A DNA stretch of 64,000 nt from an uncultured Gemmatimonadota bacterium (GTDB taxonomy: Bacteria; JAAXHH01), in the NCBI GenBank assembly GCA_951812955.1, contig OX638340.1:3168001-3232000 (forward strand). The letters run 5' to 3'. Below the pieces are notes generated by a model. It saw only the letters and a list, made by a program, of their open reading frames with translations. It did not search any database and was not told the DNA's origin. Positions 1 through 64,000 of the stretch are shown one piece after another. How positions within the stretch are numbered: position 1 is the first letter of the stretch; each line of letters starts with the position of its first letter. The position numbers and the translations under genes are program-made.

Positions 1-2663
1 TCCGATATACGCAGCCCTTCGGTATCGGTTGCGGTCACCGTGACCTTGCCGATCTCTCCTTCGGATTTGGGGGCCACCGTCACCTCGCTGCCCGATATGC
101 TTACTTTGGCGACTGAAGAATCCGGGTCGTCTACCGAGAAGGTGAGGCTGTCTCCATCAGCATCGGAAAAATTGCCCGACACGTCGAAACTCTCCGACGG
201 ATCGCCCACCCTTATATTTACGTCAGCAATGCTCCCCACAATCTCCGGAGCACGATTCATCACAGACACGCTGATGCTCTGCGTCGCCGACGCCTTGTCA
301 ATGTCCTCGGCTTTTACCGTAATCGTCGCACTTCCTGAATTGCCGGAGGTGATGGTCACCGTACCGCCGGACACGCTGGCGGTGGCCACGGCCGTATTGG
401 ACGATGAGGCACTGTATGTGAGCGCATCGCCGTCGGGATCGGTGAACTTACCCGAGACGATTACGTCCTGAGTGTGCCTGTTCTTGTAGAGGGTGACAGC
501 ATCGATCGAACCCTGCGCCTGAGGGGATTTGTTCCGCACGGTGACCGTAAAATCGGTCGAAACGGAAGCGCTGAGTGCATCAGTCGCGGTCACTGTAACG
601 GTCGCGTCTCCGCCGTCATCTTCAGATTCGATCGTCGCCGTACTTCCAGTAACGCTGGCGGTAACGATGTTCGTATTGGACGATCCGGCCGAGAAGGTCA
701 TTTGATCGCCGTCGGGATCCGAGAAGTGCCTGGATACGTTGAAGCTATATGAGCTGTTCTTGTTTAACGATCTGTCAGGTATACTCTGCGATACTACGGG
801 ACGCCTGTTGACCACCTCTACGGCAAAACCATGTCTGTTGCTGGCATCATCCGTATCCGTCGCAGTCACCGTGACTCTGGCTGAGCCAAGTACTCCTGGA
901 TCGACCTCCACGTCGCTACCCGATACGCTGACCGTAGCCACGGAGGAATCGGACGAAGTGGCAGTAAAGGTGAGCGCGTCGTTGTCCGGATCGCGGAAAT
1001 TGTCCGAAACGTCGGTACTCTTTGTAGCCTGGCCCCTGTAGAACGTCATTTTCGAAATATCACCCTGTGGTTGCGGTATTCTATTGATCACGGTGACGTC
1101 AAAATCCTGCGTACCGGTGGCATCGTCGGTATCTTCGGCGGTAACCGTGATCGTGGCCGTACCTTTTACCCCCGACCTGACGGTCACCGTGCTGCCTGAT
1201 ACTCTGACGGTCGCCACGCTCGTTTCGTCCGATGTTGCCGAGTAGGTGAGGGCGTCGCCGTTGGGATCGGAGAACTTGCTTGAGACAGAGACGTTCCGGG
1301 TTTTTCCTTTCTTGTACAGAGTTATATTGGAGATGGTACCCACTGCCCGAGGCGGTTGATTGGTCACCGTGGCGGTGAAATCCTGTACGGCGGTCTCTCC
1401 ATCGGGGTCCGTGGCCGTTACGATGATCTTGCCCGTTGAGCCGGTAGCTACGGGTGCTATCGTGACGGTGCTTCCCGATATGCTCACCGTGACGATCGAA
1501 GGATTCGGGGAGTTGACCGAATAAGTGAGGGTATCGTTATCCGGATCGGAGAACTTGCCGGACACGCTGCGGGTTGCCGAGGAACCGCCCTTGTTAAGGG
1601 AGACGTCGCTGATGGATCCTACGGCTACAGGCGCCATGTTCGCGGGCGGTGGAGGCGGAGGAGCCGCCTCCACGGTGGCGGTAAAGTCCTGGGTGGCGGT
1701 GAGGCTGTCAGGGTCGGTGGCCGTTACGATGATCTTGCCCGTCGTGCCGGCGGCTACCGGCGCTATCGTGACCGTGCTTCCCGATATGCTCACGTTGGCA
1801 ATCGATGAACTCGGGGAATTGACCGAATAGGTGAGGGTGTCGCCGTCGGGATCTGAGAACTTGCCTGACACACTGCGGGTTGCCGAGGTGCCGCCCACCT
1901 GCAGCGTCACATCGGAGATGGACCCGACCGCTGTGGGCGCCCTGTTCGCTGGTGGTGGCGGGGGTGGCGGAGGAGCCGCCTCCACGGTGGCGGTGAAGTC
2001 CTGTGTGGCGGTAAGGCCGCCCGGGTCTCTGGCCGTGACGATGATCTTGCTCGTCGTGCCGGCGGCCACGGGCGCGACCGTCACCGTACTTCCCGCGATG
2101 CTCACGTTGGCAATCGATGAACTCGGGGAATTGACCGAATAGGTGAGGGTGTCGCCGTCGGGATCGGAGAACTTGCCGGACACGCTGCGGGTTGCCGAGG
2201 TGCCGCCCACCTGCAGCGTCACGTCGGAGATAGACCCTACGGTAGTGGGTGCCCGGTTCGCCGGCGGGGGCGGCGGAGGGTTCTGCACCGTGGCAGTGAA
2301 GTCCTGTGTGGCGGTAAGGCCGCCCGGATCCCTGGCCGTGACGATGATCTTGCTCGTCGTGCCCACGGCCACGGGCGCGACCGTCACCGTACTTCCCGCG
2401 ATGCTCACGGTGGCAATCGACGAACTCGGTGAATTGACCGAATAGGTGAGCGTGTCGCCATCGGGGTCTGAAAAGTACGACGAGGCGTTTACCGTTGCCG
2501 AGGAGCCGCCTACGTAAAGCGTCCCGACGTCGATATAGCTGACCGTCTGCGGCGCCCGGTTCTGCGGAGGCGCGGGGCCGGGTGGAAACCCCGGCACTGC
2601 TCCTCGCGCGGCCTGTCCCGGCCACGTTGCGAGCAGCATGAAACAAAGTAAAACGCGAAGCAT
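1..2663 (-). CDS. Giant secreted cell-surface protein with tandem He_PIG / dystroglycan-type cadherin-like Ig repeats (partial: the C-terminus runs off the 5' edge of the window).
   Basis: I translated the minus frame by hand (codon low positions = 0 mod 3) and it is open from ATG 2663 (alternative 2678) to position 1. The N-terminus MLRVLLCFMLLATWPGQAA is signal-peptide-like, with a GAAAGGA RBS. About 100-aa units then repeat, e.g. SGKFSDPDGDTLTYSVNSPSSSIANVSIAGSTVTVAPVAAGTTSKIIVTARDPGGLTATQDFTATV. The plus-strand ORFs 1525-2445 in the track are shadow frames of these repeats. The track does not list this ORF because it is edge-truncated. Confidence 0.7.
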   Translation of the reverse strand, partial: MLRVLLCFMLLATWPGQAARGAVPGFPPGPAPPQNRAPQTVSYIDVGTLYVGGSSATVNASSYFSDPDGDTLTYSVNSPSSSIATVSIAGSTVTVAPVAVGTTSKIIVTARDPGGLTATQDFTATVQNPPPPPPANRAPTTVGSISDVTLQVGGTSATRSVSGKFSDPDGDTLTYSVNSPSSSIANVSIAGSTVTVAPVAAGTTSKIIVTARDPGGLTATQDFTATVEAAPPPPPPPPANRAPTAVGSISDVTLQVGGTSATRSVSGKFSDPDGDTLTYSVNSPSSSIANVSISGSTVTIAPVAAGTTGKIIVTATDPDSLTATQDFTATVEAAPPPPPPANMAPVAVGSISDVSLNKGGSSATRSVSGKFSDPDNDTLTYSVNSPNPSIVTVSISGSTVTIAPVATGSTGKIIVTATDPDGETAVQDFTATVTNQPPRAVGTISNITLYKKGKTRNVSVSSKFSDPNGDALTYSATSDETSVATVRVSGSTVTVRSGVKGTATITVTAEDTDDATGTQDFDVTVINRIPQPQGDISKMTFYRGQATKSTDVSDNFRDPDNDALTFTATSSDSSVATVSVSGSDVEVDPGVLGSARVTVTATDTDDASNRHGFAVEVVNRRPVVSQSIPDRSLNKNSSYSFNVSRHFSDPDGDQMTFSAGSSNTNIVTASVTGSTATIESEDDGGDATVTVTATDALSASVSTDFTVTVRNKSPQAQGSIDAVTLYKNRHTQDVIVSGKFTDPDGDALTYSASSSNTAVATASVSGGTVTITSGNSGSATITVKAEDIDKASATQSISVSVMNRAPEIVGSIADVNIRVGDPSESFDVSGNFSDADGDSLTFSVDDPDSSVAKVSISGSEVTVAPKSEGEIGKVTVTATDTEGLRIS
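1525..2445. repeat. Three near-identical 312/306-bp tandem repeat units inside the adhesin gene, each encoding one Ig-like domain.
   Basis: The plus-strand shadow ORFs 1525-1830, 1831-2142 and 2143-2445 are almost identical protein-wise. The DNA copies differ by only a few substitutions. More diverged copies of the same unit extend down to position 1. Confidence 0.85.
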
Positions 2664-2737
2664 GATATATCCTTTCATGGTATGCATCTGTTGGCAGATG
2701 GATTTGTACCGGCCGGGCCCTCGCCCGGTCCGGGTGG

Positions 2738-3118
2738 TCAGTAGCTCCATATCGTCGGCCTGGGAATGCCCGGCGCCTTGTCGAGGTCGTCGACGTGCAC
2801 GTAGCGGCTCCGGAAGTCCCCCCGCTGCCTGATGCCGATGCCGGTGAAACCGAGCATCAGCGCCATGCGGACGAGCCGGTGCGCCTTGTCGCCCGATATC
2901 GCGATGTCGACGGCCCGGCCGGCCAGATGGGCCGAACGGGACCTGCCCCCCACCTTGGCGTTGTGCTGGGGCGATCTGTACGCCGAGGTGACGATCAAAG
3001 GGAAACCGAGTTCCTCGCGCAGCAGCACGAGCCTGAGCATGAATCGCTCGTCCATCTCGTGCCTGCCGGTGTCCGGCGAGGAAAGGATCTGGTTCGGGAA
3101 GTACGGCCACGACTTCAT
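2738..3118 (-). CDS. Peptidase M15A family protein (DUF882 / D-Ala-D-Ala carboxypeptidase-like, phage-endolysin-like fold).
   Basis: The protein reads MKSWPYFPNQ...VTSAYRSPQHNAKVGGRSRSAHLAGRAVDIAI..., with the SxYRSxxHN and SxHxxGxAxD signatures. A strong RBS AAGGAGGTTTGC sits directly upstream of ATG 3118. The longer track ORF to 3247 has no RBS. Confidence 0.75.
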   Translation of the reverse strand: MKSWPYFPNQILSSPDTGRHEMDERFMLRLVLLREELGFPLIVTSAYRSPQHNAKVGGRSRSAHLAGRAVDIAISGDKAHRLVRMALMLGFTGIGIRQRGDFRSRYVHVDDLDKAPGIPRPTIWSY

Positions 3119-3492
3119 TTGCAAACCTCCTTGCCTTCCTTCCCCGGGACCCGATTTGTCGAACCCTCGGGGAAAGAAGACCTGTATGTACTGCGGTGAA
3201 CGATATGAACGCTTCTGCCAGGCGAACCGGATGACCCGGGTACGCATTCACTTGAGCCGGCGGATCGTGAATGCGGGAGTATCCCATGCAGGATCACCTG
3301 CGTCCGCGTTCGGGGTGCTATGCGGAAGGACGCCGGACCGCCGGGTGGTCGCCCGGACGGTCCGCTCCTTCCCCTTCAACTGCTTGACGGCGGCTGACGG
3401 ACCGCCGTGTGCGGGCTTCCGATCGTTGCCGGGAGCCCTTGTATCTGCTTTGAGACCAACGCTGGTCGATCCTGCATCCGCGCGTTGCCGCT

Positions 3493-3702
3493 TCATTCCT
3501 GCTCCTTGTGCCTATCGAGCACGACCTCGTAGATCAGATCGATCTTGGCGGTCAGGTTCTCGATGTCCCGTTCGATCTTCGACAGGCGGACCTCGCGCAT
3601 GGTCATACGATCCACGAAGGGTGCGATGAACTTGAAAATGAAAATCCACAGCGCGACCAGGACGGCGATGACGACGATCCAGACCGATACGTTTTCCGGC
3701 AT
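3493..3702 (-). CDS. Small single-pass membrane protein (69 aa) with a coiled-coil C-terminus.
   Basis: Starting at internal ATG 3702 the protein is MPENVSVWIVVIAVLVALWIFIFKFIAPFVDRMTMREVRLSKIERDIENLTAKIDLIYEVVLDRHKEQE. It has one hydrophobic helix followed by a charged tail. The 5' extension in the track is low-complexity and Pro/Ala/Arg-rich. Confidence 0.4.
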   Translation of the reverse strand: MPENVSVWIVVIAVLVALWIFIFKFIAPFVDRMTMREVRLSKIERDIENLTAKIDLIYEVVLDRHKEQE

Positions 3703-4068
3703 GTCGAGTTGCTCCTGATCCGGACTTGCGGCAGGCAGAGAAGTGAACAGGACGCCGCAACGGGCGAGCGGCCCGGTGCTTGTACCGGCCGGGCGCGCCT
3801 GCTTTCGTGCGGTCGAGTGAACAGGGTTTTCGGGAAAGGGCATAAAAATCCCCGTGCCGTGGGTCGATCAGAAGTAGCACGGGGACGCTGGAAGGTCCGC
3901 GGGGTGCGGGTCCGCTATGGGGACGCGAGGGTATTCTGATTCAGTTTTAAATCACGCCCGTGCGCGTTACACGAGCAGGTTGACAGATATACTATACACG
4001 TGATTAGTATATCTGTCAACAGGGTTTTTCAAAAAAACACATTTGTTCTATTTTACTGCATGCAAGGC

Positions 4069-4497
4069 TCATGCTCCTTTCAATGCGCCCTGGTTCGTTG
4101 CCTTGCACCTGCGGCACCTGATGCTCCAGGGACGAGAGAAGTATCTGCCCAGCACGCGGCCGCATTTCCAGCACCGGGGCTGGTGGTCCGTAACCGGCGC
4201 GGGCCCCGTGGGGTTGCCGTTCAGATCCCCGACTCCCTTACCGTCGATATACGGATCACTCGGGGTCGCATCCCCGGTCTCGGCGAACCGCTCGTCTGAT
4301 CGGGAACCATCTTGCCCGTCCGATCGGGAATCGACGGACCATTCCGTCCCGCTGCTCCCGCTCGGTGTTATGGTCGTACCCTCCCGGTTCCGGCGCGTTC
4401 CGCACACCGGGCAGATCCAGTAGGGATACTCGCCGGACACGCGGAGCATGGACCGGCCACAGCATCTTAGATTGTTGCCGTGTGACATAAGAAACAC
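4069..4497 (-). CDS. Hypothetical protein with two CxxC pairs (zinc-ribbon-like) flanking a low-complexity Ser/Gly/Asp-rich linker.
   Basis: It contains CPVCG near the N-terminus and CWKCG...CRRC near the C-terminus. I recognise no family. Codon bias fits the host. Confidence 0.3.
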   Translation of the reverse strand: MFLMSHGNNLRCCGRSMLRVSGEYPYWICPVCGTRRNREGTTITPSGSSGTEWSVDSRSDGQDGSRSDERFAETGDATPSDPYIDGKGVGDLNGNPTGPAPVTDHQPRCWKCGRVLGRYFSRPWSIRCRRCKATNQGALKGA

Positions 4498-4817
4498 CTC
4501 TCTCCGTCCTCCCGGACGGCATAGACCGTGCGGGATTTAGCAGGCTCCTGCACGGCAAGTAGATATGAATATATACACAACAAATGTTTAGTAAACTTCG
4601 CCACCTGTCAAGACTTTAATGCATTATTTAAACTATCGATAAATTGTAGAATTCTCGATTTTGCCTGCTTCGTTTGAAAGCTGGATCCCGAAGTTATTGT
4701 AACCTGGCGGGTTGCGCGGTCATCGATTGCATGCTGGCGAAAGAATTCGACACGCAATCAGATACACCCTGGGAAGGCATCAGTTACTTCGTGCACGAAT
4801 TGGAGGGGAAAATAGCT

Positions 4818-4899
4818 CGGTGGAATCGGCCGGGGAGTGGGCATAGCGGTTTGAAGGGGAATATGGATCGGCGGAATCGGCCGGGGAGTGGGCATGGCG
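4818..4899. repeat. Intergenic direct repeat of a 31-bp unit (cgg[t/c]ggaatcggccggggagtgggcat[a/g]gcg) in two copies about 51 bp apart.
   Basis: I saw it at 4818-4848 and 4869-4899, inside a 550-bp AT-rich non-coding gap. A nearby perfect 14-bp palindrome TGTACAATTGTACA lies at ~5005-5018. Confidence 0.8.
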
Positions 4900-5045
4900 C
4901 GTCCGCCGCTTAACGAGATGGTATTACTTACGGGAAGACCTGCGAGTCAGAGAACACACTGACGGGTATCGTGCGAGGTATCGTGCGATACTTAAGTTGT
5001 ACAATTGTACAGGTTAATCTTCCTGGTCATCTTCCAGTATTGCCG

Positions 5046-7022
5046 CTATCCCGGAGATCCTTCTACCGTCCACGCGATGACCTGGCGCATTTCCGCAGCG
5101 GTACGCTGGGCTCTGAGCCGGTCCATCGCATCCGCCGCGCGGTAGGCATCTTCTATTTCATCGGTTTGAAATGCAGATCCGGTATTGTGCAGATACAACT
5201 CGGCGGGAGTCGCGAGCGCCGCCGCGGCGGCCAGTCCACCAAGCCGGCGCAAAACGGGTATGAACAGTTTCGCCTCGTACTCCGCATCGCTGTCCGTATC
5301 GAATCGGTCGACGTCGATCACGGCCCTGGTGATCTGCGGACACAGCCCGCAGGCCAGCAGGCACCACGGTCCGGCCGCGCCGATGCCGACCAGGGATACC
5401 GACGGAAATGCGCTCTCACGCCTGAGCCAGGCCACGGCCGTAAGGATATCCTGCACCCGGTTGGCGGTCGGTGTATGATTGTACGTTGAGAAGTAGGCAT
5501 GTTCCCCTGAATCCAACGCACCTTCCGCCATACCCGTGAGAAACACATCCACGACGAGTACCAGCCGGCCCTTTCCCAGGAGATGCTGAATCAACAGTCC
5601 GGGATCCCGTCCATTCTGCTGCGTCAGGGCCGATGCACCGCCGGGATGGACGACGAGGACGGCGCTCCTGGCGCTGCCCTCCGGCAGAAACGCGGTATAG
5701 GGCACCCGGTCGCCGTGATGCCTTCGTCCCATATACCCGGAGTGGATGGTACAGGCGTCGGCCTGGTGCTTACCTCGAGGCGCCACGACCAGGTCGTCAT
5801 CGGACCTGGCGGGCGATCCGATGATCGACCGGAAGCCGGTTGACATGATCTGCCGGAATCTGCGCAGCGACTTGGCGTCGGCAGGTTTCATCTGGTCGAG
5901 CTTTTTTCGAGTCCGTTCGATCCAGCCGCTCGTCAATCCGTCTTCGTCGACCCAGGGATCGGGTTCGTCGCCGGGCGTAACGGCCAACATCCTTTCCGGG
6001 GGCTCTAATTCGACAGGCCTGTCTGAGAATCGACCGCCGACTTCCTCCCCCAGCATCCACTTGCCGAACCAGGCGTACACGGCCTCCCGGCTCGCGGCAT
6101 TGTAATTGTGGCCCGCGTCGATCTGCACTTCCGCCAGGCAATCCTCGGCGCTGTAAAGCGCATAGACCGCCCGGATGGCCGGGTACTCCAGCACTGGCGT
6201 ATTCACCGTCCAGTCTCCGGTTGCGGACACCAGCAGCAGGGGCCGCGGCGCGGCCAGGGCGGCAATCTCCATGTTGTTCGTCTCGATGCGCAGATTGGGA
6301 CCATTCTCGCAGATGCATCCGCCCTGCATGTGCCCTGAGATCATGTTGACGGGTGCGGCAGCATGCACCCGGTCGTCGACCGCGGTGAGCATGAAGGTCT
6401 GCGTGCCGCCGCCGGAGGCCCCGGTACAGGCGATACGGCTGTTGTCCACGTCCGGAAGCGACTGGAGGAAATCGATGGAACGCATGCCGTTCCAGAGCTG
6501 CAGCCCCATGAGGCTGAGTCCCCAGAGCAGCTTCCGGTTGTCCCCGAATGTCCGGTGCGCCAGTTGCGTGCTGTCGTTGTAGCCGGCCATGGACCAGGCG
6601 AAGGCCACGTACCCCTGCCGGGCGAAGTTGATGCACCGCGCGGGTATCGAACCGTCGGGCTCGTGGTTGACGCGTCCTTCCTGCCAGTGTCCATGGGGAT
6701 TGAGTATGGCAGGATGGGGACCGTCGGTTTCGGCGGGACGGTACAGGTTTCCGGTCACGTAGAAGCCGGGCAGGCTATCAAAATGGACGTTTTCGATGCT
6801 GTAGCCGTCCCGCTCGACCCGGTGGGAGATCCGGGCGTTCAGCGGACACTTCGCGGGGCTCGGCCAGAGTCCCATGCTGACCAGTATATGCTCCTTGAGC
6901 GCCCGGGCCCGTTTCTCCCAGGCCTCCTTCGTGGCCGGCGCGACGAATTCACACGGGAGATCAAGGTGCCGTATTTCCGTCCTGCGTCGGTCTACGGACG
7001 GCAGGGGATCGTAGCTGTACAT
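5046..7022 (-). CDS. Two-domain alpha/beta hydrolase: an N-terminal acetyl-xylan-esterase (AXE1)-like domain followed by a second alpha/beta-hydrolase / dienelactone-hydrolase-like domain.
   Basis: A nucleophile elbow GASGGG (GxSxG) follows the AXE1-like N-terminus (…HGHWQEGRVN…, CTGASGGGTQTF). A second hydrolase fold lies in the C-terminal half (VLVVHPGGAS...). Confidence 0.7.
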   Translation of the reverse strand: MYSYDPLPSVDRRRTEIRHLDLPCEFVAPATKEAWEKRARALKEHILVSMGLWPSPAKCPLNARISHRVERDGYSIENVHFDSLPGFYVTGNLYRPAETDGPHPAILNPHGHWQEGRVNHEPDGSIPARCINFARQGYVAFAWSMAGYNDSTQLAHRTFGDNRKLLWGLSLMGLQLWNGMRSIDFLQSLPDVDNSRIACTGASGGGTQTFMLTAVDDRVHAAAPVNMISGHMQGGCICENGPNLRIETNNMEIAALAAPRPLLLVSATGDWTVNTPVLEYPAIRAVYALYSAEDCLAEVQIDAGHNYNAASREAVYAWFGKWMLGEEVGGRFSDRPVELEPPERMLAVTPGDEPDPWVDEDGLTSGWIERTRKKLDQMKPADAKSLRRFRQIMSTGFRSIIGSPARSDDDLVVAPRGKHQADACTIHSGYMGRRHHGDRVPYTAFLPEGSARSAVLVVHPGGASALTQQNGRDPGLLIQHLLGKGRLVLVVDVFLTGMAEGALDSGEHAYFSTYNHTPTANRVQDILTAVAWLRRESAFPSVSLVGIGAAGPWCLLACGLCPQITRAVIDVDRFDTDSDAEYEAKLFIPVLRRLGGLAAAAALATPAELYLHNTGSAFQTDEIEDAYRAADAMDRLRAQRTAAEMRQVIAWTVEGSPG

Positions 7023-7060
7023 AGAAGGCTCCGAAGCGTTGACGTCAAGCGGTGTGCAGT

Positions 7061-7223
7061 GATGGTGCGCGACTTAGCTGATGCGCCGCGACGGCTGTGA
7101 TCGTCGCGATGGTGCGCGACTTAGCTGATGCGCCGCGATTTTGCGCGACGACGATGGCCGCGATTGGCGGTAATGGTAAGCCGCAATGATGCTTCACGAT
7201 GGTGCACAACTGAGCTCGAGATC
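7061..7223. repeat. Intergenic tandem direct repeats of a 32-bp unit (gatggtgcgcgacttagctgatgcgccgcga), two perfect copies plus one degenerate copy.
   Basis: Copies lie at 7061-7092 and 7108-7139, with a degenerate third copy at 7198-7223. They sit between the hydrolase start (7022, minus) and the isomerase stop (7227). Confidence 0.8.
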
Positions 7224-7226
7224 GGC

Positions 7227-8162
7227 TCAGGGTATGTGCCAGGGCCTGCCCGGCCGCTGGTATTCGGTTCCGGCGGTTGGCAGGAACTGGCGAAGATGAC
7301 GGCAGCCCAGGGCAAATCCGGCCAATCCGGGCATGCCGCGGTCCTCGTTCTCGACACAGAGCACGTAGTCATAACCCGACTCGACCAGCGCGCCGACGAC
7401 GGTCCCCCAGTTAAGCTGTCCCCGGCCCGGCACCCGGTACTGCCACCACCAGTTTCCGATGATGCCCTGCCGGAACAGCATGTGTTTGCTCACCTCGGCG
7501 TCCTTCACGTCCGCGTAGACCCATTTGCCCGCGAACATGCGGATGGCGTCCTCGGCGGGCAGGATCATCATCCACAGCCAGTGGGAGGGGTCGCAGGAAA
7601 GACCGAGATGGTCAGAGGGGACGGCGTCCAGGACTCGTTCCCACATCTCCGGGTTGCAGGCGATGTTGCCCATGCGCACGGCGCCGTCCAGGGCGATGGT
7701 GACGCCGTGGTCCTCGGCCAGCTTCACGATGGGCTCGTACCGTCGCTGAAAACGGTCAACCAGCTCCTGCGAACGGTCTGCCGGGTTGCCGGGAGGAGAA
7801 GAGAACTGGCCATAGAAATGCCAGCCCACGGGACTGCCGGCGTGGGTGACGACCACCGGCGCACCCAGGGCCGAGGCCGCCAGGATGGCCTTGCGCAACC
7901 GTTCTTCCGCGGCGTCTGCCTGTTCCGTGTCGTCGTCCAGAAGGTTGTTGTGGGCCGACAGCGCGGCTAGGTAGATTCCGTGATGCTCGAGGGTGCCGTT
8001 GACTTCGTCGGGGCCCTCGGCAAGGATGCGGTCCGGATCGACGGAGCCGCCGGCAGAGAGCCGCACCGAGTCGAAGCCGTTCGCCTTCGCCCACCGGGCG
8101 CATTCATCAAGCGGCCACGCATCGCCTCCAGCGCTTGTGAAAAAACTGAGGTCCATGGGCAC
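7227..8162 (-). CDS. Sugar phosphate isomerase/epimerase (xylose-isomerase-like TIM barrel).
   Basis: The 311-aa ORF has the AP-endonuclease-2 / xylose-isomerase-like pattern (…VVTHAG…ALDG…CVENED…). It lies 8 bp downstream of the preceding gene on the same strand. The true start may be the internal Met (MDLSFF) at 8153. Confidence 0.65.
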   Translation of the reverse strand: MPMDLSFFTSAGGDAWPLDECARWAKANGFDSVRLSAGGSVDPDRILAEGPDEVNGTLEHHGIYLAALSAHNNLLDDDTEQADAAEERLRKAILAASALGAPVVVTHAGSPVGWHFYGQFSSPPGNPADRSQELVDRFQRRYEPIVKLAEDHGVTIALDGAVRMGNIACNPEMWERVLDAVPSDHLGLSCDPSHWLWMMILPAEDAIRMFAGKWVYADVKDAEVSKHMLFRQGIIGNWWWQYRVPGRGQLNWGTVVGALVESGYDYVLCVENEDRGMPGLAGFALGCRHLRQFLPTAGTEYQRPGRPWHIP

Positions 8163-8170
8163 ATTCCGTG

Positions 8171-8482
8171 CTAAGCGTTGTCGGGCAGTCTATTCATCCG
8201 GACGTACCAGGCGCCCGATTGCGGTTTCCGGAACTTGTCCCCAATATCATGGAGCGCTACTTCGTCCGAATCAAGGACCGCCTGCAGCGCCGCCCTCCAG
8301 TCCACGGCGCCCCGATTCTTCCGGTAACGGACGTTGAGCAGCTTGCCCTTGCGTCCCTCTGCAGGGGTGAGACCCAGCAACACCCTCCGCGCCTCTTCGA
8401 GATCGGCCTCGGCGGCCTCAAGTTTTTTCAGGCATTGCACGTAGTCGAACTCGGCACGCTCCCACTCGTCCCTGAAATCCAT
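8171..8482 (-). CDS. Hypothetical protein (about 103 aa).
   Basis: From internal ATG 8482 the ORF reads MDFRDEWERAEFDYVQCLKKLEAAEADLEEARRVLLGL.... Using that start avoids overlap with the upstream cupin gene. It is probably co-transcribed with the isomerase. Confidence 0.4.
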   Translation of the reverse strand: MDFRDEWERAEFDYVQCLKKLEAAEADLEEARRVLLGLTPAEGRKGKLLNVRYRKNRGAVDWRAALQAVLDSDEVALHDIGDKFRKPQSGAWYVRMNRLPDNA

Positions 8483-8544
8483 GAATGTTGGTCCTTGTGT
8501 TCCTGTTCTGAAATCGTTAAAGGCCTTATCCCGTGTCGCCGCGT

Positions 8545-8901
8545 CTAAGCCGTTCCGTACCGGTCCGTCGGCGTCTTGACCAGTTTCAGCGAGGGGACGT
8601 ACCCTTCCTGCTCGATGTAGTAATGGGCGTGCTCGTGGCACCCGGGCGGCTTGGTCCCGTCGAAGACGCTGATGGTGAAGTCGTCGCTGTTCGGACCGTC
8701 GCTACCGTGTTCGAAACCCGCGGGGATCATCCAGACGTCTCCCGCTTCCAGCACGAAATCCTCCCGGTTGCCGTCGTGATCGATCCAGAAACCCGTCCCG
8801 CTTCCTTTCAGGATCAACCAGGTCTCGTCGTGGTCGTGGAAGTGCTTCTCGCACGTGGGCAGGGCAAAGCCGCCATGTAAAAGGGCCTTGTGGTGGGCCA
8901 T
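8545..8901 (-). CDS. Cupin domain protein.
   Basis: It has a two-histidine cupin core (…HDHDETWLILKGSG…MIPAGFEHG…) over about 118 aa. Confidence 0.7.
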   Translation of the reverse strand: MAHHKALLHGGFALPTCEKHFHDHDETWLILKGSGTGFWIDHDGNREDFVLEAGDVWMIPAGFEHGSDGPNSDDFTISVFDGTKPPGCHEHAHYYIEQEGYVPSLKLVKTPTDRYGTA

Positions 8902-9214
8902 CGGGGTTCCTTTCGGTTTCTCGTGGGGATGCGATAAACAAACATATCGTCGAATACCGTGGCTAACCTTATACCTTTACAAGAGTGTATTATAAGACCG
9001 CCTGAACGATACATCAAGGATCAATAGGAACATGTGTGATTGCTCGTTTGTGGGTTGAAGCGAACTGTGAGATTTGGTATATTGCGGGGATCGGATTCCA
9101 GATCATACGTCTGGACGGTTTGTCCTGATTTGTTGTAGTTCACTTTCCAGTTACATGAGGAGGCATGAACACACGGCATACCGCTGATTAGTAGCAGTTC
9201 GTGCCATTTCCCTT

Positions 9215-10189
9215 TTGTTAGCGGTACAAAAGATTACCTGCTGCATTAATACTGAAGTAAGGCAACTTATCTGTGAGGTGTTTGTGGACGAGTATTCCAA
9301 TTTAATCAAAGCAATCGCTACATTTCTGTGGCCATCTCTTACTTTTGTTGTCGTTCTCATCTTCAGAAGAGAGATTGGAGATGCAATTGAGCGCCTCAAA
9401 AAAGGCAAGTTGTTTGGTCAGGAGGTAGAGCTTCATAATAACCTAGAAACATTACATCAGTCAGTATCTCGGGCATCGGACGAGGTTGCGTCACTGCCGA
9501 AGCCGAAAGAACTGGAAAACGAAGACGATGGCCAGCACAGGGATAAAGAAGACGACGAAGTGATTCGTTCAGTTATACATGAAGCGTCGCATTCTCCTAA
9601 GGCGGCATTGATGATTTTGGCTGCCGAGATAGAAAAGGAAGCCAGGTTAATTCTTGCTAGTGTCGGCAAGATAGATGGACGGTCGCACATTCCAATAACT
9701 CAGGCCATTCGTGTCTTGGATTCACACTATGGACTACCGCGTTTTCTTTCCAGCAGCCTGAACCTATTTTGGGACACTCGCAACAAGTTAATCCATGGCA
9801 GAGACACCGAAGACGGGAATGTCCTCAGTGCGCTTGATTCTGGTATTACGATTTTGAAATCGCTGCAAGCCCTTCCAAGGCAGCTAAACATCGTTTACAA
9901 AACGGGGGTACCAATCTACTCAGATCCAGATTGCCAACACGAGATTACCAATGCGACTGGAGTGATTCTAGAAAGTCGATCCAATGAATATGCGCAGTTT
10001 TGTTACAGGATTTTCCCTACAACTCGTTCACATTTTGAGGAGGGTAGATCAGTAGCCTGGGAATGGAATATGAACGATATTTGGCAAGACGCTTGGTACC
10101 GAGATCCTCTAGAACCTGGGGGAGCGATTAAACTTGCCTGGAATTCTTCCGCAGAATTTATAGGCCGTCATTTAGACGACCTTGGATAA
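9215..10189 (+). CDS. AT-rich-encoded hypothetical protein with an N-terminal transmembrane helix and a HEPN-like Rx4HG motif.
   Basis: The GC content is low, unlike the flanks. A TM segment ATFLWPSLTFVVVLIF is present. The motif LNLFWDTRNKLIHGRD matches the HEPN R-x(4)-H-G signature seen in Abi / DUF4145-type RNases. The ORF starts with TTG; a shorter product from Met at about residue 135 is also possible. Confidence 0.5.
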   Translation: MLAVQKITCCINTEVRQLICEVFVDEYSNLIKAIATFLWPSLTFVVVLIFRREIGDAIERLKKGKLFGQEVELHNNLETLHQSVSRASDEVASLPKPKELENEDDGQHRDKEDDEVIRSVIHEASHSPKAALMILAAEIEKEARLILASVGKIDGRSHIPITQAIRVLDSHYGLPRFLSSSLNLFWDTRNKLIHGRDTEDGNVLSALDSGITILKSLQALPRQLNIVYKTGVPIYSDPDCQHEITNATGVILESRSNEYAQFCYRIFPTTRSHFEEGRSVAWEWNMNDIWQDAWYRDPLEPGGAIKLAWNSSAEFIGRHLDDLG

Positions 10190-10658
10190 CTTGCTTAGTT
10201 TCACAAACAAGAAAATCCTCTGGTGCAGACTGAACCTCTGCCGGTCATAATGGGTTTGGTATACTGAGATTGAAACCCCGGTACACCGTTGAAAACCGTT
10301 CCTTTACGTATTTCGTGTTTAACTTGTTATATGTACGATTTAGGCATGTATTTGGAATGTTAATAAGTTAGCTGGTAGTCCTTCGAATCGGTATGTCAGA
10401 ATATACCATACATCCTTGCCAAAGTTGTTAATAAGTATTGTCTGTGTGGCAGTATAATTCAGTTTAAGGCGGCGTATCCACCAATAGCCTTACATTGCCG
10501 TGAAAAACAGGCTCATAAATTACGGATCAAGATTAAGAGGTATTCGGTTTTGAAGCTATAGTGAACTGATTGATATGAACGAAATTCGCATAGGTAAAGC
10601 AGATTACCGGAAGCAGTCATCAGAATAGGTTTACTACTACACAACGACTGTAGAATGA

Positions 10659-11378
10659 ATGGATTCGACGGGTCAATCGGACTGGTTAATGGCAAAATTG
10701 GACGCACACTACAAGGGACACCGTAGCCGACTCCGTGAGCGGTTCCAAAAGAGTGGATTTGGTGGATTCGCTGAGCACGAGGTCATTGAGTTACTGTTGA
10801 CGATGGCCATGACCCGTTCGGACGTAAAACCACAGGCCAAGATGTTGCTTGAGCGTTTTGGCAGTCTGCGAGGCATTTTGGATGCACCAGTATCCGAACT
10901 GCAGTCGGTAAAGGGAATTGGTGAGATTTCAGCCATACTACTGAAAGTTATCCGTGAATCGGCGACGATGTATTTATTGGAAGCATCAAAAGAAACAGAA
11001 GTCCTCAGCGATCCGGAGCGGCTCAGCAATTTCTGGCGCATGCGAATCGGCCATCTTAAGAACGAAGTGTTCGCTGTCGCTTACCTTGATTCAGCTTATC
11101 GGTTGTTGCGTAATGGCGTAGAAACGCTTCAGGAAGGTACGATAGACCGTGCAGCGGTGTACCCGCGCCGCGTCGTGGAGGCGGCACTTAATCGCCAGGC
11201 GGCGGCCCTCGTGCTCGCGCACAACCATCCGAACGGCGATGTCGAGCCGAGCGAACAGGACAAGATGATAACACGCGCCGTCACGCTTGCAGCCGAAACC
11301 ATCAGCATACGAGTCGTCGATCATCTAATAGTGTCGGCCTCGGAGACTTTCAGTTTCAGAAAAGCGGGACTGCTATGA
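10659..11378 (+). CDS. radC: RadC-family JAB-domain protein (UPF0758).
   Basis: The N-terminus has a helix-hairpin-helix (LLERFGSLRGILDAPVSELQSVKGIGE). The C-terminus has the JAB/MPN metalloprotease motif LVLAHNHPNGDVEPSEQDKMIT...VVDHLIVS. Its stop overlaps the next gene's start in ATGA. Confidence 0.9.
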   Translation: MDSTGQSDWLMAKLDAHYKGHRSRLRERFQKSGFGGFAEHEVIELLLTMAMTRSDVKPQAKMLLERFGSLRGILDAPVSELQSVKGIGEISAILLKVIRESATMYLLEASKETEVLSDPERLSNFWRMRIGHLKNEVFAVAYLDSAYRLLRNGVETLQEGTIDRAAVYPRRVVEAALNRQAAALVLAHNHPNGDVEPSEQDKMITRAVTLAAETISIRVVDHLIVSASETFSFRKAGLL

Positions 11379-14239
11379 GTATCGCGCCAGCGATCCAGAA
11401 GCACTTTCCTGAGCTTATCTACAGCCAGAGGGAGGTCGTCGGCCATCTCGACGGACCGTTGCTGGTGATTGCGGGACCGGGATCGGGCAAGACTTTCAGC
11501 ATTGTCCTGAGGGCCTTGAATCTTATGTTGCTGGAGAAGGCCGAGCCAAATGAGATTCTGCTCTGCACCTTTACCGAAAAAGCTGCCTACGAGATGCGGG
11601 ACCGATTGACTGCAGCGGCCCGTAAAGTGGCGTACACGGGTGACCTTTCCGAACTGAAGGTCTCGACCATACACGGCTTCTGCCACCGGATGCTCGCCCA
11701 ACACCGGCACAAGACTGAACTCGGGCACAACTACGAAACGCTCGACGAATTGACACAACTTCTCTTCATATTCGAGCACTTCGACGAGATCATCGGTCCG
11801 CCTATCGACGACCGTTTTCTCACTCGCTGGAAAACGCGTTGGACAGCCATTGAAGGCGTGCGTGGCTATTTTGACAAGATCACGGAAGAATTGGTAGACT
11901 CTCGCTGCCTTACGGCATCCTCCGACCCATTTTTGTCGGTGATTGGTACTGCGTATCAACACTACGAACAAGCCCTGCAAGTGGCCAACAGGATTGACTT
12001 TGCCCACCTGCAGAGAACCGTATACGGCCTGCTGGACAACTCTACGGACACCGCTGCCATTTCCACCGACGTGCGCTATCTGCTGGTAGACGAGTATCAG
12101 GACACGAACTACATACAAGAGCGGATTCTCCTGAAGTTGGCCGAACCGGGCAACAACTTATGCGTCGTAGGGGATGAGGATCAAAGCCTCTACCGTTTCA
12201 GGGGCGCGACTGTCCGTAACATCCTGGAGTTCGCACAGCACTTTCAGGAATGCAGGATCGCCAGGTTGACAACAAACTACCGGTCTCACCGCTCAATTGT
12301 AGAGCGCTACGACCATTGGATGGAGTCGGCTGACTGGTCCGATCCAGCGGGAGGTTCATACCGACACGAGAAAACCATCGTTGCTGATCCCATGGCGCAA
12401 CATCCTGACTATCCCTCTGTCATAAGCATTTGGGGAAGGAACAGGCACGATGAAGCCGACCGGTTCGCCGATCTCGTCGAGTTCCTTAAAGAGAGCGAGG
12501 TAATAGTAGATTACAGTCAGATCGCATTGTTGCTGCACAGCGTGCGCGAACAACACAGCGGCCCTTATCTGGAGGCGTTGCGGCGCAGGGGCATCCCCGC
12601 GTTCTGTCCTCGGGCGCGCGTCTTCTTCCATATACCGGAGATTCGCTATCTGATCGCCTGTTATGCCATTTTGTTCGGCTGGTACGGCGACCGGCGCGGT
12701 GATCTCATAGGCGTCGTGAAGCAACTTGCTGAGTACGTGGACGAGGCCATTATCGACTTAAGCAAGCGCTTCGTGTCCACCGACCCGCTCGCGGAGAGAC
12801 TTCAGAGTTGGACCGGCGAGATCGCGGCGCTTCAGGAAGAAGAGACGCTCGACCTGCGGCCGGCCGATTATTTCTATAGACTGATCGCACTTGATCCATT
12901 CCGGAAGGCTGTCCGAAACGAAAACACCGCACGCAACTTAGCCATTTTCTCCGAACTTCTGACCATTTTTCAAAGCTATTATCATTTTCCGGTCATTACG
13001 TACAGGAATCGCGAGTACATCCGATTTCACTTCTTCAACAGCTTCTTGCGATTTCTCCACGCTGGCGGAATCAACGAGTACGAGGATCCGGACAAGCCGT
13101 TCCCTCGGGGCCACGTGCAGGTGATGACTGTCCATCAGGCCAAGGGCCTTGAGTTCCCTGTAGTCGTTGTCGGGTCCCTTTCGGTGTCTTTAAGCAGCCC
13201 CAAGCAAATCGATCGCAACCTTATGCCATTCTATCACCGCCCGCCCTTCGAGCCGGAGGACCGGATCACGCTCTTCGACCGCATGCGGTTGCACTACGTA
13301 GCGTTTTCACGACCGGAAAGACTGCTGGTACTTACCGCGCACGAACAACCGAAAGACTACTTCTCACCCATTTGGCAAGGGCTTCCCCAGTGGCCGTACA
13401 TCCCTAAGGAAACGCTGGCCAGCCAATCCTTCGAGCGACACGAGCGTATGCCGATCAAAAAGACGTATAACTTTACGGGTGATCTCAAGGTTTACGAAAC
13501 ATGCCCTCGCCAATATCAGTTCTTCCGCGAATACGGCTTTGCACCCTCCCGTTCCGCGGAGATGTTCTTTGGACTGCTCGTACATCAGTCTATCGAGGAA
13601 ATCCACCGTATCGCCCTTGACGGCCTAATCCATACGCTGGACGACGCGCGTGTCGGCGAGTTGTTTGAAAGAACTTACCAGTTTCTAAATCTCACCGATA
13701 GGCGTCCCATTGGCGATAGAGCGAAGGAGTTGGCTTTAAAGCAGGTATTGAACTATTATCGACAGAACCAGGATGGATTGAATCGGATCATCGAGACGGA
13801 GGTGGATGTATCGCTGGAGAAAGACGGGTACATACTCGCAGGAAAGGTCGATCTTCTTCTCGGCGACGACGGCAAGTTGGAACTATTGGATTTCAAAACC
13901 TCGCCGCGTCCGGCAAGCACGCCCGAACTAATCGCCGCATACGGAAGACAACTCTGCACCTATGCGCATATACTGGAGCAACGGCACGAAAAACATGTGG
14001 ACCGGTTGCTACTGTATTGGACAGCAGAGAAATCACGGGACCAGGCGCTCATGGTCCTGCCGTTACGCCCGGAATCGATAGAGGAAGCGGGCCGATACTT
14101 CGACGAGACCGTAAAACGGATTCAGACAGGTAAATTCGTGGTAAACACACCTCCCGAAGCGAAAGTCTGCCAGGAATGCGACCTGCAGATGCTGTGTCAC
14201 GCGGACGGTGTTATAGAATGGGCGGAGGCAGTCGCTTGA
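11375..14239 (+). CDS. UvrD/PcrA-type SF1 DNA helicase fused to a C-terminal Cas4/RecB-like PD-(D/E)xK nuclease with a 4-Cys Fe-S cluster.
   Basis: All helicase motifs are present: AGPGSGKT (I), TFTEKAA (Ia), VDEYQDTN (II), VVGDEDQSLYRFRGA (III), NYRSHRSIV (IV) and TVHQAKGLEFP (V). The C-terminus has CPRQY...DLLLGDDGKLELLDFKT (D..ExK), QLCTYAHIL (QxxxY) and CQECDLQMLC (Cx2Cx5C). Confidence 0.9.
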   Translation: MSIAPAIQKHFPELIYSQREVVGHLDGPLLVIAGPGSGKTFSIVLRALNLMLLEKAEPNEILLCTFTEKAAYEMRDRLTAAARKVAYTGDLSELKVSTIHGFCHRMLAQHRHKTELGHNYETLDELTQLLFIFEHFDEIIGPPIDDRFLTRWKTRWTAIEGVRGYFDKITEELVDSRCLTASSDPFLSVIGTAYQHYEQALQVANRIDFAHLQRTVYGLLDNSTDTAAISTDVRYLLVDEYQDTNYIQERILLKLAEPGNNLCVVGDEDQSLYRFRGATVRNILEFAQHFQECRIARLTTNYRSHRSIVERYDHWMESADWSDPAGGSYRHEKTIVADPMAQHPDYPSVISIWGRNRHDEADRFADLVEFLKESEVIVDYSQIALLLHSVREQHSGPYLEALRRRGIPAFCPRARVFFHIPEIRYLIACYAILFGWYGDRRGDLIGVVKQLAEYVDEAIIDLSKRFVSTDPLAERLQSWTGEIAALQEEETLDLRPADYFYRLIALDPFRKAVRNENTARNLAIFSELLTIFQSYYHFPVITYRNREYIRFHFFNSFLRFLHAGGINEYEDPDKPFPRGHVQVMTVHQAKGLEFPVVVVGSLSVSLSSPKQIDRNLMPFYHRPPFEPEDRITLFDRMRLHYVAFSRPERLLVLTAHEQPKDYFSPIWQGLPQWPYIPKETLASQSFERHERMPIKKTYNFTGDLKVYETCPRQYQFFREYGFAPSRSAEMFFGLLVHQSIEEIHRIALDGLIHTLDDARVGELFERTYQFLNLTDRRPIGDRAKELALKQVLNYYRQNQDGLNRIIETEVDVSLEKDGYILAGKVDLLLGDDGKLELLDFKTSPRPASTPELIAAYGRQLCTYAHILEQRHEKHVDRLLLYWTAEKSRDQALMVLPLRPESIEEAGRYFDETVKRIQTGKFVVNTPPEAKVCQECDLQMLCHADGVIEWAEAVA

Positions 14240-14306
14240 TGTCCAAGGAATTCTTTATTCTCATCCAAAATCGGATGATGTTTGGCAAACCAAAAGGAAC
14301 CTGAAA

Positions 14307-16274
14307 ATGGCAAAGATCGACATCACAAAGACCGAATTGGTCTGGCCTGGAAAGTTCGATGAGGATGGAACGCTTAGGGAAGTTCCTCGGGTCAACCTGC
14401 CATTTCAAGTCATCGAAACCGTGAATGAGAGTCGTGCTACGCGCGAAGTAAAGAAAGGTACGGTGCAGGAGTCCCTTTTTGATTTCTATGAAGGTAAGGA
14501 GGGGGACACCTTTGAGGATGGATGGAAGAACAAGCTCATATGGGGCGACAATCTGCTGGTGATGGGTTCATTGCTGGAGAAGTTTGCAGGGAAGATCGAT
14601 CTGATCTACATCGATCCGCCTTTTTTTACAGGAGTTAACCAGCTAGCAACGGTGTTTCTTGGGGAGGGCAATACTGGATTTGAGAAAGAGACGTCAATCA
14701 CAGAGGATGTAGCGTATAGAAATGCGTGGCGTGACGGGGATCCGTCCTTCATGACATGGATTCGAGATCGACTCAGTCTTATGCGTGATCTTCTCAAACC
14801 GAGCGGCATTATCTTCATTAGGTTTGACCAATACTGGAGCCACAGCGTTAAACTGATCGCAGATGAAGTCTTTAGCCGGGATTTGTTTCAGAACGAGATT
14901 ACAGTGAAACGTATTTTTAAAAACGTCACAGGTCAAGGTCGCGTCTCAATTCCACTCGCTACAGATACATTGTTTTTGTACTTCCGAACCGATCAAGCGC
15001 AATTTGCAGATACCCTAGTTCCAAGGGAGAAGACGCGGCCGGGATTCTGGCGACACATGGACGATTCTTCGGGCGTCAGGCGTCCACCTGAGCGCCGTAT
15101 GTTTGGAAGAGTCTTCTATCCACCGCCTGGCAAGCATTTCAAATTTTCCCAAGCAAACATCGACAAGAAGATAGCAGATGGAAAAGTCAGACTCAATCCC
15201 AAGACTGGTAAGCCCGAGTACTGGGTCGAGGAGAGTTCAGTTAAACCCTTGAATTCGAATTGGACAGACATCCCAGGCTACTCGTTCACTACCTCCTATC
15301 CAACGGAAAATTCCGAAGCACTCCTTCAAAGAGTCATCAAAGTTGCGTCACATCCGAATGCACTCGTGGCAGATTTCTTCGGTGGTTCTGGCACGACAGC
15401 AGCAGTCGCTGAACAACTTGGCCGTCGCTGGATCACGTGCGACGTTGGTCGTTTTTCGATCCACACGATTCGGAAGCGACTGCTCGACATTGAAAACTGC
15501 CAACCCTTCGAGGTACTGAACCTTGGTAAATATGAGCGCCAGTATTGGCAGGGGGTGACGTTCGGCGGTCAGAGCAACAAGTCACTAACCGAAAAAGCAC
15601 TCTATGAGTACCTTGCCTTCATCCTTAAGCTATATGGCGCACAGCCGGTAGCGGGATTGGAACATCTACATGGGAAGAAAAACAAGGCTATGATACACAT
15701 TGGCGCGGTGGATGCCCCGGTCACCATTGACGAGATCGATGATGCTGTAGAAAATTGTGCCAAACTGAAGCAGGCTGAATTGCACGTTCTTGGCTGGGAA
15801 TGGGAAATGGGACTCCAGAATCTTGTAGTTTCACAAGCACAGAAGAAGGGCGTGAAACTAATACTCCTGCAGATACCCTTGGAAGTGATGGAGCAACAGG
15901 CCGTGGATGATGGCGATATCCGATTTTTCGAACTGGCCTATTTAAGGGCGATGATAGTAAAACCAAAGAAACTTACCGTGCAAGTTCACCTTAAAGATTT
16001 TGTCATCCCCAACACCGAACTCATCCCTGAAGAAGTGCGGGACAGGGTTACGAAGTGGTCGGACTACATCGACTACTGGACTGTGGACTGGGACTTTCAG
16101 AACGACACCTTCATGCAGGGATGGGTAGCCTACCGCACCCGCAAAGATCGAACGCTCTCACTCATTTCCGACTTTCACACTTATGAAAAGCCCGGCAAAT
16201 ACCAAGCTCTGGTCAAAGTAATCGACATCTTCGGCAACGACACCTCGCAACTTCTTGATGTCGAGGTGAATTAA
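14307..16274 (+). CDS. mod: Type III restriction-modification system methyltransferase (Mod), beta-class N6A/N4C DNA MTase.
   Basis: It carries IYIDPPFFTG (motif IV, DPPF) followed by FGGSGTTAAVA (motif I). That order is typical of Type III Mod. It lies 3 bp upstream of the res gene. Confidence 0.85.
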   Translation: MAKIDITKTELVWPGKFDEDGTLREVPRVNLPFQVIETVNESRATREVKKGTVQESLFDFYEGKEGDTFEDGWKNKLIWGDNLLVMGSLLEKFAGKIDLIYIDPPFFTGVNQLATVFLGEGNTGFEKETSITEDVAYRNAWRDGDPSFMTWIRDRLSLMRDLLKPSGIIFIRFDQYWSHSVKLIADEVFSRDLFQNEITVKRIFKNVTGQGRVSIPLATDTLFLYFRTDQAQFADTLVPREKTRPGFWRHMDDSSGVRRPPERRMFGRVFYPPPGKHFKFSQANIDKKIADGKVRLNPKTGKPEYWVEESSVKPLNSNWTDIPGYSFTTSYPTENSEALLQRVIKVASHPNALVADFFGGSGTTAAVAEQLGRRWITCDVGRFSIHTIRKRLLDIENCQPFEVLNLGKYERQYWQGVTFGGQSNKSLTEKALYEYLAFILKLYGAQPVAGLEHLHGKKNKAMIHIGAVDAPVTIDEIDDAVENCAKLKQAELHVLGWEWEMGLQNLVVSQAQKKGVKLILLQIPLEVMEQQAVDDGDIRFFELAYLRAMIVKPKKLTVQVHLKDFVIPNTELIPEEVRDRVTKWSDYIDYWTVDWDFQNDTFMQGWVAYRTRKDRTLSLISDFHTYEKPGKYQALVKVIDIFGNDTSQLLDVEVN

Positions 16275-16276
16275 CC

Positions 16277-19120
16277 ATGGCAAAAGCCGTCATCAATTAC
16301 GACAAGGAGTTGCCGGAGATTCAAGATCGGCGACCTTGGGAAAAGCCCGGATCCTACTTGGTCAAGGACGAAGAGGAGCCAACGGGTTGGCGGGAGGATA
16401 CTTCCGGCCGTCGCCCGACCAAGCTTCTGCTGGTGCCTAAAATCCGTAAGGCCGTTGATGCGTGGCGAGACAGTGGCTACAAAGGAGCATCGGAAGTCTC
16501 CCTGCGCTTGTTTGAGTATTGGTTCCATGAGGATCACAAGGTCAACGGATTCGATACGCCGTTCCGGTACTACTTCTGCCAACGAGAAGCTATAGAAACG
16601 CTGGTCTGGTTGGTGGAGGTCGCCTGCCAGCAGGACGCGATAGCGCTTATAGAGAAATATGGATCGTTCTATCAACTGGACCTTCTATCGAAAAACATTG
16701 AGTTTCAGACTACCATAGATGGCAGGCGGCAGATTCGTCGATACATACCAGAACTGGAACAACATGGCATACAGGACTTACCGTCCAAAGAATTGCGTCG
16801 CTACGCCTTCAAGATGGCCACTGGGTCGGGTAAAACCTGGGTGATGGCCATGATGGTCGTCTGGTCGTGTTTCCACAAGCAGCGCGTACCTGGTTCGAAA
16901 CTTTCCACGAATTTCCTTATCGTAGCCCCCAATGTGATCGTCTATCAGCGGCTGGAGAAGGACTTTGCAAACAACCGGATATTTAATGAGTTACCATTGA
17001 TCCCGCCGGAATGGAAAGGCAATTTTAACCAAAAGGTGATTTTGCGCGGGGAAGTCGCTGAGCCCGACCCGTCGGGGAATCTGTTTCTTACGAATATCCA
17101 TCAACTGTACGAATCTCGCGATCAGAAGTGGACCCCGGGAAACGCCGTCGAAGCCCTCCTGGGCAAGACCCCCGCGCCAGATCTCGCGGCATCTGGTCAG
17201 CGGACCATGCTGGAGTGCGTGAAGTATCTAAAAGACCTCGTCGTGCTAAATGACGAAGCCCACCACGTCCATGATGACGACCTATCCTGGAATCAATCTC
17301 TGCTGGCTATTGATAATGCGTTGCCGAAGGGACTCTGCGCTTGGCTCGACTTTTCAGCCACGCCGAAAGACCAGAACGGCATGTACTTCCCTTGGACCGT
17401 TGTGGACTACCCGTTGGCACAGGCCGTGGAGGATAGAATCGTCAAAGCCCCACTCATCGTAACCAAGGGGGATGATCCCAATCAGCCGACCGAAGATCCC
17501 GATGGGATCACTAAGGAGAACGTAGCACAGAAATACGGTTACTGGCTACAGGCCGCCGCGCAACGTTGGAAGGAACACTGGCAGATTTACAGGAAGCTCG
17601 GGACCAAGCCTGTCCTCTTTGTCATGGCTGAAAAAAACATCTATGCAGATGCCCTGGGAGAGTATCTGTGGAAGACTAAGGAATTTGGTTTCAAGGAATC
17701 CGAGGTACTCGTTATCCATACGGACAATACGGGTGAAGTTCGGAAAGGGGATATCGAGAAAGCCCGGAAGGCTGCAAGAGACATCGATAAGGCAGAGAGC
17801 AAAATAAAAGTGATCGTCAGCGTTATGATGCTGCGCGAGGGTTGGGACGTTCGGAATGTTACAGTGGTACTGGGTTTGCGCCCCTATACTGCGAAAGCCG
17901 AGATATTGCCGGAACAGGTGATCGGTCGCGGACTTCGTCTGATGACCCAGGTAAGCCCCGACCAAACGCAGACCCTTGAGGTGCTCGGAACGCGTAACCT
18001 GCTCGAAGTGCTACGCGATCAACTTGAGGCTGAGGGCGTCGGAGTAGCGAGTACGAAGGACAATACGCCACTGCCAGTCATCATTGAGCCGGTGCAGGAA
18101 CGACTGAATTACGACATCGCCATTCCAATCACGAAACCGAGTCTAACACATGATTTCCGCAAACTGTCCACCGTTGATGTGCCATCGCTGGAAGCGATTT
18201 ACGATCAGGAAGAACTGGCCGAACCGTTTCGGGTCGGTCTGAAGATGGAATTCGCAATGACGGAGACCGAGGTTCATCAAGCCGACGTTGCGTTGCAACT
18301 CCGACCTGCCCAGGAGCTTTTGGCGAGCATCGCCAACAAGACGGCTGAGCGCGCCAATCTGACTAACTGTTTTGCGGAATTGTATCCCATTATTCAGGAT
18401 TATGTCGAGAATCGTTGCTTTGGACATAAAATTGAACTGTCAGATGAAACCATTCGCTCCCATCTCGAAAGATTGGAGTTGCAGAATGGGATTGCCGGAT
18501 ACATGGCACGTAAGCTTTCGACGCTTTCCATTAAACGGCATGCAGTCGAGTTCGAGAAAGAGGATTACCGTCTTTCCCTGACCAGACCCTTTAGCTGGCG
18601 ACGCAACTTGCCACCAATGCAGGCGTACAAAACGATTTTCAACTTCGTGGCCACCTACAATGACTTTGAGCGAAGCTTTGCGACGTTCTTGGATGGAGCG
18701 GAAGATGTGGTGCGCTTTGCGGCACTTGGCACGACAGAACAAGGACGTTCCGGTACGACATTTCACATCGACTACCTGAAACCGACTGGGGCTATCGGAT
18801 TCTACTATCCAGACTGGGTAGTCGTTCAAAAGGCCAAAGATAACGAAGTGAACTGGATCGTTGAGACCAAGGGCCGAGTCTGGGAAGGAACCGCCGAAAA
18901 AGATGTCGCAGCGCGAAACTGGTGCAAGCGGGTAAGCAACGCCACGGGAAAGCCTTGGAAGTACACCCGCATCAACCAGTCAGAGTTTACGGATGAACTC
19001 GCGACGTTTCGCGCACTGATTGTAGATAAGGCGATTAAAACCTCAGTTCAACGACACGAAAACATGCAACCGGTAACGCAGGAAGAAATCCGCCGCTGGA
19101 AAGAAGAGGGCCGTCGCTGA
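16277..19120 (+). CDS. res: Type III restriction enzyme Res subunit (SF2 DEAH helicase plus C-terminal PD-(D/E)xK endonuclease).
   Basis: It has MATGSGKTWVMA (Walker A) and VLNDEAHHV (DEAH). The C-terminal segment YYPDWVVVQ...WIVETKG is the PD..ExK endonuclease motif. The protein is 947 aa. Confidence 0.85.
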   Translation: MAKAVINYDKELPEIQDRRPWEKPGSYLVKDEEEPTGWREDTSGRRPTKLLLVPKIRKAVDAWRDSGYKGASEVSLRLFEYWFHEDHKVNGFDTPFRYYFCQREAIETLVWLVEVACQQDAIALIEKYGSFYQLDLLSKNIEFQTTIDGRRQIRRYIPELEQHGIQDLPSKELRRYAFKMATGSGKTWVMAMMVVWSCFHKQRVPGSKLSTNFLIVAPNVIVYQRLEKDFANNRIFNELPLIPPEWKGNFNQKVILRGEVAEPDPSGNLFLTNIHQLYESRDQKWTPGNAVEALLGKTPAPDLAASGQRTMLECVKYLKDLVVLNDEAHHVHDDDLSWNQSLLAIDNALPKGLCAWLDFSATPKDQNGMYFPWTVVDYPLAQAVEDRIVKAPLIVTKGDDPNQPTEDPDGITKENVAQKYGYWLQAAAQRWKEHWQIYRKLGTKPVLFVMAEKNIYADALGEYLWKTKEFGFKESEVLVIHTDNTGEVRKGDIEKARKAARDIDKAESKIKVIVSVMMLREGWDVRNVTVVLGLRPYTAKAEILPEQVIGRGLRLMTQVSPDQTQTLEVLGTRNLLEVLRDQLEAEGVGVASTKDNTPLPVIIEPVQERLNYDIAIPITKPSLTHDFRKLSTVDVPSLEAIYDQEELAEPFRVGLKMEFAMTETEVHQADVALQLRPAQELLASIANKTAERANLTNCFAELYPIIQDYVENRCFGHKIELSDETIRSHLERLELQNGIAGYMARKLSTLSIKRHAVEFEKEDYRLSLTRPFSWRRNLPPMQAYKTIFNFVATYNDFERSFATFLDGAEDVVRFAALGTTEQGRSGTTFHIDYLKPTGAIGFYYPDWVVVQKAKDNEVNWIVETKGRVWEGTAEKDVAARNWCKRVSNATGKPWKYTRINQSEFTDELATFRALIVDKAIKTSVQRHENMQPVTQEEIRRWKEEGRR

Positions 19121-19542
19121 TGGCCACTGTGATCGATGCTTCGGTGATGGTAGCCTTCCTGTTACGCAACGAAGATAATAGTCGTTACGCACGACGAATA
19201 GTCGAAAGACTTGATAGGGAAGAACTGATCGTGCCGAGGATTTTCTGGTATGAAGTTCGTAATGTTCTATTGAAGGCGAAACGGAACAATCGAATTGGGC
19301 AACAGGATTTTGAAGATTGCCTGATTCAACTCACGGATGAGATTTCACCGACAGAGGATGACAGAAACGACGAAGATAGGACGTTGGACCTCGCACTACG
19401 TCATAACCTTACGGTATATGACGCAAGCTATCTCGAGACGGCCATCAGACGCAAAGCTAGCTTGGCGACCTTCGATCGAAACCTCGCGGATGCGGCCTCT
19501 AGCGAAAGAGTTGAGAATCCGGCAGTCGGTTTTAGCGCTTAG
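19120..19542 (+). CDS. vapC: PIN-domain ribonuclease, VapC-family toxin-like, with no VapB gene called on either side (see findings).
   Basis: The protein is MATVIDASVMVAFL...YEVRNVL...YDASYLETAI...ATFDRNL. It has the four conserved acidic positions of a PIN fold. Its ATG overlaps the res TGA (TGATG). Confidence 0.85.
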   Translation: MATVIDASVMVAFLLRNEDNSRYARRIVERLDREELIVPRIFWYEVRNVLLKAKRNNRIGQQDFEDCLIQLTDEISPTEDDRNDEDRTLDLALRHNLTVYDASYLETAIRRKASLATFDRNLADAASSERVENPAVGFSA

Positions 19543-20244
19543 GGCGGATGCATTCCCCAGAAAAGAAGAACGTGTCTTCCGCGCTGGTGCTGAATTCAGG
19601 ATCGCGGGAGAATCCAAAGGATGGGAAAGGGATACTGCCAGCAGAATTGCGACAGGGTAGGTATGGCAACAGGCCGAGTTCCACCGCTAATATGGAGCCA
19701 CGCCCGGAGAATGGCTTGCACACCTTTGTGAAGTTGTAGCGGTCAGTTTATGCGATGTGAACCAGCGCGGTGGATGTACTTCAGGCTAGATTATCACTGC
19801 GCGTTTATGGCGGAGGGTGGCGTTCCGGGCACGTAACCGAGTCTCTGGTAATGCCGCAAGGCGCAAGACGGGGTCCTGAAGGCCTTCCCAAGCGGGGTTC
19901 GGTGCGGATTGAAGAGGTGACTCCGGACCTGCATCAAGTTGATCCACAATCCCAACACTGGTGAATTACCCGTCCTCGGTAGCGCACCTTGGTTTTTGTG
20001 TAGCAGTTCAATTGGGAATGCTGACCTTCACTTTGTCGCTGTGCCCCTTATCTCCTCGGGCAGATCTTCAAGCGATTTGTGGTTGGAGGTCGCGAAGGGT
20101 TGACTATCTGATTCTTATCACTAACCACCGCTTCTAAACACCGTTCACCCTGTTCATAACTCAAATGTAGTCTGCAAAACGCCAGGTACGTCGCAAGACT
20201 TCAGAAACTGTTACAGAATCCGGAACAAAAAAGGGTCACCTCCC

Positions 20245-22719
20245 ATGCCGAACTACCTTCCCCTCGACCTGTCCGCCCAGTGCAACTCCGGTCTCGAAGT
20301 CCTGATGGAAAAACCCAATGCGCCCATTGGCGAACAAACCTTCCGCGGCCTGCCATTCAGGGTCGGCGAAGACCCGGCGAAGTGTTTCATCGCACTGGAA
20401 GGCGCCACGGACGGCGTCACCGTACCGATCAACAGCCCGGCCACAGGCGTGATCCTGGCCCATCGCCTGCTGGAATCCGACCTGATGGAAGGCGGCCCGC
20501 TGGGGAAACCGGTGGCGGATTACGTGTTCCGCATGGCGGGAGGTGAGAAGATCCGCGTACCCATCCGCGAGCGGTTCGAAATCGCCCATATCTCTCTGGG
20601 CGGAAAGCCTTTCGTCGCGCTTCCGGACTCCGGTCAAGTAAAGATGCGGCGCCACAGCGGGACGTGGGGCGACGCGGGACGGCGTCAGACGGAAGTTACG
20701 GGCGACTATTCCAGGGGATACTTCCTCTGGGCCTGGCGAAACCCCCATCCCGACCGGGCGATCGAATCGCTGGAAGTCATTCCAAAGGGTCCACGGTTCA
20801 TCATCGCCGGACTTACGGTTTCCCAGGCGAATGAACATCCCTTCGTCCGCCAGGGGAAACGGGAAGCGCGCCTGACCCTGACCGATCCGGAAGACGCCGA
20901 GAAGCCCTTCGATCTGAGCGTAAACGTGGACCGGGGAATCGCCTCCTACGTCCATCCCCTGCCCGAGGCTTCGGCCGATGATTTCGTCGAAGATGATTTC
21001 GCCGGGTGGGGCGAGACGCAGAACCCGAAGTCGAGCCCGGCGTACGTCGAGGTCGCCGCGATCCCTTCGGCCACGGTGACGGTGAAGCAGGGCGAGGAAA
21101 AGGTGGGCGAGGTCAGGTGGGGCGACGTCGAGCAGAAGAAGGTCGTCGAGACGCCTCGCATGAAGGTGGAACTCCTGGACCGGGGCCGGAACTGGGTGAA
21201 TGTCACGGTTCTCGACGACGATACGGGAAGGCCGGTTCCGTGCCGCGTCCACTTCCGCTCGCCGGAAGGCATTCCCTACCAGCCCTACGGCCACCACAAC
21301 CAGGTCAACTCCAATCTGGACACCTGGCATGTCGACATCGGCGGAGACCTCCGGCTCGGACAGATCACCTACGCATACATCGACGGCAAGTGCCAGGGAT
21401 GGCTGCCCCGCGGCGAGGTGATCGTGGACGTGGCGCGGGGTTTCGAGTACGAGCCGCTGCGGACCCGGGTGAAGATCGAACCCGGTCAGCAAGATCTGAC
21501 CCTGCGGCTCAAACGTTGGGTAAACATGAACGCGCAGGGGTGGTACAGCGGGGATTCCCACGTCCACTTCCTCTCCACGCAGGGCAGCCACACGGAATCC
21601 CAGGGGGAGGACCTGAACATCGTGAACCTGCTCCCGTCGCAGTGGGGCAATCTCTTCACGAATACGGAGGATTTCACGGGCCGGCCGAGTATCTCGCAGG
21701 ACGGGAACAACATCGTCTACGTCGGCCAGGAAAACCGCCAGCACTTCCTGGGACACCTCATTCTCTGGGGCCTGAAGGAGCCGGTCATGCCCTGGTGCAG
21801 CGACGGTCCGGGCGAGGCGGAACTGGGCGGTACGCTGGAAATCACGATGAGCGACTGGGCGGACCAGTGCCACGCGCAGGGCGGTTCGGTCATTATCCCC
21901 CATCTCCCGAATCCGAACGGCGAGCCCGCGGCACTGATCGCCACGGGCCGCGCGGACGGCGTGGAGATGCTACGGCACCAGCCCTTCAACCACATCGAAT
22001 ACTACCGCTATCTTAACTGCGGATATAAGCTGCCGCTGGTGGGCGGGACGGACAAGATGAGCAGCGACGTGCCCGTCGGGCTATACCGCACCTACGCCTA
22101 CATGCCCGACCAGGACTTCACCTACGACAACTGGTGCGACGCCGTGTCCAAGGGCCGGACGTTCCACAGCGGCGGTCCGATCATCCACCTCTCCGTGGAC
22201 GGGCACGACGTCGGTGATACCGTGCAGGTGTCGAGGCCCGGAACGGTGGAGGTCCAGGCGTGGTCGGAGAGCATCTTCCCGATCCATACCCTGGAGATCG
22301 TCCAGGGCGGGCGGGTCGTGGCCTCCACGGAAGACCGCAACGGCGCTCGCCGACTGGAACTGAAGGCGCGGGTGAAGGTGGAGGGGCATACCTGGCTGGC
22401 CGCGCGGTGCGCGGGTCCCGACTATTCGAGCGTGCCCCATCACGACGGCTGGGGACGGGGGATCTTCGCCCACACCTCGCCGATCTACATCGCCTGCGGG
22501 GGCGAGTGGTGGATGTTCGACAAGGATGCCGCCCAATACATGCTCACCCTCATCGACGGCGACCTGCAGTACATCCGCCGCACCGCGGCGAGGCACGAGC
22601 CCGGCACGGCCACCCATCATCACGGCGAGGAAGATCATCTCGCCTACCTGGAGAGACCGTTTGTCGAGGCCAGGGAGGCGATTCACAAAAGGATGCACCA
22701 GTTGGGGATACCGCACTGA
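20245..22719 (+). CDS. Hypothetical 824-aa protein with a PHP-like (CehA/McbA-type) metallohydrolase motif.
   Basis: The motif WYSGDSHVHFLSTQGSHTE resembles the PHP/CehA GDxHxH signature. The gene returns to high GC, so it is core-like. The long antisense ORF 20236-21903 is a shadow. Confidence 0.5.
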   Translation: MPNYLPLDLSAQCNSGLEVLMEKPNAPIGEQTFRGLPFRVGEDPAKCFIALEGATDGVTVPINSPATGVILAHRLLESDLMEGGPLGKPVADYVFRMAGGEKIRVPIRERFEIAHISLGGKPFVALPDSGQVKMRRHSGTWGDAGRRQTEVTGDYSRGYFLWAWRNPHPDRAIESLEVIPKGPRFIIAGLTVSQANEHPFVRQGKREARLTLTDPEDAEKPFDLSVNVDRGIASYVHPLPEASADDFVEDDFAGWGETQNPKSSPAYVEVAAIPSATVTVKQGEEKVGEVRWGDVEQKKVVETPRMKVELLDRGRNWVNVTVLDDDTGRPVPCRVHFRSPEGIPYQPYGHHNQVNSNLDTWHVDIGGDLRLGQITYAYIDGKCQGWLPRGEVIVDVARGFEYEPLRTRVKIEPGQQDLTLRLKRWVNMNAQGWYSGDSHVHFLSTQGSHTESQGEDLNIVNLLPSQWGNLFTNTEDFTGRPSISQDGNNIVYVGQENRQHFLGHLILWGLKEPVMPWCSDGPGEAELGGTLEITMSDWADQCHAQGGSVIIPHLPNPNGEPAALIATGRADGVEMLRHQPFNHIEYYRYLNCGYKLPLVGGTDKMSSDVPVGLYRTYAYMPDQDFTYDNWCDAVSKGRTFHSGGPIIHLSVDGHDVGDTVQVSRPGTVEVQAWSESIFPIHTLEIVQGGRVVASTEDRNGARRLELKARVKVEGHTWLAARCAGPDYSSVPHHDGWGRGIFAHTSPIYIACGGEWWMFDKDAAQYMLTLIDGDLQYIRRTAARHEPGTATHHHGEEDHLAYLERPFVEAREAIHKRMHQLGIPH

Positions 22720-22760
22720 CGCAAAAAAGACGGTATGCGCGAAACAAGGAGGAGAACTTC

Positions 22761-23648
22761 ATGGGTACCAAACGAGAAGTACGTATCGGTTGCGTACAGA
22801 TACCTGCATCGGAAACCTTCGACGAGGCTATCGAGATCGCCTGCCGTCTTGCGGGAAGAGTGGTGGAAGATGGCGCTGAACTGGTGTGCCTGCCCGAGTA
22901 TTGCGGCGGGCTGATGACCGACCGGGGAGCGCTGAAGCCCCCGGCGGCGCCGGAGGCGAGCCACCCCGTGCTTGCGGCCCTGCGGGAATTCACCCGCGAC
23001 GCCGGCGTGTGGACGCTTATCGGATCCGTGGCGGTGGAAGGACTCGATGGCCGACTCATCAACCGCGGTTACCTGGTGGACGACCAGGGGGAAATCCGTG
23101 CGCGCTATGACAAGATCCATATGTTCGACGTCGATTTCTCGGCGACCGAGAAATACCGTGAGTCAGACGTTATCTCCCCTGGCGACACGGCCGTGGTCGC
23201 CGATACGCCCTGGGGCCGGCTGGGCATGACCACCTGCTATGATCTCCGCTTTCCCCATCTCTACCGGTCACTGGCCCAGGCCGGCGCCGAGATGCTCGCC
23301 GTACCGGCGGCGTTCACGAAGACGTCGGGACAGGCCCACTGGCACGTGCTGAACCGCGCGCGGGCCATCGAGAACGGCGCCGTGGTGGTCTCTCCCTGTG
23401 CGACGGGTTCGATACCGGGCGGCGGCGAGGTCTACGGCCATTCGCTCATCATATCGCCCTGGGGCGAGGTCCTGGCCGATGGCGGCGAAGAGGTGGGTGT
23501 CATTGTCGCGACGGTGAACATGGACAGTGTCGCCAGCGCCCGCAACCGCGTGCCGAGTCTACAACACGACCGCCCGTTCAACCTGCAAGCGAAATCCGGG
23601 ACGGACCTGCAGACGAAATCCGGGACGGACCGCCGATCGGTGGCCTGA
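22761..23648 (+). CDS. Carbon-nitrogen hydrolase (nitrilase superfamily).
   Basis: An RBS AAGGAGGA precedes ATG 22761. Catalytic-triad context includes E in LVCLPEY, K in YDKIHMF and C in TTCYDLRFP. The C-terminal tail contains a short repeat, KSGTDLQTKSGTD. Confidence 0.85.
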   Translation: MGTKREVRIGCVQIPASETFDEAIEIACRLAGRVVEDGAELVCLPEYCGGLMTDRGALKPPAAPEASHPVLAALREFTRDAGVWTLIGSVAVEGLDGRLINRGYLVDDQGEIRARYDKIHMFDVDFSATEKYRESDVISPGDTAVVADTPWGRLGMTTCYDLRFPHLYRSLAQAGAEMLAVPAAFTKTSGQAHWHVLNRARAIENGAVVVSPCATGSIPGGGEVYGHSLIISPWGEVLADGGEEVGVIVATVNMDSVASARNRVPSLQHDRPFNLQAKSGTDLQTKSGTDRRSVA

Positions 23649-23774
23649 GCCGGCCTTGTGGTCCATCCTCACATATGAGACGGCAGGTCGCGGTGCGGTA
23701 GCGCCAGGGCGCGGTGGCCGTAACAGGATCCGTTATGTATCGCGTTCTGTCCAATTCTATGTACTGATAATCTC

Positions 23775-24287
23775 TTGGAGCACTTTCCAGTGAAAGATCT
23801 CATCCTGGTACGGCACGCCAAGTCGAGCTGGAGGGACCCATCCCTCGATGACCATAGTCGGCCGCTCAACAAGCGCGGGAAGCGGGACGCCCCCGAGATG
23901 GGCGTCCGGCTGGCGCGTCGTGGGTATGCTCCCGACCTGCTCATTTCGAGTTCCGCTGTCCGTGCCCTGGAGACGGCGAGGACGATTGCGGAGAAACTCG
24001 ATTATCCGCAATCGCGGATCCGGGTGGAGAAGCTGCTCTATCTGGCGGGCGTCGACGTATTGCTCGAAGTGGTTCGCGGCGTGGCCTCGACAGTCGAAAC
24101 CCTTATACTGTTCGGGCACAACCCGGGATTTACGGATTTATCGAACCTGCTCGGACCCCGCGACATCTTCAACATGCCCACCTGCGGCGTGTTGCATCTG
24201 CGGTTTGACACTGCAACCTGGAATGCGATCGGCCAGGTTGCCGGCGAAGAGGTGCTCTACGACTTCCCCAAGAGGGTTCAAAAATAG
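23775..24287 (+). CDS. sixA: Histidine phosphatase family protein (SixA-like phosphohistidine phosphatase).
   Basis: It has LILVRHAKSSWRD (the RHG-type motif) and LFGHNPG. The true start is probably GTG 23790 (VKDLILV...). Confidence 0.75.
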   Translation: MEHFPVKDLILVRHAKSSWRDPSLDDHSRPLNKRGKRDAPEMGVRLARRGYAPDLLISSSAVRALETARTIAEKLDYPQSRIRVEKLLYLAGVDVLLEVVRGVASTVETLILFGHNPGFTDLSNLLGPRDIFNMPTCGVLHLRFDTATWNAIGQVAGEEVLYDFPKRVQK

Positions 24288-24355
24288 ATCGCTCGCCGCA
24301 CGCGCGCACCGGCCTGTAGGTAATATCTACGTGGTAAGCAGGAGGAATCGAATTT

Positions 24356-25015
24356 ATGGAAACGAAGGAATTGAAGTTCACCGCGACGGTGGAAAAAGGC
24401 GAGGTATCGGCCTTGTTTGCCGATCCCGGCGACGCGAAAGCACTACTCGTGCTCGGCCACGGGTCGGGTACGAATATGCGGCACAGCTTCATGCAGGAGC
24501 TGAGCGACGCGTTGAACGGTGCGGGGATCGCCACTTTCCGGTTCAATTACCCCTATTCCGAGAAGGGTGGCGGCGGCATGGACGGCGAGAAGGTTCGTCT
24601 GGCCACGGTGCGGGCCGCTGTCGAGACGGCGGCGGAGCACGGTGACGGATTACCCCTTTTCGCGGGCGGACATTCCATGAGCGGCCGCATGTTCTCGATG
24701 GCCTGCGCCAACGCGCCCATAGAAGGGCTGCGGGGGATCGTGTTCGTCGCGTTTCCGCTACACGCAGGCAAGCCGAATACGGAACGGGCCGAGCATCTCA
24801 AGGACGTGGACGTGCCCATGCTCTTCCTGTCGGGCCAGCGGGACAGGATGGCCGACCTCGCGTTGCTGGAACCGGTCGTAGAGGCCCTGGAAAACGCGAC
24901 CCTTCACGTCGTCGATACGGCGGATCACGGGTTCAAGGTGCTCAAGCGCCGGAATACCGATGAACCTGTCATGGAGGAGCTGGCCAGGGTGGCGGCCGAG
25001 TGGATGGTGAAGTAG
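24356..25015 (+). CDS. Alpha/beta hydrolase (dienelactone-hydrolase/TEX30-like).
   Basis: It contains LVLGHGSGTN, a nucleophile region GGHSMSG (GxSxG) and a C-terminal DTADHGF motif. Confidence 0.7.
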   Translation: METKELKFTATVEKGEVSALFADPGDAKALLVLGHGSGTNMRHSFMQELSDALNGAGIATFRFNYPYSEKGGGGMDGEKVRLATVRAAVETAAEHGDGLPLFAGGHSMSGRMFSMACANAPIEGLRGIVFVAFPLHAGKPNTERAEHLKDVDVPMLFLSGQRDRMADLALLEPVVEALENATLHVVDTADHGFKVLKRRNTDEPVMEELARVAAEWMVK

Positions 25016-25115
25016 AGGTGGCCCGTTCGGGGATGCCCTGCATCCCATACTGAGATCGTGAAAACGGTGTAGGATGGAAGTTCTTTTTCTGTTACAGTGT
25101 TAGGTCTTACAGACA

Positions 25116-25991
25116 ATGGATAAACGATTTTCAAACATAGATTTTCCAATGGCGCAGCTAGAGGATGAACTCGCCAGAGATCATGCTGTGTTCAAGGACT
25201 TGCTTTCAACTTCTATGGCGGAAATGGTAAACCAGAATCCGCAGCTTTTTTCGCTTAAAGTCAACAACATCAATAGCGTAAAGATTTACTTCGAGTTGGG
25301 ACGATCATTACCCAAAGGAGTATTATTGGATTTCCTTCTAAAACTTCAGCAACATGTAGAAGAAGAAATGTGTTCCTCTATAGCGACTCAAACTGGAAGA
25401 CCAATATCAATAGATGAGTTAAGCGGTGTTCTTACAGTTCCACAATCAGACTACCAAATACTGCGTGATTTGCAGGAGTATTATAAATCAAAGTTAGTTA
25501 AGAACATTCAAATTGGTATGTTGGGTATGATAAGCAGAAGTATCCCTGATACTCAACAAACACATCCTGATATTGAGATCGTTATCGACCTAAAAGATGT
25601 AGGAGGAACAAGGCGGTTTTTGTACGTCGAATCTCAGGGTAAAGTACAGAAAGATCTAGTGGTCAAGCTCACATCAGTGACCCTCGATACAAACGTTTTA
25701 ATGGAATGGTGGAAAGAGCAAAAAAAGGTAGAAGTAGTAGAGAATCTTCTGACAATGGGAGAGCAATTCGAAATTGATCTTGCGGTCACAAGTAGAATCC
25801 GCGATGACGTATTTCGTCCACCCCTGTCTGACAGGATTAATGAGCTACCCAGTCTGAATGTTCAAGAGATTGGGTCTGTTATACGAATCGGGCACTGGAA
25901 GGTAGGTGTAGACGCAGTGGGCGACACGGAGTTCAGGGAATTTGTAGATTCCAATGAAGTTCAACAGAAGATTAAATATTTGATAAAATGA
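25116..25991 (+). CDS. AT-rich-encoded hypothetical 291-aa protein; the C-terminal ~120 aa have a PIN-like signature (LDTNVLMEWW).
   Basis: GC drops sharply across 25.05-26.2 kb. The C-terminal third has DTNVL, then later acidic residues (RDDV, DAVGDTE) spaced as in PIN folds. The N-terminal 170 aa match no family I know. The stop overlaps the next gene in ATGA. Confidence 0.5.
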   Translation: MDKRFSNIDFPMAQLEDELARDHAVFKDLLSTSMAEMVNQNPQLFSLKVNNINSVKIYFELGRSLPKGVLLDFLLKLQQHVEEEMCSSIATQTGRPISIDELSGVLTVPQSDYQILRDLQEYYKSKLVKNIQIGMLGMISRSIPDTQQTHPDIEIVIDLKDVGGTRRFLYVESQGKVQKDLVVKLTSVTLDTNVLMEWWKEQKKVEVVENLLTMGEQFEIDLAVTSRIRDDVFRPPLSDRINELPSLNVQEIGSVIRIGHWKVGVDAVGDTEFREFVDSNEVQQKIKYLIK

Positions 25992-26188
25992 AGCGGATTA
26001 ATAACGAACCCGATTGGCGGGATTGGGATCATGTTCATACTCATTACAGGTATAGGAGGGACTTTTTTCTTACCTGGGATAAGGGGATCTTAGCGTTCGC
26101 GGAAGAGTTTGAGAGTAAAATGGGGATTCAAGTACTGAAACCTGAAGACTACCTTACAGAATCCAAGATACAATCTTCGGGATCATGA
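25988..26188 (+). CDS. Small hypothetical protein (66 aa), translationally coupled partner of the preceding gene.
   Basis: It has a 4-nt overlap (ATGA) with the upstream ORF. The protein is Trp/His/Arg-rich (MKRINNEPDWRDWDHVHTHYRYRRDFFLTWDKG...). I recognise no family. Confidence 0.45.
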   Translation: MKRINNEPDWRDWDHVHTHYRYRRDFFLTWDKGILAFAEEFESKMGIQVLKPEDYLTESKIQSSGS

Positions 26189-26211
26189 CCGACTTCGGTA
26201 GGAGTAATTAG

Positions 26212-27585
26212 GTGGACACATTGACGGTTATTCTCTTCATCGCACTACTGGTCAGCCTTGGTCTGATAGCCGTGCTACTGTTCTGGAGCCAGAAGGCTAA
26301 CGCGCGGATCAACACGTTGAGCAGCGACAAGTCGGGCATGGAGACCGAACTGGGCTTGGCGCACGAGCAACTGGCAGAAGTACGCGAGCAACTGGCCGAA
26401 ACGAGGAAATCACTCGAAGAGGCCCGCAGGTTGGAAGTCGATCGGGCAAAGCTGCAACAGCAGCTCGCAAACGCGGAAGAACGCATCGGCGATCGTGACG
26501 AGGTGGAGAAGCGGTTTAAGGATACGTTCAAAGCTTTGTCGTCGGAGGTCCTGAAATCGCAGCAAGAGTCGTTCAAGGAGAGCGCCGAGGAAACGTTGAA
26601 AGCCCGGCAGGAGGCGGTTGAGAAGCTGGTAAAACCGTTGTCGGAGAAGATCGAGACGCTGGACAAGGCGCGAGCTAAAAACGCTGGCGAATTCCAGACC
26701 CAGATTTCGAACCTCATGCGGACCAACAAGGAGTTGGCCGAAGAGGCCCAGGCGCTGTCAAACGCGCTGAAGCGGCCCGACGTTCGCGGAAAGTGGGGCG
26801 AGACCCAGCTCGAGCGTGTGCTTGAACTGTCCGGACTGCGGAAGGACATCGATTTCACGGTGCAGGACAGCTTCAATAACGACGGAGAGCGCATACGGAC
26901 CGACGTGATCGTCCATCTGCCGCAGGACCGGACGGTGATTCTCGATTCCAAGGTGTCGCTGGCCGCCCTGATGGAAGCCTTTGAGACGGACGATGATGAA
27001 GCCAGGTCGGCAGCCTTCGATCGCCACGTAAGCCAGGTTAAGACCCACGTCGACTCTCTCTCAAAAAAGGAATACTGGAACGTCCTGGCCTCTACCCCCG
27101 ACATGGTGGTGATGGTCATGCCCGAATTCGCCTTCCTTCCCGCCATCGAAAGGGAGCCCGGCCTGACCGAACGGGCGCTGGAGAAAAACGTGATCATCGT
27201 CACGCCCCCGGCCCTGCTGGCGCTGCTCAAGGCCGTGGAGATGTCCTGGCAGCAGATCCGGGTCGCGGAGACCGCGCGGGAGATCAGCGACCTGGGCAAG
27301 GAGATGTACGAGCGCCTCGCGGTGTTCGCGGGCCACTACGTCAACGTGGGCAATTCGCTTCGGCAGGCGATTGAGCGGTACAATCGAAGTGTCGGATCAT
27401 GGGATACCCGGGTCGCCACGTCCGCCATGCGGTTCCCCGAACTGAACGTCCCCGTCACGCGGGAACTGCCGGAAGTATCTCCTGTGGATGAGATTCCCCG
27501 TACGATCCAGAAACTGACGGACGGTAAGGTGGAAGAAGGCCAGGCTGAAGACGTGGACGGGCGCGTCGTTGATAACGATGGATAG
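26212..27585 (+). CDS. rmuC: DNA recombination protein RmuC.
   Basis: It has an N-terminal TM helix, a long coiled-coil, and then the RmuC core (ALKRPDVRGKWGETQLERVLE...IVHLPQDRTVILDSK...). Confidence 0.9.
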   Translation: MDTLTVILFIALLVSLGLIAVLLFWSQKANARINTLSSDKSGMETELGLAHEQLAEVREQLAETRKSLEEARRLEVDRAKLQQQLANAEERIGDRDEVEKRFKDTFKALSSEVLKSQQESFKESAEETLKARQEAVEKLVKPLSEKIETLDKARAKNAGEFQTQISNLMRTNKELAEEAQALSNALKRPDVRGKWGETQLERVLELSGLRKDIDFTVQDSFNNDGERIRTDVIVHLPQDRTVILDSKVSLAALMEAFETDDDEARSAAFDRHVSQVKTHVDSLSKKEYWNVLASTPDMVVMVMPEFAFLPAIEREPGLTERALEKNVIIVTPPALLALLKAVEMSWQQIRVAETAREISDLGKEMYERLAVFAGHYVNVGNSLRQAIERYNRSVGSWDTRVATSAMRFPELNVPVTRELPEVSPVDEIPRTIQKLTDGKVEEGQAEDVDGRVVDNDG

Positions 27586-27822
27586 TTGATCTCGCCAGGA
27601 ATCGATTTCGTCGTTTCCAGGAAAACGCGATGCCGTTCCCCCGCGAACTCCCAGGCACGTATCCACCGGACTCCGTCAACCCTTCTTCCACGCTTGAATG
27701 ATCCTCCCACCTGCTACCTTTCGCCCCACGATCAATTTAGCGTAACATTATATTGCTTTATATTAAATATAGCGTAATTTTTATTATAAAGAGCATTAAT
27801 TTACGCCAAAAGAGGTAGAATC

Positions 27823-29076
27823 GTGAAAAACCGGATCATGCTGTCTAATATGAAACAAAAGGCAGATACCCGGCTGGGGCGTCTTATCGCGTTGACGGGA
27901 GCCCGTCAGACCGGCAAGACTACCCTGGTACAGGCCGGGTTTCCGGAATACGACTTCGTTTCTCTCGAAGACCCGATCGCGCGTCCGGACTTTATCGCGC
28001 TGTCAGCGGCACAATGGCAACAACGCTATCCCAGGGTCATACTTGACGAAATCCAGAAGGCGCCGTCAATTGTCGAATCCGTTAAGGCGGTATACGACCG
28101 GTATCCCGACAACCGCGCCATCCTGCTTGGATCCAGCCAGATCCTGTTGATGGAGCAGATACGGGAGAGTCTGGCCGGGCGTGTAACGCTGCTGGAACTG
28201 TATCCGCTGACGTTACCGGAACTGCTGACCGATTCCTGGGACGATCCGGTCATGGATTCCCGCCTTGTCCGGTACCTTGAAACGGGGGATCTTGATATAC
28301 TTACATCGGGAATACCCCAGCAGAGCGCCAGGTACGCCCGGGCGGTAGACCACTTGGATCACTACCTGGAATTCGGCGGCATGCCGGTAGTATCCGATGT
28401 CACGCTGTCCCGGGAAGACAGGTACGGGTGGCTTCGGGACTACCTCCGTACATATCTCCAGCGGGATCTACGCGATCTGGCCAATCTCCGGGATCTCGTC
28501 CCCTACGTACGCATGTTGAAGGCATTGGGTGAGTTGGCTGGCGGCTTGCTGAACGTGAATGAACTGGCCCGTCTCGCTGGCGTGACGCACAGGACTATCA
28601 AACGTTTCGTCACCTACCTTGAAATCAGTTATCAGGTCATCCAGTTGCAACCGTGGTTTAGAAATCGAAGCAAACGACTGTCCAAAGCAGCGAAAATACA
28701 CTTTCTCGATCCGGGCATTCAGCGGGCTTTGCTCAACCGCAGAGGCCAGCCCACAGGAACCGAATTTGAAGGCGCCATCATTGCGGAGGTTTACAAACAG
28801 GTCAGGAACGCAAGGTTGCCCGTTGACTGTTATCATCTTCGTACGTTTGACGGACGGGAAGTCGATCTGCTGATCGAAACCGAAGCGAGCTATGTACCTA
28901 TAGAGATAAAATCCAAAGACCGTGTCTCGCATGCCGACGCGCGTCACCTGCGCCGGTTGAGCGAGATCCTGGACAAACCCGTCCTGCACGCGCTGGTGCT
29001 ATCCAACGATCCACACATCCGAAACCTGGGAGATGGCGTCACGGGACTCCCCGCGGGATGGGCGCTTTGTGGATGA
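27823..29076 (+). CDS. AAA+ ATPase of the AAA_14 / DUF4143 family.
   Basis: Walker A reads LTGARQTGKTTL. The C-terminal DUF4143-like region is ...YLRTYLQRDLRDLANLRDL.... An AT-rich promoter-like stretch lies at 27700-27820. Confidence 0.8.
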   Translation: MKNRIMLSNMKQKADTRLGRLIALTGARQTGKTTLVQAGFPEYDFVSLEDPIARPDFIALSAAQWQQRYPRVILDEIQKAPSIVESVKAVYDRYPDNRAILLGSSQILLMEQIRESLAGRVTLLELYPLTLPELLTDSWDDPVMDSRLVRYLETGDLDILTSGIPQQSARYARAVDHLDHYLEFGGMPVVSDVTLSREDRYGWLRDYLRTYLQRDLRDLANLRDLVPYVRMLKALGELAGGLLNVNELARLAGVTHRTIKRFVTYLEISYQVIQLQPWFRNRSKRLSKAAKIHFLDPGIQRALLNRRGQPTGTEFEGAIIAEVYKQVRNARLPVDCYHLRTFDGREVDLLIETEASYVPIEIKSKDRVSHADARHLRRLSEILDKPVLHALVLSNDPHIRNLGDGVTGLPAGWALCG

Positions 29077-29382
29077 CTGTGCTTCCCCTGTTGGGAATAA
29101 TGCTATTTCATCACGAGAATTTGGTGACAAGTGACACTGAAGGAATATGACGATCTAACAGAAACGGCTTGACATCATGTACATAAAGCGAAGAAGATAA
29201 CACCATGCGGCCCCGAGTCATGACGGTTCACAACGCCTTCTTCGAAAGAGACTCTATTTATGAAGATTTCAAAATGAAATCGAGTTATGAAAAGAGAGGC
29301 GCCGTGGCCAGGTATGAAGGCTGGACGCGGAGATTGAAACGAATCTGACTTGTCTGGGATTTGGGGGTAGATCCGGCCAACG

Positions 29383-29586
29383 ATGCCCAAGGTTAGAGAT
29401 GCCATGCGGTTGATAGAGGAGGATGGATGGAGGCTCGTTCGTACCAGAGGAAGCCACCGTCAGTTCAAGCATCGAGAGAAACCGGGTCGTGTGACCGTTC
29501 CTGGCAAACCAAGAGATGACCTACCGCCGGGCACTTGGAATAGCATAATGAAACAGGCGGGGCTAAAGGAGCAAGAAGAACCATGA
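29383..29586 (+). CDS. hicA: HicA-family type II toxin (mRNA interferase).
   Basis: The protein reads MRLIEEDGWRLVRTRGSHRQFKHREKPGRVTVPGKPRDDLPPGTWNSIMKQAGL, the canonical HicA/YcfA pattern. The stop overlaps the hicB start (ATGA). Confidence 0.85.
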   Translation: MPKVRDAMRLIEEDGWRLVRTRGSHRQFKHREKPGRVTVPGKPRDDLPPGTWNSIMKQAGLKEQEEP

Positions 29587-29807
29587 AGTACACCGTCGTC
29601 ATTGAGAGGACCCCGAACAACTACGCAGCCTACGTGCCGGACCTGCCCGGGTGCGTGGCCAGCGCGGGGACCCGCAAAGAAGTGTTGAAGGAAATCCGGG
29701 AAGCCATAGCGTTCCACCTCGAAGGAATGCACGAAGACGGCGAACCCATACCCGTGCCTCAGACTACGGCGGTAGTGGTGGACACTGCGGTTACGGCAGT
29801 GAGGTAA
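29583..29807 (+). CDS. hicB: HicB-family antitoxin (UPF0150).
   Basis: MKYTVVIERTPNNYAAYVPDLPGCVASAGTRKEVLKEIREAIAFHLEG is the HicB N-terminal RNase-H-like fold signature. Confidence 0.85.
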   Translation: MKYTVVIERTPNNYAAYVPDLPGCVASAGTRKEVLKEIREAIAFHLEGMHEDGEPIPVPQTTAVVVDTAVTAVR

Positions 29808-30014
29808 GAAGCTTCCAGTAAGTTACCGAAGGGGAAACAGAACGTATCGTGGACGTCCCGCAGAATCCTTCGCAAGTGCTGGTTGTGCGATGCGCATGTT
29901 TCGCGATGGTGCACGGGCGCCGCTTGCGGGCGCTGGTTTCGTGTGTGCGTAGTGTTTGGGTGCTGGCCCGAGCCCCGCTGGCCCGCACTCCGCAATCGCC
30001 CGCCCCGCTCCATC

Positions 30015-30941
30015 CTACCACGTCCTTTCCTTCAGCAGATCCCGGATAGCCTCCTTCGGGACCGGCAATTCGTCCATGCGGCCCTCCAGCCACTCCGAGA
30101 AATCCGCCTCCATCCCGTCCGTCCAACGGTCGTCGATCTGTCCGGGCGTGTATTTCCCCTCGCGAAGCCGCTGCTTGCCGAACAGGTCCCTCAGTTGGAC
30201 CAGTTCCGAAGTCTTCACCACGGTTTCGGCGAGGTGGGGCGGGATGAAGACGACCCCCTCGCGTTTGCCCAGGACCACGTCCCCTGGCATGACGGTAGCC
30301 TGGCCGATGCGCACGGCGGTGTTGACGCCCAGGAGCATGATGGTGGGCGAGGCGTAGGAAGGGTGCCAGCCCCGGACGAAACAGGCGAACTCCGGCATTT
30401 CCTCAATGCCTTCCAGGTCGCGGACCGATCCGTCGAAGACCACCCCGTTGCCTGAATTCGCGTAGATCGCCGTGGCCAGGTTGTCGCCGATGATGGGCCC
30501 CTCGTCCACCTTGCCGTAGGTATCCGCCACGTAGACGTCCCCTGGAACCAGCATGTCGATGGGCCAGGAGATCTGGTCGCCGATGCATCCGTGGGCGGCC
30601 CCCTTGGCTTCCATCACCGTGCGCATGGCCGGCCGGCGGGGCATGTACATGGCCGTCACCGCCCGGCCCACGAGCGTTTTGCCGGGGTGGGTCTGCTGCC
30701 ATCCGCCCTCGTACTGGTGTTCGTATCCCGCGCCACTCATCACGCCCCAGGCCTGGGTGATAGACACGTGCTTCATCCGCTCGATGATCGCGTCCGGCAC
30801 TTTGGGCCGGCCGTCGGGGAAGCGTTCGCCGGTCCAGTCCGGCGTGTATTCGATGAGTTCCTCGGAGGCCAGGTTCAACGGGCAGAATTTGTCGGACACG
30901 TGTACTCCTTTGTCAGGCACAGGTATTCTTTGGTCGGACAT
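30015..30941 (-). CDS. RraA-family protein (HMG/CHA aldolase / RNase E regulator-like fold).
   Basis: It has RraA-like core motifs (PGDVYVADTYG..., IIGDNLATAIYANSGNGVVFDGSVRDLEGIEEM). Confidence 0.6.
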   Translation of the reverse strand: MSDQRIPVPDKGVHVSDKFCPLNLASEELIEYTPDWTGERFPDGRPKVPDAIIERMKHVSITQAWGVMSGAGYEHQYEGGWQQTHPGKTLVGRAVTAMYMPRRPAMRTVMEAKGAAHGCIGDQISWPIDMLVPGDVYVADTYGKVDEGPIIGDNLATAIYANSGNGVVFDGSVRDLEGIEEMPEFACFVRGWHPSYASPTIMLLGVNTAVRIGQATVMPGDVVLGKREGVVFIPPHLAETVVKTSELVQLRDLFGKQRLREGKYTPGQIDDRWTDGMEADFSEWLEGRMDELPVPKEAIRDLLKERTW

Positions 30942-31000
30942 GGGTACTCCTTCGGATTTGGCGCCGGCGCCTGCACGCTATGACGTACCGGTGTAACTGC

Positions 31001-31780
31001 TCATTCGAACTGCCCATGGTCCCACTGCCGAAAAAAGAGACGTACGTCCCTGTTTTCCACGGCGAGCGCCCCGATGTAGTCCGGGCCGGGGTCGATGTTT
31101 GTCATGGTCCAGCGTTGCGCGTAGTAAACGTCCCAGCGCGTGGCCAGTAATTCGGCCGGACCGTTGGGATCGACGGTGACGTCGAACTGGTCGAGGGGAC
31201 AGGTCAGGCCCTGGCCGATGGCCTTGACGAAGGCTTCCTTCCGCGTCCAGCACGCGAGGAAGGCCCGGTCGCGTCGATACGGCGGCATGGCTGCCAGGGT
31301 GTTGTATTCGCGGTCGGAAAAAAAGCGGTACGCGATCCTGAGCCGGTCTACGATCTTGCGCCGGTACAGGTATTCCACGTCGACGCCCACGGATTGGTCC
31401 GATGTCAGCGCGTAAACGGCCAGGTCGTGAGAATGGGAGACGTTGAACCGGATGGACGTGTGGGGATGGGCGAGGTGGGGCTTGCCGTGCTCGGCATAAC
31501 CGAAACGCAGCTCGGCCGGTGCTTCAGAAACGTACCGCGCCAGGATGTTTCTCAGGACGGCACGGGCGGTGGTGTATCGATCCCGCGCGCTGCGTACGAC
31601 GAACCGGTTCGCCCGTTCGCGTTCGTCCGGGGACAGGAAGCGTGTCAGCGCCCGGGTCTGTTCCGGCGGCAGATCGAGGGAAGCCCGCCACAGATGGACC
31701 TGGCCGGGGGCAAGCCGCCACGCCGCGTCGGAGGGCGCCGTCAGCCATAGCGCTTTATCTCTGGGTCCGTCACCGTTCAT
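31001..31780 (-). CDS. 4'-phosphopantetheinyl transferase (Sfp-type).
   Basis: It carries FNVSHSHDLAVYA and WTRKEAFVKAIGQG, the two PPTase signature motifs. Confidence 0.8.
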   Translation of the reverse strand: MNGDGPRDKALWLTAPSDAAWRLAPGQVHLWRASLDLPPEQTRALTRFLSPDERERANRFVVRSARDRYTTARAVLRNILARYVSEAPAELRFGYAEHGKPHLAHPHTSIRFNVSHSHDLAVYALTSDQSVGVDVEYLYRRKIVDRLRIAYRFFSDREYNTLAAMPPYRRDRAFLACWTRKEAFVKAIGQGLTCPLDQFDVTVDPNGPAELLATRWDVYYAQRWTMTNIDPGPDYIGALAVENRDVRLFFRQWDHGQFE

Positions 31781-33521
31781 ATACGATGTTGCCGCCGACT
31801 ACGGTCAGGTCCACCTTCGCCTCACGGATTTCCTCGGGCGGCATGGTGGTCAGGTCCCGGTCCAGGATCACGAAATCCGCGAGTTTTCCGGGTTCCAGCG
31901 AACCCTTGATGTCTTCCTCGTAGGAGGCATAGGCGGCGTCGATGGTGTAACCGCGCAACGCTTCCTCCACGGTAATCTTCTGTTCCGGTACCCATCCGTC
32001 CGGGTTCAGTTCGTCCAGCGTGCGGCGGGTAACTGCCGCGTAGATGCCCTCGATCGGCGTAGCAGGCGCCACGGACCAGTCGCTCCCCAGTGCGAGCCGC
32101 GCGTCGGTATCCAGCAGCGAGCGGAAGGCGTAGGTCGTCTTGATCCGCTCGGGGCCGATGACCTTTTCAGCCCATCTGCCGTCGTCTATGGCGTGGTAGG
32201 GCTGCATGCTGGGGATGATGTCGCGGGCGGCGAACAGCGCGATGTCGTCCGGCGCGATGTGCTGGGCGTGCTCGATACGGAAGCGTCGGTCCCGGGATCC
32301 GTTCTCCGCCGCTACGCGGTCAAAGATACCTAATTGCATCCGGATGGCCCGGTCGCCAATGGCGTGGACCATCACGTGCAGCCCCGCCTTGTCGGCCCCG
32401 GAGGTCCACGCGTACAGATCTTCCTCGGTGCTGATGAGCAGGCCCGTATCGTCCGGCGCGTCCGTAAAGGGCTCGAGGAAGGCGGCCGTGTGGGAACCCA
32501 GAGAGCCGTCCACGAAGCCCTTGAGTCCACCGAGGCGAACCCACTCGTCTCCCCGGCCGGTGGAGTCGATCCGCGCCTTGAGCCGTTGCCAGTCCCACAG
32601 CGGGATGGCGGCGTAGACGCGGGTTTTCATCCGGTCCTCGTTGCGCGCCCTTTCGAAGACTTCCACGTTGCCCCACGATCCCATGTCGTGTACCGAAGTG
32701 ACGCCCTGAGCCGCCACGTAATCCATTGCCGCGTCCAGGGCGCGGTCCTTCAACGCGTCGGGCGCATCGGGAATGACCCTGTCGACGAGGTACATCGCGT
32801 TGTCTTTAAGGATGCCCGCCGGTTCACCGTCGTCGTACCTCTCGATAGTGCCGCCGTCGACCTCCTCCGTTTCCCGCGTCACGCCCGCGGCGGACAGCGC
32901 GGCCGTATTGGCCAGGGCCATGTGCCCATCGAGCCGGTTGACCCATACCGGGTTGTCCGTCGTCACCGAATCGATCCAGTCTCGGCGGGGAAGCTCTCCG
33001 CCCCATTGCTCGTGGTCCCAGTCGCCGCCGAGGATCCAGACACCCGGTTCGAGGTCCCTTGCGAATTCGGCGATTCGATCGATGAACACCTGCGGGGTCG
33101 GCGCGTCTCTCAACTGGACTGAGGAAAGGTTGAACCCACCCGATATGAAGTGCACATGGGAGTCGATAAAGCCCGGGGTGACGAGGCGGCCGCCGCCTTC
33201 GATCACGGACGTCTCGCCAGAGATATGCGCTTCGATCTCCTCGTTGTCACCCACAGCCAGGATTCGGCCGCCTGACACGGCCACGGCCTCGGTCCAGGGC
33301 AGGTCCGCCCGACCGGTCCACACGCGGGCGTCCCGGACGACCAGGGAGGCCGGCTCGTTCAGGGAGGCCGTCTCGTTGGAATCCGCACAACCCGTGGCGA
33401 TAACAGCTGTCGTGGCGGTAACAATTGTCACGACCGTCACGGCTGTCGCGGCCAACTCGTCCGTCGCGCCGGTCCAGCGCCGCGAAAGCATCACTAAAGT
33501 TGCAAAGACACGTCTCATCAT
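31770..33521 (-). CDS. Amidohydrolase-family metal-dependent hydrolase (Amidohydro_3-like), probably lipoprotein-anchored.
   Basis: It has a signal/lipobox-like N-terminus (…AVIATGCADS) and PGFIDSHVHFISGG (the HxH metal site). Confidence 0.75.
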   Translation of the reverse strand: MMRRVFATLVMLSRRWTGATDELAATAVTVVTIVTATTAVIATGCADSNETASLNEPASLVVRDARVWTGRADLPWTEAVAVSGGRILAVGDNEEIEAHISGETSVIEGGGRLVTPGFIDSHVHFISGGFNLSSVQLRDAPTPQVFIDRIAEFARDLEPGVWILGGDWDHEQWGGELPRRDWIDSVTTDNPVWVNRLDGHMALANTAALSAAGVTRETEEVDGGTIERYDDGEPAGILKDNAMYLVDRVIPDAPDALKDRALDAAMDYVAAQGVTSVHDMGSWGNVEVFERARNEDRMKTRVYAAIPLWDWQRLKARIDSTGRGDEWVRLGGLKGFVDGSLGSHTAAFLEPFTDAPDDTGLLISTEEDLYAWTSGADKAGLHVMVHAIGDRAIRMQLGIFDRVAAENGSRDRRFRIEHAQHIAPDDIALFAARDIIPSMQPYHAIDDGRWAEKVIGPERIKTTYAFRSLLDTDARLALGSDWSVAPATPIEGIYAAVTRRTLDELNPDGWVPEQKITVEEALRGYTIDAAYASYEEDIKGSLEPGKLADFVILDRDLTTMPPEEIREAKVDLTVVGGNIVYER

Positions 33522-33587
33522 GTGCGTTGCCTGTTCCTTTCGGGTTACCAGTCGCCGGCGCTTCGGACGATCCCCCCGGCCTCACGG

Positions 33588-34727
33588 TTACCAGTCGGCC
33601 ACGCTGCCGTCCGTTTCGTAAAAGTGCTCGCCGCCCAGTTCTTCCTGGTACGGCACCCGGTTGCTTACGGCCTTCTCGTCGATCTCGATCCCCAGCCCCG
33701 GCTTGTCTGGCAGTTCGATATGGCCGTCGACGACCTGCCAGTTTTGTTTCAGTATATCCGCACCGAGCGCCCAGTCGACCTGCTCCTGGGCCAGGAAATT
33801 CGGAATCACGGCGTCCACGTGCATGCAAGAGGTGAAGGCCACGGGACCGATGGCGCAATGGGGGAGGACATGGATGTAATACGTCTCCGCCATGTTGGCG
33901 ATCTTCTTGAGTTCCGTGATGCCGCCGGCGTGGGATCCGTCGGGCTGGATGTAGGCTGCGGCCTGTTTTTCGAAGACCTGGCGAAACTCCCATCGGCTTA
34001 ACAACCGTTCCCCCGTGGCGATGGGAAAGGTGACGTGGTCCGAGACGAGCTTAAGGGCGTCCACGTTTTCCTGCGGCACCGGTTCTTCCACGAACATGGG
34101 CCGCATGTCCTTGATCTCGTGGCAGATCTCGATGGCCAGGGCGGGCGTCATCTTGCCGTGGAAATCGAAGGCCAGTTCCACTTCCGGTCCCACCCATTCC
34201 CGCATGAGGAAGGCGCATTCAACAAAGTGGTCGATGACGGCCGGCGGTTCGTGACCGCGCCACTTGCCGCCGGGGCCGGACTTGAAGGCCGTATACCCGC
34301 TTTCAAGCAGCAGGTCCAGCCGCTCCCGCGCCGCGGCCAGGCTTTCCTCGGCCAGGCTGCCAATGCCCCAGTGTGCGTAGACGCGGATGCGGTCCCGGAC
34401 TGCGCCTCCCAGCAGCTTGTAGACGGGAACACCGTAGTGTTTGCCGGCGATATCCCAGAGCGCCTGGTCCAGGGCGGACAAGGCGGTCATGAGGATGGCG
34501 CCGCCCCGGAAGAAGGCCGAGCGGTACATGTGCTGCCAATGATGTTCTATGCGCAGCGGGTCCTTGCCAACAAGGTAGTCCGCGAGTTCCCGTACCGCAC
34601 CTTCCACGCTTTCGGGCTTCCCTTCAAGCGTGGATTCACCCCAGCCGGATAGGCCCGTGTCCGTGGTGATCTTGACGAGCCGGGCCCGGTGGCGGGGGAA
34701 GAACTGTTCGACTGATGCGATTTTCAT
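33588..34727 (-). CDS. dgoD: Enolase-superfamily dehydratase, D-galactonate dehydratase (DgoD)-like.
   Basis: It is similar along its length to E. coli DgoD as I recall it, and carries the Mg ligands of the mandelate racemase / muconate lactonizing enzyme (MR/MLE) family. The protein reads MKIASVEQFFP...ITTDTGLSGWGESTLEGKPESVEGAV...MYRSAFFRGGAILM...QALWDIAGKHYGVPVYKLLGG. Confidence 0.8.
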   Translation of the reverse strand: MKIASVEQFFPRHRARLVKITTDTGLSGWGESTLEGKPESVEGAVRELADYLVGKDPLRIEHHWQHMYRSAFFRGGAILMTALSALDQALWDIAGKHYGVPVYKLLGGAVRDRIRVYAHWGIGSLAEESLAAARERLDLLLESGYTAFKSGPGGKWRGHEPPAVIDHFVECAFLMREWVGPEVELAFDFHGKMTPALAIEICHEIKDMRPMFVEEPVPQENVDALKLVSDHVTFPIATGERLLSRWEFRQVFEKQAAAYIQPDGSHAGGITELKKIANMAETYYIHVLPHCAIGPVAFTSCMHVDAVIPNFLAQEQVDWALGADILKQNWQVVDGHIELPDKPGLGIEIDEKAVSNRVPYQEELGGEHFYETDGSVADW

Positions 34728-34837
34728 GGCAACCTCGCAAGCCGGGAGCGTCCCCGTTTTAAGGGAATGGTCGACGGTTCGGATCGATCGGGGCCCCGGT
34801 CATCGACCGGGCCGGTGGACGCGGAAGAAGGCACGGA

Positions 34838-35539
34838 TCATCTGCCGAAGAGCTGCTGCGGATCGATGGGTTCGATGGCATAACCGGCCGGGACGACGAA
34901 TATCGACGGGTCGACGGTATGGGGATTCACCTCGGTAGCCGTCAGGGTCATGGTCATGGCCGTACCGGGGAACGACGTAGAGATCTTAAGCGGAAAGCCG
35001 GAGAGTCCCTCGGTCCAGAAGGGCATGCTGTCCTTCAAGGCGCCCCCGAGGGAAGCGGCCAGATCCAGTTGAATCGCGTCGGTGACCCATATGTACTGTG
35101 TCATCGCGCCGGAAGGATTGGTACGTGTGATCTTGTATTTTCTGCATTCGTAGCCGGCTATGGTGATGGTTTCGTTTTCTTCTGCAATGACCGGTTTTAC
35201 CCGTTCTTTCAAATTCGGGTCCGCAACGATCTCGTAGGCCTTGCTGTTCATATGGCTGATGACGTAGCCCCGGCCCGTCGACCCGTCGATCACGACTTCG
35301 CCCATCGTCAGGCCAATCATGCCGCCCCGCATGACGATCTTCGTCTGCCCTTCCTTGATGTAGAGCCTGTATGACTCGGGCACCAGCATGGTAACCTGGG
35401 CGCGGTCCTGTATGTCGCCGCCGCTGAAGGCCACGTTGAAATGAAGACTGCCCTCGAAGGCGTTTTCTGCCGGTTGGGCTGTTGCGTGAGATGCCAGGAG
35501 GGAGCCCAGCAGCACTAAGATTGCCGCGTATCTTGTCAC
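34838..35539 (-). CDS. Secreted hypothetical protein (DUF4412-like).
   Basis: It has a signal peptide MTRYAAILVLLGSLLASHATAQP and no catalytic motifs I recognise. Confidence 0.5.
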   Translation of the reverse strand: MTRYAAILVLLGSLLASHATAQPAENAFEGSLHFNVAFSGGDIQDRAQVTMLVPESYRLYIKEGQTKIVMRGGMIGLTMGEVVIDGSTGRGYVISHMNSKAYEIVADPNLKERVKPVIAEENETITIAGYECRKYKITRTNPSGAMTQYIWVTDAIQLDLAASLGGALKDSMPFWTEGLSGFPLKISTSFPGTAMTMTLTATEVNPHTVDPSIFVVPAGYAIEPIDPQQLFGR

Positions 35540-35585
35540 GTCTGTCTGGCCCCGTCAGGTTCGAGGTTTGTGAAAAGCGGGATGC

Positions 35586-35957
35586 CTACTCTTCGGATAT
35601 GATGGTGAGCTCACCGGCGTGGCAGGTGTAGCAGGTTACGGGCTGCAGGTCTTCCTTGTTCATCACGTTCTCATTGATCGCCGCTACCTGCTCGTTGAGT
35701 TGCTCTACGAGACGAATGAATTCACGGCCGATCAGTTTGGTTTCCTTTTCGTCGCTTGGATAGTCTTTCAAATTGTGACAGTAGTCGCATTTTTCCCCGA
35801 TGCCGCTGCTGACCGTTTTCATGTAGTCTCGGATTTCGCGGGTGGAGAGATCCGTCAGGACCTGGACGTTCTTGGGCGCACGCTGGGCGTCTACGGTTGC
35901 GTCGACCAGGACCGTCATAACGAAACACGCGGCAATCACCGGTATGATCCGTTTCAT
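35586..35957 (-). CDS. Small diheme c-type cytochrome.
   Basis: A signal peptide MKRIIPVIAACFVMTVLVDA is followed by two CxxCH haem motifs (KCDYCHN and TCYTCHA). I chose the internal Met start at 35957. Confidence 0.7.
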   Translation of the reverse strand: MKRIIPVIAACFVMTVLVDATVDAQRAPKNVQVLTDLSTREIRDYMKTVSSGIGEKCDYCHNLKDYPSDEKETKLIGREFIRLVEQLNEQVAAINENVMNKEDLQPVTCYTCHAGELTIISEE

Positions 35958-36248
35958 CGCGATTCCTTTCCTCGTGGGCATTTGGGTATTGATTCGTGTC
36001 GCCTGGACGGTTTTCGTACGACCGGCGGTTGAGGAAACTTAGATATGCGCCGCCGCGCTGTCAAGGCCTTTAAGGTCCGTAGTCCCATGGCACCGGCCCT
36101 ATTTGTATTGACAGTTCCAGTCGTTTACCGTTTCAATATTTGTTGTCCGGTCCGGTGCCGGAGATGTCTCCCGGGGTTCTTCCCCGGTGCGGTATGACGC
36201 GGCCGGACCGCCGCTTTCCGTCGTTTTAAACCCTTCCTGGTATCCGCC

Positions 36249-38534
36249 GTGATGGATTCTGTTTTAAGCGCGCTCGGTTTGATTGAGGCTTCCGAACACC
36301 TGGCGTTCAGAACCACGGTCCCGATCTGGATCATCGTCCTTTTCGCCATGGTAATGGCCGGGCTCGTGATCCTGTTTTACCGTCGCATGCCCGTGGCGAC
36401 CTCGCCGGCGTGGAAATCCCTGTTTACCGCCCTGAAGATCCTGCCCCTGCTGCTGGTCGTATTCTGTCTCATGGAACCCGTCATCGTAACGTCCGAGGTC
36501 TCGCCCCGCCGGGGTTTCGTGTTGTTGCTGTTCGACGACTCCGGGAGCATGGGGATTCAGGATGGCGCGCGGGGCGTTGCCCGCGTGGATGCAGTAAAGC
36601 GGCGTTTCGTGGATGATGGACTGCTCGAGGAACTGGCCGGCCGGTTCAGGCTGAGGCCCTACCGGTTCGCGGACCGAACCGAACGGGTCTCGGACCTGGG
36701 AGAACTGGACGGTTCCGGGATCGCGACGGACATCGCGGGAGCGCTCGGGCAGGCCGCGGGCGAGTTCAGGGACCTGCCCGTGGCCGCCGTCGTGCTCGTT
36801 ACGGACGGTGCGGACAATGCGAGCACGGGAACGGACAACCTGGCGAACGCGGCCGCGTACCTCGCATCGCGGAACACGCCGGTCCATACCGTGGGGGTCG
36901 GCCGGGAACGGATCGACCGGGATGTCGAAATACTCAAGGTAGCCGCGTCCAACCGGGTCACTGAGGGTACGATAACCGACCTTGTCGTCACCCTGCGGAG
37001 TTCGGGATACGCCGGCCGGTCGATCGACCTGAACATCAAGGAAGGCGGACGCGTGGTGCAGACGGCGCCAGTGCGTCTCGGCCGGGACGGCGAAATTCAA
37101 CGGGTTCAGGTTTTCCTGTCTCCTGAATCGCCGGGCATTCTCGAATACTCGGCCGAAGTCGCCCCCCAGAACGCGGAGACGATCTCGGAGAACAACACCC
37201 AGGCGTTCCTGCTGGACAACCGGTCGAAGACAGGACGGGTCCTGTACGTGGAAGGATATCCACGCAGGGAGTTCAAGTTTATTCGAAGGGCCCTTGAAGA
37301 AGACCCCAGGATCGATATGGTCTCGATCGTCAGGATCTCTCCGGACGGGAGGATCTACCGGCAGGGCATCCGGGACCCGAAACTGGAACTTACGGCGGGT
37401 TATCCACGGAGCCGCGCGGAGCTGTTTGCTTACGACGCCATCGTTTTCGGAGATATCGAGGCGGCCTGGTTCACATCCGAGCAGTTGCGGTTAACCGAAG
37501 CGTTCGTAAGTGATCGCGGTGGCGGCTTCCTCATGATCGGCGGACTGAACTCGTTTCGTGAAGGAGGATACGCGGGGACGCCGATCGAAGACGTGCTCCC
37601 GGTTCAACTCACCGGCGAAAACTGGGCCATGGGTATCGTCGACCACGCCTTTCTCCTCGAACCGGCCGGGGAAGGAATCGACCATCCCCTGCTCCGTTTC
37701 GGATCGACCCCGGAGGAAAACAGGGCGATCTGGAGCGGCTTGCCGGAGCTGATCGGATACAACCGGGTCGGAGGCGTAAAACCCGGCGCCTCCGTGCTGG
37801 CGATCGACCCCGGTACCGACGTGCTTGAAGGATCGAACGTGCTCCTGGCCGTTCAGCGATACGGAAGGGGGCGATCCATGGCTTTTACCGGTTTCAGCAC
37901 GTGGCGCTGGCAGATGCATCTGCCGTCAGAAGACCAGTCGCACGAGCGGTTCTGGCGACAGATGATCCGCTGGGTCGCCCTCTACGCCCCCGGGCGGGTT
38001 ACGGTCGCCACGAACAGGTCGAATTACGGAGGTCACGAGCCGGTAATCATCGAAAGCCGGCTGTTTGACCAGGGATTCGAACCGGTCGACGGCACCGAAG
38101 TATGGGCTCACGTCACGGGTCCGGCCGGCCGGTCGGAATCCGTGCCGCTCGAGTGGGCCCTGGGGAAGGGTGGCCTGTACCGGGGCGAGTATCGTCCTGA
38201 ACTGGGCGGCATGCACAAGGTCGAGGTTACCGTCCGTTCCGCAGATGGCGAGCTGCTGCGCGATCAGACCGGGTTTACCGTGGCCCCTTCGGCCACGGAG
38301 TTCACGAACGCGGGACTGCGCGCGGAGGAACTTGAAAGGCTTGCCGGGTCCACGGGCGGCACGTACCTGCCCCTGTCCGAGGCGGGACGGTTGACCGAGT
38401 TGATTCAGCCCGTCGATGATACGGCTACGTCGATCCGCGAAAGAGACCTGCGGGACACGCCTTTCCTTTTCGCGGCCATACTGCTTTTTCTGAGCGCAGA
38501 ATGGTTTTTGAGGCGCCAGAAAGGACTGTCGTGA
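36249..38534 (+). CDS. Membrane protein with a VWA (MIDAS) domain and a C-terminal GATase1-like / DUF4159-type domain (BatA/B-like aerotolerance-type).
   Basis: It has two N-terminal TM helices, then LLLFDDSGSMG (MIDAS DxSxS) and VVLVTDGADN. The protein is 761 aa. The antisense ORFs across it are shadows. Confidence 0.7.
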   Translation: MMDSVLSALGLIEASEHLAFRTTVPIWIIVLFAMVMAGLVILFYRRMPVATSPAWKSLFTALKILPLLLVVFCLMEPVIVTSEVSPRRGFVLLLFDDSGSMGIQDGARGVARVDAVKRRFVDDGLLEELAGRFRLRPYRFADRTERVSDLGELDGSGIATDIAGALGQAAGEFRDLPVAAVVLVTDGADNASTGTDNLANAAAYLASRNTPVHTVGVGRERIDRDVEILKVAASNRVTEGTITDLVVTLRSSGYAGRSIDLNIKEGGRVVQTAPVRLGRDGEIQRVQVFLSPESPGILEYSAEVAPQNAETISENNTQAFLLDNRSKTGRVLYVEGYPRREFKFIRRALEEDPRIDMVSIVRISPDGRIYRQGIRDPKLELTAGYPRSRAELFAYDAIVFGDIEAAWFTSEQLRLTEAFVSDRGGGFLMIGGLNSFREGGYAGTPIEDVLPVQLTGENWAMGIVDHAFLLEPAGEGIDHPLLRFGSTPEENRAIWSGLPELIGYNRVGGVKPGASVLAIDPGTDVLEGSNVLLAVQRYGRGRSMAFTGFSTWRWQMHLPSEDQSHERFWRQMIRWVALYAPGRVTVATNRSNYGGHEPVIIESRLFDQGFEPVDGTEVWAHVTGPAGRSESVPLEWALGKGGLYRGEYRPELGGMHKVEVTVRSADGELLRDQTGFTVAPSATEFTNAGLRAEELERLAGSTGGTYLPLSEAGRLTELIQPVDDTATSIRERDLRDTPFLFAAILLFLSAEWFLRRQKGLS

Positions 38535-39709
38535 TGAGCCTGATCACGGGCATGTGCGCGGGGCTGCTGGCCGCCGGCCTGCTCAGCGGCGGGCTGTTTA
38601 CGATGCAGCCGACCGATCCTCTCCGACAGCCGACCGCACCTCCCCAGCGGCCGTCCGATCCGCCCCTGCAGCCGTCCGATCCGCCGCAGCGGTCGGTCGA
38701 CCCACCCCGGCTGCCGTCCGCACCTCCCCAGCGGTCGGTCGATCCACCGGGCATGATGGAAACGGGCACGGCTTCCGGGTTGCAGTACGGATTGGTCATC
38801 GCGGGAATCGGCGGCGAAAAGAAGTACGTGGACCGCAATCTGGACTGGGCGCGGGGTTTCCGCGACGTTTTGAGTTCCGACTACGGTTTCTCGGAAGACC
38901 GGCTGACCCTGCTGGTCGAGGATCCGGCCGGCGTCGGCGGTTTCCCGGCGGTGAAGTCCACGCTGGCAGAGATTCGACGAGTCCTGGCCGCCCTGGCGGA
39001 TCTCATTCGTCCCGGCGACGATCTGTTCATCCTGCTGATCGGCCATGGCAGCGCCACGGACGCAGGCGCCAGGTTGAATATCCCCGGTCCGGACCTGAGG
39101 GCGGACATGCTGCGCGATGCGCTCGAAGAGATCGGGGCGCGGTACACGGTCGTGGTGAATGGCGCGAGTTCCAGCGCACCTTTCATCGAGGCACTTAGCG
39201 GTCCCGGTCGCGTGATCGTTACGGCGACCAAAAGCGGTGCCGAACGGCTATCCACGGTCTTTCCGGAGCACCTGCTCGCAGCACTGAAAGCGAAGGCGGG
39301 GGACCTGGACAAGGACGGACGGATCTCGGTGCTGGAGTCTTTTGTCTACGCGAGGAACAAGACCTCGGAATGGTACGCCGGCGAGGGGCTTCTGGCTACC
39401 GAACATCCGCTGCTGGACGACAACGGCGACGGAAGGGGGACCCGGGAACCGGGGCCCGGCGGTACGGATGGGATGCTGGCCGGCAGGGTGTACTTCGGCC
39501 GCAGATCGACTGCCGCGGTGAAATCGGGTTCTCCCGAGGAACGGTCGCTGCAGGCCGGCATGGAGGCGTTGCGCTGGCAGATCGATGAGCTCAAAGCCCG
39601 CAAGGACCAGGTGGATCCTGGTGAATACACGGCGCGCATGGAGGAGTTGCTGATTGAACTGGCACGGGTGACCAGGCGGCTCAGAACGCTGGAAGGGAAT
39701 CCGCCGTGA
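38534..39709 (+). CDS. Hypothetical exported protein with an N-terminal TM/signal segment, a Pro-rich repeat linker and a globular C-terminal domain.
   Basis: Its start overlaps the upstream stop (TGATG). Repeats read PQRPSDPPLQPSDPPQRSVDPPRLPSAPPQRSVDPP. The later region (…LLIGHGSATDAG…VVVNGASSSAPF…) is legumain/C13-like in spacing, but the nucleophile Cys is absent. Confidence 0.5.
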   Translation: MSLITGMCAGLLAAGLLSGGLFTMQPTDPLRQPTAPPQRPSDPPLQPSDPPQRSVDPPRLPSAPPQRSVDPPGMMETGTASGLQYGLVIAGIGGEKKYVDRNLDWARGFRDVLSSDYGFSEDRLTLLVEDPAGVGGFPAVKSTLAEIRRVLAALADLIRPGDDLFILLIGHGSATDAGARLNIPGPDLRADMLRDALEEIGARYTVVVNGASSSAPFIEALSGPGRVIVTATKSGAERLSTVFPEHLLAALKAKAGDLDKDGRISVLESFVYARNKTSEWYAGEGLLATEHPLLDDNGDGRGTREPGPGGTDGMLAGRVYFGRRSTAAVKSGSPEERSLQAGMEALRWQIDELKARKDQVDPGEYTARMEELLIELARVTRRLRTLEGNPP

Positions 39710-39767
39710 CGCGTGCCGTCTTGTCCTTGACGCATGGGCCGGAGCCGTTAACATATTCAGCGGTTGA

Positions 39768-41129
<1,362 letters not shown>

Positions 41130-41143
41130 GCGGAGCGCTTCCC

Positions 41144-41557
41144 ATGGCCGATACAAGGCCTATTAAACCCGGTGCCTCCGGGGCGTCCGAGACCAGGCGG
41201 CGCATGCGAACCAGAAAAAGAATCCGTTTGAGGTGGATTATCCTCGGCGTGATAGCCATCGTGTTCGGATATATCTATATCGGTGGCAGTTACGGCTGGT
41301 ACAACATGTGGAAACTCAGGCAGCAGAGATCCCAGTTGCAAACCGATTTAAAGGAGCTGGATTCCCGGAATCGGGTTCTGACCGACGAACTGGAACTGCT
41401 CGAGGGCGATGCCGAGGCGGATGAGCGGACGCGCTTCGAACTGGAAAGACTGGCCCGGGAGGAACACGGAATGGTCCGGGAAGACGAGTTGATTTACAGG
41501 TTCCCCGTGGAAGCAAAGGATACCACCGAAGCCGGAGTGCCGGAACCCGGCCCCTGA
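41144..41557 (+). CDS. ftsB: Septum formation initiator (FtsB/DivIC family).
   Basis: It has a single TM helix plus a coiled-coil (…LRQQRSQLQTDLKELDSRNRVLTDELELLE…). It sits immediately downstream of eno, as in many bacteria. Confidence 0.75.
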   Translation: MADTRPIKPGASGASETRRRMRTRKRIRLRWIILGVIAIVFGYIYIGGSYGWYNMWKLRQQRSQLQTDLKELDSRNRVLTDELELLEGDAEADERTRFELERLAREEHGMVREDELIYRFPVEAKDTTEAGVPEPGP

Positions 41558-41584
41558 AGCAGTTTTTCCCTCCGGGACCTCCTC

Positions 41585-42370
41585 ATGGCCATACAATCCT
41601 CGGAAGCCATCGTGCTGAACCGGATACCGCTGGGGGATACCAGTCTCCTGGTCACGGTTTACGCCCGGGCCTTCGGCAAGGTAAAACTCGTGGCCCGCGG
41701 AGCGCGCCGCTCGAAGCGGGGGACGGCGTCTTTACTGCAACCATACCAGGTGATCACGGTATACTTCAACCACCGCACAAACCGCGAATTGCAGCAACTT
41801 TCGAAAGTCGAGGCGGGACCGTACTTCAGGCAGATCGGAGAAGACCTCACGAAGGTGGCTTATGCCAGCGCAGTTTGTGAACTGGTGAACAGGCTGGTCC
41901 TGGGCGAAGAGCCCGGCGAAGCGCTCTTCGGGCTGATCTTTCGCACGCTGGAAGCGATCGACCGGCAGTCCGCGGAATCGTGCGAAATGCTGTTCTGGCG
42001 CTTTCAGATCGAATTCGCCGATGTCTACGGCACCGGACCCGAGTTCACATCCTGCCTGGGATGCGGTGAGCGCCCGGAGGAAACGTCGGTCTGCTTCAGT
42101 CCGGCCCTGGGCGGGATTCTGTGCCGCGACTGCCAGGCGCAGGACGGCGAGGCGATGCGGATCTCCCTGGGTACCGCGCGGCTGTTGTCCCGCGTGCGCG
42201 AGTTGCCGCTGGAGAATCTGACGAGACTGAAGCCCGTGAGGACGTCGCGGCGCGAGATTCAGCGCGCAATCCGAGCCTTCTACCTGTTTCAGATGGACGA
42301 CGGACGGGAGTTGAAATCACTGAAATTCCTGGAGTCGATCGAGGAAGACAGTCGGGAGCGCCGGCAATGA
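41585..42370 (+). CDS. recO: DNA repair protein RecO.
   Basis: The N-terminus forms an OB fold (AIVLNRIPLGDTSLLVTVYARAFGKVKLVARGARR). The C-terminus has a Cys4 zinc motif (CLGCG…CRDC). Confidence 0.85.
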   Translation: MAIQSSEAIVLNRIPLGDTSLLVTVYARAFGKVKLVARGARRSKRGTASLLQPYQVITVYFNHRTNRELQQLSKVEAGPYFRQIGEDLTKVAYASAVCELVNRLVLGEEPGEALFGLIFRTLEAIDRQSAESCEMLFWRFQIEFADVYGTGPEFTSCLGCGERPEETSVCFSPALGGILCRDCQAQDGEAMRISLGTARLLSRVRELPLENLTRLKPVRTSRREIQRAIRAFYLFQMDDGRELKSLKFLESIEEDSRERRQ

Positions 42371-43365
42371 AGAAGCACGGAACCGGGTACGACGCGGTAA
42401 CCTGGGGCGAAGGTTTTCTGCGCCTTACACCTAGGGGGCGGGAACGATTCGAGCAGGCCTCGGGGTTCGACGTTACCGTGGCCGGCGGCGCCCTGGAGAC
42501 GGCGGTCGGACTCGCAAGGCTTGGCCTCCGTACGGCCTGGCTTTCGGTCGTGGGCGACACGCCCCTGGGCATGAAGCTGGTCAACAAGGTCCGGGAGCAT
42601 GGGGTGGACACGGATCGCGTGGCCCGGTTGCCTGGAGGACGCACCGGGCTGTGTTACGCCGAGACGGGTAGCGCGCCGAGGCCGACCCGGACCTGGTACG
42701 ACATGGACGATACCGCCTTCCGTTCAACCCGATCGGGCACGGAGGACTGGCCTTCCGATCGCGAAACGGCCGTCCTGCACCTGGACCTCACGGCGCCCAT
42801 GCTCGATGCCGTCAACGCCTCCAGACTGGAAGCCGCCCTCGAATGCACCCGGGCCGCGAACAACCCGGTCAGTCTCCTGTTGGACGTACCGGGCGGGGAG
42901 CGCCTCGACGATGAAGTAGAAAAGCGGGTAGTCGATCTCGTGGATGCCGCGGAAATCCTCATGTTGACGCTACGTTCCCTCGAGACGATCTGTGGGTTCG
43001 AAGGGCCGCTGGCCACGGCGGTCGATCTGGCACGGACCCGGTTCGGCGCGAAACACACGGTGGTCGTGGATCACCGTCTCCCCGCGGCCGGCGTGGCGAC
43101 CTGGAGTGGCATCGCGGTTTCCCCCACCGGCGAGGCGTTCGAAGACCGTATAGACGGGATCAGGGTGATCGACACCGACGGCGCGCTGGGAGCCTTCGCG
43201 GCAGGTTGTCTACTCGGTTTACAGGAGGACTGCACCCGTTCCGCCTTGCGGTACGGCAGTGCCGCTGCCGCCCTGGCCTGTTCCGTACCCGGACCTTTAA
43301 ACTGGTTCACCAGGGAGGACCTGGAATTGCAGATCGAAGGAACCGGATCGAGGCTTCAGCGTTAG
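42367..43365 (+). CDS. PfkB-family carbohydrate kinase (ribokinase-like).
   Basis: ATG 42367 overlaps the recO stop. The protein has a PfkB-like N-terminus (…DVTVAGGALETAVGLARLG…) and a C-terminal …IDTDGALGAFAAGCLLG motif (the DTxGAGD-like anion hole). Confidence 0.7.
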   Translation: MKKHGTGYDAVTWGEGFLRLTPRGRERFEQASGFDVTVAGGALETAVGLARLGLRTAWLSVVGDTPLGMKLVNKVREHGVDTDRVARLPGGRTGLCYAETGSAPRPTRTWYDMDDTAFRSTRSGTEDWPSDRETAVLHLDLTAPMLDAVNASRLEAALECTRAANNPVSLLLDVPGGERLDDEVEKRVVDLVDAAEILMLTLRSLETICGFEGPLATAVDLARTRFGAKHTVVVDHRLPAAGVATWSGIAVSPTGEAFEDRIDGIRVIDTDGALGAFAAGCLLGLQEDCTRSALRYGSAAAALACSVPGPLNWFTREDLELQIEGTGSRLQR

Positions 43366-43381
43366 ATCGATACGGATAAGT

Positions 43382-43411
43382 CCCGGCCGGGTGCCGGGTT
43401 TTTGTTTTTTT
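43382..43411 (+). terminator. Rho-independent terminator downstream of the pfkB-like gene.
   Basis: The stem is CCCGGC, the loop is cgggt, the return stem is GCCGGG, and TTTTTGTTTTTTT follows directly. Confidence 0.65.
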
Positions 43412-43792
43412 CGTGACTCAAATCGAAGGAAAAGTGCATCCGGATTGTAGGTATTAAGATAGCGTCAATGTACCCGAGGTCATTTCGATTGCAGAAACCA
43501 TGGACGACTCGATAATCACAACAGATCATTTCGACCGTCCGCCCCGGGCTCAAACCCATAAGAGGAGGCAGGAAGATGGCAGGAAGATTCCTTATCATGC
43601 GGTCCATCACGCGTCCCAAGCCCTTCGTCACTGACGCGGGCACGCCGATCTCGTCTCCGGAGTGTTGTTGGCGCAATCCCTGACATACAAATCTGGTCAG
43701 GGTAACTGACGCACGTCCTCCGGAGCCGCGAGACCCACGTCAAGCGGTGTTTTTTTTTCTTGAGCGAACTCAACCGGAGGTAGAATCACTTC

Positions 43793-44221
43793 ATGTATAA
43801 TCCTGAATTCTGGGAAATCCGATTGGAACAGATTGATCTGGAGCAGTTTCCCAATGAAGCGAATATCTGGTACGAGACGGGGGAGGATCGGGTGCACAGG
43901 TATCAGCGCGAAGACCGGGTGGACGAACTGGCCGACTCGGTCTACGATTTCCTTTCCCAGTATCTGACCCAGAAACAGTGCGAGGTCGTGGTGCTGTATT
44001 TCATTTATCAAAAGACCCAGCAGGAGGCAGCGGATATCCTGGGCATCTCCCGCAGGGTCGTGAGCCAGCACTTGTTCGGGATTTGTCGGGAAGGCAAGCA
44101 TATAGGGGGCGCGGTCAACAAGTTGCGCAAACTGTGTGCCCGGCATGGAATCGACTTTCAACCTGCCGAGCAGACGTTCGAGACGCAGGAATTCCGCGAC
44201 CGGCTCGCCATTTCCGCCTGA
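43793..44221 (+). CDS. Sigma-70 region-4-like HTH DNA-binding protein (no region 2).
   Basis: LSQYLTQKQCEVVVLYFIYQKTQQEAADILGISRRVVSQHL matches the ECF sigma region 4 pattern. The N-terminal half lacks sigma region 2. Confidence 0.55.
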   Translation: MYNPEFWEIRLEQIDLEQFPNEANIWYETGEDRVHRYQREDRVDELADSVYDFLSQYLTQKQCEVVVLYFIYQKTQQEAADILGISRRVVSQHLFGICREGKHIGGAVNKLRKLCARHGIDFQPAEQTFETQEFRDRLAISA

Positions 44222-44309
44222 AAGACCATCCCGTACCGCTTCATGCCACTACGGAAAAGCCGCCGGAAGCACCATCTGGCGGCTTTTTTAGTGAAAGAGA
44301 ATAAGCTTG

Positions 44310-44900
44310 ATGGATCGTGATAGATTCTCGGACGCGATAGAGCGTATAGACGCCGCCAACGGCGCCGATCCGGAAACGGAAGAAGCAGAGGGCCGAACCT
44401 GGCCGAAGGCGTTGCTGTACGGCGTGCGGATGTCCGCCTGCCTGGAGGAACTGGCGGCAGACGCGTCGGAAGCGCTGTGCCTCGCCGTGCGTTGCCAGCA
44501 TATTCAAAGGTGGAAGATACCCCGCGAGGATTATCCCGTGGGCCGGCTCGGTTACCGGCAGTGGAGAACGGAACTGGCCGGGTACCATGCCCAGACCGCG
44601 GGCTCGATCCTGCGGGATGCCGGTTATGACGACGCACTCGTAGACCGGGTGAAGTCCCTCGTCAGAAAGGAAAGACTCAAGGCCGACCCGGAGGCGCAGA
44701 CCCTCGAGGACGTTGCCTGCCTGGTGTTTTTCCGGTACTACCTGCCCGCATTCGCGAAAAAGCACAAAGAGGAGAAACTGGTCGAAATCCTGGCAAGGAC
44801 CTGGAAGAAGATGTCGCCCGCGGGCCGGGCCGCGGCTCGAGCCATCGCCTTGACACCCGTACTGAAATCGTTGCTGGACCGTGCGATCCGGCAAGGTTAA
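44310..44900 (+). CDS. Conserved hypothetical protein (DUF4202-like).
   Basis: This 196-aa ORF has host-like codon usage, with the start at ATG 44310 after a TTG. I am uncertain of the family assignment. Confidence 0.45.
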   Translation: MDRDRFSDAIERIDAANGADPETEEAEGRTWPKALLYGVRMSACLEELAADASEALCLAVRCQHIQRWKIPREDYPVGRLGYRQWRTELAGYHAQTAGSILRDAGYDDALVDRVKSLVRKERLKADPEAQTLEDVACLVFFRYYLPAFAKKHKEEKLVEILARTWKKMSPAGRAAARAIALTPVLKSLLDRAIRQG

Positions 44901-44914
44901 CGAGCGATCTTATC

Positions 44915-46267
44915 ATGACCGAACACCGTTCTCCCAATATCGTATTCGTTTTTGGTGATCAGCACCGTTGGTGCAGTACCGGATTCGGCGGAAGCCGCCA
45001 GGTGCGCACGCCTTACATGGACCGCATGGCCCGGGAAGGCGTCGCCTTCGATCTGGCAGTCGCCAACGTTCCGGTCTGCACGCCCTGGCGGGCGGCGTTT
45101 CTTACCGGACAGTATCCGTTGACGACCGGCATGTTCATGAACGACGTGCGGCTGCCAGTGGACCGGCCGACACTGGGGACGGTCCTGCGCGCCGCGGGCT
45201 ACCGGACCGCGTACATCGGCAAATGGCATCTCGACGGCCCGTCGCGGGGTGGATTCACGCCGCCGGGCCCGCGCAGACAGGGATTCGATTTCTGGGCCGT
45301 GGGAAACTGCACCCACGACTACATGCACTCCGTGTACTACCGGGATACGGACGCGCCGCTGTACTGGGACGGGTACGACGCGGAGGCACAGACTTCCCTG
45401 GCCATCGAATACATCCAATCCGGAAAGCGGGACAGTCCCTTCGCGCTGGTCCTGTCATGGGGGCCGCCGCACAATCCCTACGAGGCGGTGCCTGCCAGAT
45501 ACCGCGATCTGTATCCGGCGGACGAGATCGAGGTGCGTCCCAACTGTACCGACCCAAACCGTGACGACATTGCGGGATACTACGCCCACATAACGGCCCT
45601 TGACGATCAACTGGCGCGCCTGGGGAATGCCCTCGATGAACAGGGGCTGATGGAGAACACGGTGTTCGTCTATACGTCGGACCACGGTGACATGCTCGGA
45701 TCACAGGGCCGGCAGCGCAAGCAGCACCCCTGGGACGAGTCCATCCGCGTCCCCTTCGTCATGCGTTGCCCGGACCAGGCGTACGGGGGGCTTCGCATCG
45801 AAACGCCGTTCAACGTGGTGGACATCATGCCGACGCTGCTCGGCCTGACCGGAATTCCCGCCCCCGGCGCCTGCGAGGGCAGGGACCACGCTCCGGCGGT
45901 GCGAGGCGACAACTTTACGGGAAACGAAGCCGCCTATATCATGAGTATCGTGCCCTTTTCGGAATACCGGGGCCAGCCCTGGCGGGGCATCCGGACCGAC
46001 GGGCATACCTACGTACGCAATCTCGACGGCCCCTGGCTGCTGTATGACAACCGGGAAGATCCCTGCCAGATGAGCAACCTGGCCGGCAGGGAAGAACATG
46101 CGGCGTTGCAGCGCCGGTTGGACGAACAACTGGAGAAAGAGATGGTCCGCCGGGGCGACGCACTGCTCCCCGCCGAGCATTACTTGGAGCGATTCGGCTA
46201 TGAAGTGAACGAAGTCGGCGCGATCCCGCACGACAATGCGGTTCGCCCGCCGGATCGACGCGCTTAG
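44915..46267 (+). CDS. Sulfatase (formylglycine-dependent arylsulfatase family).
   Basis: It has VCTPWRAAFLTGQYP (the CxPxR FGly motif), GKWHLDG and an N-terminal IVFVFGDQHR motif. Confidence 0.9.
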   Translation: MTEHRSPNIVFVFGDQHRWCSTGFGGSRQVRTPYMDRMAREGVAFDLAVANVPVCTPWRAAFLTGQYPLTTGMFMNDVRLPVDRPTLGTVLRAAGYRTAYIGKWHLDGPSRGGFTPPGPRRQGFDFWAVGNCTHDYMHSVYYRDTDAPLYWDGYDAEAQTSLAIEYIQSGKRDSPFALVLSWGPPHNPYEAVPARYRDLYPADEIEVRPNCTDPNRDDIAGYYAHITALDDQLARLGNALDEQGLMENTVFVYTSDHGDMLGSQGRQRKQHPWDESIRVPFVMRCPDQAYGGLRIETPFNVVDIMPTLLGLTGIPAPGACEGRDHAPAVRGDNFTGNEAAYIMSIVPFSEYRGQPWRGIRTDGHTYVRNLDGPWLLYDNREDPCQMSNLAGREEHAALQRRLDEQLEKEMVRRGDALLPAEHYLERFGYEVNEVGAIPHDNAVRPPDRRA

Positions 46268-46309
46268 CCGGACCATGGCAACGATCCATTGAGACAAAGA
46301 GGTGACAAG

Positions 46310-49300
46310 ATGGCGGAGCAGGCCAATCTGCGCCTGATCGACCCCGTGCGGGATGCCGCGGCAATCGCCGAGATGTGGAACGAGAGCGATCTCGAGTGGC
46401 CCGGTACGTGGAACGGCGGCGTGCCCGCGGCGGCGCGGGATTACCGGGACTGGCACGAACGGAATGAATGCACTGCGGTCTATGTGTGGGCGGAGGGGGA
46501 GAAGATCGGCGGATACTGTTCCCTGGTATACGACAAGGACGATGACGAAGCCCTGTACCTCGCTCTGCTGAACGTGTCACCGCGTTTCCAGGGCCGGAGC
46601 ATCGGCCGGCGGATGCTCGTCCGCTCGGTGGAGAGGACCATCGAGGACAAGAAGACCCACCTCGATCTCGATACCTGGTCGGGGAACGTGAAGGCGATGG
46701 CGCCATACAAGCGGACGGGTTTCTTCTGGGACGCCGAAGCCTGGCCGTTGATGCGCAATTATATGCCCGCGATCCTTTCCATGCCGTGCACTCGGTACTT
46801 CTTCGACCGGCACGACTGGTACGAATCCCTGCAGAGGTCGATCGAGCAGGTGCCCGACGAGGAAGAATGGGAGGGACTTCGCGTATTCACTTACCGTTTC
46901 GTCGCTCGAGGGAACCGCTCATCGTCGGACTGTGGTGGCGCCGCGGGCGGCGCCGGCCCCGGCGGCCTGACACCACCGTCCGATGGGGCCGCGTCTGCCG
47001 AAAACCGGGAGGAATTGACGGTCCGGGTGGACCGGGAGGCCCGGCACGTGACGGCGGTGGAGACGGCGGAGTTGGCTGCGTGTGCGACGGTTGACGACAT
47101 CGAGCCGGTGCGGGGCGGCCGGACCACCCTGCGGTGGAGATTGCAAAACCGTAAGGATAAACCGGTTACTTTCTGGTTGACGGCGAAGGAGTCTGGCGAC
47201 CTGTCCATCGACTTTCACCATCGGGAGACCTTAGGCCCAGGTGAGACGGCTATTCTGGAGGCGCCGGTCAGCGTATCGGAAAAGGCCGTGGCCGTGGACA
47301 GGGATAAAACCGCACCGAGGGTCCGCACGGAGATCCGTTGGGACGATCTTCCCATCGTGCTCGCCACGGGCATTCGTCCGCGGGTCGAGATGACTTTCTC
47401 CATTGATCCCGGGGAGATCACGCTGGCGCCCGGCACACCACAGCTTGTGCGCGTAATCCTACACAGCCAACTGCCCGATGACGTCGAAGCGCAGGTCCGT
47501 CTCACCGTCTCAGACGGGCTTTCTGTGGACCGAAGCGCACACTCCGTCGCGGTTCCCGCCCGGGGGTACGGCGGATTCGAAACGGTCATCGAGGCGGACA
47601 GCCAGGGCGTTTTCGAATTGATCCTTTCGGGACGGGTGGAATGGAAGGGCGGAACGGTCGACCTGGCGGATTCGAAACACGCCGTCTTCGCGTTGGAACC
47701 GGGCGGACTGCTGTGTCACCAGGACGGTGCGGTACGGTTCGAGAACGAGATTTTCAGGGCCACCCTGGAGGCCGGGGGCGGCCAGTTGAAGATCAGGGAC
47801 CGGGCTACCGGGGGGTATCTGGGTACGGAAGGCGCGCGCCCGATTCCGCCGAAGTGGCCCAGCGAATACAGCGAATCGGACTTCAGGCTGAAAGCCGAAA
47901 GGGACGGGCACGGTGTCGTTCTCACGGCGACCTATGCACCGAAGAAAACGCCCGGCCTAATCTTCAGCCGGATCATCCGGTTGAACGCCGGCCCGGTCAT
48001 ATCCGTGGAGCACAGGTTGGAGAATACCGGATTCGACCCCCGAACCTTTCGCCTCTACCAGTTCGTGACGAACGGGGGCGCTGAGCTTTCGACACTGACG
48101 TTGCCGTTCCCGGAAGGGATGCTGAGCGTGCCGTGCGCCGACCGTCCCGCGCCGGATGACTACGACTTCAAGCACGGTGATTCATTCGCTGAGCGGTGGG
48201 GCGCATTTGAAATGGCTCACGGGACCATCGGGGTCCTCTGGCCCGGCGACCTGGACGAGATCGAATGGAACGGGTACGAATACCAGTCGGTGAGCCGGGA
48301 GACGACCTGCGCGCCGCAGTCTCGGGTATCCATTGGCCAGCTTCGTCTCTTCGTCGGTGCCGATGGATGGCGGGGCGTGCGCCGAGTCTGGCAACGGACG
48401 AACGGGCACCAGGTCGACCAGACAGTTCCACTCCCGCCGATTCTGAACGAATTCGAGGTGTCAGTCGATCCACCGATGGCCGTGGTCACAGGGGAAGAGG
48501 CCGATATCCGGTTCCGCGTGAAGCAATGGAAGACCCGGAAGGCCAGCGGAACCGTCACGTTTTTCATGCCCGACGGCTGGCGCTGCGATCCCATGTGGTT
48601 TTCTTTCTCGGATATAGACTGGCAACGACCCTTCGAAGGTTCGGTGCGACTGTCCACTTCCCAACCCCCGGGTGTGTACAACGGCCGGATGTTACTCGAA
48701 GGCGGGGAGCGCAACGTCGAGGCCGAACTGCCCCTCGTCCGGCTGACCGACGGGTCGGCCGTGGAGGTCCACGATGTGGAAACCGCTGGCCACAGGGTGT
48801 ATACCCTTCGAAACCAGCGGCTCGAGATCGATGTAGCTCCTTCCTTCCTCGGTTCCGTGAGCGCTATCCGGGACGCGGGAGGCGAATGCAATCATCTGGC
48901 TACCGCCTTTCCGAAACCCAGTGCTTTCGGCTGGAGCTACCCCTGGTATGGCGGACTGCAGCCCGAGGTATCATTGGACCGCCTGTCATGGACTGCGTCA
49001 CTCGAAGGCGAGGGTTTCACCGTGGAAACCGTCTCGTGTGCAGACGCCCTCGGCACGGAATGGACGGGCCTGCGCCAGCGTGCGCCGTTGTCGAAAGAAG
49101 CATCCCGAGGCCTTACCCTGGAACTCGATACCCTGACCCTGGGGAACAGTCCGGTTGTCAAGCTGGTATGGAGGCTGGTCAACGAGGGCGATGCCCACCG
49201 GAATCTGAGCGGAGGATGGAATCTGTTTCTGCAGCCCGACGGCGAACTGGACGACACCGTCCTGTTCTCGGCGGACTACGAACGAAAACAGAATCCCTGG

Positions 49301-49546
49301 TATTGCGACCACCGTGCCGGATCATGGGCTGCCGCCGCCAACCCGCGCACCGGGAGGACTTTCATACTGGTGTCGCCAGGGAATGAAGTCCGAATGGAGA
49401 GTTGGGGCACAGATGGGGGACACCTGAAGCTCAAGAAGAAGCACGAGGTCCCCGCCAGGGGCCGCTCGGAGATGACCGCGTATCTCGTCCTTGCCGGCTC
49501 CAGGGAAGAAGCGCGCCGCTATGCGATATTGAAGGATCTGCCCTGA
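46310..49546 (+). CDS. Large protein with an N-terminal GNAT acetyltransferase domain fused to a ~900-aa C-terminal region of unknown function.
   Basis: An RBS AAGAGG precedes ATG 46310. GNAT motif A reads SPRFQGRSIGRRML. The remaining ~900 aa have no motif I recognise, and the many antisense ORFs across them are shadows. Confidence 0.6.
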   Translation: MAEQANLRLIDPVRDAAAIAEMWNESDLEWPGTWNGGVPAAARDYRDWHERNECTAVYVWAEGEKIGGYCSLVYDKDDDEALYLALLNVSPRFQGRSIGRRMLVRSVERTIEDKKTHLDLDTWSGNVKAMAPYKRTGFFWDAEAWPLMRNYMPAILSMPCTRYFFDRHDWYESLQRSIEQVPDEEEWEGLRVFTYRFVARGNRSSSDCGGAAGGAGPGGLTPPSDGAASAENREELTVRVDREARHVTAVETAELAACATVDDIEPVRGGRTTLRWRLQNRKDKPVTFWLTAKESGDLSIDFHHRETLGPGETAILEAPVSVSEKAVAVDRDKTAPRVRTEIRWDDLPIVLATGIRPRVEMTFSIDPGEITLAPGTPQLVRVILHSQLPDDVEAQVRLTVSDGLSVDRSAHSVAVPARGYGGFETVIEADSQGVFELILSGRVEWKGGTVDLADSKHAVFALEPGGLLCHQDGAVRFENEIFRATLEAGGGQLKIRDRATGGYLGTEGARPIPPKWPSEYSESDFRLKAERDGHGVVLTATYAPKKTPGLIFSRIIRLNAGPVISVEHRLENTGFDPRTFRLYQFVTNGGAELSTLTLPFPEGMLSVPCADRPAPDDYDFKHGDSFAERWGAFEMAHGTIGVLWPGDLDEIEWNGYEYQSVSRETTCAPQSRVSIGQLRLFVGADGWRGVRRVWQRTNGHQVDQTVPLPPILNEFEVSVDPPMAVVTGEEADIRFRVKQWKTRKASGTVTFFMPDGWRCDPMWFSFSDIDWQRPFEGSVRLSTSQPPGVYNGRMLLEGGERNVEAELPLVRLTDGSAVEVHDVETAGHRVYTLRNQRLEIDVAPSFLGSVSAIRDAGGECNHLATAFPKPSAFGWSYPWYGGLQPEVSLDRLSWTASLEGEGFTVETVSCADALGTEWTGLRQRAPLSKEASRGLTLELDTLTLGNSPVVKLVWRLVNEGDAHRNLSGGWNLFLQPDGELDDTVLFSADYERKQNPWYCDHRAGSWAAAANPRTGRTFILVSPGNEVRMESWGTDGGHLKLKKKHEVPARGRSEMTAYLVLAGSREEARRYAILKDLP

Positions 49547-49614
49547 TCCCGCGCCGGCCGTCGGGAATGTCCGGAAGCATGGTTCGGTCGGATCACATCA
49601 TCCGAATGGATGCT

Positions 49615-50415
49615 TCATCCCCCGAAACCGTTTGAGCCCCATAAATCCGGGTTTTCCGTCAGGATTTCGGGACCGTCAGACAGGATGGCTACCGTGTGTT
49701 CGAAGTGGGCGGATAACTTGCCGTCGGCGGTCGAAGTCGTCCATTCGTCGTCGAGAACCCGGATGCGGTGCGCACCCGCGCACACCATGGGTTCGATGGC
49801 GATGACCATGCCCGGCCTGAGTCGGATGCCGCGTTTCGGCCTGCCGTAATTTGGTACCTGCGGTTCCTCCCAGAGGCTGCGGCCGATCCCGTGTCCGCAT
49901 AATTCCCGCACCACGGAAAACCCGTGGGATTCCGCGTGTTTCTGCACCGCGTGGCCGATGTCGCCGATTCGATTCCCCGGCTTCGCTTCCTCAATCCCCT
50001 TGTACACCGAAGCTCTCGTGACGTCCAGCAACCGCTGCGCCTCGGGTGAAATACGGCCGACGGGGAAGGTAAAGGCCGTGTCGCCGTGGTATTCATCGAT
50101 GATCACGGCGAAGTCGAGACTGAGGATGTCCCCTTCCTCGACCGTCCGCCGCGGGCTGGGGATTCCATGCACGATCTCCTCATTGATGGACGCGCATATC
50201 GTGGCGGGAAAGGGCGGATGGAAGGTGGGCCTGTATCCCAGGAAGGAGGAAGTGGCTTCGTAGCCCCCAATCATCTTACGGGCGATTTGGTCCAGTTCGG
50301 ACGTGGCGACGCCCGGCTTGACGGCTTCACCCATGCGTTGCAGCGTTGCGGTCGCGGCCTGGCCGCTTCGCCTTATGGTCTCGATCTGTTTTTCAGTCTT
50401 GAGAATAACGCCCAT
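49615..50415 (-). CDS. map: Methionine aminopeptidase, type I.
   Basis: The protein reads MGVILKTEKQIETIRRSG...DFAVIIDEYHGDTAFTF...HGIG...IEPMV. The metal ligands are in canonical positions. Confidence 0.9.
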   Translation of the reverse strand: MGVILKTEKQIETIRRSGQAATATLQRMGEAVKPGVATSELDQIARKMIGGYEATSSFLGYRPTFHPPFPATICASINEEIVHGIPSPRRTVEEGDILSLDFAVIIDEYHGDTAFTFPVGRISPEAQRLLDVTRASVYKGIEEAKPGNRIGDIGHAVQKHAESHGFSVVRELCGHGIGRSLWEEPQVPNYGRPKRGIRLRPGMVIAIEPMVCAGAHRIRVLDDEWTTSTADGKLSAHFEHTVAILSDGPEILTENPDLWGSNGFGG

Positions 50416-50456
50416 AGCCTGAATCCGGATGACATACAATGGGAAACAATGTGCTC

Positions 50457-50506
50457 GTTACGATGCTCGTAGCGCCCGGGTATGCGATGCTCGTAGCGCC
50501 CGGGTA
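50457..50506. repeat. Intergenic tandem duplication of a 24-bp unit (gatgctcgtagcgcccgggtatgc), two copies.
   Basis: Copies lie at 50457-50480 and 50483-50506, just upstream of the map start. Confidence 0.8.
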
Positions 50507-50797
50507 TGCACTCGAAAGGCATGATCCGGAACGCCCCAAGCAAAATACAGGAGAAAGGGATGAAGTCAAGCGCATTCAGCCGGGGCTTTGAATCGACGCG
50601 CGAGCGGTTCCACACGGCCTGAAGACGTCCGAGGATCACGCGTAGACCGCGCCGCTTCCTGATGCTGGCGCCGCGCTGCCGCTCCCTTAAATATCTTGTC
50701 CCGTTCACCGGCGGCGTGTATGTTCAGTCGCGGGGAATCACCCTGTTGATTGCGGCCGTCAAGACTTTGTAGCGTGTAAACCAGACACCAGGAGTAA

Positions 50798-51805
50798 GTG
50801 AATAGTATTATGGACCAATCAGCTCTCAACGAAGCGCCCGCGAGAAAGTGGCTGACCTACCGCCCTGAGATCAAGCTCATAGACTGCACGATACGGGACG
50901 GCGGCCTGATGAACGACCACCGTTTCGACGCGGATACGGTCAGGGCGGTCTACCGGGCCTGTGTCGCCGGCGGGATCGACTACATGGAAATCGGTTATAT
51001 CAACTCACGGCAGATCTTTTCCCCCGATGAGCACGGACCCTGGAAGTTCTGTGCCGAAGAGGATATCCGGGGCATCGTGGGCGACAACGACACACCGCTC
51101 AAACTTGCGGCCATGGCCGACGCGGAGAAGTCGGACTACAAGACCGACATTCTGCCTGCCGAGGACAGCGTGCTGGACATGATTCGCATCGCTACCTACA
51201 TACATCAGATCCCCCTTGCGCTGGACATGATCCAGGACGCCCACGACAAGGGCTATGAGACCACACTGAACCTGATGGCGGCATCGACGGTGCCCGAAAG
51301 CGAGATCGACGAGGCGCTTGCCATGCTGGCCGAATCCCAGGTCGGCGCCGTCTACGTGGTGGACAGTTTCGGCGCGCTGTACAGCGAACAGGTCGAAGCG
51401 CTCGTGGACAAGTTCCTGAACGCCCTGCAATCCACCGACAAGCAGGTGGGCATCCACGCCCACAACAACCAGCAACTGGCCTTCGCCAATACCATCCAGG
51501 CGCTGATCCGCGGAGCGAACTACCTGGACGCCAGCCTTGCAGGCCTTGGCCGTGGTGCGGGCAACTGCCCCATGGAACTGATCGTCGGGTTTCTTCACAA
51601 TCCGAAGTTCCGCCTGCGTCCGTTGCTGGAATGCATACAGTACGATGTCGAACCGATGCGGGCCGATCTGATGTGGGGATTCGATATTCCTTATATGATT
51701 ACGGGCCTTATGAACCAGCATCCCCGGTCGGGCATGCGGTTCAACGCGGCGAAGGAGCGGGGCAGCATGGCCAGGTTCTACGACGAGATGGAGGACGCCG
51801 GCTGA
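50798..51805 (+). CDS. DRE-TIM metallolyase (HMGL-like / 4-hydroxy-2-oxovalerate aldolase-like pyruvate carboxyltransferase domain).
   Basis: LIDCTIRDGG (the DxxLRDG motif) and HAHNN (H-x-H) are present. GTG 50798 or ATG 50810 could be the start. Confidence 0.7.
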   Translation: MNSIMDQSALNEAPARKWLTYRPEIKLIDCTIRDGGLMNDHRFDADTVRAVYRACVAGGIDYMEIGYINSRQIFSPDEHGPWKFCAEEDIRGIVGDNDTPLKLAAMADAEKSDYKTDILPAEDSVLDMIRIATYIHQIPLALDMIQDAHDKGYETTLNLMAASTVPESEIDEALAMLAESQVGAVYVVDSFGALYSEQVEALVDKFLNALQSTDKQVGIHAHNNQQLAFANTIQALIRGANYLDASLAGLGRGAGNCPMELIVGFLHNPKFRLRPLLECIQYDVEPMRADLMWGFDIPYMITGLMNQHPRSGMRFNAAKERGSMARFYDEMEDAG

Positions 51806-51879
51806 CTGTCATTGGATCCTGCTTACTGGCAAGTCCCGTTTTATAGCCCGGCACACCGGCACCGGAATTCAACCTTACC

Positions 51880-53163
51880 GTGAGCTCAATGGTCACCGCG
51901 CTCGAACTGCGTATCGTGGAAAAGGTAGACGCCCTCCGCGAAGACATGCTTGCGTTTTTGCGGGAACTGATACGTATACCCTCGGTGAATCCGCCGGGTG
52001 ACGAATACCTGCCCTGCGCCCGGCTGGTGGACGATGGGTTGACGGCGCTTGGTTTCGAAACCCGCTTCGTGACCGACGAGCAACATCCGGATCATTCACC
52101 GGAACGGCCCAGGGTAAATGTGGTGGGCAGGCTTCCCGGCCGGTCGGCGATGCCCACGCTGCATTTCAACGGGCATACCGACGTGGTGCCTCCCGGTGAG
52201 CACTGGACGGTCGATCCCTTTGAAGGCGTGGTGAAGAACGGCAGGATCTACGGCCGTGGCGCTTGTGATATGAAGGGCGGTATCGCCGCTGCGCTTTTCG
52301 CGGCGGCGGCGGTGCGTGAAGCCGGCGTAAACCTGCACGGAAGCCTCGAATTCAGCGCCACGGTGGACGAGGAGACCGGCGGGTACGCGGGTATGGACGT
52401 TCTCGCCCGCAAAGGCCTGATTGCACCGGAACGGACTTCGTACGTCATCATTCCCGAGCCCTTCGGACCGGGCCGGATCTGCCTGGGGCACCGGGGCGTC
52501 TACTGGTTCCGTATCGATACGACGGGCCGGACCGCCCATGGCAGCATGCCCTTCCTGGGCGTCAGCGCCATCAGCCAGATGGAGCGAGTTTTGGGACGGG
52601 TGGAATCCGGGCTGATACCGGACCTTCAGACGCGTGTCACGGATATGCCCGTCGATCCTCCCGAGGCTCGCCGCGCCACGATCAACGTAAACGGGATTAC
52701 CGGCGGTCAGCCGGTCGAGGGGGTTGGTTCGCCGTGCGTCGCCGACCGGTGCTCCGCCGTGTTCGATCGCAGGTTTTTGAAAGAGGAATCCTTTGACGAC
52801 GTTAAAGGGGAGATTCAAGTCCTGATCGGCGAACTGACCGAGGCGGACCGGGATTTCTACGCGGAGCTGACCGACCTGATGATCGTTCACCCGGTTGAGA
52901 CCGACCGGAACGCCGAACTGGTGCGGACGGCCGCTCAAACGATCGAGGACCTCCTGGGCACGCCCGCGGATCTCGTGGCCAGTCCAGGCACCTATGACCA
53001 CAAACACGTGCGCAATACGGGAGGTGTAAAGCAGTGTATAGCCTATGGCCCCGGACTGCTGCATCTCGCCCACCAGCCCGACGAATACTGCGAGATCGAT
53101 CATCTTTTGAAGAGTTGCAAGGTCATGGCGCTCACCGCGGTCCGTTTGCTTGGCGCAGACTGA
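51880..53163 (+). CDS. M20-family metallopeptidase (ArgE/DapE/acetylornithine deacetylase-like).
   Basis: It has HFNGHTDVVP, GRGACDMKGG and EETGG, the M20 metal and active-site motifs. Confidence 0.85.
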   Translation: MSSMVTALELRIVEKVDALREDMLAFLRELIRIPSVNPPGDEYLPCARLVDDGLTALGFETRFVTDEQHPDHSPERPRVNVVGRLPGRSAMPTLHFNGHTDVVPPGEHWTVDPFEGVVKNGRIYGRGACDMKGGIAAALFAAAAVREAGVNLHGSLEFSATVDEETGGYAGMDVLARKGLIAPERTSYVIIPEPFGPGRICLGHRGVYWFRIDTTGRTAHGSMPFLGVSAISQMERVLGRVESGLIPDLQTRVTDMPVDPPEARRATINVNGITGGQPVEGVGSPCVADRCSAVFDRRFLKEESFDDVKGEIQVLIGELTEADRDFYAELTDLMIVHPVETDRNAELVRTAAQTIEDLLGTPADLVASPGTYDHKHVRNTGGVKQCIAYGPGLLHLAHQPDEYCEIDHLLKSCKVMALTAVRLLGAD

Positions 53164-53176
53164 AAAGGAAGAAACG

Positions 53177-54334
53177 ATGGAATTCGAACTGAGCGGCGAC
53201 CAGGTCATGATGCGGGACACCGCCCGCCGGATCGCCGAGGAGAAATTGAAGCCCCACGCGCGAGACATCGACGAGCGCGAGGCGGTGCACCTGGAAACGA
53301 TCCGCGAACTCGGCGAGATGGGCTTCATGGCCATGATGGTTCCCGAGGAATACGGCGGCGCGGGCCTGGATACGGTCAGCTACGCACTGGCCGTTGAGGA
53401 GTTTTCCCGGGTCTGCGCGTCGACCGGCGTTTGCGTCTCGGTCAACAACTCCCTTTTCGCCGACGGCGTCTTTGCCTTCGGGTCCGAAGCACAGCGGAAG
53501 GCCTACCTGCCGCCGCTGGGTTGCGGCCACGCGCAGGCCTGTCTCGCGCTGACCGAGCCCGGCGCCGGGACCGATGTCGGCTCGACCGCCACGTCGGCCT
53601 TGAAGGACGGCGCGGATTATGTCATCAACGGCAAGAAGCATTTCGTGACCAACGGCGGTTTCGCGGACTACCTGCTCGTCCTGGTGACCACCGACCCGGG
53701 AACGGGCCACCGCGGCCTGAGTATGCTCCTCGTTGAAAAGGGCACGCCGGGGTTCGCCGTCGGTCGCCAGGAACAGAAGCTCGGGATCCGGGGATCGGAT
53801 ACCAGCGAACTGTTATTCGAGGATTGCCGCGTGCCGCAGACTAATCTACTGGGAGAGGAAGGCCGGGGCCTCAACCTCGCGCTCTCGATCCTGAACGGCG
53901 GCCGTATCGGTATCGCGGCGCAGGCCCTGGGCATAGCGCAGGGGGCCTACGACGCCTCCGTGCGGTACGCGAAGGAAAGGACCCAGTTCGGCAAGCCCAT
54001 CGCCGGGTTTCAGGCGATCGCCTTCAAACTGGCCGAGATGGCCACCGAACTCGAAGCGGCCCGTCTCATGACCTACAAGGCCGCGTGGCTGAAAGATGCC
54101 GGAAGGGACTACATCACGGCATCGTCCATGGCCAAGCTCTACGCGTCGGAGGCCTCTATTCGAATCACGAACGAAGCCATCCAGATCCACGGTGGTTACG
54201 GCTATATTCGTGACTTCGACGTGGAGCGATTCTACCGGGACGCGCGGATCACCACCCTTTACGAAGGTACCTCGGAAGCCCAGAAAATCGTCATCTCCCG
54301 CAATATCCTGAAGGCGGACGGCGCCGGTTCCTAG
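53177..54334 (+). CDS. Acyl-CoA dehydrogenase.
   Basis: An RBS AAAAGGAAG precedes ATG 53177. The protein has ACAD motifs (…ALTEPGAGTDVGS…, …IHGGYGY…) and a C-terminal YEGTSEAQ motif. Confidence 0.9.
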   Translation: MEFELSGDQVMMRDTARRIAEEKLKPHARDIDEREAVHLETIRELGEMGFMAMMVPEEYGGAGLDTVSYALAVEEFSRVCASTGVCVSVNNSLFADGVFAFGSEAQRKAYLPPLGCGHAQACLALTEPGAGTDVGSTATSALKDGADYVINGKKHFVTNGGFADYLLVLVTTDPGTGHRGLSMLLVEKGTPGFAVGRQEQKLGIRGSDTSELLFEDCRVPQTNLLGEEGRGLNLALSILNGGRIGIAAQALGIAQGAYDASVRYAKERTQFGKPIAGFQAIAFKLAEMATELEAARLMTYKAAWLKDAGRDYITASSMAKLYASEASIRITNEAIQIHGGYGYIRDFDVERFYRDARITTLYEGTSEAQKIVISRNILKADGAGS

Positions 54335-54404
54335 ACCGGGCGGTCCGTCCTTCGTTAGTAACGTGGGGATCCGTCCTGGCCCCATTGTGACCCATTGTTT
54401 TGCC

Positions 54405-54437
54405 TTGACAACCTACCAAACAAGTGTATGGTATATT
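54405..54437 (+). promoter_or_regulatory. Putative sigma-70 promoter upstream of the topoisomerase operon.
   Basis: TTGACA (54405-54410) is followed by TATATT at 54432-54437 with a 21-nt spacer. The local 200 bp are AT-rich in a GC-rich genome. Confidence 0.3.
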
Positions 54438-54558
54438 GACACTTACGTTTGCTGGCCATATATTGTGTCAATTAGATGGTTCAACACGACATGTTCTAAT
54501 ACCGGCGTGGTGTTGGATGTGTCTTGCGTCCTGATCTATTGCTACGGAGAAAGAAACC

Positions 54559-56553
54559 ATGGCGACCCGGAACGGTTCCGGCAACGGGAAGGATCTCCAT
54601 ACACAACTCGACTTGCTGACGCAATCTGACGACGCGGCGGGCGCCGGGTCCAGGAACGGAAACGGACCGCGCGACGGAGGTGCGCCTGAGAACGGAAACG
54701 TTGTCGAGGCAGACAGCGGTGCGCGGTCTGCCGGGGACGGTGGAACACCAGCCGCTGCAGACGCCGCCGTCTACGACGAAAGCAAGGTCAAGACCCTTTC
54801 GTCGCTGGAACACATCAGGCTGCGGACCGGCATGTACATCGGCCGGCTCGGCAGCGGCAGCGACCAGGAGGACGGCATCTACGTGCTCCTGAAGGAAGTG
54901 ATCGACAACGCCGTAGACGAGTTCATCATGGGGCACGGCCGGAAGATCGACGTGAACATCGAAGACAACCGCGTCCGCGTCCGCGACTTCGGCCGCGGGA
55001 TCCCCCTGGGCAAGGTCGTGGAATGCACCTCGATCATCAACACGGGGGCCAAGTACAACGACGAGGTATTCCAATTCAGCGTGGGGCTGAACGGCGTGGG
55101 CGCCAAGGCGGTCAACGCCCTTTCCGTCAATTTCAGGGTCGTGGCCTATCGTGACGGCCGCTTCGCGGAGGCGGTCTACGAGCGGGGGCGGCTGCTCGGC
55201 CAGAACGAGGGCGGTGCGGACGAACCGGACGGTACCTACGTGGAATTCCTGCCCGACGAGGAGATCTTCGGGGAATACGCTTACCAGACGGACTATGTCG
55301 AACGACGCATGTGGAACTACGCCTGCCTGAACAGCGGCCTCCGCATGATCTTCAACAAGAAGCGTTTCGTATCCCGGTACGGGCTGCTGGATTTCCTGAA
55401 GGCCGAGGTAGGGGACAACATCCTTTATGAACCCTCCTACCACAAGAGCCAGTACATCGAGTTCTCCTTCACCCACACCACCAACTACGGCGAGACGCTC
55501 TTCTCCTTCGTGAACGGCCAGTACACCGCGGACGGAGGGTCCCATCAGAGCGCATTCCGAGAAGGCATACTCAAGGGCGTCAACGAGTATTTCAAGAAGA
55601 GCTACGGCGGAGTGGATGTGCGGGAGTCCATCGCGGGGGCCATCGCCATCAAGCTCAAGGATCCGATTTTCGAGTCCCAGACCAAGAACAAGCTGGGCAA
55701 TACAGAGATCAGGGGCTGGCTGGTTTCGGAAATCCGCAGCGCCGTGGTGGACTTCCTCCATAAAAACCAGGAGCCCGCCCAGAAGATCCAGGACAAGATC
55801 ACCCAGAACGAGCGCCTCCGGAAAGAACTGAACGCGGTCAAGAAGGAAGCCCGGGAGGCGGCACGGCGCATCGCCATCAAGATCCCCAACTTCAAGGACT
55901 GCAAGTACCACTTCGGCCACGCCAAATACGGCGAGGATTCCTCCATCTTCATCACCGAGGGGCCGTCGGCCGCCGGTTCGATGGTTTCGGCGCGGGACCC
56001 GCTGACCCAGGCGATATTCGGGTTGAAGGGCGTGCCGCTGAACGTTTTCTCCCGCACCCGGGCGGCCATTTACAAGAATGAAGAGCTGTACAACCTCATG
56101 ATGGCCCTCGGCATCGAGGACGGGATGTCCAACCTGCGTTTCAACAAGGTAATCATCGCGACGGACGCCGACTACGACGGCTACCACATACGAAACCTCC
56201 TGATGACCTTCTTCCTGAGCTACTTCGAGGATCTGGTGCTCGCCGGCCACGTCCACATCCTGGAAACGCCGCTCTTCCGGGTCCGCAACACGAAGGAAAC
56301 CGTTTACTGCTACAGCGAGAAGGAACGCAACGCCGCCCTCGATCGTATCCGGAGCGCCGAGGTGACCCGGTTCAAGGGCCTGGGCGAGATCTCGCCGGGA
56401 GAGTTCGGCCAGTTCATCGGTTCCGACATGCGGCTCGTGAAGGTCAACGTCCGTTCCATCCACAGCATACCGGACACCCTCACCTTCTACATGGGCAAGA
56501 ACACGCCCGAGCGCAGGGATTACATCGTGGAAAACCTGCTGGACGAAGTATAG
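54559..56553 (+). CDS. Type IIA topoisomerase B subunit (ParE/GyrB family).
   Basis: It has the GHKL ATPase (…EVIDNAVDE…, GLNGVGAK) and TOPRIM (…IITEGPSAAGS…, DADYDGYHI) motifs. It also has an unusual ~75-aa Gly/Asn/Asp-rich N-terminal extension. Confidence 0.85.
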   Translation: MATRNGSGNGKDLHTQLDLLTQSDDAAGAGSRNGNGPRDGGAPENGNVVEADSGARSAGDGGTPAAADAAVYDESKVKTLSSLEHIRLRTGMYIGRLGSGSDQEDGIYVLLKEVIDNAVDEFIMGHGRKIDVNIEDNRVRVRDFGRGIPLGKVVECTSIINTGAKYNDEVFQFSVGLNGVGAKAVNALSVNFRVVAYRDGRFAEAVYERGRLLGQNEGGADEPDGTYVEFLPDEEIFGEYAYQTDYVERRMWNYACLNSGLRMIFNKKRFVSRYGLLDFLKAEVGDNILYEPSYHKSQYIEFSFTHTTNYGETLFSFVNGQYTADGGSHQSAFREGILKGVNEYFKKSYGGVDVRESIAGAIAIKLKDPIFESQTKNKLGNTEIRGWLVSEIRSAVVDFLHKNQEPAQKIQDKITQNERLRKELNAVKKEAREAARRIAIKIPNFKDCKYHFGHAKYGEDSSIFITEGPSAAGSMVSARDPLTQAIFGLKGVPLNVFSRTRAAIYKNEELYNLMMALGIEDGMSNLRFNKVIIATDADYDGYHIRNLLMTFFLSYFEDLVLAGHVHILETPLFRVRNTKETVYCYSEKERNAALDRIRSAEVTRFKGLGEISPGEFGQFIGSDMRLVKVNVRSIHSIPDTLTFYMGKNTPERRDYIVENLLDEV

Positions 56554-56559
56554 GACCCC

Positions 56560-58551
56560 ATGGCCTACGCCGATACCCTCTTCGACGACTACTATCTGAA
56601 GTACGCCTCCTATTTCATCAAGGACCGCGCAATACCGGAGATCGACGACGGCCTTAAGCCGGTACAGCGCCGCATACTCCATACCCTCTTCGAGATGGAC
56701 GACGGGAAGTACCACAAGGTCGCCAACGTGGTGGGCCAGACCATGCGGTACCATCCCCACGGGGACCAGTCGATCTTCGGGTCGCTGGTCAACCTGTCCA
56801 ACAAGGACATGTTCATCGATAAGCAGGGCAACTTCGGGTCGATCCTGACCGGCGACCCCGCCTCTGCCGCCCGGTACATCGAATGCCGCCTGACGCCGCT
56901 GGCCAAGGAGGTGCTGTACGACCCGGAAATCACCGAATTCGTGGATTCCTATGACGGGCGCAACCGGGAGCCGGTGGCTTTTCCGGCGAAGATTCCCGTG
57001 CTCCTCGCCCTGGGCGCCGAAGGCATCGCCTCGAGCATGGCGACCCGGATCCTGCCCCACAACCTCATCGAGCTCATGGAGGCCCAGATCGCCTGTCTCG
57101 GGGACGAACCTTTCGAGATCCTGCCCGATTTTCCCACGGGGGGCCTGGTAGACGCCTCGGAATACAACGACGGCAACGGGAAGGTGATGGTCCGTGCCAG
57201 CCTGGACGTGCGGGATCCCAAGCGTATCGTCATCCGCCAGTTGCCCTTCGGTTCGACCACCGAAAGTCTGATCGCTTCCATCGAGGCGGCCGCGAAGAAG
57301 AACAAGCTCAAGATCGCCGGCATCTCCGACTTCACGGCGGACGAGGTTGAAATCGAAATCCGGCTGGCGCGGGGCGTGCACTCCGAGGAAACGGTGGATG
57401 CCCTCTACGCCTTCACCGACTGCGAGTCGTCCATATCCACCAACGTGCTTCTCATCCGGGATGGCCACCCCTGCATACTGCCCGTTACCGACGTCCTGAA
57501 GCACAATACCCGCAGGCTCCTGGAGATCCTCGAGGCTGAGCTTAAAATCGAGCGCAAGCAGTTGCACGCGAAACTCCGCGCGAAGACGCTTGAGCAGCTT
57601 TTTATCAAGGAGCGGATCTACAAACGCATCGAGGAGGTACGGGAACAGGACAAGATCCATGATGCGATCCGGGAGGGATTCGAGCCCTTCGAGTCCAAGG
57701 TGAAGGACCTGACTCCCGAAGATATCGATACGTTGCTCAAGGTACCGATCCGCCGGATCTCCCTGTACGACATAAACCGCGCCAATGAGGAGATGAAGGG
57801 CATAAGGAACCGCCTGCGCGAGATCCGGGATCACCTGGGTCATCTCTCGGCCTATGCGGTCACGCTGCTCGAAGGGCTCATCGAGCGGTACAGGGAGGCC
57901 TTTCCGCGCCGAACGACCCTCGCTTCCTTCAAGCGGGTAGACGCGCGGGAAGCGGCGCAGCGGAACCTCGCACTGAAGTATGACCGGACGACCGGGTATC
58001 TCGGTTACGGTCTGAACACCGGCGACACCCTCTTCGACGTATCGCCGTACGACCGCGTGCTCGTGATCCGCAAGACAGGCGCCTACGCGCTCCACGACGA
58101 GATCGAACGGCTCTTCGTGGACAAGGGCATGCTGTACTGCGGGTTCGTCGATCCCGAGCGCGTGTTCACGATGATCTACCGGGACAGGAAAGGCCATCCC
58201 TATGTCAAACGGTGCAAGCTGGAAAAGTTCATTCTGAACCGGGGATACGAACTGGTTCCCGATGGCTGCCGGATCCTGCACCTGACCACCGACGAGGACG
58301 TCACGGCGACGGTTACCTTCAAGCCCACGCCCCGCATGCGGGTTTTCGAGGAGGTCTTCGACCTGGCCATCTTTCCGGTCAGGGGGAACCGGGCCAAGGG
58401 CATCCGCCTGGCCCCCAAGGCACTCAAGGGCGTGAAACTGTCCCGGAGACCGGAACGGGGAGATACTCCGGATCAATCGGAAGCTGCTTCAAACCCGGAG
58501 GATCCCGGCCGGTCCGCGCACCGGGCCGATCCCAAGGAAGGAAAGGACTGA
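56560..58551 (+). CDS. Type IIA topoisomerase A subunit (ParC/GyrA family; short, lacking most of the C-terminal wrapping domain).
   Basis: PVQRRILHT…RYHPHGDQSIF and AARYIECRLT (the active-site Tyr region) are present. At 663 aa it is shorter than GyrA at ~850 aa. Confidence 0.85.
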   Translation: MAYADTLFDDYYLKYASYFIKDRAIPEIDDGLKPVQRRILHTLFEMDDGKYHKVANVVGQTMRYHPHGDQSIFGSLVNLSNKDMFIDKQGNFGSILTGDPASAARYIECRLTPLAKEVLYDPEITEFVDSYDGRNREPVAFPAKIPVLLALGAEGIASSMATRILPHNLIELMEAQIACLGDEPFEILPDFPTGGLVDASEYNDGNGKVMVRASLDVRDPKRIVIRQLPFGSTTESLIASIEAAAKKNKLKIAGISDFTADEVEIEIRLARGVHSEETVDALYAFTDCESSISTNVLLIRDGHPCILPVTDVLKHNTRRLLEILEAELKIERKQLHAKLRAKTLEQLFIKERIYKRIEEVREQDKIHDAIREGFEPFESKVKDLTPEDIDTLLKVPIRRISLYDINRANEEMKGIRNRLREIRDHLGHLSAYAVTLLEGLIERYREAFPRRTTLASFKRVDAREAAQRNLALKYDRTTGYLGYGLNTGDTLFDVSPYDRVLVIRKTGAYALHDEIERLFVDKGMLYCGFVDPERVFTMIYRDRKGHPYVKRCKLEKFILNRGYELVPDGCRILHLTTDEDVTATVTFKPTPRMRVFEEVFDLAIFPVRGNRAKGIRLAPKALKGVKLSRRPERGDTPDQSEAASNPEDPGRSAHRADPKEGKD

Positions 58552-58552
58552 C

Positions 58553-59533
58553 ATGACCCTGGAGATGCGCATCGGCCTCGGGCAGTTCAACGTGCTCACC
58601 GACGAGAAACTGGCCTACATCAAGCAACTGGGCGCCGACGATTTCCTCATGAATACGCCGAAGCTGCCCGGCGATGAGCGCTGGGAACTGACGGACCTGG
58701 TCGACCTGAAACGGCGGGCGGATGACGCCGAGTTGCGGCTCATGGCGCTGGAAAACGTGCCGGTTACATTCTACGACAGGGCCATGCTGGGCTTGCCGGG
58801 CCGCGACAGCCAGATCGAGAACATGAAGTACACCATCCGGAACATGGGCCGGGCGGGCATTCCCATCCTGGGGTATCACTGGATGCCCAGCGCCGTGTGG
58901 CGCACCCCGGATCCCGCCGTACTCCGCGGCGGGGCAACGGCCACACGCTTCGATTTCGAGGCGCATAGGGACGCGGAACTCACCCATGGCCGCGTTTTCA
59001 CGGCCGACGAGATGTGGGAGAACTACGTATACTACATGTCGAGGATCCTGCCGGTTGCCGAGGAAAGTAACGTCAAGCTCGCCGTGCATCCGGACGACCC
59101 GCCCGTACCCATGCTGGGCGGCGTGGCCCGGATCTTCAGCAGCTTCGAGGGGTTCAAGCGGGCCATGGACGCCTTTGACAGCCCGTACCATGGCCTCGAT
59201 TTCTGCATGGGCTGCTGGTCGGAGATGGGCGGCCATGACTACGTGTTAAAGGCCGTTCGGCACTTCGGCGGCCAGGGCAAAATCATCTACGTCCATTTCC
59301 GTGACGTGCAGGGAAACGTCCCCTGTTTCAACGAGTGCTTCATCAACGAGGGCAACGTCGACCCCTACGAGGTCATGAAAACCCTGAAAGACGTCGGTTT
59401 CACTGGGTTTATGATCACCGACCACGTCCCGGACTTCGTGGATGATACCGACTGGAATCACCGGGGGCGCGCCTACGCCATCGGGTACATGACGGCCATG
59501 TTGGAAATGGTCAACAAGTTGCGGCCGGCCTAG
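58553..59533 (+). CDS. uxuA: D-mannonate dehydratase.
   Basis: The protein is MTLEMRIGLGQF...HWMPSAVWRT...HPDDPP..., typical of UxuA. Its stop overlaps the convergent DUF5916 gene end. Confidence 0.85.
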   Translation: MTLEMRIGLGQFNVLTDEKLAYIKQLGADDFLMNTPKLPGDERWELTDLVDLKRRADDAELRLMALENVPVTFYDRAMLGLPGRDSQIENMKYTIRNMGRAGIPILGYHWMPSAVWRTPDPAVLRGGATATRFDFEAHRDAELTHGRVFTADEMWENYVYYMSRILPVAEESNVKLAVHPDDPPVPMLGGVARIFSSFEGFKRAMDAFDSPYHGLDFCMGCWSEMGGHDYVLKAVRHFGGQGKIIYVHFRDVQGNVPCFNECFINEGNVDPYEVMKTLKDVGFTGFMITDHVPDFVDDTDWNHRGRAYAIGYMTAMLEMVNKLRPA

Positions 59534-62223
59534 AGTGAAAACCAGTAGTTGAATTTCAGCAGGAAGATGTTCGACGGATAGGTGTCGAACAGGTCGTTCA
59601 GATCCTGCCCGGCCGAAAACCCGCCTGTGCCGCCCGAGCGGCTGCGCTGCTGCTGCCACACGAGAAACAGGGTCGAGCCCGGCGTATATTCCCAACGCAA
59701 GACCAGGTTGGAACGGAACTGGCGGAAATTGAAGTCGGGATCGTCGAAGGAGTAGTCCGTCTGCCCGTCCTGGTTTTCGTCCACGCGATAAACCTCGTCC
59801 GAATCGTCGTATGCCAGCTGGTCGTTCGAAAACACGTCGAACCGGTCGCTGAATCGGGAGGACCGCGTGTCCGTGATACGCTTGAACCGGGTGTAGCGGC
59901 CGGCCGATACGAAAGGCTGGCCGTAGTACTGGATGGACATGTTGTTGGTGATGCTGTAGTTGAGCCGGATCCCGATCCCCAGCGTCTTCTGGTCGACGCG
60001 ACCCAGCAGGTAGCGACTGTCATCCCGGAACGATTCGTTGGACACGTACTGCAACTCGTTCCAGTTGGTATTGAAAAACGGATTGATGCGGATGTTCATG
60101 GCGTTGCTCGGCCGGTACCGCATGGATAGATACGTCCAACTCGAGCGTCCCGCGTCATCGCGGCGCCGGTTGTAGCCGCCGCCAATGCCGAAACTGACGG
60201 GCTTGCGTCCATCGGTGTCGACATCGAGGTTGAACTCCACGTATCCCGGTGTCTTCACCGACGGGCCGCCGCGCAGGGCGGTGGTGGACAAACCCTCGAA
60301 TTCCGAGTTCATGTTCATCCACACCCACCAGTAATTGCTGAACTGGCCGCCCCCGTTGATGTTGCCGCCCAGGAATTTACGTTCCCTGCCGAAGTTGAAC
60401 CCCTGCCACTGGTTCATGAATACGTTGAACTGGCGGAAGATCCGATTCGGTTTTTCCGACCGGTAACCAAACCAACTGGTCTGCATGAAGACGTCGGCCT
60501 GGCGCAGGAAGCCCACGTCGTTAAGCTCGAGACCTGGCGAGCGCCAGGTTCCGGAGATCCCCATGTTCCACGGGCTGTTTCCCGATCGGCCTATGCCGAA
60601 GCTCCCGCCATGGCCGCTCATGGCGGTCAGCGTGGAATCCAGCGCCACGTAGGAAGCGTCGGGACGCTGGTAGTACCGCGCCGAATTGCGCTGCACGCGG
60701 ATAAGCGCTTCCGGTTCGCCCCGGATGTGGCTGAACGACATGCTCGCGTTGAGCCAGTAGGTCCGGTCGCTCCACTGGTGGCGGAAATCGATCCCGCCCG
60801 TGTAGGCCGCCCGGTTGAGGAAATCGAAGTGGGCCTTGTTGTTGTTCCGGTTGGTCGCCGTGAGCATTGTGCCCAGCGCCGTCTCCCCGTCGTTGAAGTC
60901 CTGCTGAATGCGCGCGACCAGGTAGTTGGTCAGCGGTTCCACGGATTCCTCGCTCCGCGCGCCATCCGTGTCTATTCTGGCGGTGGCTTCCCCGGTAACC
61001 GCTTCCACGATGCCGAGGGACAGGCCGCCCGGTGTCTTCCCGGTGATCTTCGCGGCGGCGAGTATGGGCGTATTCCGGGGCATGTCCATGGACTGGCCGT
61101 CCGAGAGGTCCGGATTCCGCTGGGGGGACCGGCCGATTCGCCGTGAGTAGAACAACTGGTCGTTCCGGAAAGGGCCGCCGCCGCCAACGCCGAACTCGGT
61201 GATGTTCTTTCCTTCGACGAACAGGGGCCGGCGTTCTTCGAAAAACAACTCGAAGGCCGACAGGTTGACCCTCGAAGGGTCCGCCTCGACCTGGCCGAAG
61301 TCAGGGTTCACGGCCAGATCCATGGTCAGGTTGCCGGCCAGCCCGATCTTGCCGTCCAGTCCGATGCGCCCGTCGGCGCTCTGGCCGTCGCGGAAGGGAT
61401 TTCGCGCCTCGGCCTGGAACCGGTTGAGGTCACCCACCACATAGGGCAGGATCTCAATCCGGTGGGAAGACTCGATGCCTTCCAGTCCGCGCAGTTCACC
61501 GAAAAGGCTGACCCAGCCCGGCGAATTGCGGTGGATGTGCTGCCAGCCCGAACGCTCCTCGCGGCGGTAGAGCCTTCTCTGGACCTGGAGGCCCCATACC
61601 TGTCCCTCCTCGCCGGAGAACCTCAACTGGCTCAGGGGTATGCGCATCTCGGCGAGCCATCCCTCTTCGTCGATGGTGGACGCGCCGTACCATACGGGAT
61701 CCCAGCTCGCGTCCCAGTCGTCTCCGTCGTTCGATATGGCTTCGTCGCCCCGGCCTCCGGAGGCGGTCAGCGTAAAGGAAAAGGCCGTGCGCTTGTCGTG
61801 ATAGCTGTCGAAATGAATCTCGACCCAGTCGTTGTCCCAGTCGTCCCGCCGAGTTACGCGGCTGGTGATCCGGTCCGGTTCGGTATCGAAGGCACGGATC
61901 AGCACGTAGAGGTTGTGATCGTCGAAGAGGATTTTGAAAGCCGTCTGCTGCGTGGGTTCCGCGCCGTCATCGGGATCAAGCTGGGTAAATTCGCCGGACC
62001 ATTTGACGTCGTCCCAGGCTTGATCATCTCCCCTACCATCGATATCGGGAGGCAGGGACGCGATATGCCGCGTGTTGTACACCCGTCTTTCCGGTGCCGG
62101 TTGATTTGCTTCGGATTCCACCGGCCCCACGATGGCCAGGGTGATCAGGATCGTCATCCACCGTTGCAGGTTGTTCAGAAACAATGTATTGCCTCCAGCC
62201 AGTTTCAAGTCATTGCCGACCAT
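59530..62223 (-). CDS. DUF5916 / CBM9-like domain protein (exported carbohydrate-binding or hydrolase-like).
   Basis: A CBM9-like N-terminus (…DGRGDDQAWDDVKWSGEFTQLDPDDGAEPT…) is followed by DUF5916 hallmarks (…MDLAVNPDFGQVEADPSRVNLSAFELFFEERRPLF…). The track's 5' extension to 62616 is Arg-rich and unlikely to be translated. The start is at ATG 62223 or ATG 62157. Confidence 0.6.
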   Translation of the reverse strand: MVGNDLKLAGGNTLFLNNLQRWMTILITLAIVGPVESEANQPAPERRVYNTRHIASLPPDIDGRGDDQAWDDVKWSGEFTQLDPDDGAEPTQQTAFKILFDDHNLYVLIRAFDTEPDRITSRVTRRDDWDNDWVEIHFDSYHDKRTAFSFTLTASGGRGDEAISNDGDDWDASWDPVWYGASTIDEEGWLAEMRIPLSQLRFSGEEGQVWGLQVQRRLYRREERSGWQHIHRNSPGWVSLFGELRGLEGIESSHRIEILPYVVGDLNRFQAEARNPFRDGQSADGRIGLDGKIGLAGNLTMDLAVNPDFGQVEADPSRVNLSAFELFFEERRPLFVEGKNITEFGVGGGGPFRNDQLFYSRRIGRSPQRNPDLSDGQSMDMPRNTPILAAAKITGKTPGGLSLGIVEAVTGEATARIDTDGARSEESVEPLTNYLVARIQQDFNDGETALGTMLTATNRNNNKAHFDFLNRAAYTGGIDFRHQWSDRTYWLNASMSFSHIRGEPEALIRVQRNSARYYQRPDASYVALDSTLTAMSGHGGSFGIGRSGNSPWNMGISGTWRSPGLELNDVGFLRQADVFMQTSWFGYRSEKPNRIFRQFNVFMNQWQGFNFGRERKFLGGNINGGGQFSNYWWVWMNMNSEFEGLSTTALRGGPSVKTPGYVEFNLDVDTDGRKPVSFGIGGGYNRRRDDAGRSSWTYLSMRYRPSNAMNIRINPFFNTNWNELQYVSNESFRDDSRYLLGRVDQKTLGIGIRLNYSITNNMSIQYYGQPFVSAGRYTRFKRITDTRSSRFSDRFDVFSNDQLAYDDSDEVYRVDENQDGQTDYSFDDPDFNFRQFRSNLVLRWEYTPGSTLFLVWQQQRSRSGGTGGFSAGQDLNDLFDTYPSNIFLLKFNYWFSL

Positions 62224-62616
62224 CGATTCCCGCGCTGCAACTATGACAAGGGAACGGTCGAAAAGGTTGCGTTTTTTCGACCTGCGCGGTCTCACGATGC
62301 GACGTCGGCGCCGAGACGTACTGCATACACTCCGGCGGGCCTTCTTATTCACATAACCCTTCCGGTTTTCCCCGGAGCGGATGCACTTGTCCTTTCTACC
62401 CGGCCGGCGACGGGCATACGGTGCGGTACGGTGCGGAATATGCTTTTGCCTGACGGAATCACGACTGCATATTACAGGACAGGTGGTACAGGTCCCGCCT
62501 ATCGCGCAGTGACGATCGCGATACGGTATTCCGCACGACCCGTTCCGCCAGGCGCGGCGTCCGCGCGCCCGTAACCCGTGCAGTTCCCCACACTCCGCAG
62601 TACGTGGAGATCCCAC

Positions 62617-64000
62617 ATGTCAGGTGGTCGACTGAACGTACTCTTCATCATGACCGACCAGATGCGGGCGGACTGCATGTCCCGCGTCGGCCACGCCGTG
62701 GTCCGAACGCCCCACCTCGACGGGCTCGCGTCCGACGGCGTCCTCTTCCGCCGGGCCTATGTGCAATCGGCCGTATGCGGTCCCAGCCGCATGTGCTTCT
62801 ACACGGGCCGGTATCCCCACGCCAACCGGTCGCCGTGGAACGAAGTGCCCCTGCCCGCGGACGAGAAGACCATGGGCCACTACTTCGGCGACGCGGGCTA
62901 CCGCGCGGCCCTGTGCGGCAAGACGCACTACACGCCCGATCCGTTAGTCGATCCCTCGGCGCAACCTGAACAGGGGATCCGCCGGACGGCCCTTGCCGGC
63001 CTGGAACCCTGGGAGTTGAACGATGGCCGGGGCGAAGGTTGGCTGGCGCATCTCAGAAGCCGGGGATACGCCGAGGAGGTCGCCGGCGATCCGTTCCGGG
63101 TGGACATGCCCGCGGATGCCGACCGGGACCATTCCGCCTACCCCACGCGGTTCAGGCGGGAAGACAGCGATACCGCGTTCATGACGGACCGGGCCATGGC
63201 CTTCATGGACGGGGCCGGGGATTCGCCCTGGTTTCTGCACCTCTCCTACTTCAAGCCCCACCTGCCCATCGTGGCGCCCTATCCGTACAACGAGCTGTAC
63301 GATCCCGCCGATTCCCCCGCCCCGAACCGGTCGCCGGAGGAACTGGAGCGTCCCCATCCTTTCCACGTCCCCTTCCGTATCGAACGCGGCGGCGTGGCCT
63401 ACGACGACGAGGACGTGTGGCGCCAGCGAAGGGCGACCTACTACGGGCTGATTACGGAGATCGACGACCACCTGGGCAGGCTGTTCCACTTCATGAAGGA
63501 CCGTGGGCTCTGGGAGAACACACTGATCGTCTTTACCTCGGACCACGGCGAATACGTGGGCGACCACTGGATGTTCGAGAAGGAACTCTTCTACGACGAA
63601 GCGTACAACGTGCCCTTCATCGTCCGCGACCCCCGTTCCTGCGCCGACGGTACGCGCGGGAGGATGATGGACGAATTCGTCGAATCCCTCGACGTCCTGC
63701 CGACCTGCCTGGACGCGTGCGGTCTGGAGACGCCGCCCGTCCTGCAGGGCCGTTCGCTCGTTCCCCTCCTGCGAGGCGAACATGGGTCCGGCTGGCGCAA
63801 AGAAGTCTTCGCCGACTGGGACTTCCGGTTCTACTGGACGCCGAAGAAACTCGGCATCCCGTCGGAGAAATGCCGGGGATGGATGGTGCGGGACGACCGG
63901 TTCAAGTACTGGCATTTCAACGGCATGCCCGACGTGCTATTCGACCTGGCGACGGATCCCGGAGAACTTCGGAATGTCGCCGGCGATCCCCGTTATGCAG
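62617..64000 (+). CDS. Sulfatase (arylsulfatase/choline-sulfatase family), partial at the 3' edge.
   Basis: I translated it by hand from ATG 62617: MSGGRLNVLFIMTDQMRADCMS…SAVCGPSRMCFYTGRYP (the CxPxR motif) …GKTHY…FTSDHGE…. The frame is open to the window end. The track does not list it because it is edge-truncated. Confidence 0.85.
   Translation, partial: MSGGRLNVLFIMTDQMRADCMSRVGHAVVRTPHLDGLASDGVLFRRAYVQSAVCGPSRMCFYTGRYPHANRSPWNEVPLPADEKTMGHYFGDAGYRAALCGKTHYTPDPLVDPSAQPEQGIRRTALAGLEPWELNDGRGEGWLAHLRSRGYAEEVAGDPFRVDMPADADRDHSAYPTRFRREDSDTAFMTDRAMAFMDGAGDSPWFLHLSYFKPHLPIVAPYPYNELYDPADSPAPNRSPEELERPHPFHVPFRIERGGVAYDDEDVWRQRRATYYGLITEIDDHLGRLFHFMKDRGLWENTLIVFTSDHGEYVGDHWMFEKELFYDEAYNVPFIVRDPRSCADGTRGRMMDEFVESLDVLPTCLDACGLETPPVLQGRSLVPLLRGEHGSGWRKEVFADWDFRFYWTPKKLGIPSEKCRGWMVRDDRFKYWHFNGMPDVLFDLATDPGELRNVAGDPRYA

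What the first reader, a model, noticed from the sequence alone, without database searches (positions are those of the whole stretch)
8950..20244. ~11-kb lower-GC defence island: HEPN-like, RadC, UvrD–Cas4 helicase-nuclease, Type III R-M, orphan PIN
Base composition drops from ~65% GC in the flanks to ~40% at 9.0-10.65 kb and ~50-55% through 19.5 kb. The six + strand genes in this stretch are the HEPN-like protein, radC, the helicase-nuclease, mod, res and the PIN gene. The last five are packed with 1-4 nt overlaps or 3-bp gaps. Five of the six carry nucleic-acid-targeting domains typical of anti-phage islands. The Type III R-M pair is classical. The HEPN-like gene, the radC plus helicase-nuclease operon and the PIN gene are not part of any named multi-gene system I can recall in this arrangement. 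No integrase or tRNA marks the borders inside this window.
Basis: partly seen in the sequence, partly recalled or inferred. Interest (0 to 1): 0.7.

Follow-up and report, generated by a model that had tools for sequence, protein, structure and literature searches.

The report
Five-gene Type III restriction cassette
The low-GC stretch is real. It holds a separately acquired membrane-anchored HEPN gene and one horizontally mobile five-gene operon: a Type III restriction-modification pair that travels with a RadC protein, a UvrD-Cas4 helicase-nuclease and a PIN nuclease, and the restriction subunit carries a tail resembling that PIN's antitoxin.

Summary
Window 9-20 kb is about 52% GC against 61% for the rest (GC z -7 to -10, tetranucleotide z 9-14) and holds the six + strand genes described.

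radC, the UvrD-Cas4 helicase-nuclease, mod, res and the PIN gene are not separate neighbours. They form one cassette found in the same order in at least 10 other loci, with different flanks, in MAGs labelled as several phyla. Their divergence is correlated (hel-res r=0.90). Only the Mod target-recognition domain is swapped.

The helicase-nuclease plus Type III link was already described in silico (Hudaiberdiev 2017). I found no report of RadC or PIN as members.

The PIN is not an orphan. Every Res followed by a PIN (9/9) has a C-terminal tail (…QPVTQEEIRRWKEEGRR). Res proteins without a PIN (2/2) lack it. The tail matches the C-terminus of a 51-aa protein encoded upstream of stand-alone PIN homologues. 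This suggests Res doubles as the PIN's antitoxin.

Verdict: a new variant of a known kind, moderately interesting. All mechanisms are inferred.

The parts
8915..10671 (.). Variable segment upstream of the cassette. It has no counterpart in the syntenic relative L002, which has 454 bp here. It has the lowest GC in the region (0.39-0.46).
   Evidence: blastn of window against L002: left-flank homology stops at 8914 and cassette homology starts at 10672. GC values.
9284..10189 (+). Stand-alone gene for a 301-aa protein. Layout: N-terminal TM helix, coiled linker, HEPN domain (residues ~81-195, invariant R166-x4-H171) and a C-terminal beta domain.
10659..11378 (+). radC: HhH/UPF0758_N domain plus a RadC-type JAB domain with an intact JAMM motif (HNHPNG-x5-SEQD). 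The real start is probably 10689. It overlaps the helicase gene by 4 nt.
   Evidence: Pfam RadC 2.7e-36. NCBIfam NF000642 at 194.6 bits, above the cut-off of 180. PDB 2qlc 2.2e-19. Motif invariant in 8 orthologues. Present upstream of the helicase in 10 of 11 close loci.
11375..14239 (+). UvrD-type SF1 helicase fused to a Cas4/RecB-type PD-(D/E)XK nuclease with four conserved cysteines (the 'UvrD-Cas4' family).
   Evidence: Pfam UvrD-helicase 1.4e-65, PDDEXK_1 2.5e-25, Cas_Cas4 5e-5. Invariant in A1: GPGSGKT, DEYQD, D826/E836/D839/K841, Q859/Y863, C710/C932/C935/C941. PDB: PcrA 5.5e-43, AddA 4e-17, RecB 1.7e-10.
14240..14306 (.). 67-nt seam between the radC-hel pair and the mod-res-PIN trio. 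Other loci carry inserted genes at this point.
   Evidence: TmtA-like genes in L178 and L179 and Schlafen-AlbA2 ATPases in L171 and L172 sit between hel and mod.
14307..16274 (+). Type III Mod, a beta-class N6/N4 methyltransferase. Motif IV (DPPF) is near residue 103 and motif I (FxGSG) near residue 358. The variable target-recognition region between them includes the blastn gap at about 14624-15503.
   Evidence: PADLOC MTase_III 3.1e-104. Pfam N6_N4_Mtase 2.6e-30. PDB EcoP15I Mod 4zcf_A 1.3e-12. The TRD is 5-46% identical between loci, except L169 at 83-97%.
16277..19120 (+). Type III-like Res: SF2 ATPase (TGSGKT, DEAH) plus a C-terminal PD...ETK nuclease.
   Evidence: Pfam ResIII 4.5e-19 and RE_endonuc 7e-4. 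PADLOC REase_III 1.9e-17. NCBIfam BPTD_3080 family 285 bits, below the cut-off of 800. Motifs invariant in 8 orthologues. No PDB sequence match.
18989..19117 (+). C-terminal extension of Res (residues ~905-947). Its last ~22 residues (…ENMQPVTQEEIRRWKEEGRR) are antitoxin-like.
   Evidence: Present in 9 of 9 Res proteins followed by a PIN and absent in 2 of 2 without one. BLASTP against the 51-aa protein upstream of a stand-alone PIN gives E=4e-5, C-terminus to C-terminus. A tail HMM searched against 59,510 ORFs finds only Res tails and that 51-aa ORF (E=5.9e-6, next best 4). A second 51-aa homologue is in L261. Alignment.
19120..19542 (+). VapC-like PIN nuclease. Its start shares 1 nt with the res stop codon.
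   Evidence: Pfam PIN 7e-19. PDB PAE0151 9.6e-8. D6, E44, D101 and D119 are invariant. It follows res in L002, L169, L171, L172, L173, L258 and L260, with a fragment in L001.
19543..20244 (.). Non-coding tail of the low-GC region. Cassette homology to relatives ends at 19582.
   Evidence: blastn. No tblastx or blastn hit in any locus. No Rfam hit.

Best explanation
The region contains two units.

Unit 1 (10.66-19.54 kb) is a single, horizontally mobile, five-gene 'extended Type III restriction-modification' cassette: radC, uvrD-cas4, then mod, res, pin.

Shown:
- The five genes are co-inherited and co-diverge.
- All catalytic motifs are intact.
- The Mod TRD is exchanged between otherwise similar cassettes, which is typical of an R-M system changing specificity.

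Inferred:
- Mod2Res methylates host sites and cuts unmodified incoming DNA.
- The RecB/AddA-like helicase-nuclease, probably working with RadC (HhH DNA binding plus a JAMM metal site), loads on the breaks and degrades or processes the DNA. This would give hosts a built-in finisher.
- The VapC-like PIN is held inactive by the antitoxin-like C-terminal tail of Res. Loss, proteolysis or inhibition of Res would then release an RNase. That would act either as a guard or abortive-infection back-up, as PrrC does for EcoprrI, or as an addiction device that prevents loss of res.

Unit 2 (9284-10189) is an independently acquired single gene. It encodes a membrane-anchored HEPN protein, most likely a self-contained RNase-type toxin or abortive-infection effector.
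For: Cassette:
- The same order radC-hel-mod-res(-PIN) occurs in L001, L002, L006, L169, L171, L172, L173, L178, L179 and L258, with different flanks.
- MAG labels include Gemmatimonadota, Planctomycetota, Vicinamibacterales, Betaproteobacteria and Latescibacterota, at 70% aa identity or more.
- Identities to the window co-vary: hel-res r=0.90, hel-radC r=0.77, res-PIN r=0.85, hel-mod r=0.10.
- Distant helicase-nuclease homologues (33-49% identity), including ones on plasmids, still sit 5' of a Mod gene, and of a Res gene wherever the sequence extends that far.
- This matches the published neighbourhood (PMC5704561).
- Motifs are intact. The TRD is swapped.

PIN and Res tail. L260 keeps Res and PIN intact although mod is deleted.

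HEPN unit.

Neighbouring genes in other loci are defence genes: Bil, GmrSD, DruA, SIR2 and McrB-like.
Against: - No experiment exists for any member. Roles for RadC, the helicase-nuclease and PIN are inferred from domains and gene order only.
- Insertions at the hel|mod seam show that the radC-hel pair and the mod-res-PIN trio are separable transcription units. L006 lacks PIN and L180 lacks RadC, so neither is obligatory.
- For the Eco86II Type III system, which has an extra 5' helicase-like gene whose homology to this one was not tested, the extra protein was needed neither for methylation nor for in vitro cleavage (PMC8259958).
- The tail/antitoxin match is short (about 20 residues). No antitoxin family model recognises the 51-aa protein.
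- The sample of loci is small (about 12) and not phylogenetically independent.
Confidence: 0.6

Rival explanations
1. This is a defence island of independent systems that are merely neighbours: a classical Type III R-M, a separate two-gene radC plus helicase-nuclease system, and an orphan PIN toxin.
For: A 67-nt gap separates hel and mod, and unrelated genes are inserted at that seam in other loci. RadC is missing in L180 and in all distant three-gene versions. PIN is missing in L006.
Against: The same five genes occur in the same order across about 10 loci with unrelated flanks. Their divergence is correlated. hel-mod-res linkage persists down to 33% identity and on plasmids. The Res tail is present only when a PIN follows.
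Confidence: 0.12
2. The same cassette, but the accessory genes serve the cassette's own spread and maintenance rather than killing phage. In this view the helicase-nuclease and RadC repair self-inflicted breaks when the R-M system enters an unmethylated host (restriction alleviation or recombinational repair). The PIN plus Res-tail pair is a post-segregational addiction module.
For: The helicase-nuclease is RecB/AddA-like. RadC has historical and contextual links to repair (PMC3239186). The cassette is clearly mobile across phyla. L260 keeps Res and PIN intact after mod is lost, as expected if res cannot be lost before pin. The 2017 paper also suggested a role overlapping RecB.
Against: It is not excluded by any result here. 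The surrounding genes are typical anti-phage genes, but that fits either reading.
Confidence: 0.25
3. radC and the helicase-nuclease are ordinary housekeeping repair genes, next to which an R-M system happened to insert.
For: RadC scores above the NCBIfam equivalog cut-off. The helicase is annotated 'ATP-dependent DNA helicase/PcrA' by data sources.
Against: These genes share the cassette's low GC (0.53-0.54 against 0.61). They move with mod and res between unrelated flanks. The cassette lies between metabolic genes. The right-flank gene has 133 members in its 90%-identity cluster, against 9 for the helicase and 3 each for Mod and Res.
Confidence: 0.03

Closest known systems
UvrD-Cas4 fusion proteins in Type III Mod/Res neighbourhoods (Hudaiberdiev et al. 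2017, BMC Evol Biol, PMC5704561)
   Same: The architecture is the same: an SF1 UvrD helicase fused to a pfam12705/Cas4-like nuclease with 4 Cys. The position is the same, 5' of Type III mod and res. Schlafen-like ATPases occur as occasional extras, also seen here in L171-L173.
   Different: That paper does not mention RadC, PIN or JAB (0 occurrences). Here a sub-clade (64% helicase identity or more) has RadC start/stop-coupled to the helicase, PIN coupled to Res, and a Res tail. No function has been tested for either form.
Classical Type III R-M (EcoP15I / EcoP1I)
   Same: The gene order is mod then res. Mod is a beta-class methyltransferase with a central TRD and is detectably related to EcoP15I Mod. 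Res has SF2 motifs plus a C-terminal PD-(D/E)XK motif.
   Different: Res is not detectably similar by sequence to any solved structure, EcoP15I Res included, and is below the NCBIfam cut-offs. Three extra conserved genes are present. Res carries a C-terminal extension.
Eco86II / BspHIV m4C Type III systems with an extra helicase-like gene 5' of mod (Murray et al. 2021, PMC8259958)
   Same: [quoted passage not shown]
   Different: The extra gene there is described as SF2-like and without a nuclease motif. Homology to the UvrD-Cas4 protein could not be tested with these tools. No RadC or PIN is reported.
PrrC anticodon nuclease embedded in the Type Ic EcoprrI locus (an R-M 'guard'; reviewed in PMC12707154)
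   Same: An RNase encoded inside an R-M operon and kept silent by the restriction enzyme. It is released when the enzyme is inhibited. This is the proposed logic for PIN and Res.
   Different: The proteins are unrelated (PrrC is an ABC-ATPase/ACNase; this is a VapC-like PIN) and the R-M type differs. Here the inferred tether is an antitoxin-like peptide fused to Res. This is an analogy only and has not been tested.
VapBC type II toxin-antitoxin modules
   Same: The PIN has four conserved acidic residues. Stand-alone homologues (50% identity) have a small upstream ORF overlapping the PIN start. The C-terminus of that ORF matches the Res tail.
   Different: No separate antitoxin gene is present in the cassette. 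The antitoxin-like segment is the last ~22 residues of a 947-aa restriction subunit. The PIN is below the NCBIfam VapC cut-off (18 against 73.6 bits).
AddAB / RecBCD / AdnAB helicase-nucleases
   Same: A UvrD-like SF1 motor plus a RecB-family nuclease. The four cysteines are as in AddB and Cas4.
   Different: It is a single 954-aa polypeptide with no second large subunit. It scores far below all equivalog cut-offs. It is encoded in a mobile R-M operon with RadC.

Membership tests
Type III restriction-modification system | Mod: a beta-class N6A/N4C methyltransferase (motif IV before motif I) with a central variable TRD, related to known Type III Mods | tested here: met
   DPPF near residue 103, FxGSG near residue 358, TRD 5-46% identical between loci. 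PADLOC MTase_III 3.1e-104. EcoP15I Mod 4zcf_A 1.3e-12.
Type III restriction-modification system | Res: SF2 helicase-like ATPase motifs plus a C-terminal PD-(D/E)XK nuclease, encoded directly after mod | tested here: met
   TGSGKT, DEAH and PD...ETK are invariant in 8 orthologues. Pfam ResIII 4.5e-19. There is a 2-nt spacer after mod.
Type III restriction-modification system | Res is a recognised homologue of characterised Type III Res enzymes | tested here: inconclusive
   PADLOC REase_III 1.9e-17. However, NCBIfam type III endonuclease PRK15483 scores only 19.5 bits (cut-off 564) and BPTD_3080 scores 285 (cut-off 800). No PDB sequence hit at E<=0.01.
Type III restriction-modification system | Hemi-methylation of an asymmetric site, and ATP-dependent cleavage needing two inversely oriented sites | not testable with these tools
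   Needs a methylome and biochemistry.
UvrD-Cas4 fusion family (PMC5704561) | An N-terminal UvrD SF1 helicase fused to a pfam12705/Cas4-like nuclease, typically next to Type III Mod/Res | tested here: met
   Pfam UvrD-helicase, UvrD_C, PDDEXK_1 and Cas_Cas4. 4 Cys and nuclease residues are invariant. Neighbourhood. Definition.
RadC family (HhH + RadC-type JAB) | Score above the family cut-off, an intact JAMM motif H-x-H-x7-S-x2-D, and an N-terminal HhH | tested here: met
   NF000642 at 194.6 bits, above 180. HNHPNGDVEPSEQD is conserved. UPF0758_N and HHH hits.
VapBC type II toxin-antitoxin | A PIN toxin with conserved acidic residues, plus a separate upstream antitoxin gene | tested here: not met
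   The PIN residues are present, but no separate antitoxin gene exists. The upstream gene is res. Only an antitoxin-like tail is present. TIGR00028 scores 18 bits, below the 73.6 cut-off.
HEPN superfamily (protein encoded at 9284-10189) | An alpha-helical HEPN fold with a conserved R-x4-6-H motif | tested here: met
Gabija (GajA+GajB) | A GajB UvrD-like helicase together with a GajA OLD-family ATPase/TOPRIM nuclease | tested here: not met
   The helicase hits GajB models only through the shared UvrD core. None of the six proteins hits GajA. The PDB GajB match covers residues 236-312 only.
PrrC-type R-M guard | An RNase silenced by physical association with the restriction enzyme and activated on its inhibition | not testable with these tools
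   Only gene coupling and the Res tail are seen.

The most novel reading that the evidence does not exclude
The last ~22 residues of the Type III Res subunit are a fused antitoxin peptide that keeps a VapC-like PIN RNase silent. The restriction enzyme itself would then be the 'antitoxin'. Phage inhibition, proteolysis or genetic loss of Res would unleash the RNase. This would be a hard-wired guard or addiction circuit built into an R-M enzyme. In the same cassette, RadC would be the dedicated partner of a RecB-like helicase-nuclease, which would give the long-enigmatic RadC family its first defined biochemical context.
Probability: 0.35. Interest if true: 0.75.

Novelty: new variant of a known kind. 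Interest (0 to 1): 0.55.

Why it matters
Type III R-M systems are treated as two-gene units by annotation tools. This cassette shows a widespread form in soil and aquatic phyla. Thousands of helicase homologues at 70% identity or more were found.

In this form the R-M pair is bundled with three further nucleic-acid enzymes. If the Res tail does control the PIN, that would be a new way of wiring a toxin to an immune enzyme: the antitoxin fused to the restriction subunit, conceptually like PrrC-EcoprrI. It would also explain why res survives after mod is lost.

It further offers a tractable operon for assigning a function to RadC, whose role has been disputed since the 1980s. It could also test whether a dedicated RecB-like enzyme finishes DNA cut by a restriction enzyme.

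In practical terms, defence-system finders would mislabel PIN as a TA toxin and would ignore RadC and the helicase.

Tried and rejected
- **Collection scans.** Most of the 160 loci are unrelated UvrD/PcrA genes. Only L006-L008 and L086-L093 were useful.
- **PADLOC helicase hits.** The GajB and DRT 'RTasHel' hits were rejected as shared-domain matches, because no GajA or RT is present.
- **Helicase-nuclease model.** AF2 from the shallow alignment A1 failed (pLDDT 39.6). It was not used.
- **Window source.** The look-up of encoding contigs for the window's own HEPN-like protein found no record, so the window's source contig could not be retrieved. No 'empty site' search was possible because the look-ups were exhausted.
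- **Local sequence scans.** Direct and inverted repeat, promoter/terminator and Rfam scans of 8.7-20.5 kb gave nothing above chance, and no att-like flanking repeats.
- **Intergenic segments.** They have no homologue in any fetched locus.
- **Literature.** 'BPTD_3080' returned nothing. No paper was found on an antitoxin or VapC fused to a Type III Res.
- **L173 Res::PIN 'fusion' (1088 aa).** This is probably a frameshift in a 3x-coverage assembly, since Res and Mod are also fragmented there. It was not used as evidence.
- **Eco86II extra helicase.** Its homology to UvrD-Cas4 could not be tested, because the E. coli collection has no protein search.
Full report
**1. Observation**

The base-composition drop is real and strong.
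- 500-bp windows read 0.62-0.65 GC on both sides, 0.42-0.47 at 9.0-11.0 kb and 0.47-0.58 from 11 to 20 kb.
- The cassette is 0.518 GC against 0.608 for the rest of the window.
- In 4-kb windows the GC z-score is -7 to -10 and the tetranucleotide distance z-score is 9-14 across 8-20 kb.

- The first gene starts at GTG 9284 (301 aa, an exact match to database protein P0121).
- radC probably starts at 10689.
- The hel/mod junction is a 67-nt gap, not a tight junction.
- Homology to related cassettes ends at 19582.
- There is no tRNA. No integrase or transposase domain was found in the flanking ORFs scanned. There are no flanking repeats.

**2. The five downstream genes form one cassette**

The helicase-nuclease has thousands of full-length homologues. 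The best 120 are all at least 71% identical. The named ones come from MAGs labelled Gemmatimonadota, Vicinamibacterales and Planctomycetes.

Wherever enough DNA was available, the same order radC-hel-mod-res was found, with PIN after res in most loci and unrelated flanking genes:
- L001, L002
- L006, Planctomycetota
- L169, Gemmatimonadota; L171, L172, L173
- L178, L179
- L258, found by searching from the PIN side

Summary counts:
- RadC is present in 10 of 11 close loci. L180 lacks it.
- PIN is intact in 7 loci, is truncated by an IS in L001 and is absent in L006.
- Identities to the window co-vary: hel-res r=0.90, hel-radC r=0.77, res-PIN r=0.85. Mod is uncoupled (r=0.10).

Mod is uncoupled because its central target-recognition region is 5-46% identical between cassettes, except in L169 (83-97%). 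This is typical of Type III specificity swapping.

All catalytic motifs are intact and invariant:
- helicase GPGSGKT and DEYQD; nuclease D826/E836/D839/K841 and QxxxY; four cysteines
- RadC JAMM motif HNHPNG-x5-SEQD; four acidic residues in PIN
- Res TGSGKT, DEAH and PD...ETK; Mod DPPF and FxGSG

**3. Deeper relatives and the literature**

Helicase-nuclease homologues at 33-49% identity are still followed by a Mod gene. A Res gene follows too wherever the sequence extends that far (all but L090). These lack RadC and PIN.
- L086, L089 and L090
- Plasmids of Blastomonas, Nitrosomonas eutropha and Enterococcus

This three-gene core is already published. Hudaiberdiev et al. 2017 found that UvrD-Cas4 fusions are monophyletic. 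They reported that their most common neighbourhood is Type III Mod/Res, sometimes with Schlafen-like ATPases, and predicted an ancillary defence role (PMC5704561). 'UvrD-Cas4' occurs in no other paper in the library. That paper never mentions RadC, JAB or PIN.

Murray et al. 2021 described Type III systems (Eco86II, BspHIV) with an extra helicase-like gene 5' of mod. That gene was not needed for methylation or for in vitro cleavage (PMC8259958). I could not test whether it is homologous to this helicase-nuclease.

Iyer et al. inferred that RadC-type JAB domains are nucleases or DNA-processing domains that associate with helicases (PMC3239186; PMC5512222). This fits the 4-nt overlap between radC and the helicase gene.

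**4. The PIN is not an orphan**

In every intact locus the PIN start shares a nucleotide with the res stop codon.
- Res proteins followed by a PIN are 946-949 aa and end in a conserved tail, …(E/L)R(D/H)…QPV(T/S)(Q/R)EEIR..(K/R)(E/D)EGR(R/A).
- The two Res proteins without a PIN (L006, 920 aa; L086, 921 aa) stop before the tail.
- A stand-alone PIN homologue (50% identity; L259) lies among metabolic genes. It is preceded, with the same 1-nt overlap, by a 51-aa ORF ending …QPVSREEIRKMRDEGRY.
- A second stand-alone copy, in an unrelated context next to the ATP synthase operon (L261/L262), has a homologous 51-aa ORF that was not called by the annotation.

Statistical support:
- BLASTP of the 51-aa protein against the 947-aa window Res gives a single significant hit, C-terminus to C-terminus (E=4e-5).
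- An HMM built only from eight Res tails was searched against 59,510 ORF translations from all loci. It recovers only Res tails and the L259 ORF (E=5.9e-6). The next best hit has E=4.

I infer that a small-antitoxin/PIN pair was grafted onto res, so that Res carries the toxin-binding peptide. L260 is consistent with this: mod has suffered an internal deletion but Res (81% identity) and PIN remain intact.

No antitoxin family model recognises the 51-aa protein, and no complex could be modelled. This remains an inference.

**5. The HEPN-like gene is separate**

- L002 shares the window's left flank (83% nt identity) and the cassette (85-88%). It has only 454 bp where the window has 1.76 kb carrying this gene.
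- The protein has no Pfam, NCBIfam or PADLOC hit but has 310 homologues of about 295 aa, among them Pseudoalteromonas, Alteromonas, Vibrio, Catenovulum and a Nitrospinae MAG.
- R166 and H171 (RNKxxHG) are invariant.
- Foldseek found nothing.
- In Vibrio vulnificus it is a lone cassette in the chromosomal superintegron, so it probably acts alone.
- Layout: TM helix, coiled linker, HEPN domain, then a ~100-aa beta domain of unknown role.

**6. Mechanism**

Shown: co-inheritance, intact motifs, TRD exchange, and the correlation between tail and PIN.

Inferred:
- Mod/Res discriminate and cut DNA.
- The RecB/AddA-like helicase-nuclease (PDB relatives PcrA, UvrD1, AddA and RecB), together with RadC, processes the ends.
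- PIN is restrained by the Res tail and is released when Res is lost or disabled. This could be a guard in the PrrC-EcoprrI sense (PMC12707154) or an addiction device.

The main rival keeps the cassette but reads the accessory genes as serving its own establishment and maintenance, through break repair and post-segregational killing. The data do not separate these two readings. Independent neighbours and housekeeping repair genes are both unlikely.

**7. Context**

- The right-flank gene (a CehA/McbA-type metallohydrolase) clusters at 90% identity or more with Gemmatimonadota MAG proteins. That cluster has 133 members, against 9 for the helicase, 3 each for Mod and Res, and 1 for the HEPN-like protein. 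This fits accessory status in a Gemmatimonadota host.
- Other loci surround the cassette with defence genes: Bil, GmrSD, DruA, an RT, SIR2 and McrB-like.
- Genes are inserted at the hel|mod seam in other loci: Tiamat-type TmtA and Schlafen ATPases.

**8. Verdict**

The core (helicase-nuclease plus Type III R-M) is known in silico. RadC and PIN as conserved members, and the antitoxin-like Res tail, appear unreported in the searchable literature. I class this as a new variant of a known kind, with interest 0.55.

Noticed in passing
window 24000-30000 (genes 25116-25991, 25988-26188, 26212-27585, 27823-29076): A second compositionally foreign patch (GC down to 0.41, tetranucleotide z up to 10). 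It holds an unknown 291-aa protein with no Pfam or PADLOC hit, a 66-aa ORF, an RmuC-family protein and a DUF4143/AAA_14 ATPase. The ATPase matches PADLOC candidate system PDC-S01 (5e-78).
   Followed up: partly
L174-L177 (Vibrio vulnificus), gene at 6001-6876 of each locus: The HEPN-like family occurs as a single-gene cassette in the chromosomal superintegron (next to infC-rpmI-rplT and the integron integrase in L174), among glyoxalase, NUDIX, acetyltransferase and HEPN_AbiV cassettes.
   Followed up: partly
L259 9846-10423; L261 about 9740-10303; L262 8418-8825: A free-standing two-gene module, a 51-aa protein plus a PIN (50% identical to the window PIN), sits in two unrelated metabolic contexts. 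The 51-aa ORF is not called in L261 or L262 and matches no antitoxin family model.
   Followed up: yes
L178 8755-11991; L179 10802-15334; L171 11871-13316; L172 11874-13313; L173 6886-8328: Extra genes are inserted at the seam between the helicase-nuclease and mod: Tiamat-type TmtA-like proteins (Sacsin HATPase + NOV_C) or Schlafen-AlbA2/HATPase_c_4/Fic-like_C ATPases. In L173 the same ATPase sits upstream of radC.
   Followed up: partly
L171 15189-15946: A nucleotidyltransferase (MNT) + HEPN toxin-antitoxin pair is inserted between mod and res of the cassette.
   Followed up: no
L172 13314-16781; L260 6946-7152; L001 17685-19308: Decay states of the cassette: an IS (DDE transposase) inside mod in L172; an internal deletion of mod with Res and PIN intact and no radC or helicase gene detected upstream in L260; an IS truncating PIN in L001.
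   Followed up: partly
L091 9989-16801: A 31%-identical UvrD-Cas4-type helicase-nuclease is followed by an SbcD-like phosphoesterase and an SbcC/AAA_23 ATPase instead of Mod/Res, with a radical-SAM gene upstream. This is a different partnership for the same helicase-nuclease family.
   Followed up: no
L002 14263-16916; L169 4746-7968 and 17495-20849; L258 10729-17424; L086 18009-20117: The cassette sits in variable defence hotspots. Neighbours are Bil-type genes (BilD_N, BilB-like) in L002, a reverse transcriptase, GmrSD and DruA in L169, SIR2_2/DUF4020 and McrB-like AAA_5 in L258, and GmrSD in L086.
   Followed up: no
L178-L180 (IMG/VR contigs of 35-62 kb): Three contigs classed as viral carry the cassette (helicase 64-73% identical). 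I did not check whether these are prophage-flanking host DNA or true phage or satellite genomes.
   Followed up: no
L166-L168 (plasmids pBSY18_4, N. eutropha C91 p1, pEC369): Three-gene helicase-nuclease/Mod/Res versions sit on mobilizable or conjugative plasmids of Alpha- and Betaproteobacteria and Enterococcus. Their Res is annotated 'TnsA endonuclease N-terminal domain-containing protein'. In the Nitrosomonas plasmid the module interrupts the trb transfer genes, next to a Tn-like recombinase/transposase set.
   Followed up: partly
window 19543-20244: About 700 bp after the PIN gene has no convincing ORF, no Rfam match and no homologue in any fetched locus. GC is intermediate (0.53).
   Followed up: partly

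What the first reader, a model, noticed from the sequence alone, without database searches (positions are those of the whole stretch)
10659..14239. RadC (JAB) translationally coupled to a UvrD-SF1 helicase / Cas4-like Fe-S nuclease fusion: candidate undescribed two-gene defence module
The radC stop and the helicase start overlap (ATGA at 11375-11378), so the two are co-translated. The 954-aa product combines a complete UvrD/PcrA motif set with a C-terminal RecB-family nuclease carrying a Cas4-type Cx2Cx5C Fe-S cluster and a QxxxY motif. That is the AddA/AddB logic compressed into one polypeptide. Pairing it with a RadC-like JAB protein (common on mobile elements) directly upstream of an R-M system suggests a Gabija/Nhi-like helicase-nuclease immunity module. 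In Gabija the UvrD-like GajB is paired with the nuclease GajA. Nhi, as I recall it, has the nuclease N-terminal. This gene has the opposite domain order and a different partner.
Basis: partly seen in the sequence, partly recalled or inferred. Interest (0 to 1): 0.65.

Follow-up and report, generated by a model that had tools for sequence, protein, structure and literature searches.

The report
RadC-coupled helicase-nuclease in Type III restriction operon
The RadC gene and the helicase-nuclease gene are real and tightly coupled, but they are two parts of a mobile four- to five-gene Type III-like restriction-modification operon; the helicase-nuclease link to such operons was predicted in 2017, and only the RadC partner looks new.

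Summary
radC (10659/10689-11378) overlaps by ATGA a 954-aa protein made of a UvrD helicase and a Cas4/AddB-type Fe-S PD-(D/E)XK nuclease.

The pair is not a self-standing two-gene module beside an unrelated R-M system. It heads one tight operon, radC-helNuc-mod-res-PIN, on a low-GC island.

- **Close relatives (77 non-redundant related loci).** RadC ends at the helicase start in 50 of 57 informative loci. Mod and Res follow in 30 of 35, directly or after inserted accessory genes. The flanks are unrelated.
- **Distant relatives (28-50% identity).** These lie on plasmids, on a phage and in E. coli. They keep helNuc-mod-res but have no RadC.

So the three-gene unit is old, and RadC was added in one very abundant, cross-phylum clade.

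Hudaiberdiev et al. (2017) already described the UvrD-Cas4 fusion and its Type III Mod/Res neighbourhood and predicted a defence role. I found no paper that mentions RadC in this context, and no experimental test.

Most likely mechanism (inferred): Mod/Res cuts unmethylated DNA, then RadC plus the helicase-nuclease unwind and degrade it from the break.

Verdict: new variant of a known, uncharacterised kind. Interest is moderate.

The parts
10659..11378 (+). radC: a full-length RadC with an N-terminal UPF0758_N/helix-hairpin-helix region and a C-terminal JAB (JAMM) domain. The likely true start is the ATG at 10689 (229 aa).
   Evidence: Domain hits. PDB 2qlc RadC matches at 2.2e-19. Conserved E..HxH..D residues. 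Homologue lengths.
11375..11378 (+). ATGA overlap of the radC stop and the helicase-nuclease start, which suggests translational coupling.
   Evidence: Sequence read. The same junction is kept in 49 of 52 loci.
11375..14239 (+). helNuc: a 954-aa UvrD/PcrA-type SF1A helicase fused to a C-terminal Cas4/AddB-type PD-(D/E)XK nuclease with four cluster cysteines.
   Evidence: The family is highly conserved, above 70% identity across phyla.
13484..14200 (+). Nuclease domain of helNuc (residues 704-942): C710, D826, D839-x-K841, Q859xxxY863, C932-x2-C935-x5-C941.
   Evidence: Pfam PDDEXK_1 2.5e-25 and Cas_Cas4. Invariant columns.
14307..16274 (+). mod: a Type III-type beta-class N6/N4 DNA methyltransferase (DPPF at residues 103-106). 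Its recognition region varies between loci.
   Evidence: Pfam N6_N4_Mtase 2.6e-30. PADLOC MTase_III 3.1e-104. Sequence. Only 53-61% identity between loci, where the other genes keep about 70%.
16277..19120 (+). res: a Type III-like restriction subunit with an SF2 ATPase (GSGKT 183-187, DEAH 326-329) and a C-terminal PD...ExK nuclease (P845-D846, E863-x-K865).
   Evidence: Pfam ResIII 4.5e-19 and RE_endonuc. PADLOC REase_III 1.9e-17. NCBIfam BPTD_3080-family restriction endonuclease 1.2e-84, below its cut-off. Motifs.
19120..19542 (+). PIN-domain gene whose ATG overlaps the res stop (TGATG). It is an optional fifth gene found only in the window's closest relatives.
   Evidence: Pfam PIN 7e-19. 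Junction sequence. Present after res in L001 (remnant), L082, L126, L171 and L172.
9000..20200 (.). Low-GC island (44-55% against about 62-64% in the flanks) that carries the cassette. It also holds a non-conserved 324-aa ORF (9215-10189) with no family match.
   Evidence: Composition. No Pfam, NCBIfam, PADLOC or PHROG match for the ORF. The upstream genes are unrelated between loci.

Best explanation
The finding is the front half of a horizontally mobile Type III-like restriction-modification operon, radC-helNuc-mod-res(-PIN).

**Composition (shown).** The UvrD/Cas4-like helicase-nuclease is an ancient, conserved third component of this class of Mod/Res systems. RadC was recruited once, in front of it and translationally coupled to it. 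That happened in one very successful clade, which includes this window.

**Mechanism (inferred).**
1. Mod methylates host sites.
2. The Mod/Res complex recognises unmethylated foreign DNA and its C-terminal PD-ExK nuclease makes a break.
3. The helicase-nuclease, made in about 1:1 ratio with RadC, loads at that break or nick. It unwinds 3'->5' and degrades the invader. This gives the system its own RecBCD/AddAB-like destruction step, one that phage RecBCD inhibitors cannot block.
4. RadC carries an HhH DNA-binding domain and a Zn-dependent JAB hydrolase domain. It acts as an accessory subunit at the DNA end, either cutting the second strand or removing end-bound protein.
For: **Operon geometry in the window.** There is a 4-nt overlap between radC and helNuc, a 67-nt gap to mod, a 2-nt gap to res, and a 1-nt overlap to PIN.

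**Co-occurrence in 77 non-redundant loci.** RadC abuts the helicase start in 50 of 57 loci with enough upstream DNA. Mod and Res lie downstream in 30 of 35 loci with at least 6.5 kb.

**No other conserved partner.** Flanking genes are unrelated between loci. Among 150 flank ORFs there are 146 Pfam families, and none occurs in more than 3 ORFs.

**The three-gene core is older than RadC.**
- L179: helNuc 49%, Mod 48%, Res 46% identity, with no RadC.
- Six plasmids, one phage and three E. coli chromosomes at 33-36% identity carry helNuc-mod-res without RadC.
- In an NJ tree RadC is absent from the outgroup and from basal branches. It is present in the crown, with scattered losses that include a RadC remnant in L108 and a frameshifted copy in L116.
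- L181 (56-57% identity) still has the overlapping RadC.

**Active sites are kept.** The helicase and nuclease residues are invariant, the RadC JAMM residues are conserved, and Res has Walker A, DEAH and PD-ExK.

**Selection pattern fits an R-M system.** Mod is the most variable gene, at 53-61% identity against about 70-78% for the others.

**Literature.**
- The UvrD-Cas4 fusion is reported as monophyletic, most often next to Type III Mod/Res, and is predicted to be a defence component (PMC5704561).
- ZomB, a UvrD plus Cas4-like protein, has ATP-dependent nuclease activity (10.1101/2020.06.16.154153).
- RadC is fused to DinG helicases and has been predicted to process nucleic acids (PMC5512222; PMC11981726).
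Against: - No experiment on this family was found, so every mechanistic step after 'these genes travel together' is inference.
- In 36 of 62 loci other genes sit between helNuc and mod. These are a SACS-HATPase/NOV_C protein or a Schlafen-HATPase_c_4-HTH protein. The two halves can therefore be separated physically.
- A few loci keep RadC-helNuc without Mod/Res (L086, L160). Some distant relatives are solitary (L167, L169, L182, L183).
- For a related three-gene m4C Type III system, Murray et al. found the extra helicase-like protein was needed neither for methylation nor for in-vitro cleavage (PMC8259958). Whether that protein belongs to this family is unknown.
Confidence: 0.6

Rival explanations
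1. RadC plus the helicase-nuclease form an autonomous two-gene anti-phage module of the Gabija/Nhi kind. It merely tends to land next to R-M systems in defence islands.
For: - The pair is translationally coupled, and the junction with mod is a hot spot for insertions.
- RadC-helNuc persists without Mod/Res in L086 and L160.
- Solitary helNuc genes exist among distant relatives.
Against: - Mod and Res of the same families follow helNuc in 30 of 35 informative close loci, and they co-diverge with it.
- The three-gene unit is conserved without RadC across plasmids, a phage and E. coli.
- Random defence-island neighbours would vary between loci, as the true flanks do.
- No GajA-like partner is present, and PADLOC has no model for RadC.
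Confidence: 0.12
2. RadC and the helicase-nuclease protect the host rather than attack the invader. They would repair or process self-inflicted breaks, or clear stalled Mod/Res complexes. That would lower the autoimmune cost of carrying and horizontally acquiring a Type III system (restriction alleviation).
For: - Relatives of the fusion (AddAB, AdnAB, RecBCD) are recombinational-repair end-processing enzymes.
- Hudaiberdiev et al. suggest an ancillary role analogous to RecB/AddB.
- The cassette moves frequently between phyla, where newly arrived R-M systems are dangerous.
Against: - Most hosts already encode RecB (statement in PMC5704561).
- No recombinase or Chi-recognition partner is linked to the cassette.
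- The accessory genes inserted in the operon are defence-type proteins.
- Nothing here tests this reading directly.
Confidence: 0.2
3. The helicase-nuclease is a housekeeping AddA/RecB/UvrD-type repair enzyme and radC a housekeeping gene. On this reading their position next to an R-M system is incidental.
For: The best sequence matches to solved structures are PcrA/UvrD. RadC reaches the NCBIfam 'RadC family' threshold.
Against: - All curated equivalog scores are far below their cut-offs: pcrA 214 against 911, addA 149 against 708, recB 114 against 696.
- The genes lie on a low-GC island, and the flanks differ in every locus.
- Only 3 of 5426 E. coli genomes carry a relative.
- Identity stays above 70% across phyla, which indicates horizontal transfer.
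Confidence: 0.02

Closest known systems
UvrD-Cas4-like fusion proteins linked to Type III Mod/Res (Hudaiberdiev et al. 2017, 'Phylogenomics of Cas4 family nucleases', PMC5704561)
   Same: The architecture is the same: an N-terminal UvrD SF1 helicase and a C-terminal pfam12705 Cas4-like nuclease. The neighbourhood is the same: Type III Mod and Res, sometimes with WYL/HTH regulators and Schlafen-like ATPase-HTH genes. All of this was seen again here.
   Different: That paper and its held supplements never mention RadC, JAB or COG2003. The RadC-coupled clade, its abundance and the SACS-HATPase/NOV_C inserts are not described there. Like this report, it is purely computational.
Classical Type III R-M systems (EcoP15I, EcoPI)
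   Same: mod comes before res. Mod is a beta-class N6/N4 methyltransferase. Res has an SF2 ATPase followed by a C-terminal PD-(D/E)XK nuclease.
   Different: Res is very divergent. NCBIfam type III endonuclease scores 19.5 bits against a cut-off of 564, and there is no sequence match to any solved structure. The operon carries two or three extra conserved genes that two-gene Type III systems lack.
Three-gene m4C Type III systems Eco86II/BspHIV with an extra helicase-like ATPase 5' of mod (Murray et al. 2021, PMC8259958)
   Same: A conserved helicase-like gene lies immediately 5' of mod-res and is found in hundreds of genomes. Its role is unknown.
   Different: That protein is described as SF2-like and lacking any PD-ExK motif. 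Here it is SF1 UvrD-type with a clear nuclease domain. Identity of the two families was not tested. No RadC is reported there.
AddAB / AdnAB / RecBCD helicase-nucleases
   Same: A UvrD-like SF1 motor is fused to a RecB-family nuclease. The nuclease is the Fe-S-cluster type, as in AddB.
   Different: This is a single polypeptide with no AddB, RecC or RecD partner gene. Equivalog scores are far below their cut-offs. It is mobile and R-M-linked, not core. Its partner is RadC.
Gabija (GajA/GajB) and Nhi
   Same: These are defence systems that combine a UvrD/SF1 helicase with a nuclease. PADLOC GajB models hit the helicase core.
   Different: No OLD/TOPRIM GajA neighbour is present. The GajB matches cover only residues about 10-310. 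Neither system is linked to Mod/Res or RadC.
RadC-DinG fusions, and ZomB of S. pneumoniae ICESp23FST81
   Same: RadC is physically joined to a DNA helicase in RadC-like DinG proteins (PMC11981726). ZomB is a UvrD helicase plus Cas4-like nuclease protein on a mobile element, with demonstrated ATP-dependent nuclease activity.
   Different: In the DinG case RadC is fused to an SF2 helicase, not coupled to an SF1 one, and no R-M link is described. ZomB has two Cas4-like domains and no reported RadC or Mod/Res partner. Its relatedness to this protein was not tested here.

Membership tests
UvrD-Cas4-like fusion family (largest pfam12705 branch, Hudaiberdiev 2017) | N-terminal UvrD/REP SF1 helicase and C-terminal pfam12705 (PDDEXK_1) Cas4-like nuclease in one polypeptide | tested here: met
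   UvrD-helicase 1.4e-65 (residues 17-291), UvrD_C, PDDEXK_1 2.5e-25 (704-942), Cas_Cas4 23.8 bits
UvrD-Cas4-like fusion family (largest pfam12705 branch, Hudaiberdiev 2017) | Typical neighbourhood: Type III Mod and Res genes | tested here: met
   mod and res lie directly downstream in the window, in 30 of 35 informative close loci and in distant relatives
Type III restriction-modification | Mod: beta-class N6/N4 amino-methyltransferase, encoded upstream of res | tested here: met
   N6_N4_Mtase 2.6e-30. PADLOC MTase_III 3.1e-104. DPPF motif. mod stop to res start is 2 nt
Type III restriction-modification | Res: SF2 helicase-like ATPase followed by a C-terminal PD-(D/E)XK endonuclease | tested here: met
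   ResIII 4.5e-19, GSGKT 183-187, DEAH 326-329, PD 845-846 and ExK 863-865. RE_endonuc is weak at 7e-4
Type III restriction-modification | Res orthologous to the characterised EcoP15I/EcoPI-type enzymes (curated threshold) | tested here: not met
   NF012027 scores 19.5 bits against a cut-off of 564. The best NCBIfam hit is the BPTD_3080-family endonuclease at 284.9 against 800. No PDB sequence match
Type III restriction-modification | ATP-dependent cleavage that needs two inversely oriented unmethylated sites, with hemimethylation by Mod | not testable with these tools
   This needs biochemistry and SMRT methylome data. Motif IV (DPPF) does not separate m6A from m4C (PMC8259958)
RadC family (JAB/JAMM clade) | RadC-type JAB domain with E..HxH..(S)..D metal site. 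The full-length form has an N-terminal HhH region. | tested here: met
   Pfam RadC 2.7e-36. NF000642 scores 194.6 against a cut-off of 180. UPF0758_N and HHH are found. PDB 2qlc matches at 2.2e-19. E174, H188, H190 and D201 are conserved
AddAB / RecBCD / AdnAB | Orthology to AddA, RecB or AdnA/B at the curated threshold, plus partner subunit genes | tested here: not met
   addA 148.8 against 707.65, recB 114.2 against 696, RecB-like 135 against 650. The neighbours are RadC, Mod, Res and PIN
Gabija | GajB UvrD-like helicase paired with a GajA OLD-family (ATPase-TOPRIM) nuclease | tested here: not met
   GajB models match only residues about 10-310. No GajA hit in any of the 7 neighbouring proteins scanned
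Nhi | Single protein with an N-terminal nuclease and a C-terminal SF1 helicase | tested here: not met
The domain order here is helicase then nuclease.
CRISPR-associated Cas4 | Stand-alone or Cas1-fused Cas4 reaching the TIGR00372 threshold and encoded in a cas operon | tested here: not met
   TIGR00372 scores 47.9 against a cut-off of 65. No cas genes among the neighbours scanned. CRISPR arrays were not searched for.

The most novel reading that the evidence does not exclude
RadC would be a dedicated subunit of an R-M-coupled DNA-end destruction machine. In this clade a Type III-like Mod/Res enzyme hands its break to a RadC-helicase-nuclease complex. RadC's Zn-hydrolase domain would cut the second strand, or strip protective proteins from phage DNA ends. 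This would define a four-component 'restrict-and-shred' class of R-M system. It would also give the first biochemical function for the RadC family, which has been enigmatic for about 40 years.
Probability: 0.3. Interest if true: 0.75.

Novelty: new variant of a known kind. Interest (0 to 1): 0.5.

Why it matters
**RadC.** RadC is one of the most widespread bacterial proteins with no known activity. 'RadC, a misleading name?' (2008) is still the state of the art, according to a 2025 review. Here RadC is locked by a conserved 4-nt gene overlap to a helicase-nuclease inside a restriction operon, in thousands of environmental sequences. That gives a concrete and cheap experimental setting in which to find out what RadC does.

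**Type III R-M systems.** The result also shows that a large class of 'Type III' R-M systems in soil and aquatic phyla has three or four components, not two. Current catalogues such as the PADLOC and NCBIfam models do not represent this.

**If the inferred mechanism holds.** It would show that R-M systems can carry their own RecBCD-like degradation step.

Tried and rejected
1. **Genome-contig scan with the full-length alignment A1.** The tool chose generic UvrD motifs (YLLVDEYQ, NLCVVGDE). I repeated the scan on metagenomes with a nuclease-domain alignment (A2), and that worked.
2. **AlphaFold2 model of the helicase-nuclease.** It was built from 25 close homologues and came out at mean pLDDT 43 and pTM 0.27. 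That is too poor for fold search, so no structural comparison was made. Domain assignments rest on sequence profiles.
4. **Look-up of the source contig through P0121.** It failed and no names were returned, so the host organism stays unidentified (one 3.8-Mb contig, about 63% GC).
5. **Repeat, promoter/terminator and Rfam scans of the island.** No island-bounding direct repeats, counts at shuffle level, and no RNA family.
6. **Literature searches.** Terms were RadC with Type III, UvrD, Cas4, COG2003 and BPTD_3080. No paper links RadC to this system. The library lacks most subscription journals, so absence is not proof.
7. **Whether the extra helicase of Eco86II (Murray 2021) is this family.** Not resolved. 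Three E. coli genomes carry a helNuc-mod-res relative, but NCTC86 was not among the hits.
8. **Rejected readings.** Gabija, Nhi, AddAB, a CRISPR-associated Cas4 role, and a housekeeping role. See the membership tests.

Full report
**Observation.**

The sequence CTATGAGT at 11373-11380 places the start ATG of the second gene over the TGA stop of the first.

The first product is a full-length RadC:
- Pfam RadC scores 2.7e-36, and UPF0758_N and helix-hairpin-helix matches are also found.
- NCBIfam RadC equivalog scores 194.6 bits against a cut-off of 180.
- PDB 2qlc matches at 2.2e-19.

The second product is a UvrD/PcrA-type SF1 helicase (Pfam 1.4e-65) joined to a PDDEXK_1/Cas4-like nuclease (2.5e-25). 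Its Walker A, DEYQD, D826, D839-x-K841, Q859xxxY863 and the four cysteines C710/C932/C935/C941 are all invariant in 25 homologues.

One correction is needed. Homologues and the 100%-identical database entry are 227-229 aa, so radC most likely starts at the second ATG, 10689.

**Surroundings in the window.**

The pair is followed on the same strand by three more genes:
- after 67 nt, a Type III-type Mod methyltransferase (14307-16274; PADLOC MTase_III 3.1e-104);
- after 2 nt, a Res subunit (16277-19120). It has ResIII 4.5e-19, GSGKT, DEAH and a C-terminal PD...ExK. NCBIfam places it nearest the BPTD_3080-family restriction endonucleases;
- with a 1-nt overlap, a PIN-domain gene (19120-19542).

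The block lies in an island of 44-55% GC, in a genome of about 62-64% GC. The island is flanked by ordinary metabolic genes. No tRNA, bounding repeat or Rfam element marks its ends.

**Close relatives.**

The helicase-nuclease has an unusually tight and abundant family. The 120 best of about 8000 hits are all 71-92% identical and 948-974 aa long. Their labelled sources span Gemmatimonadota, Acidobacteriota (Vicinamibacterales), Planctomycetota and Betaproteobacteria. The RadC behaves the same way, with its best 120 hits all at least 72% identical.

I fetched 80 metagenome loci with a nuclease-domain alignment, and further loci from genomes, viral contigs and look-ups. This gave 77 non-redundant loci.
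- Of 57 loci with at least 720 nt upstream, 50 have RadC ending at the helicase start.
- The alignment end coincides exactly with the helicase start in 49 of 52.
- The seven loci without RadC include one with a 31-residue RadC remnant (L108). A further locus, L116, carries a frameshifted copy.
- Of 35 loci with at least 6.5 kb downstream, 30 have both Mod and Res.
- Sampling from the RadC side gives the same cassette (P0194 and P0211).
- The genes just outside RadC and Res are unrelated from locus to locus. Among 150 flank ORFs there are 146 Pfam families, none in more than three ORFs. There are occasional SIR2, Shedu, HsdM and phage-portal genes.
- Three IMG/VR viral contigs carry a member of this clade, two of them (L173, L174) with the whole cassette; L175 has no RadC and its contig ends within Mod.

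The mobile, conserved unit is therefore radC-helNuc-mod-res, not radC-helNuc.

**A variable slot.**

In 36 of 62 loci, extra same-strand genes lie between helNuc and mod. They are of two kinds:
- a protein, mostly of 960-1500 aa, with a Sacsin-type HATPase domain and a NOV_C (DUF3883) domain;
- a 390-500-aa Schlafen AlbA_2/HATPase_c_4/HTH protein.

The window has the direct arrangement.

**Distant relatives.**

At 50%-identity clustering there are more than 100 full-length representatives at 28-57% identity.

- *With RadC.* The 57% representative (L181) still has an overlapping RadC and a Mod.
- *Three-gene cassette without RadC.*
  - The 50% representative (L179) has helNuc-Mod-Res and no RadC. 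All three genes have diverged to a similar degree, at 49, 48 and 46%.
  - At 33-36% identity the same cassette occurs on plasmids of Blastomonas, Phaeobacter, Nitrosomonas, Enterococcus, Tunicatimonas, Priestia and Vibrio.
  - It also occurs on an Acutalibacteraceae phage and in 3 of 5426 complete E. coli genomes.
  - In three of these that I scanned (Blastomonas, Phaeobacter, the phage), Res has a TnsA-like C-terminal endonuclease.
- *Solitary.* A few relatives stand alone.
- *Split.* One has separate helicase and nuclease genes beside a TGT-like gene.

A rough NJ tree places RadC-less lineages outside and at the base of the RadC-bearing crown. The simplest history is an old helNuc-mod-res system to which RadC was added once, with later sporadic losses.

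**What is already known.**
- Hudaiberdiev et al. 2017 (PMC5704561) describe exactly this UvrD-Cas4-like fusion as the largest branch of pfam12705. They report it as monophyletic and most commonly next to Type III Mod and Res, with WYL/HTH and Schlafen-like ATPase genes. They predict it to be a component of defence systems with an ancillary unwinding and cleavage role.
- Neither their text nor the held supplements mention RadC, JAB or COG2003.
- Murray et al. 2021 report m4C Type III systems with an extra helicase-like gene 5' of mod. It was dispensable for methylation and for in-vitro cutting, and is described as lacking a nuclease motif. Whether it is the same family is unresolved.
- ZomB, a UvrD plus Cas4-like protein on a pneumococcal ICE, has ATP-dependent nuclease activity.
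- RadC itself still has no known activity. It occurs fused to DinG helicases and has been predicted to process nucleic acids, although its fold resembles JAMM peptidases.
- PADLOC v2 has no model for RadC and only generic GajB or DRT-helicase matches for the fusion.
- I found no experimental study of this system, and no paper linking RadC to it. The caveat is that the library omits most subscription journals.

**Mechanism.**

*Shown:*
- gene content;
- operon geometry;
- conservation of all catalytic motifs;
- co-inheritance and co-divergence of helNuc, Mod and Res;
- the clade-specific, translationally coupled RadC;
- horizontal mobility;
- a variable Mod, as expected for a specificity subunit.

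*Inferred:*
1. Mod/Res acts like a Type III enzyme and breaks unmethylated DNA.
2. The helicase-nuclease loads at the break and degrades the invader processively.
3. This supplies an in-house RecBCD/AddAB-type step. That would be useful because Type III cleavage is orientation-dependent and sparse, and because phages inhibit RecBCD (general knowledge, not tested here).
4. RadC is made stoichiometrically with the motor and assists at the DNA end.

*Confidence:* about 0.9 for the compositional statement and about 0.45 for the degradation mechanism. RadC's exact chemistry is open.

**Rivals.**
- An autonomous two-gene module (0.12) is disfavoured by the co-divergence with Mod/Res and by the RadC-less three-gene relatives.
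- A host-protective or repair role (0.2) cannot be excluded by computation.
- A housekeeping role (0.02) is contradicted by composition, variable flanks, sub-threshold equivalog scores and rarity within E. coli.

**Verdict.**

The object is a new variant, RadC-coupled and often with PIN, of a known but experimentally untouched kind: Type III-like R-M with a UvrD-Cas4 helicase-nuclease. It is moderately interesting, mainly as a handle on RadC function and as evidence that many environmental 'Type III' systems have three or four components.

Noticed in passing
L091:4160-7450, L103:10795-14007, L108:10753-15273 and about 20 other loci, always between helNuc and mod: A large same-strand gene, mostly of 960-1500 aa, with a Sacsin-type HATPase domain at the N-terminus and a NOV_C (DUF3883) domain at the C-terminus is repeatedly inserted in the operon. 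In L153 the two domains are on separate genes.
   Followed up: partly
L099:10735-12243, L090:1393-2757, L153:15364-16791, L160:3361-4545, L171:12643-13512: The same slot alternatively holds a Schlafen AlbA_2 / HATPase_c_4 / HTH (Fic-like_C) protein. This accessory is also noted by Hudaiberdiev 2017.
   Followed up: partly
L127:10735-14956 (also L150): In this variant Mod is missing. DUF7380 and a DUF1016/YhcG PD-(D/E)XK nuclease gene sit between helNuc and Res. A Res without a Mod is unexpected for a Type III system.
   Followed up: no
window 19120-19542: A PIN-domain gene is start/stop-overlapped with res (TGATG) and has no obvious antitoxin gene. It recurs after res only in the closest relatives (L082, L126, L171, L172, remnant in L001).
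   Followed up: partly
window 19543-20244: About 700 nt without a convincing ORF lie between the PIN gene and the next host gene. GC content is intermediate, and there is no Rfam hit and no tRNA. This may be the right-hand scar of the island.
   Followed up: partly
window 9215-10189: A 324-aa ORF (TTG start) in the lowest-GC part of the island (44%) has no match in Pfam, NCBIfam, PADLOC or PHROGs. It has no counterpart upstream of RadC in other loci.
   Followed up: partly
window about 24000-29100: This is a second low-GC patch (48-51%). It holds an unannotatable 291-aa ORF (25116-25991), an RmuC-family gene (26212-27585) and an AAA_14/DUF4143 ATPase (27823-29076). It may be another acquired island.
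   Followed up: no
L004:8203-13028: A distant relative (31% identity) in a Thiosymbion MAG has the helicase and the PDDEXK_1 nuclease as two separate genes. A TGT-like/DUF6884 gene lies directly upstream, and NACHT-LRR and Fic genes are nearby. This hints at a link to a base-modification system other than Mod/Res.
   Followed up: no
L166:3764-5901 (Tunicatimonas pelagia plasmid): A phosphoribosyltransferase gene and a DprA gene lie immediately upstream of helNuc-mod-res. DprA, like RadC, is a DNA-processing protein from competence regulons.
   Followed up: no
L178 (E. coli VG888-46E9 chromosome, between IS remnants and yecA-tyrP): Only 3 of 5426 complete E. coli genomes carry a helNuc-mod-res relative (Vibrio-plasmid type, 72% nucleotide identity). 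It is annotated simply as 'ATP-dependent helicase'. It may be related to the three-gene Eco86II-type systems of Murray et al. 2021.
   Followed up: partly
L093:767-2107 (-), L172:6045-7883 (-): A Shedu (SduA_C) gene and a SIR2_2 gene lie next to the cassette in individual loci. So the cassette sometimes sits among other defence genes.
   Followed up: no
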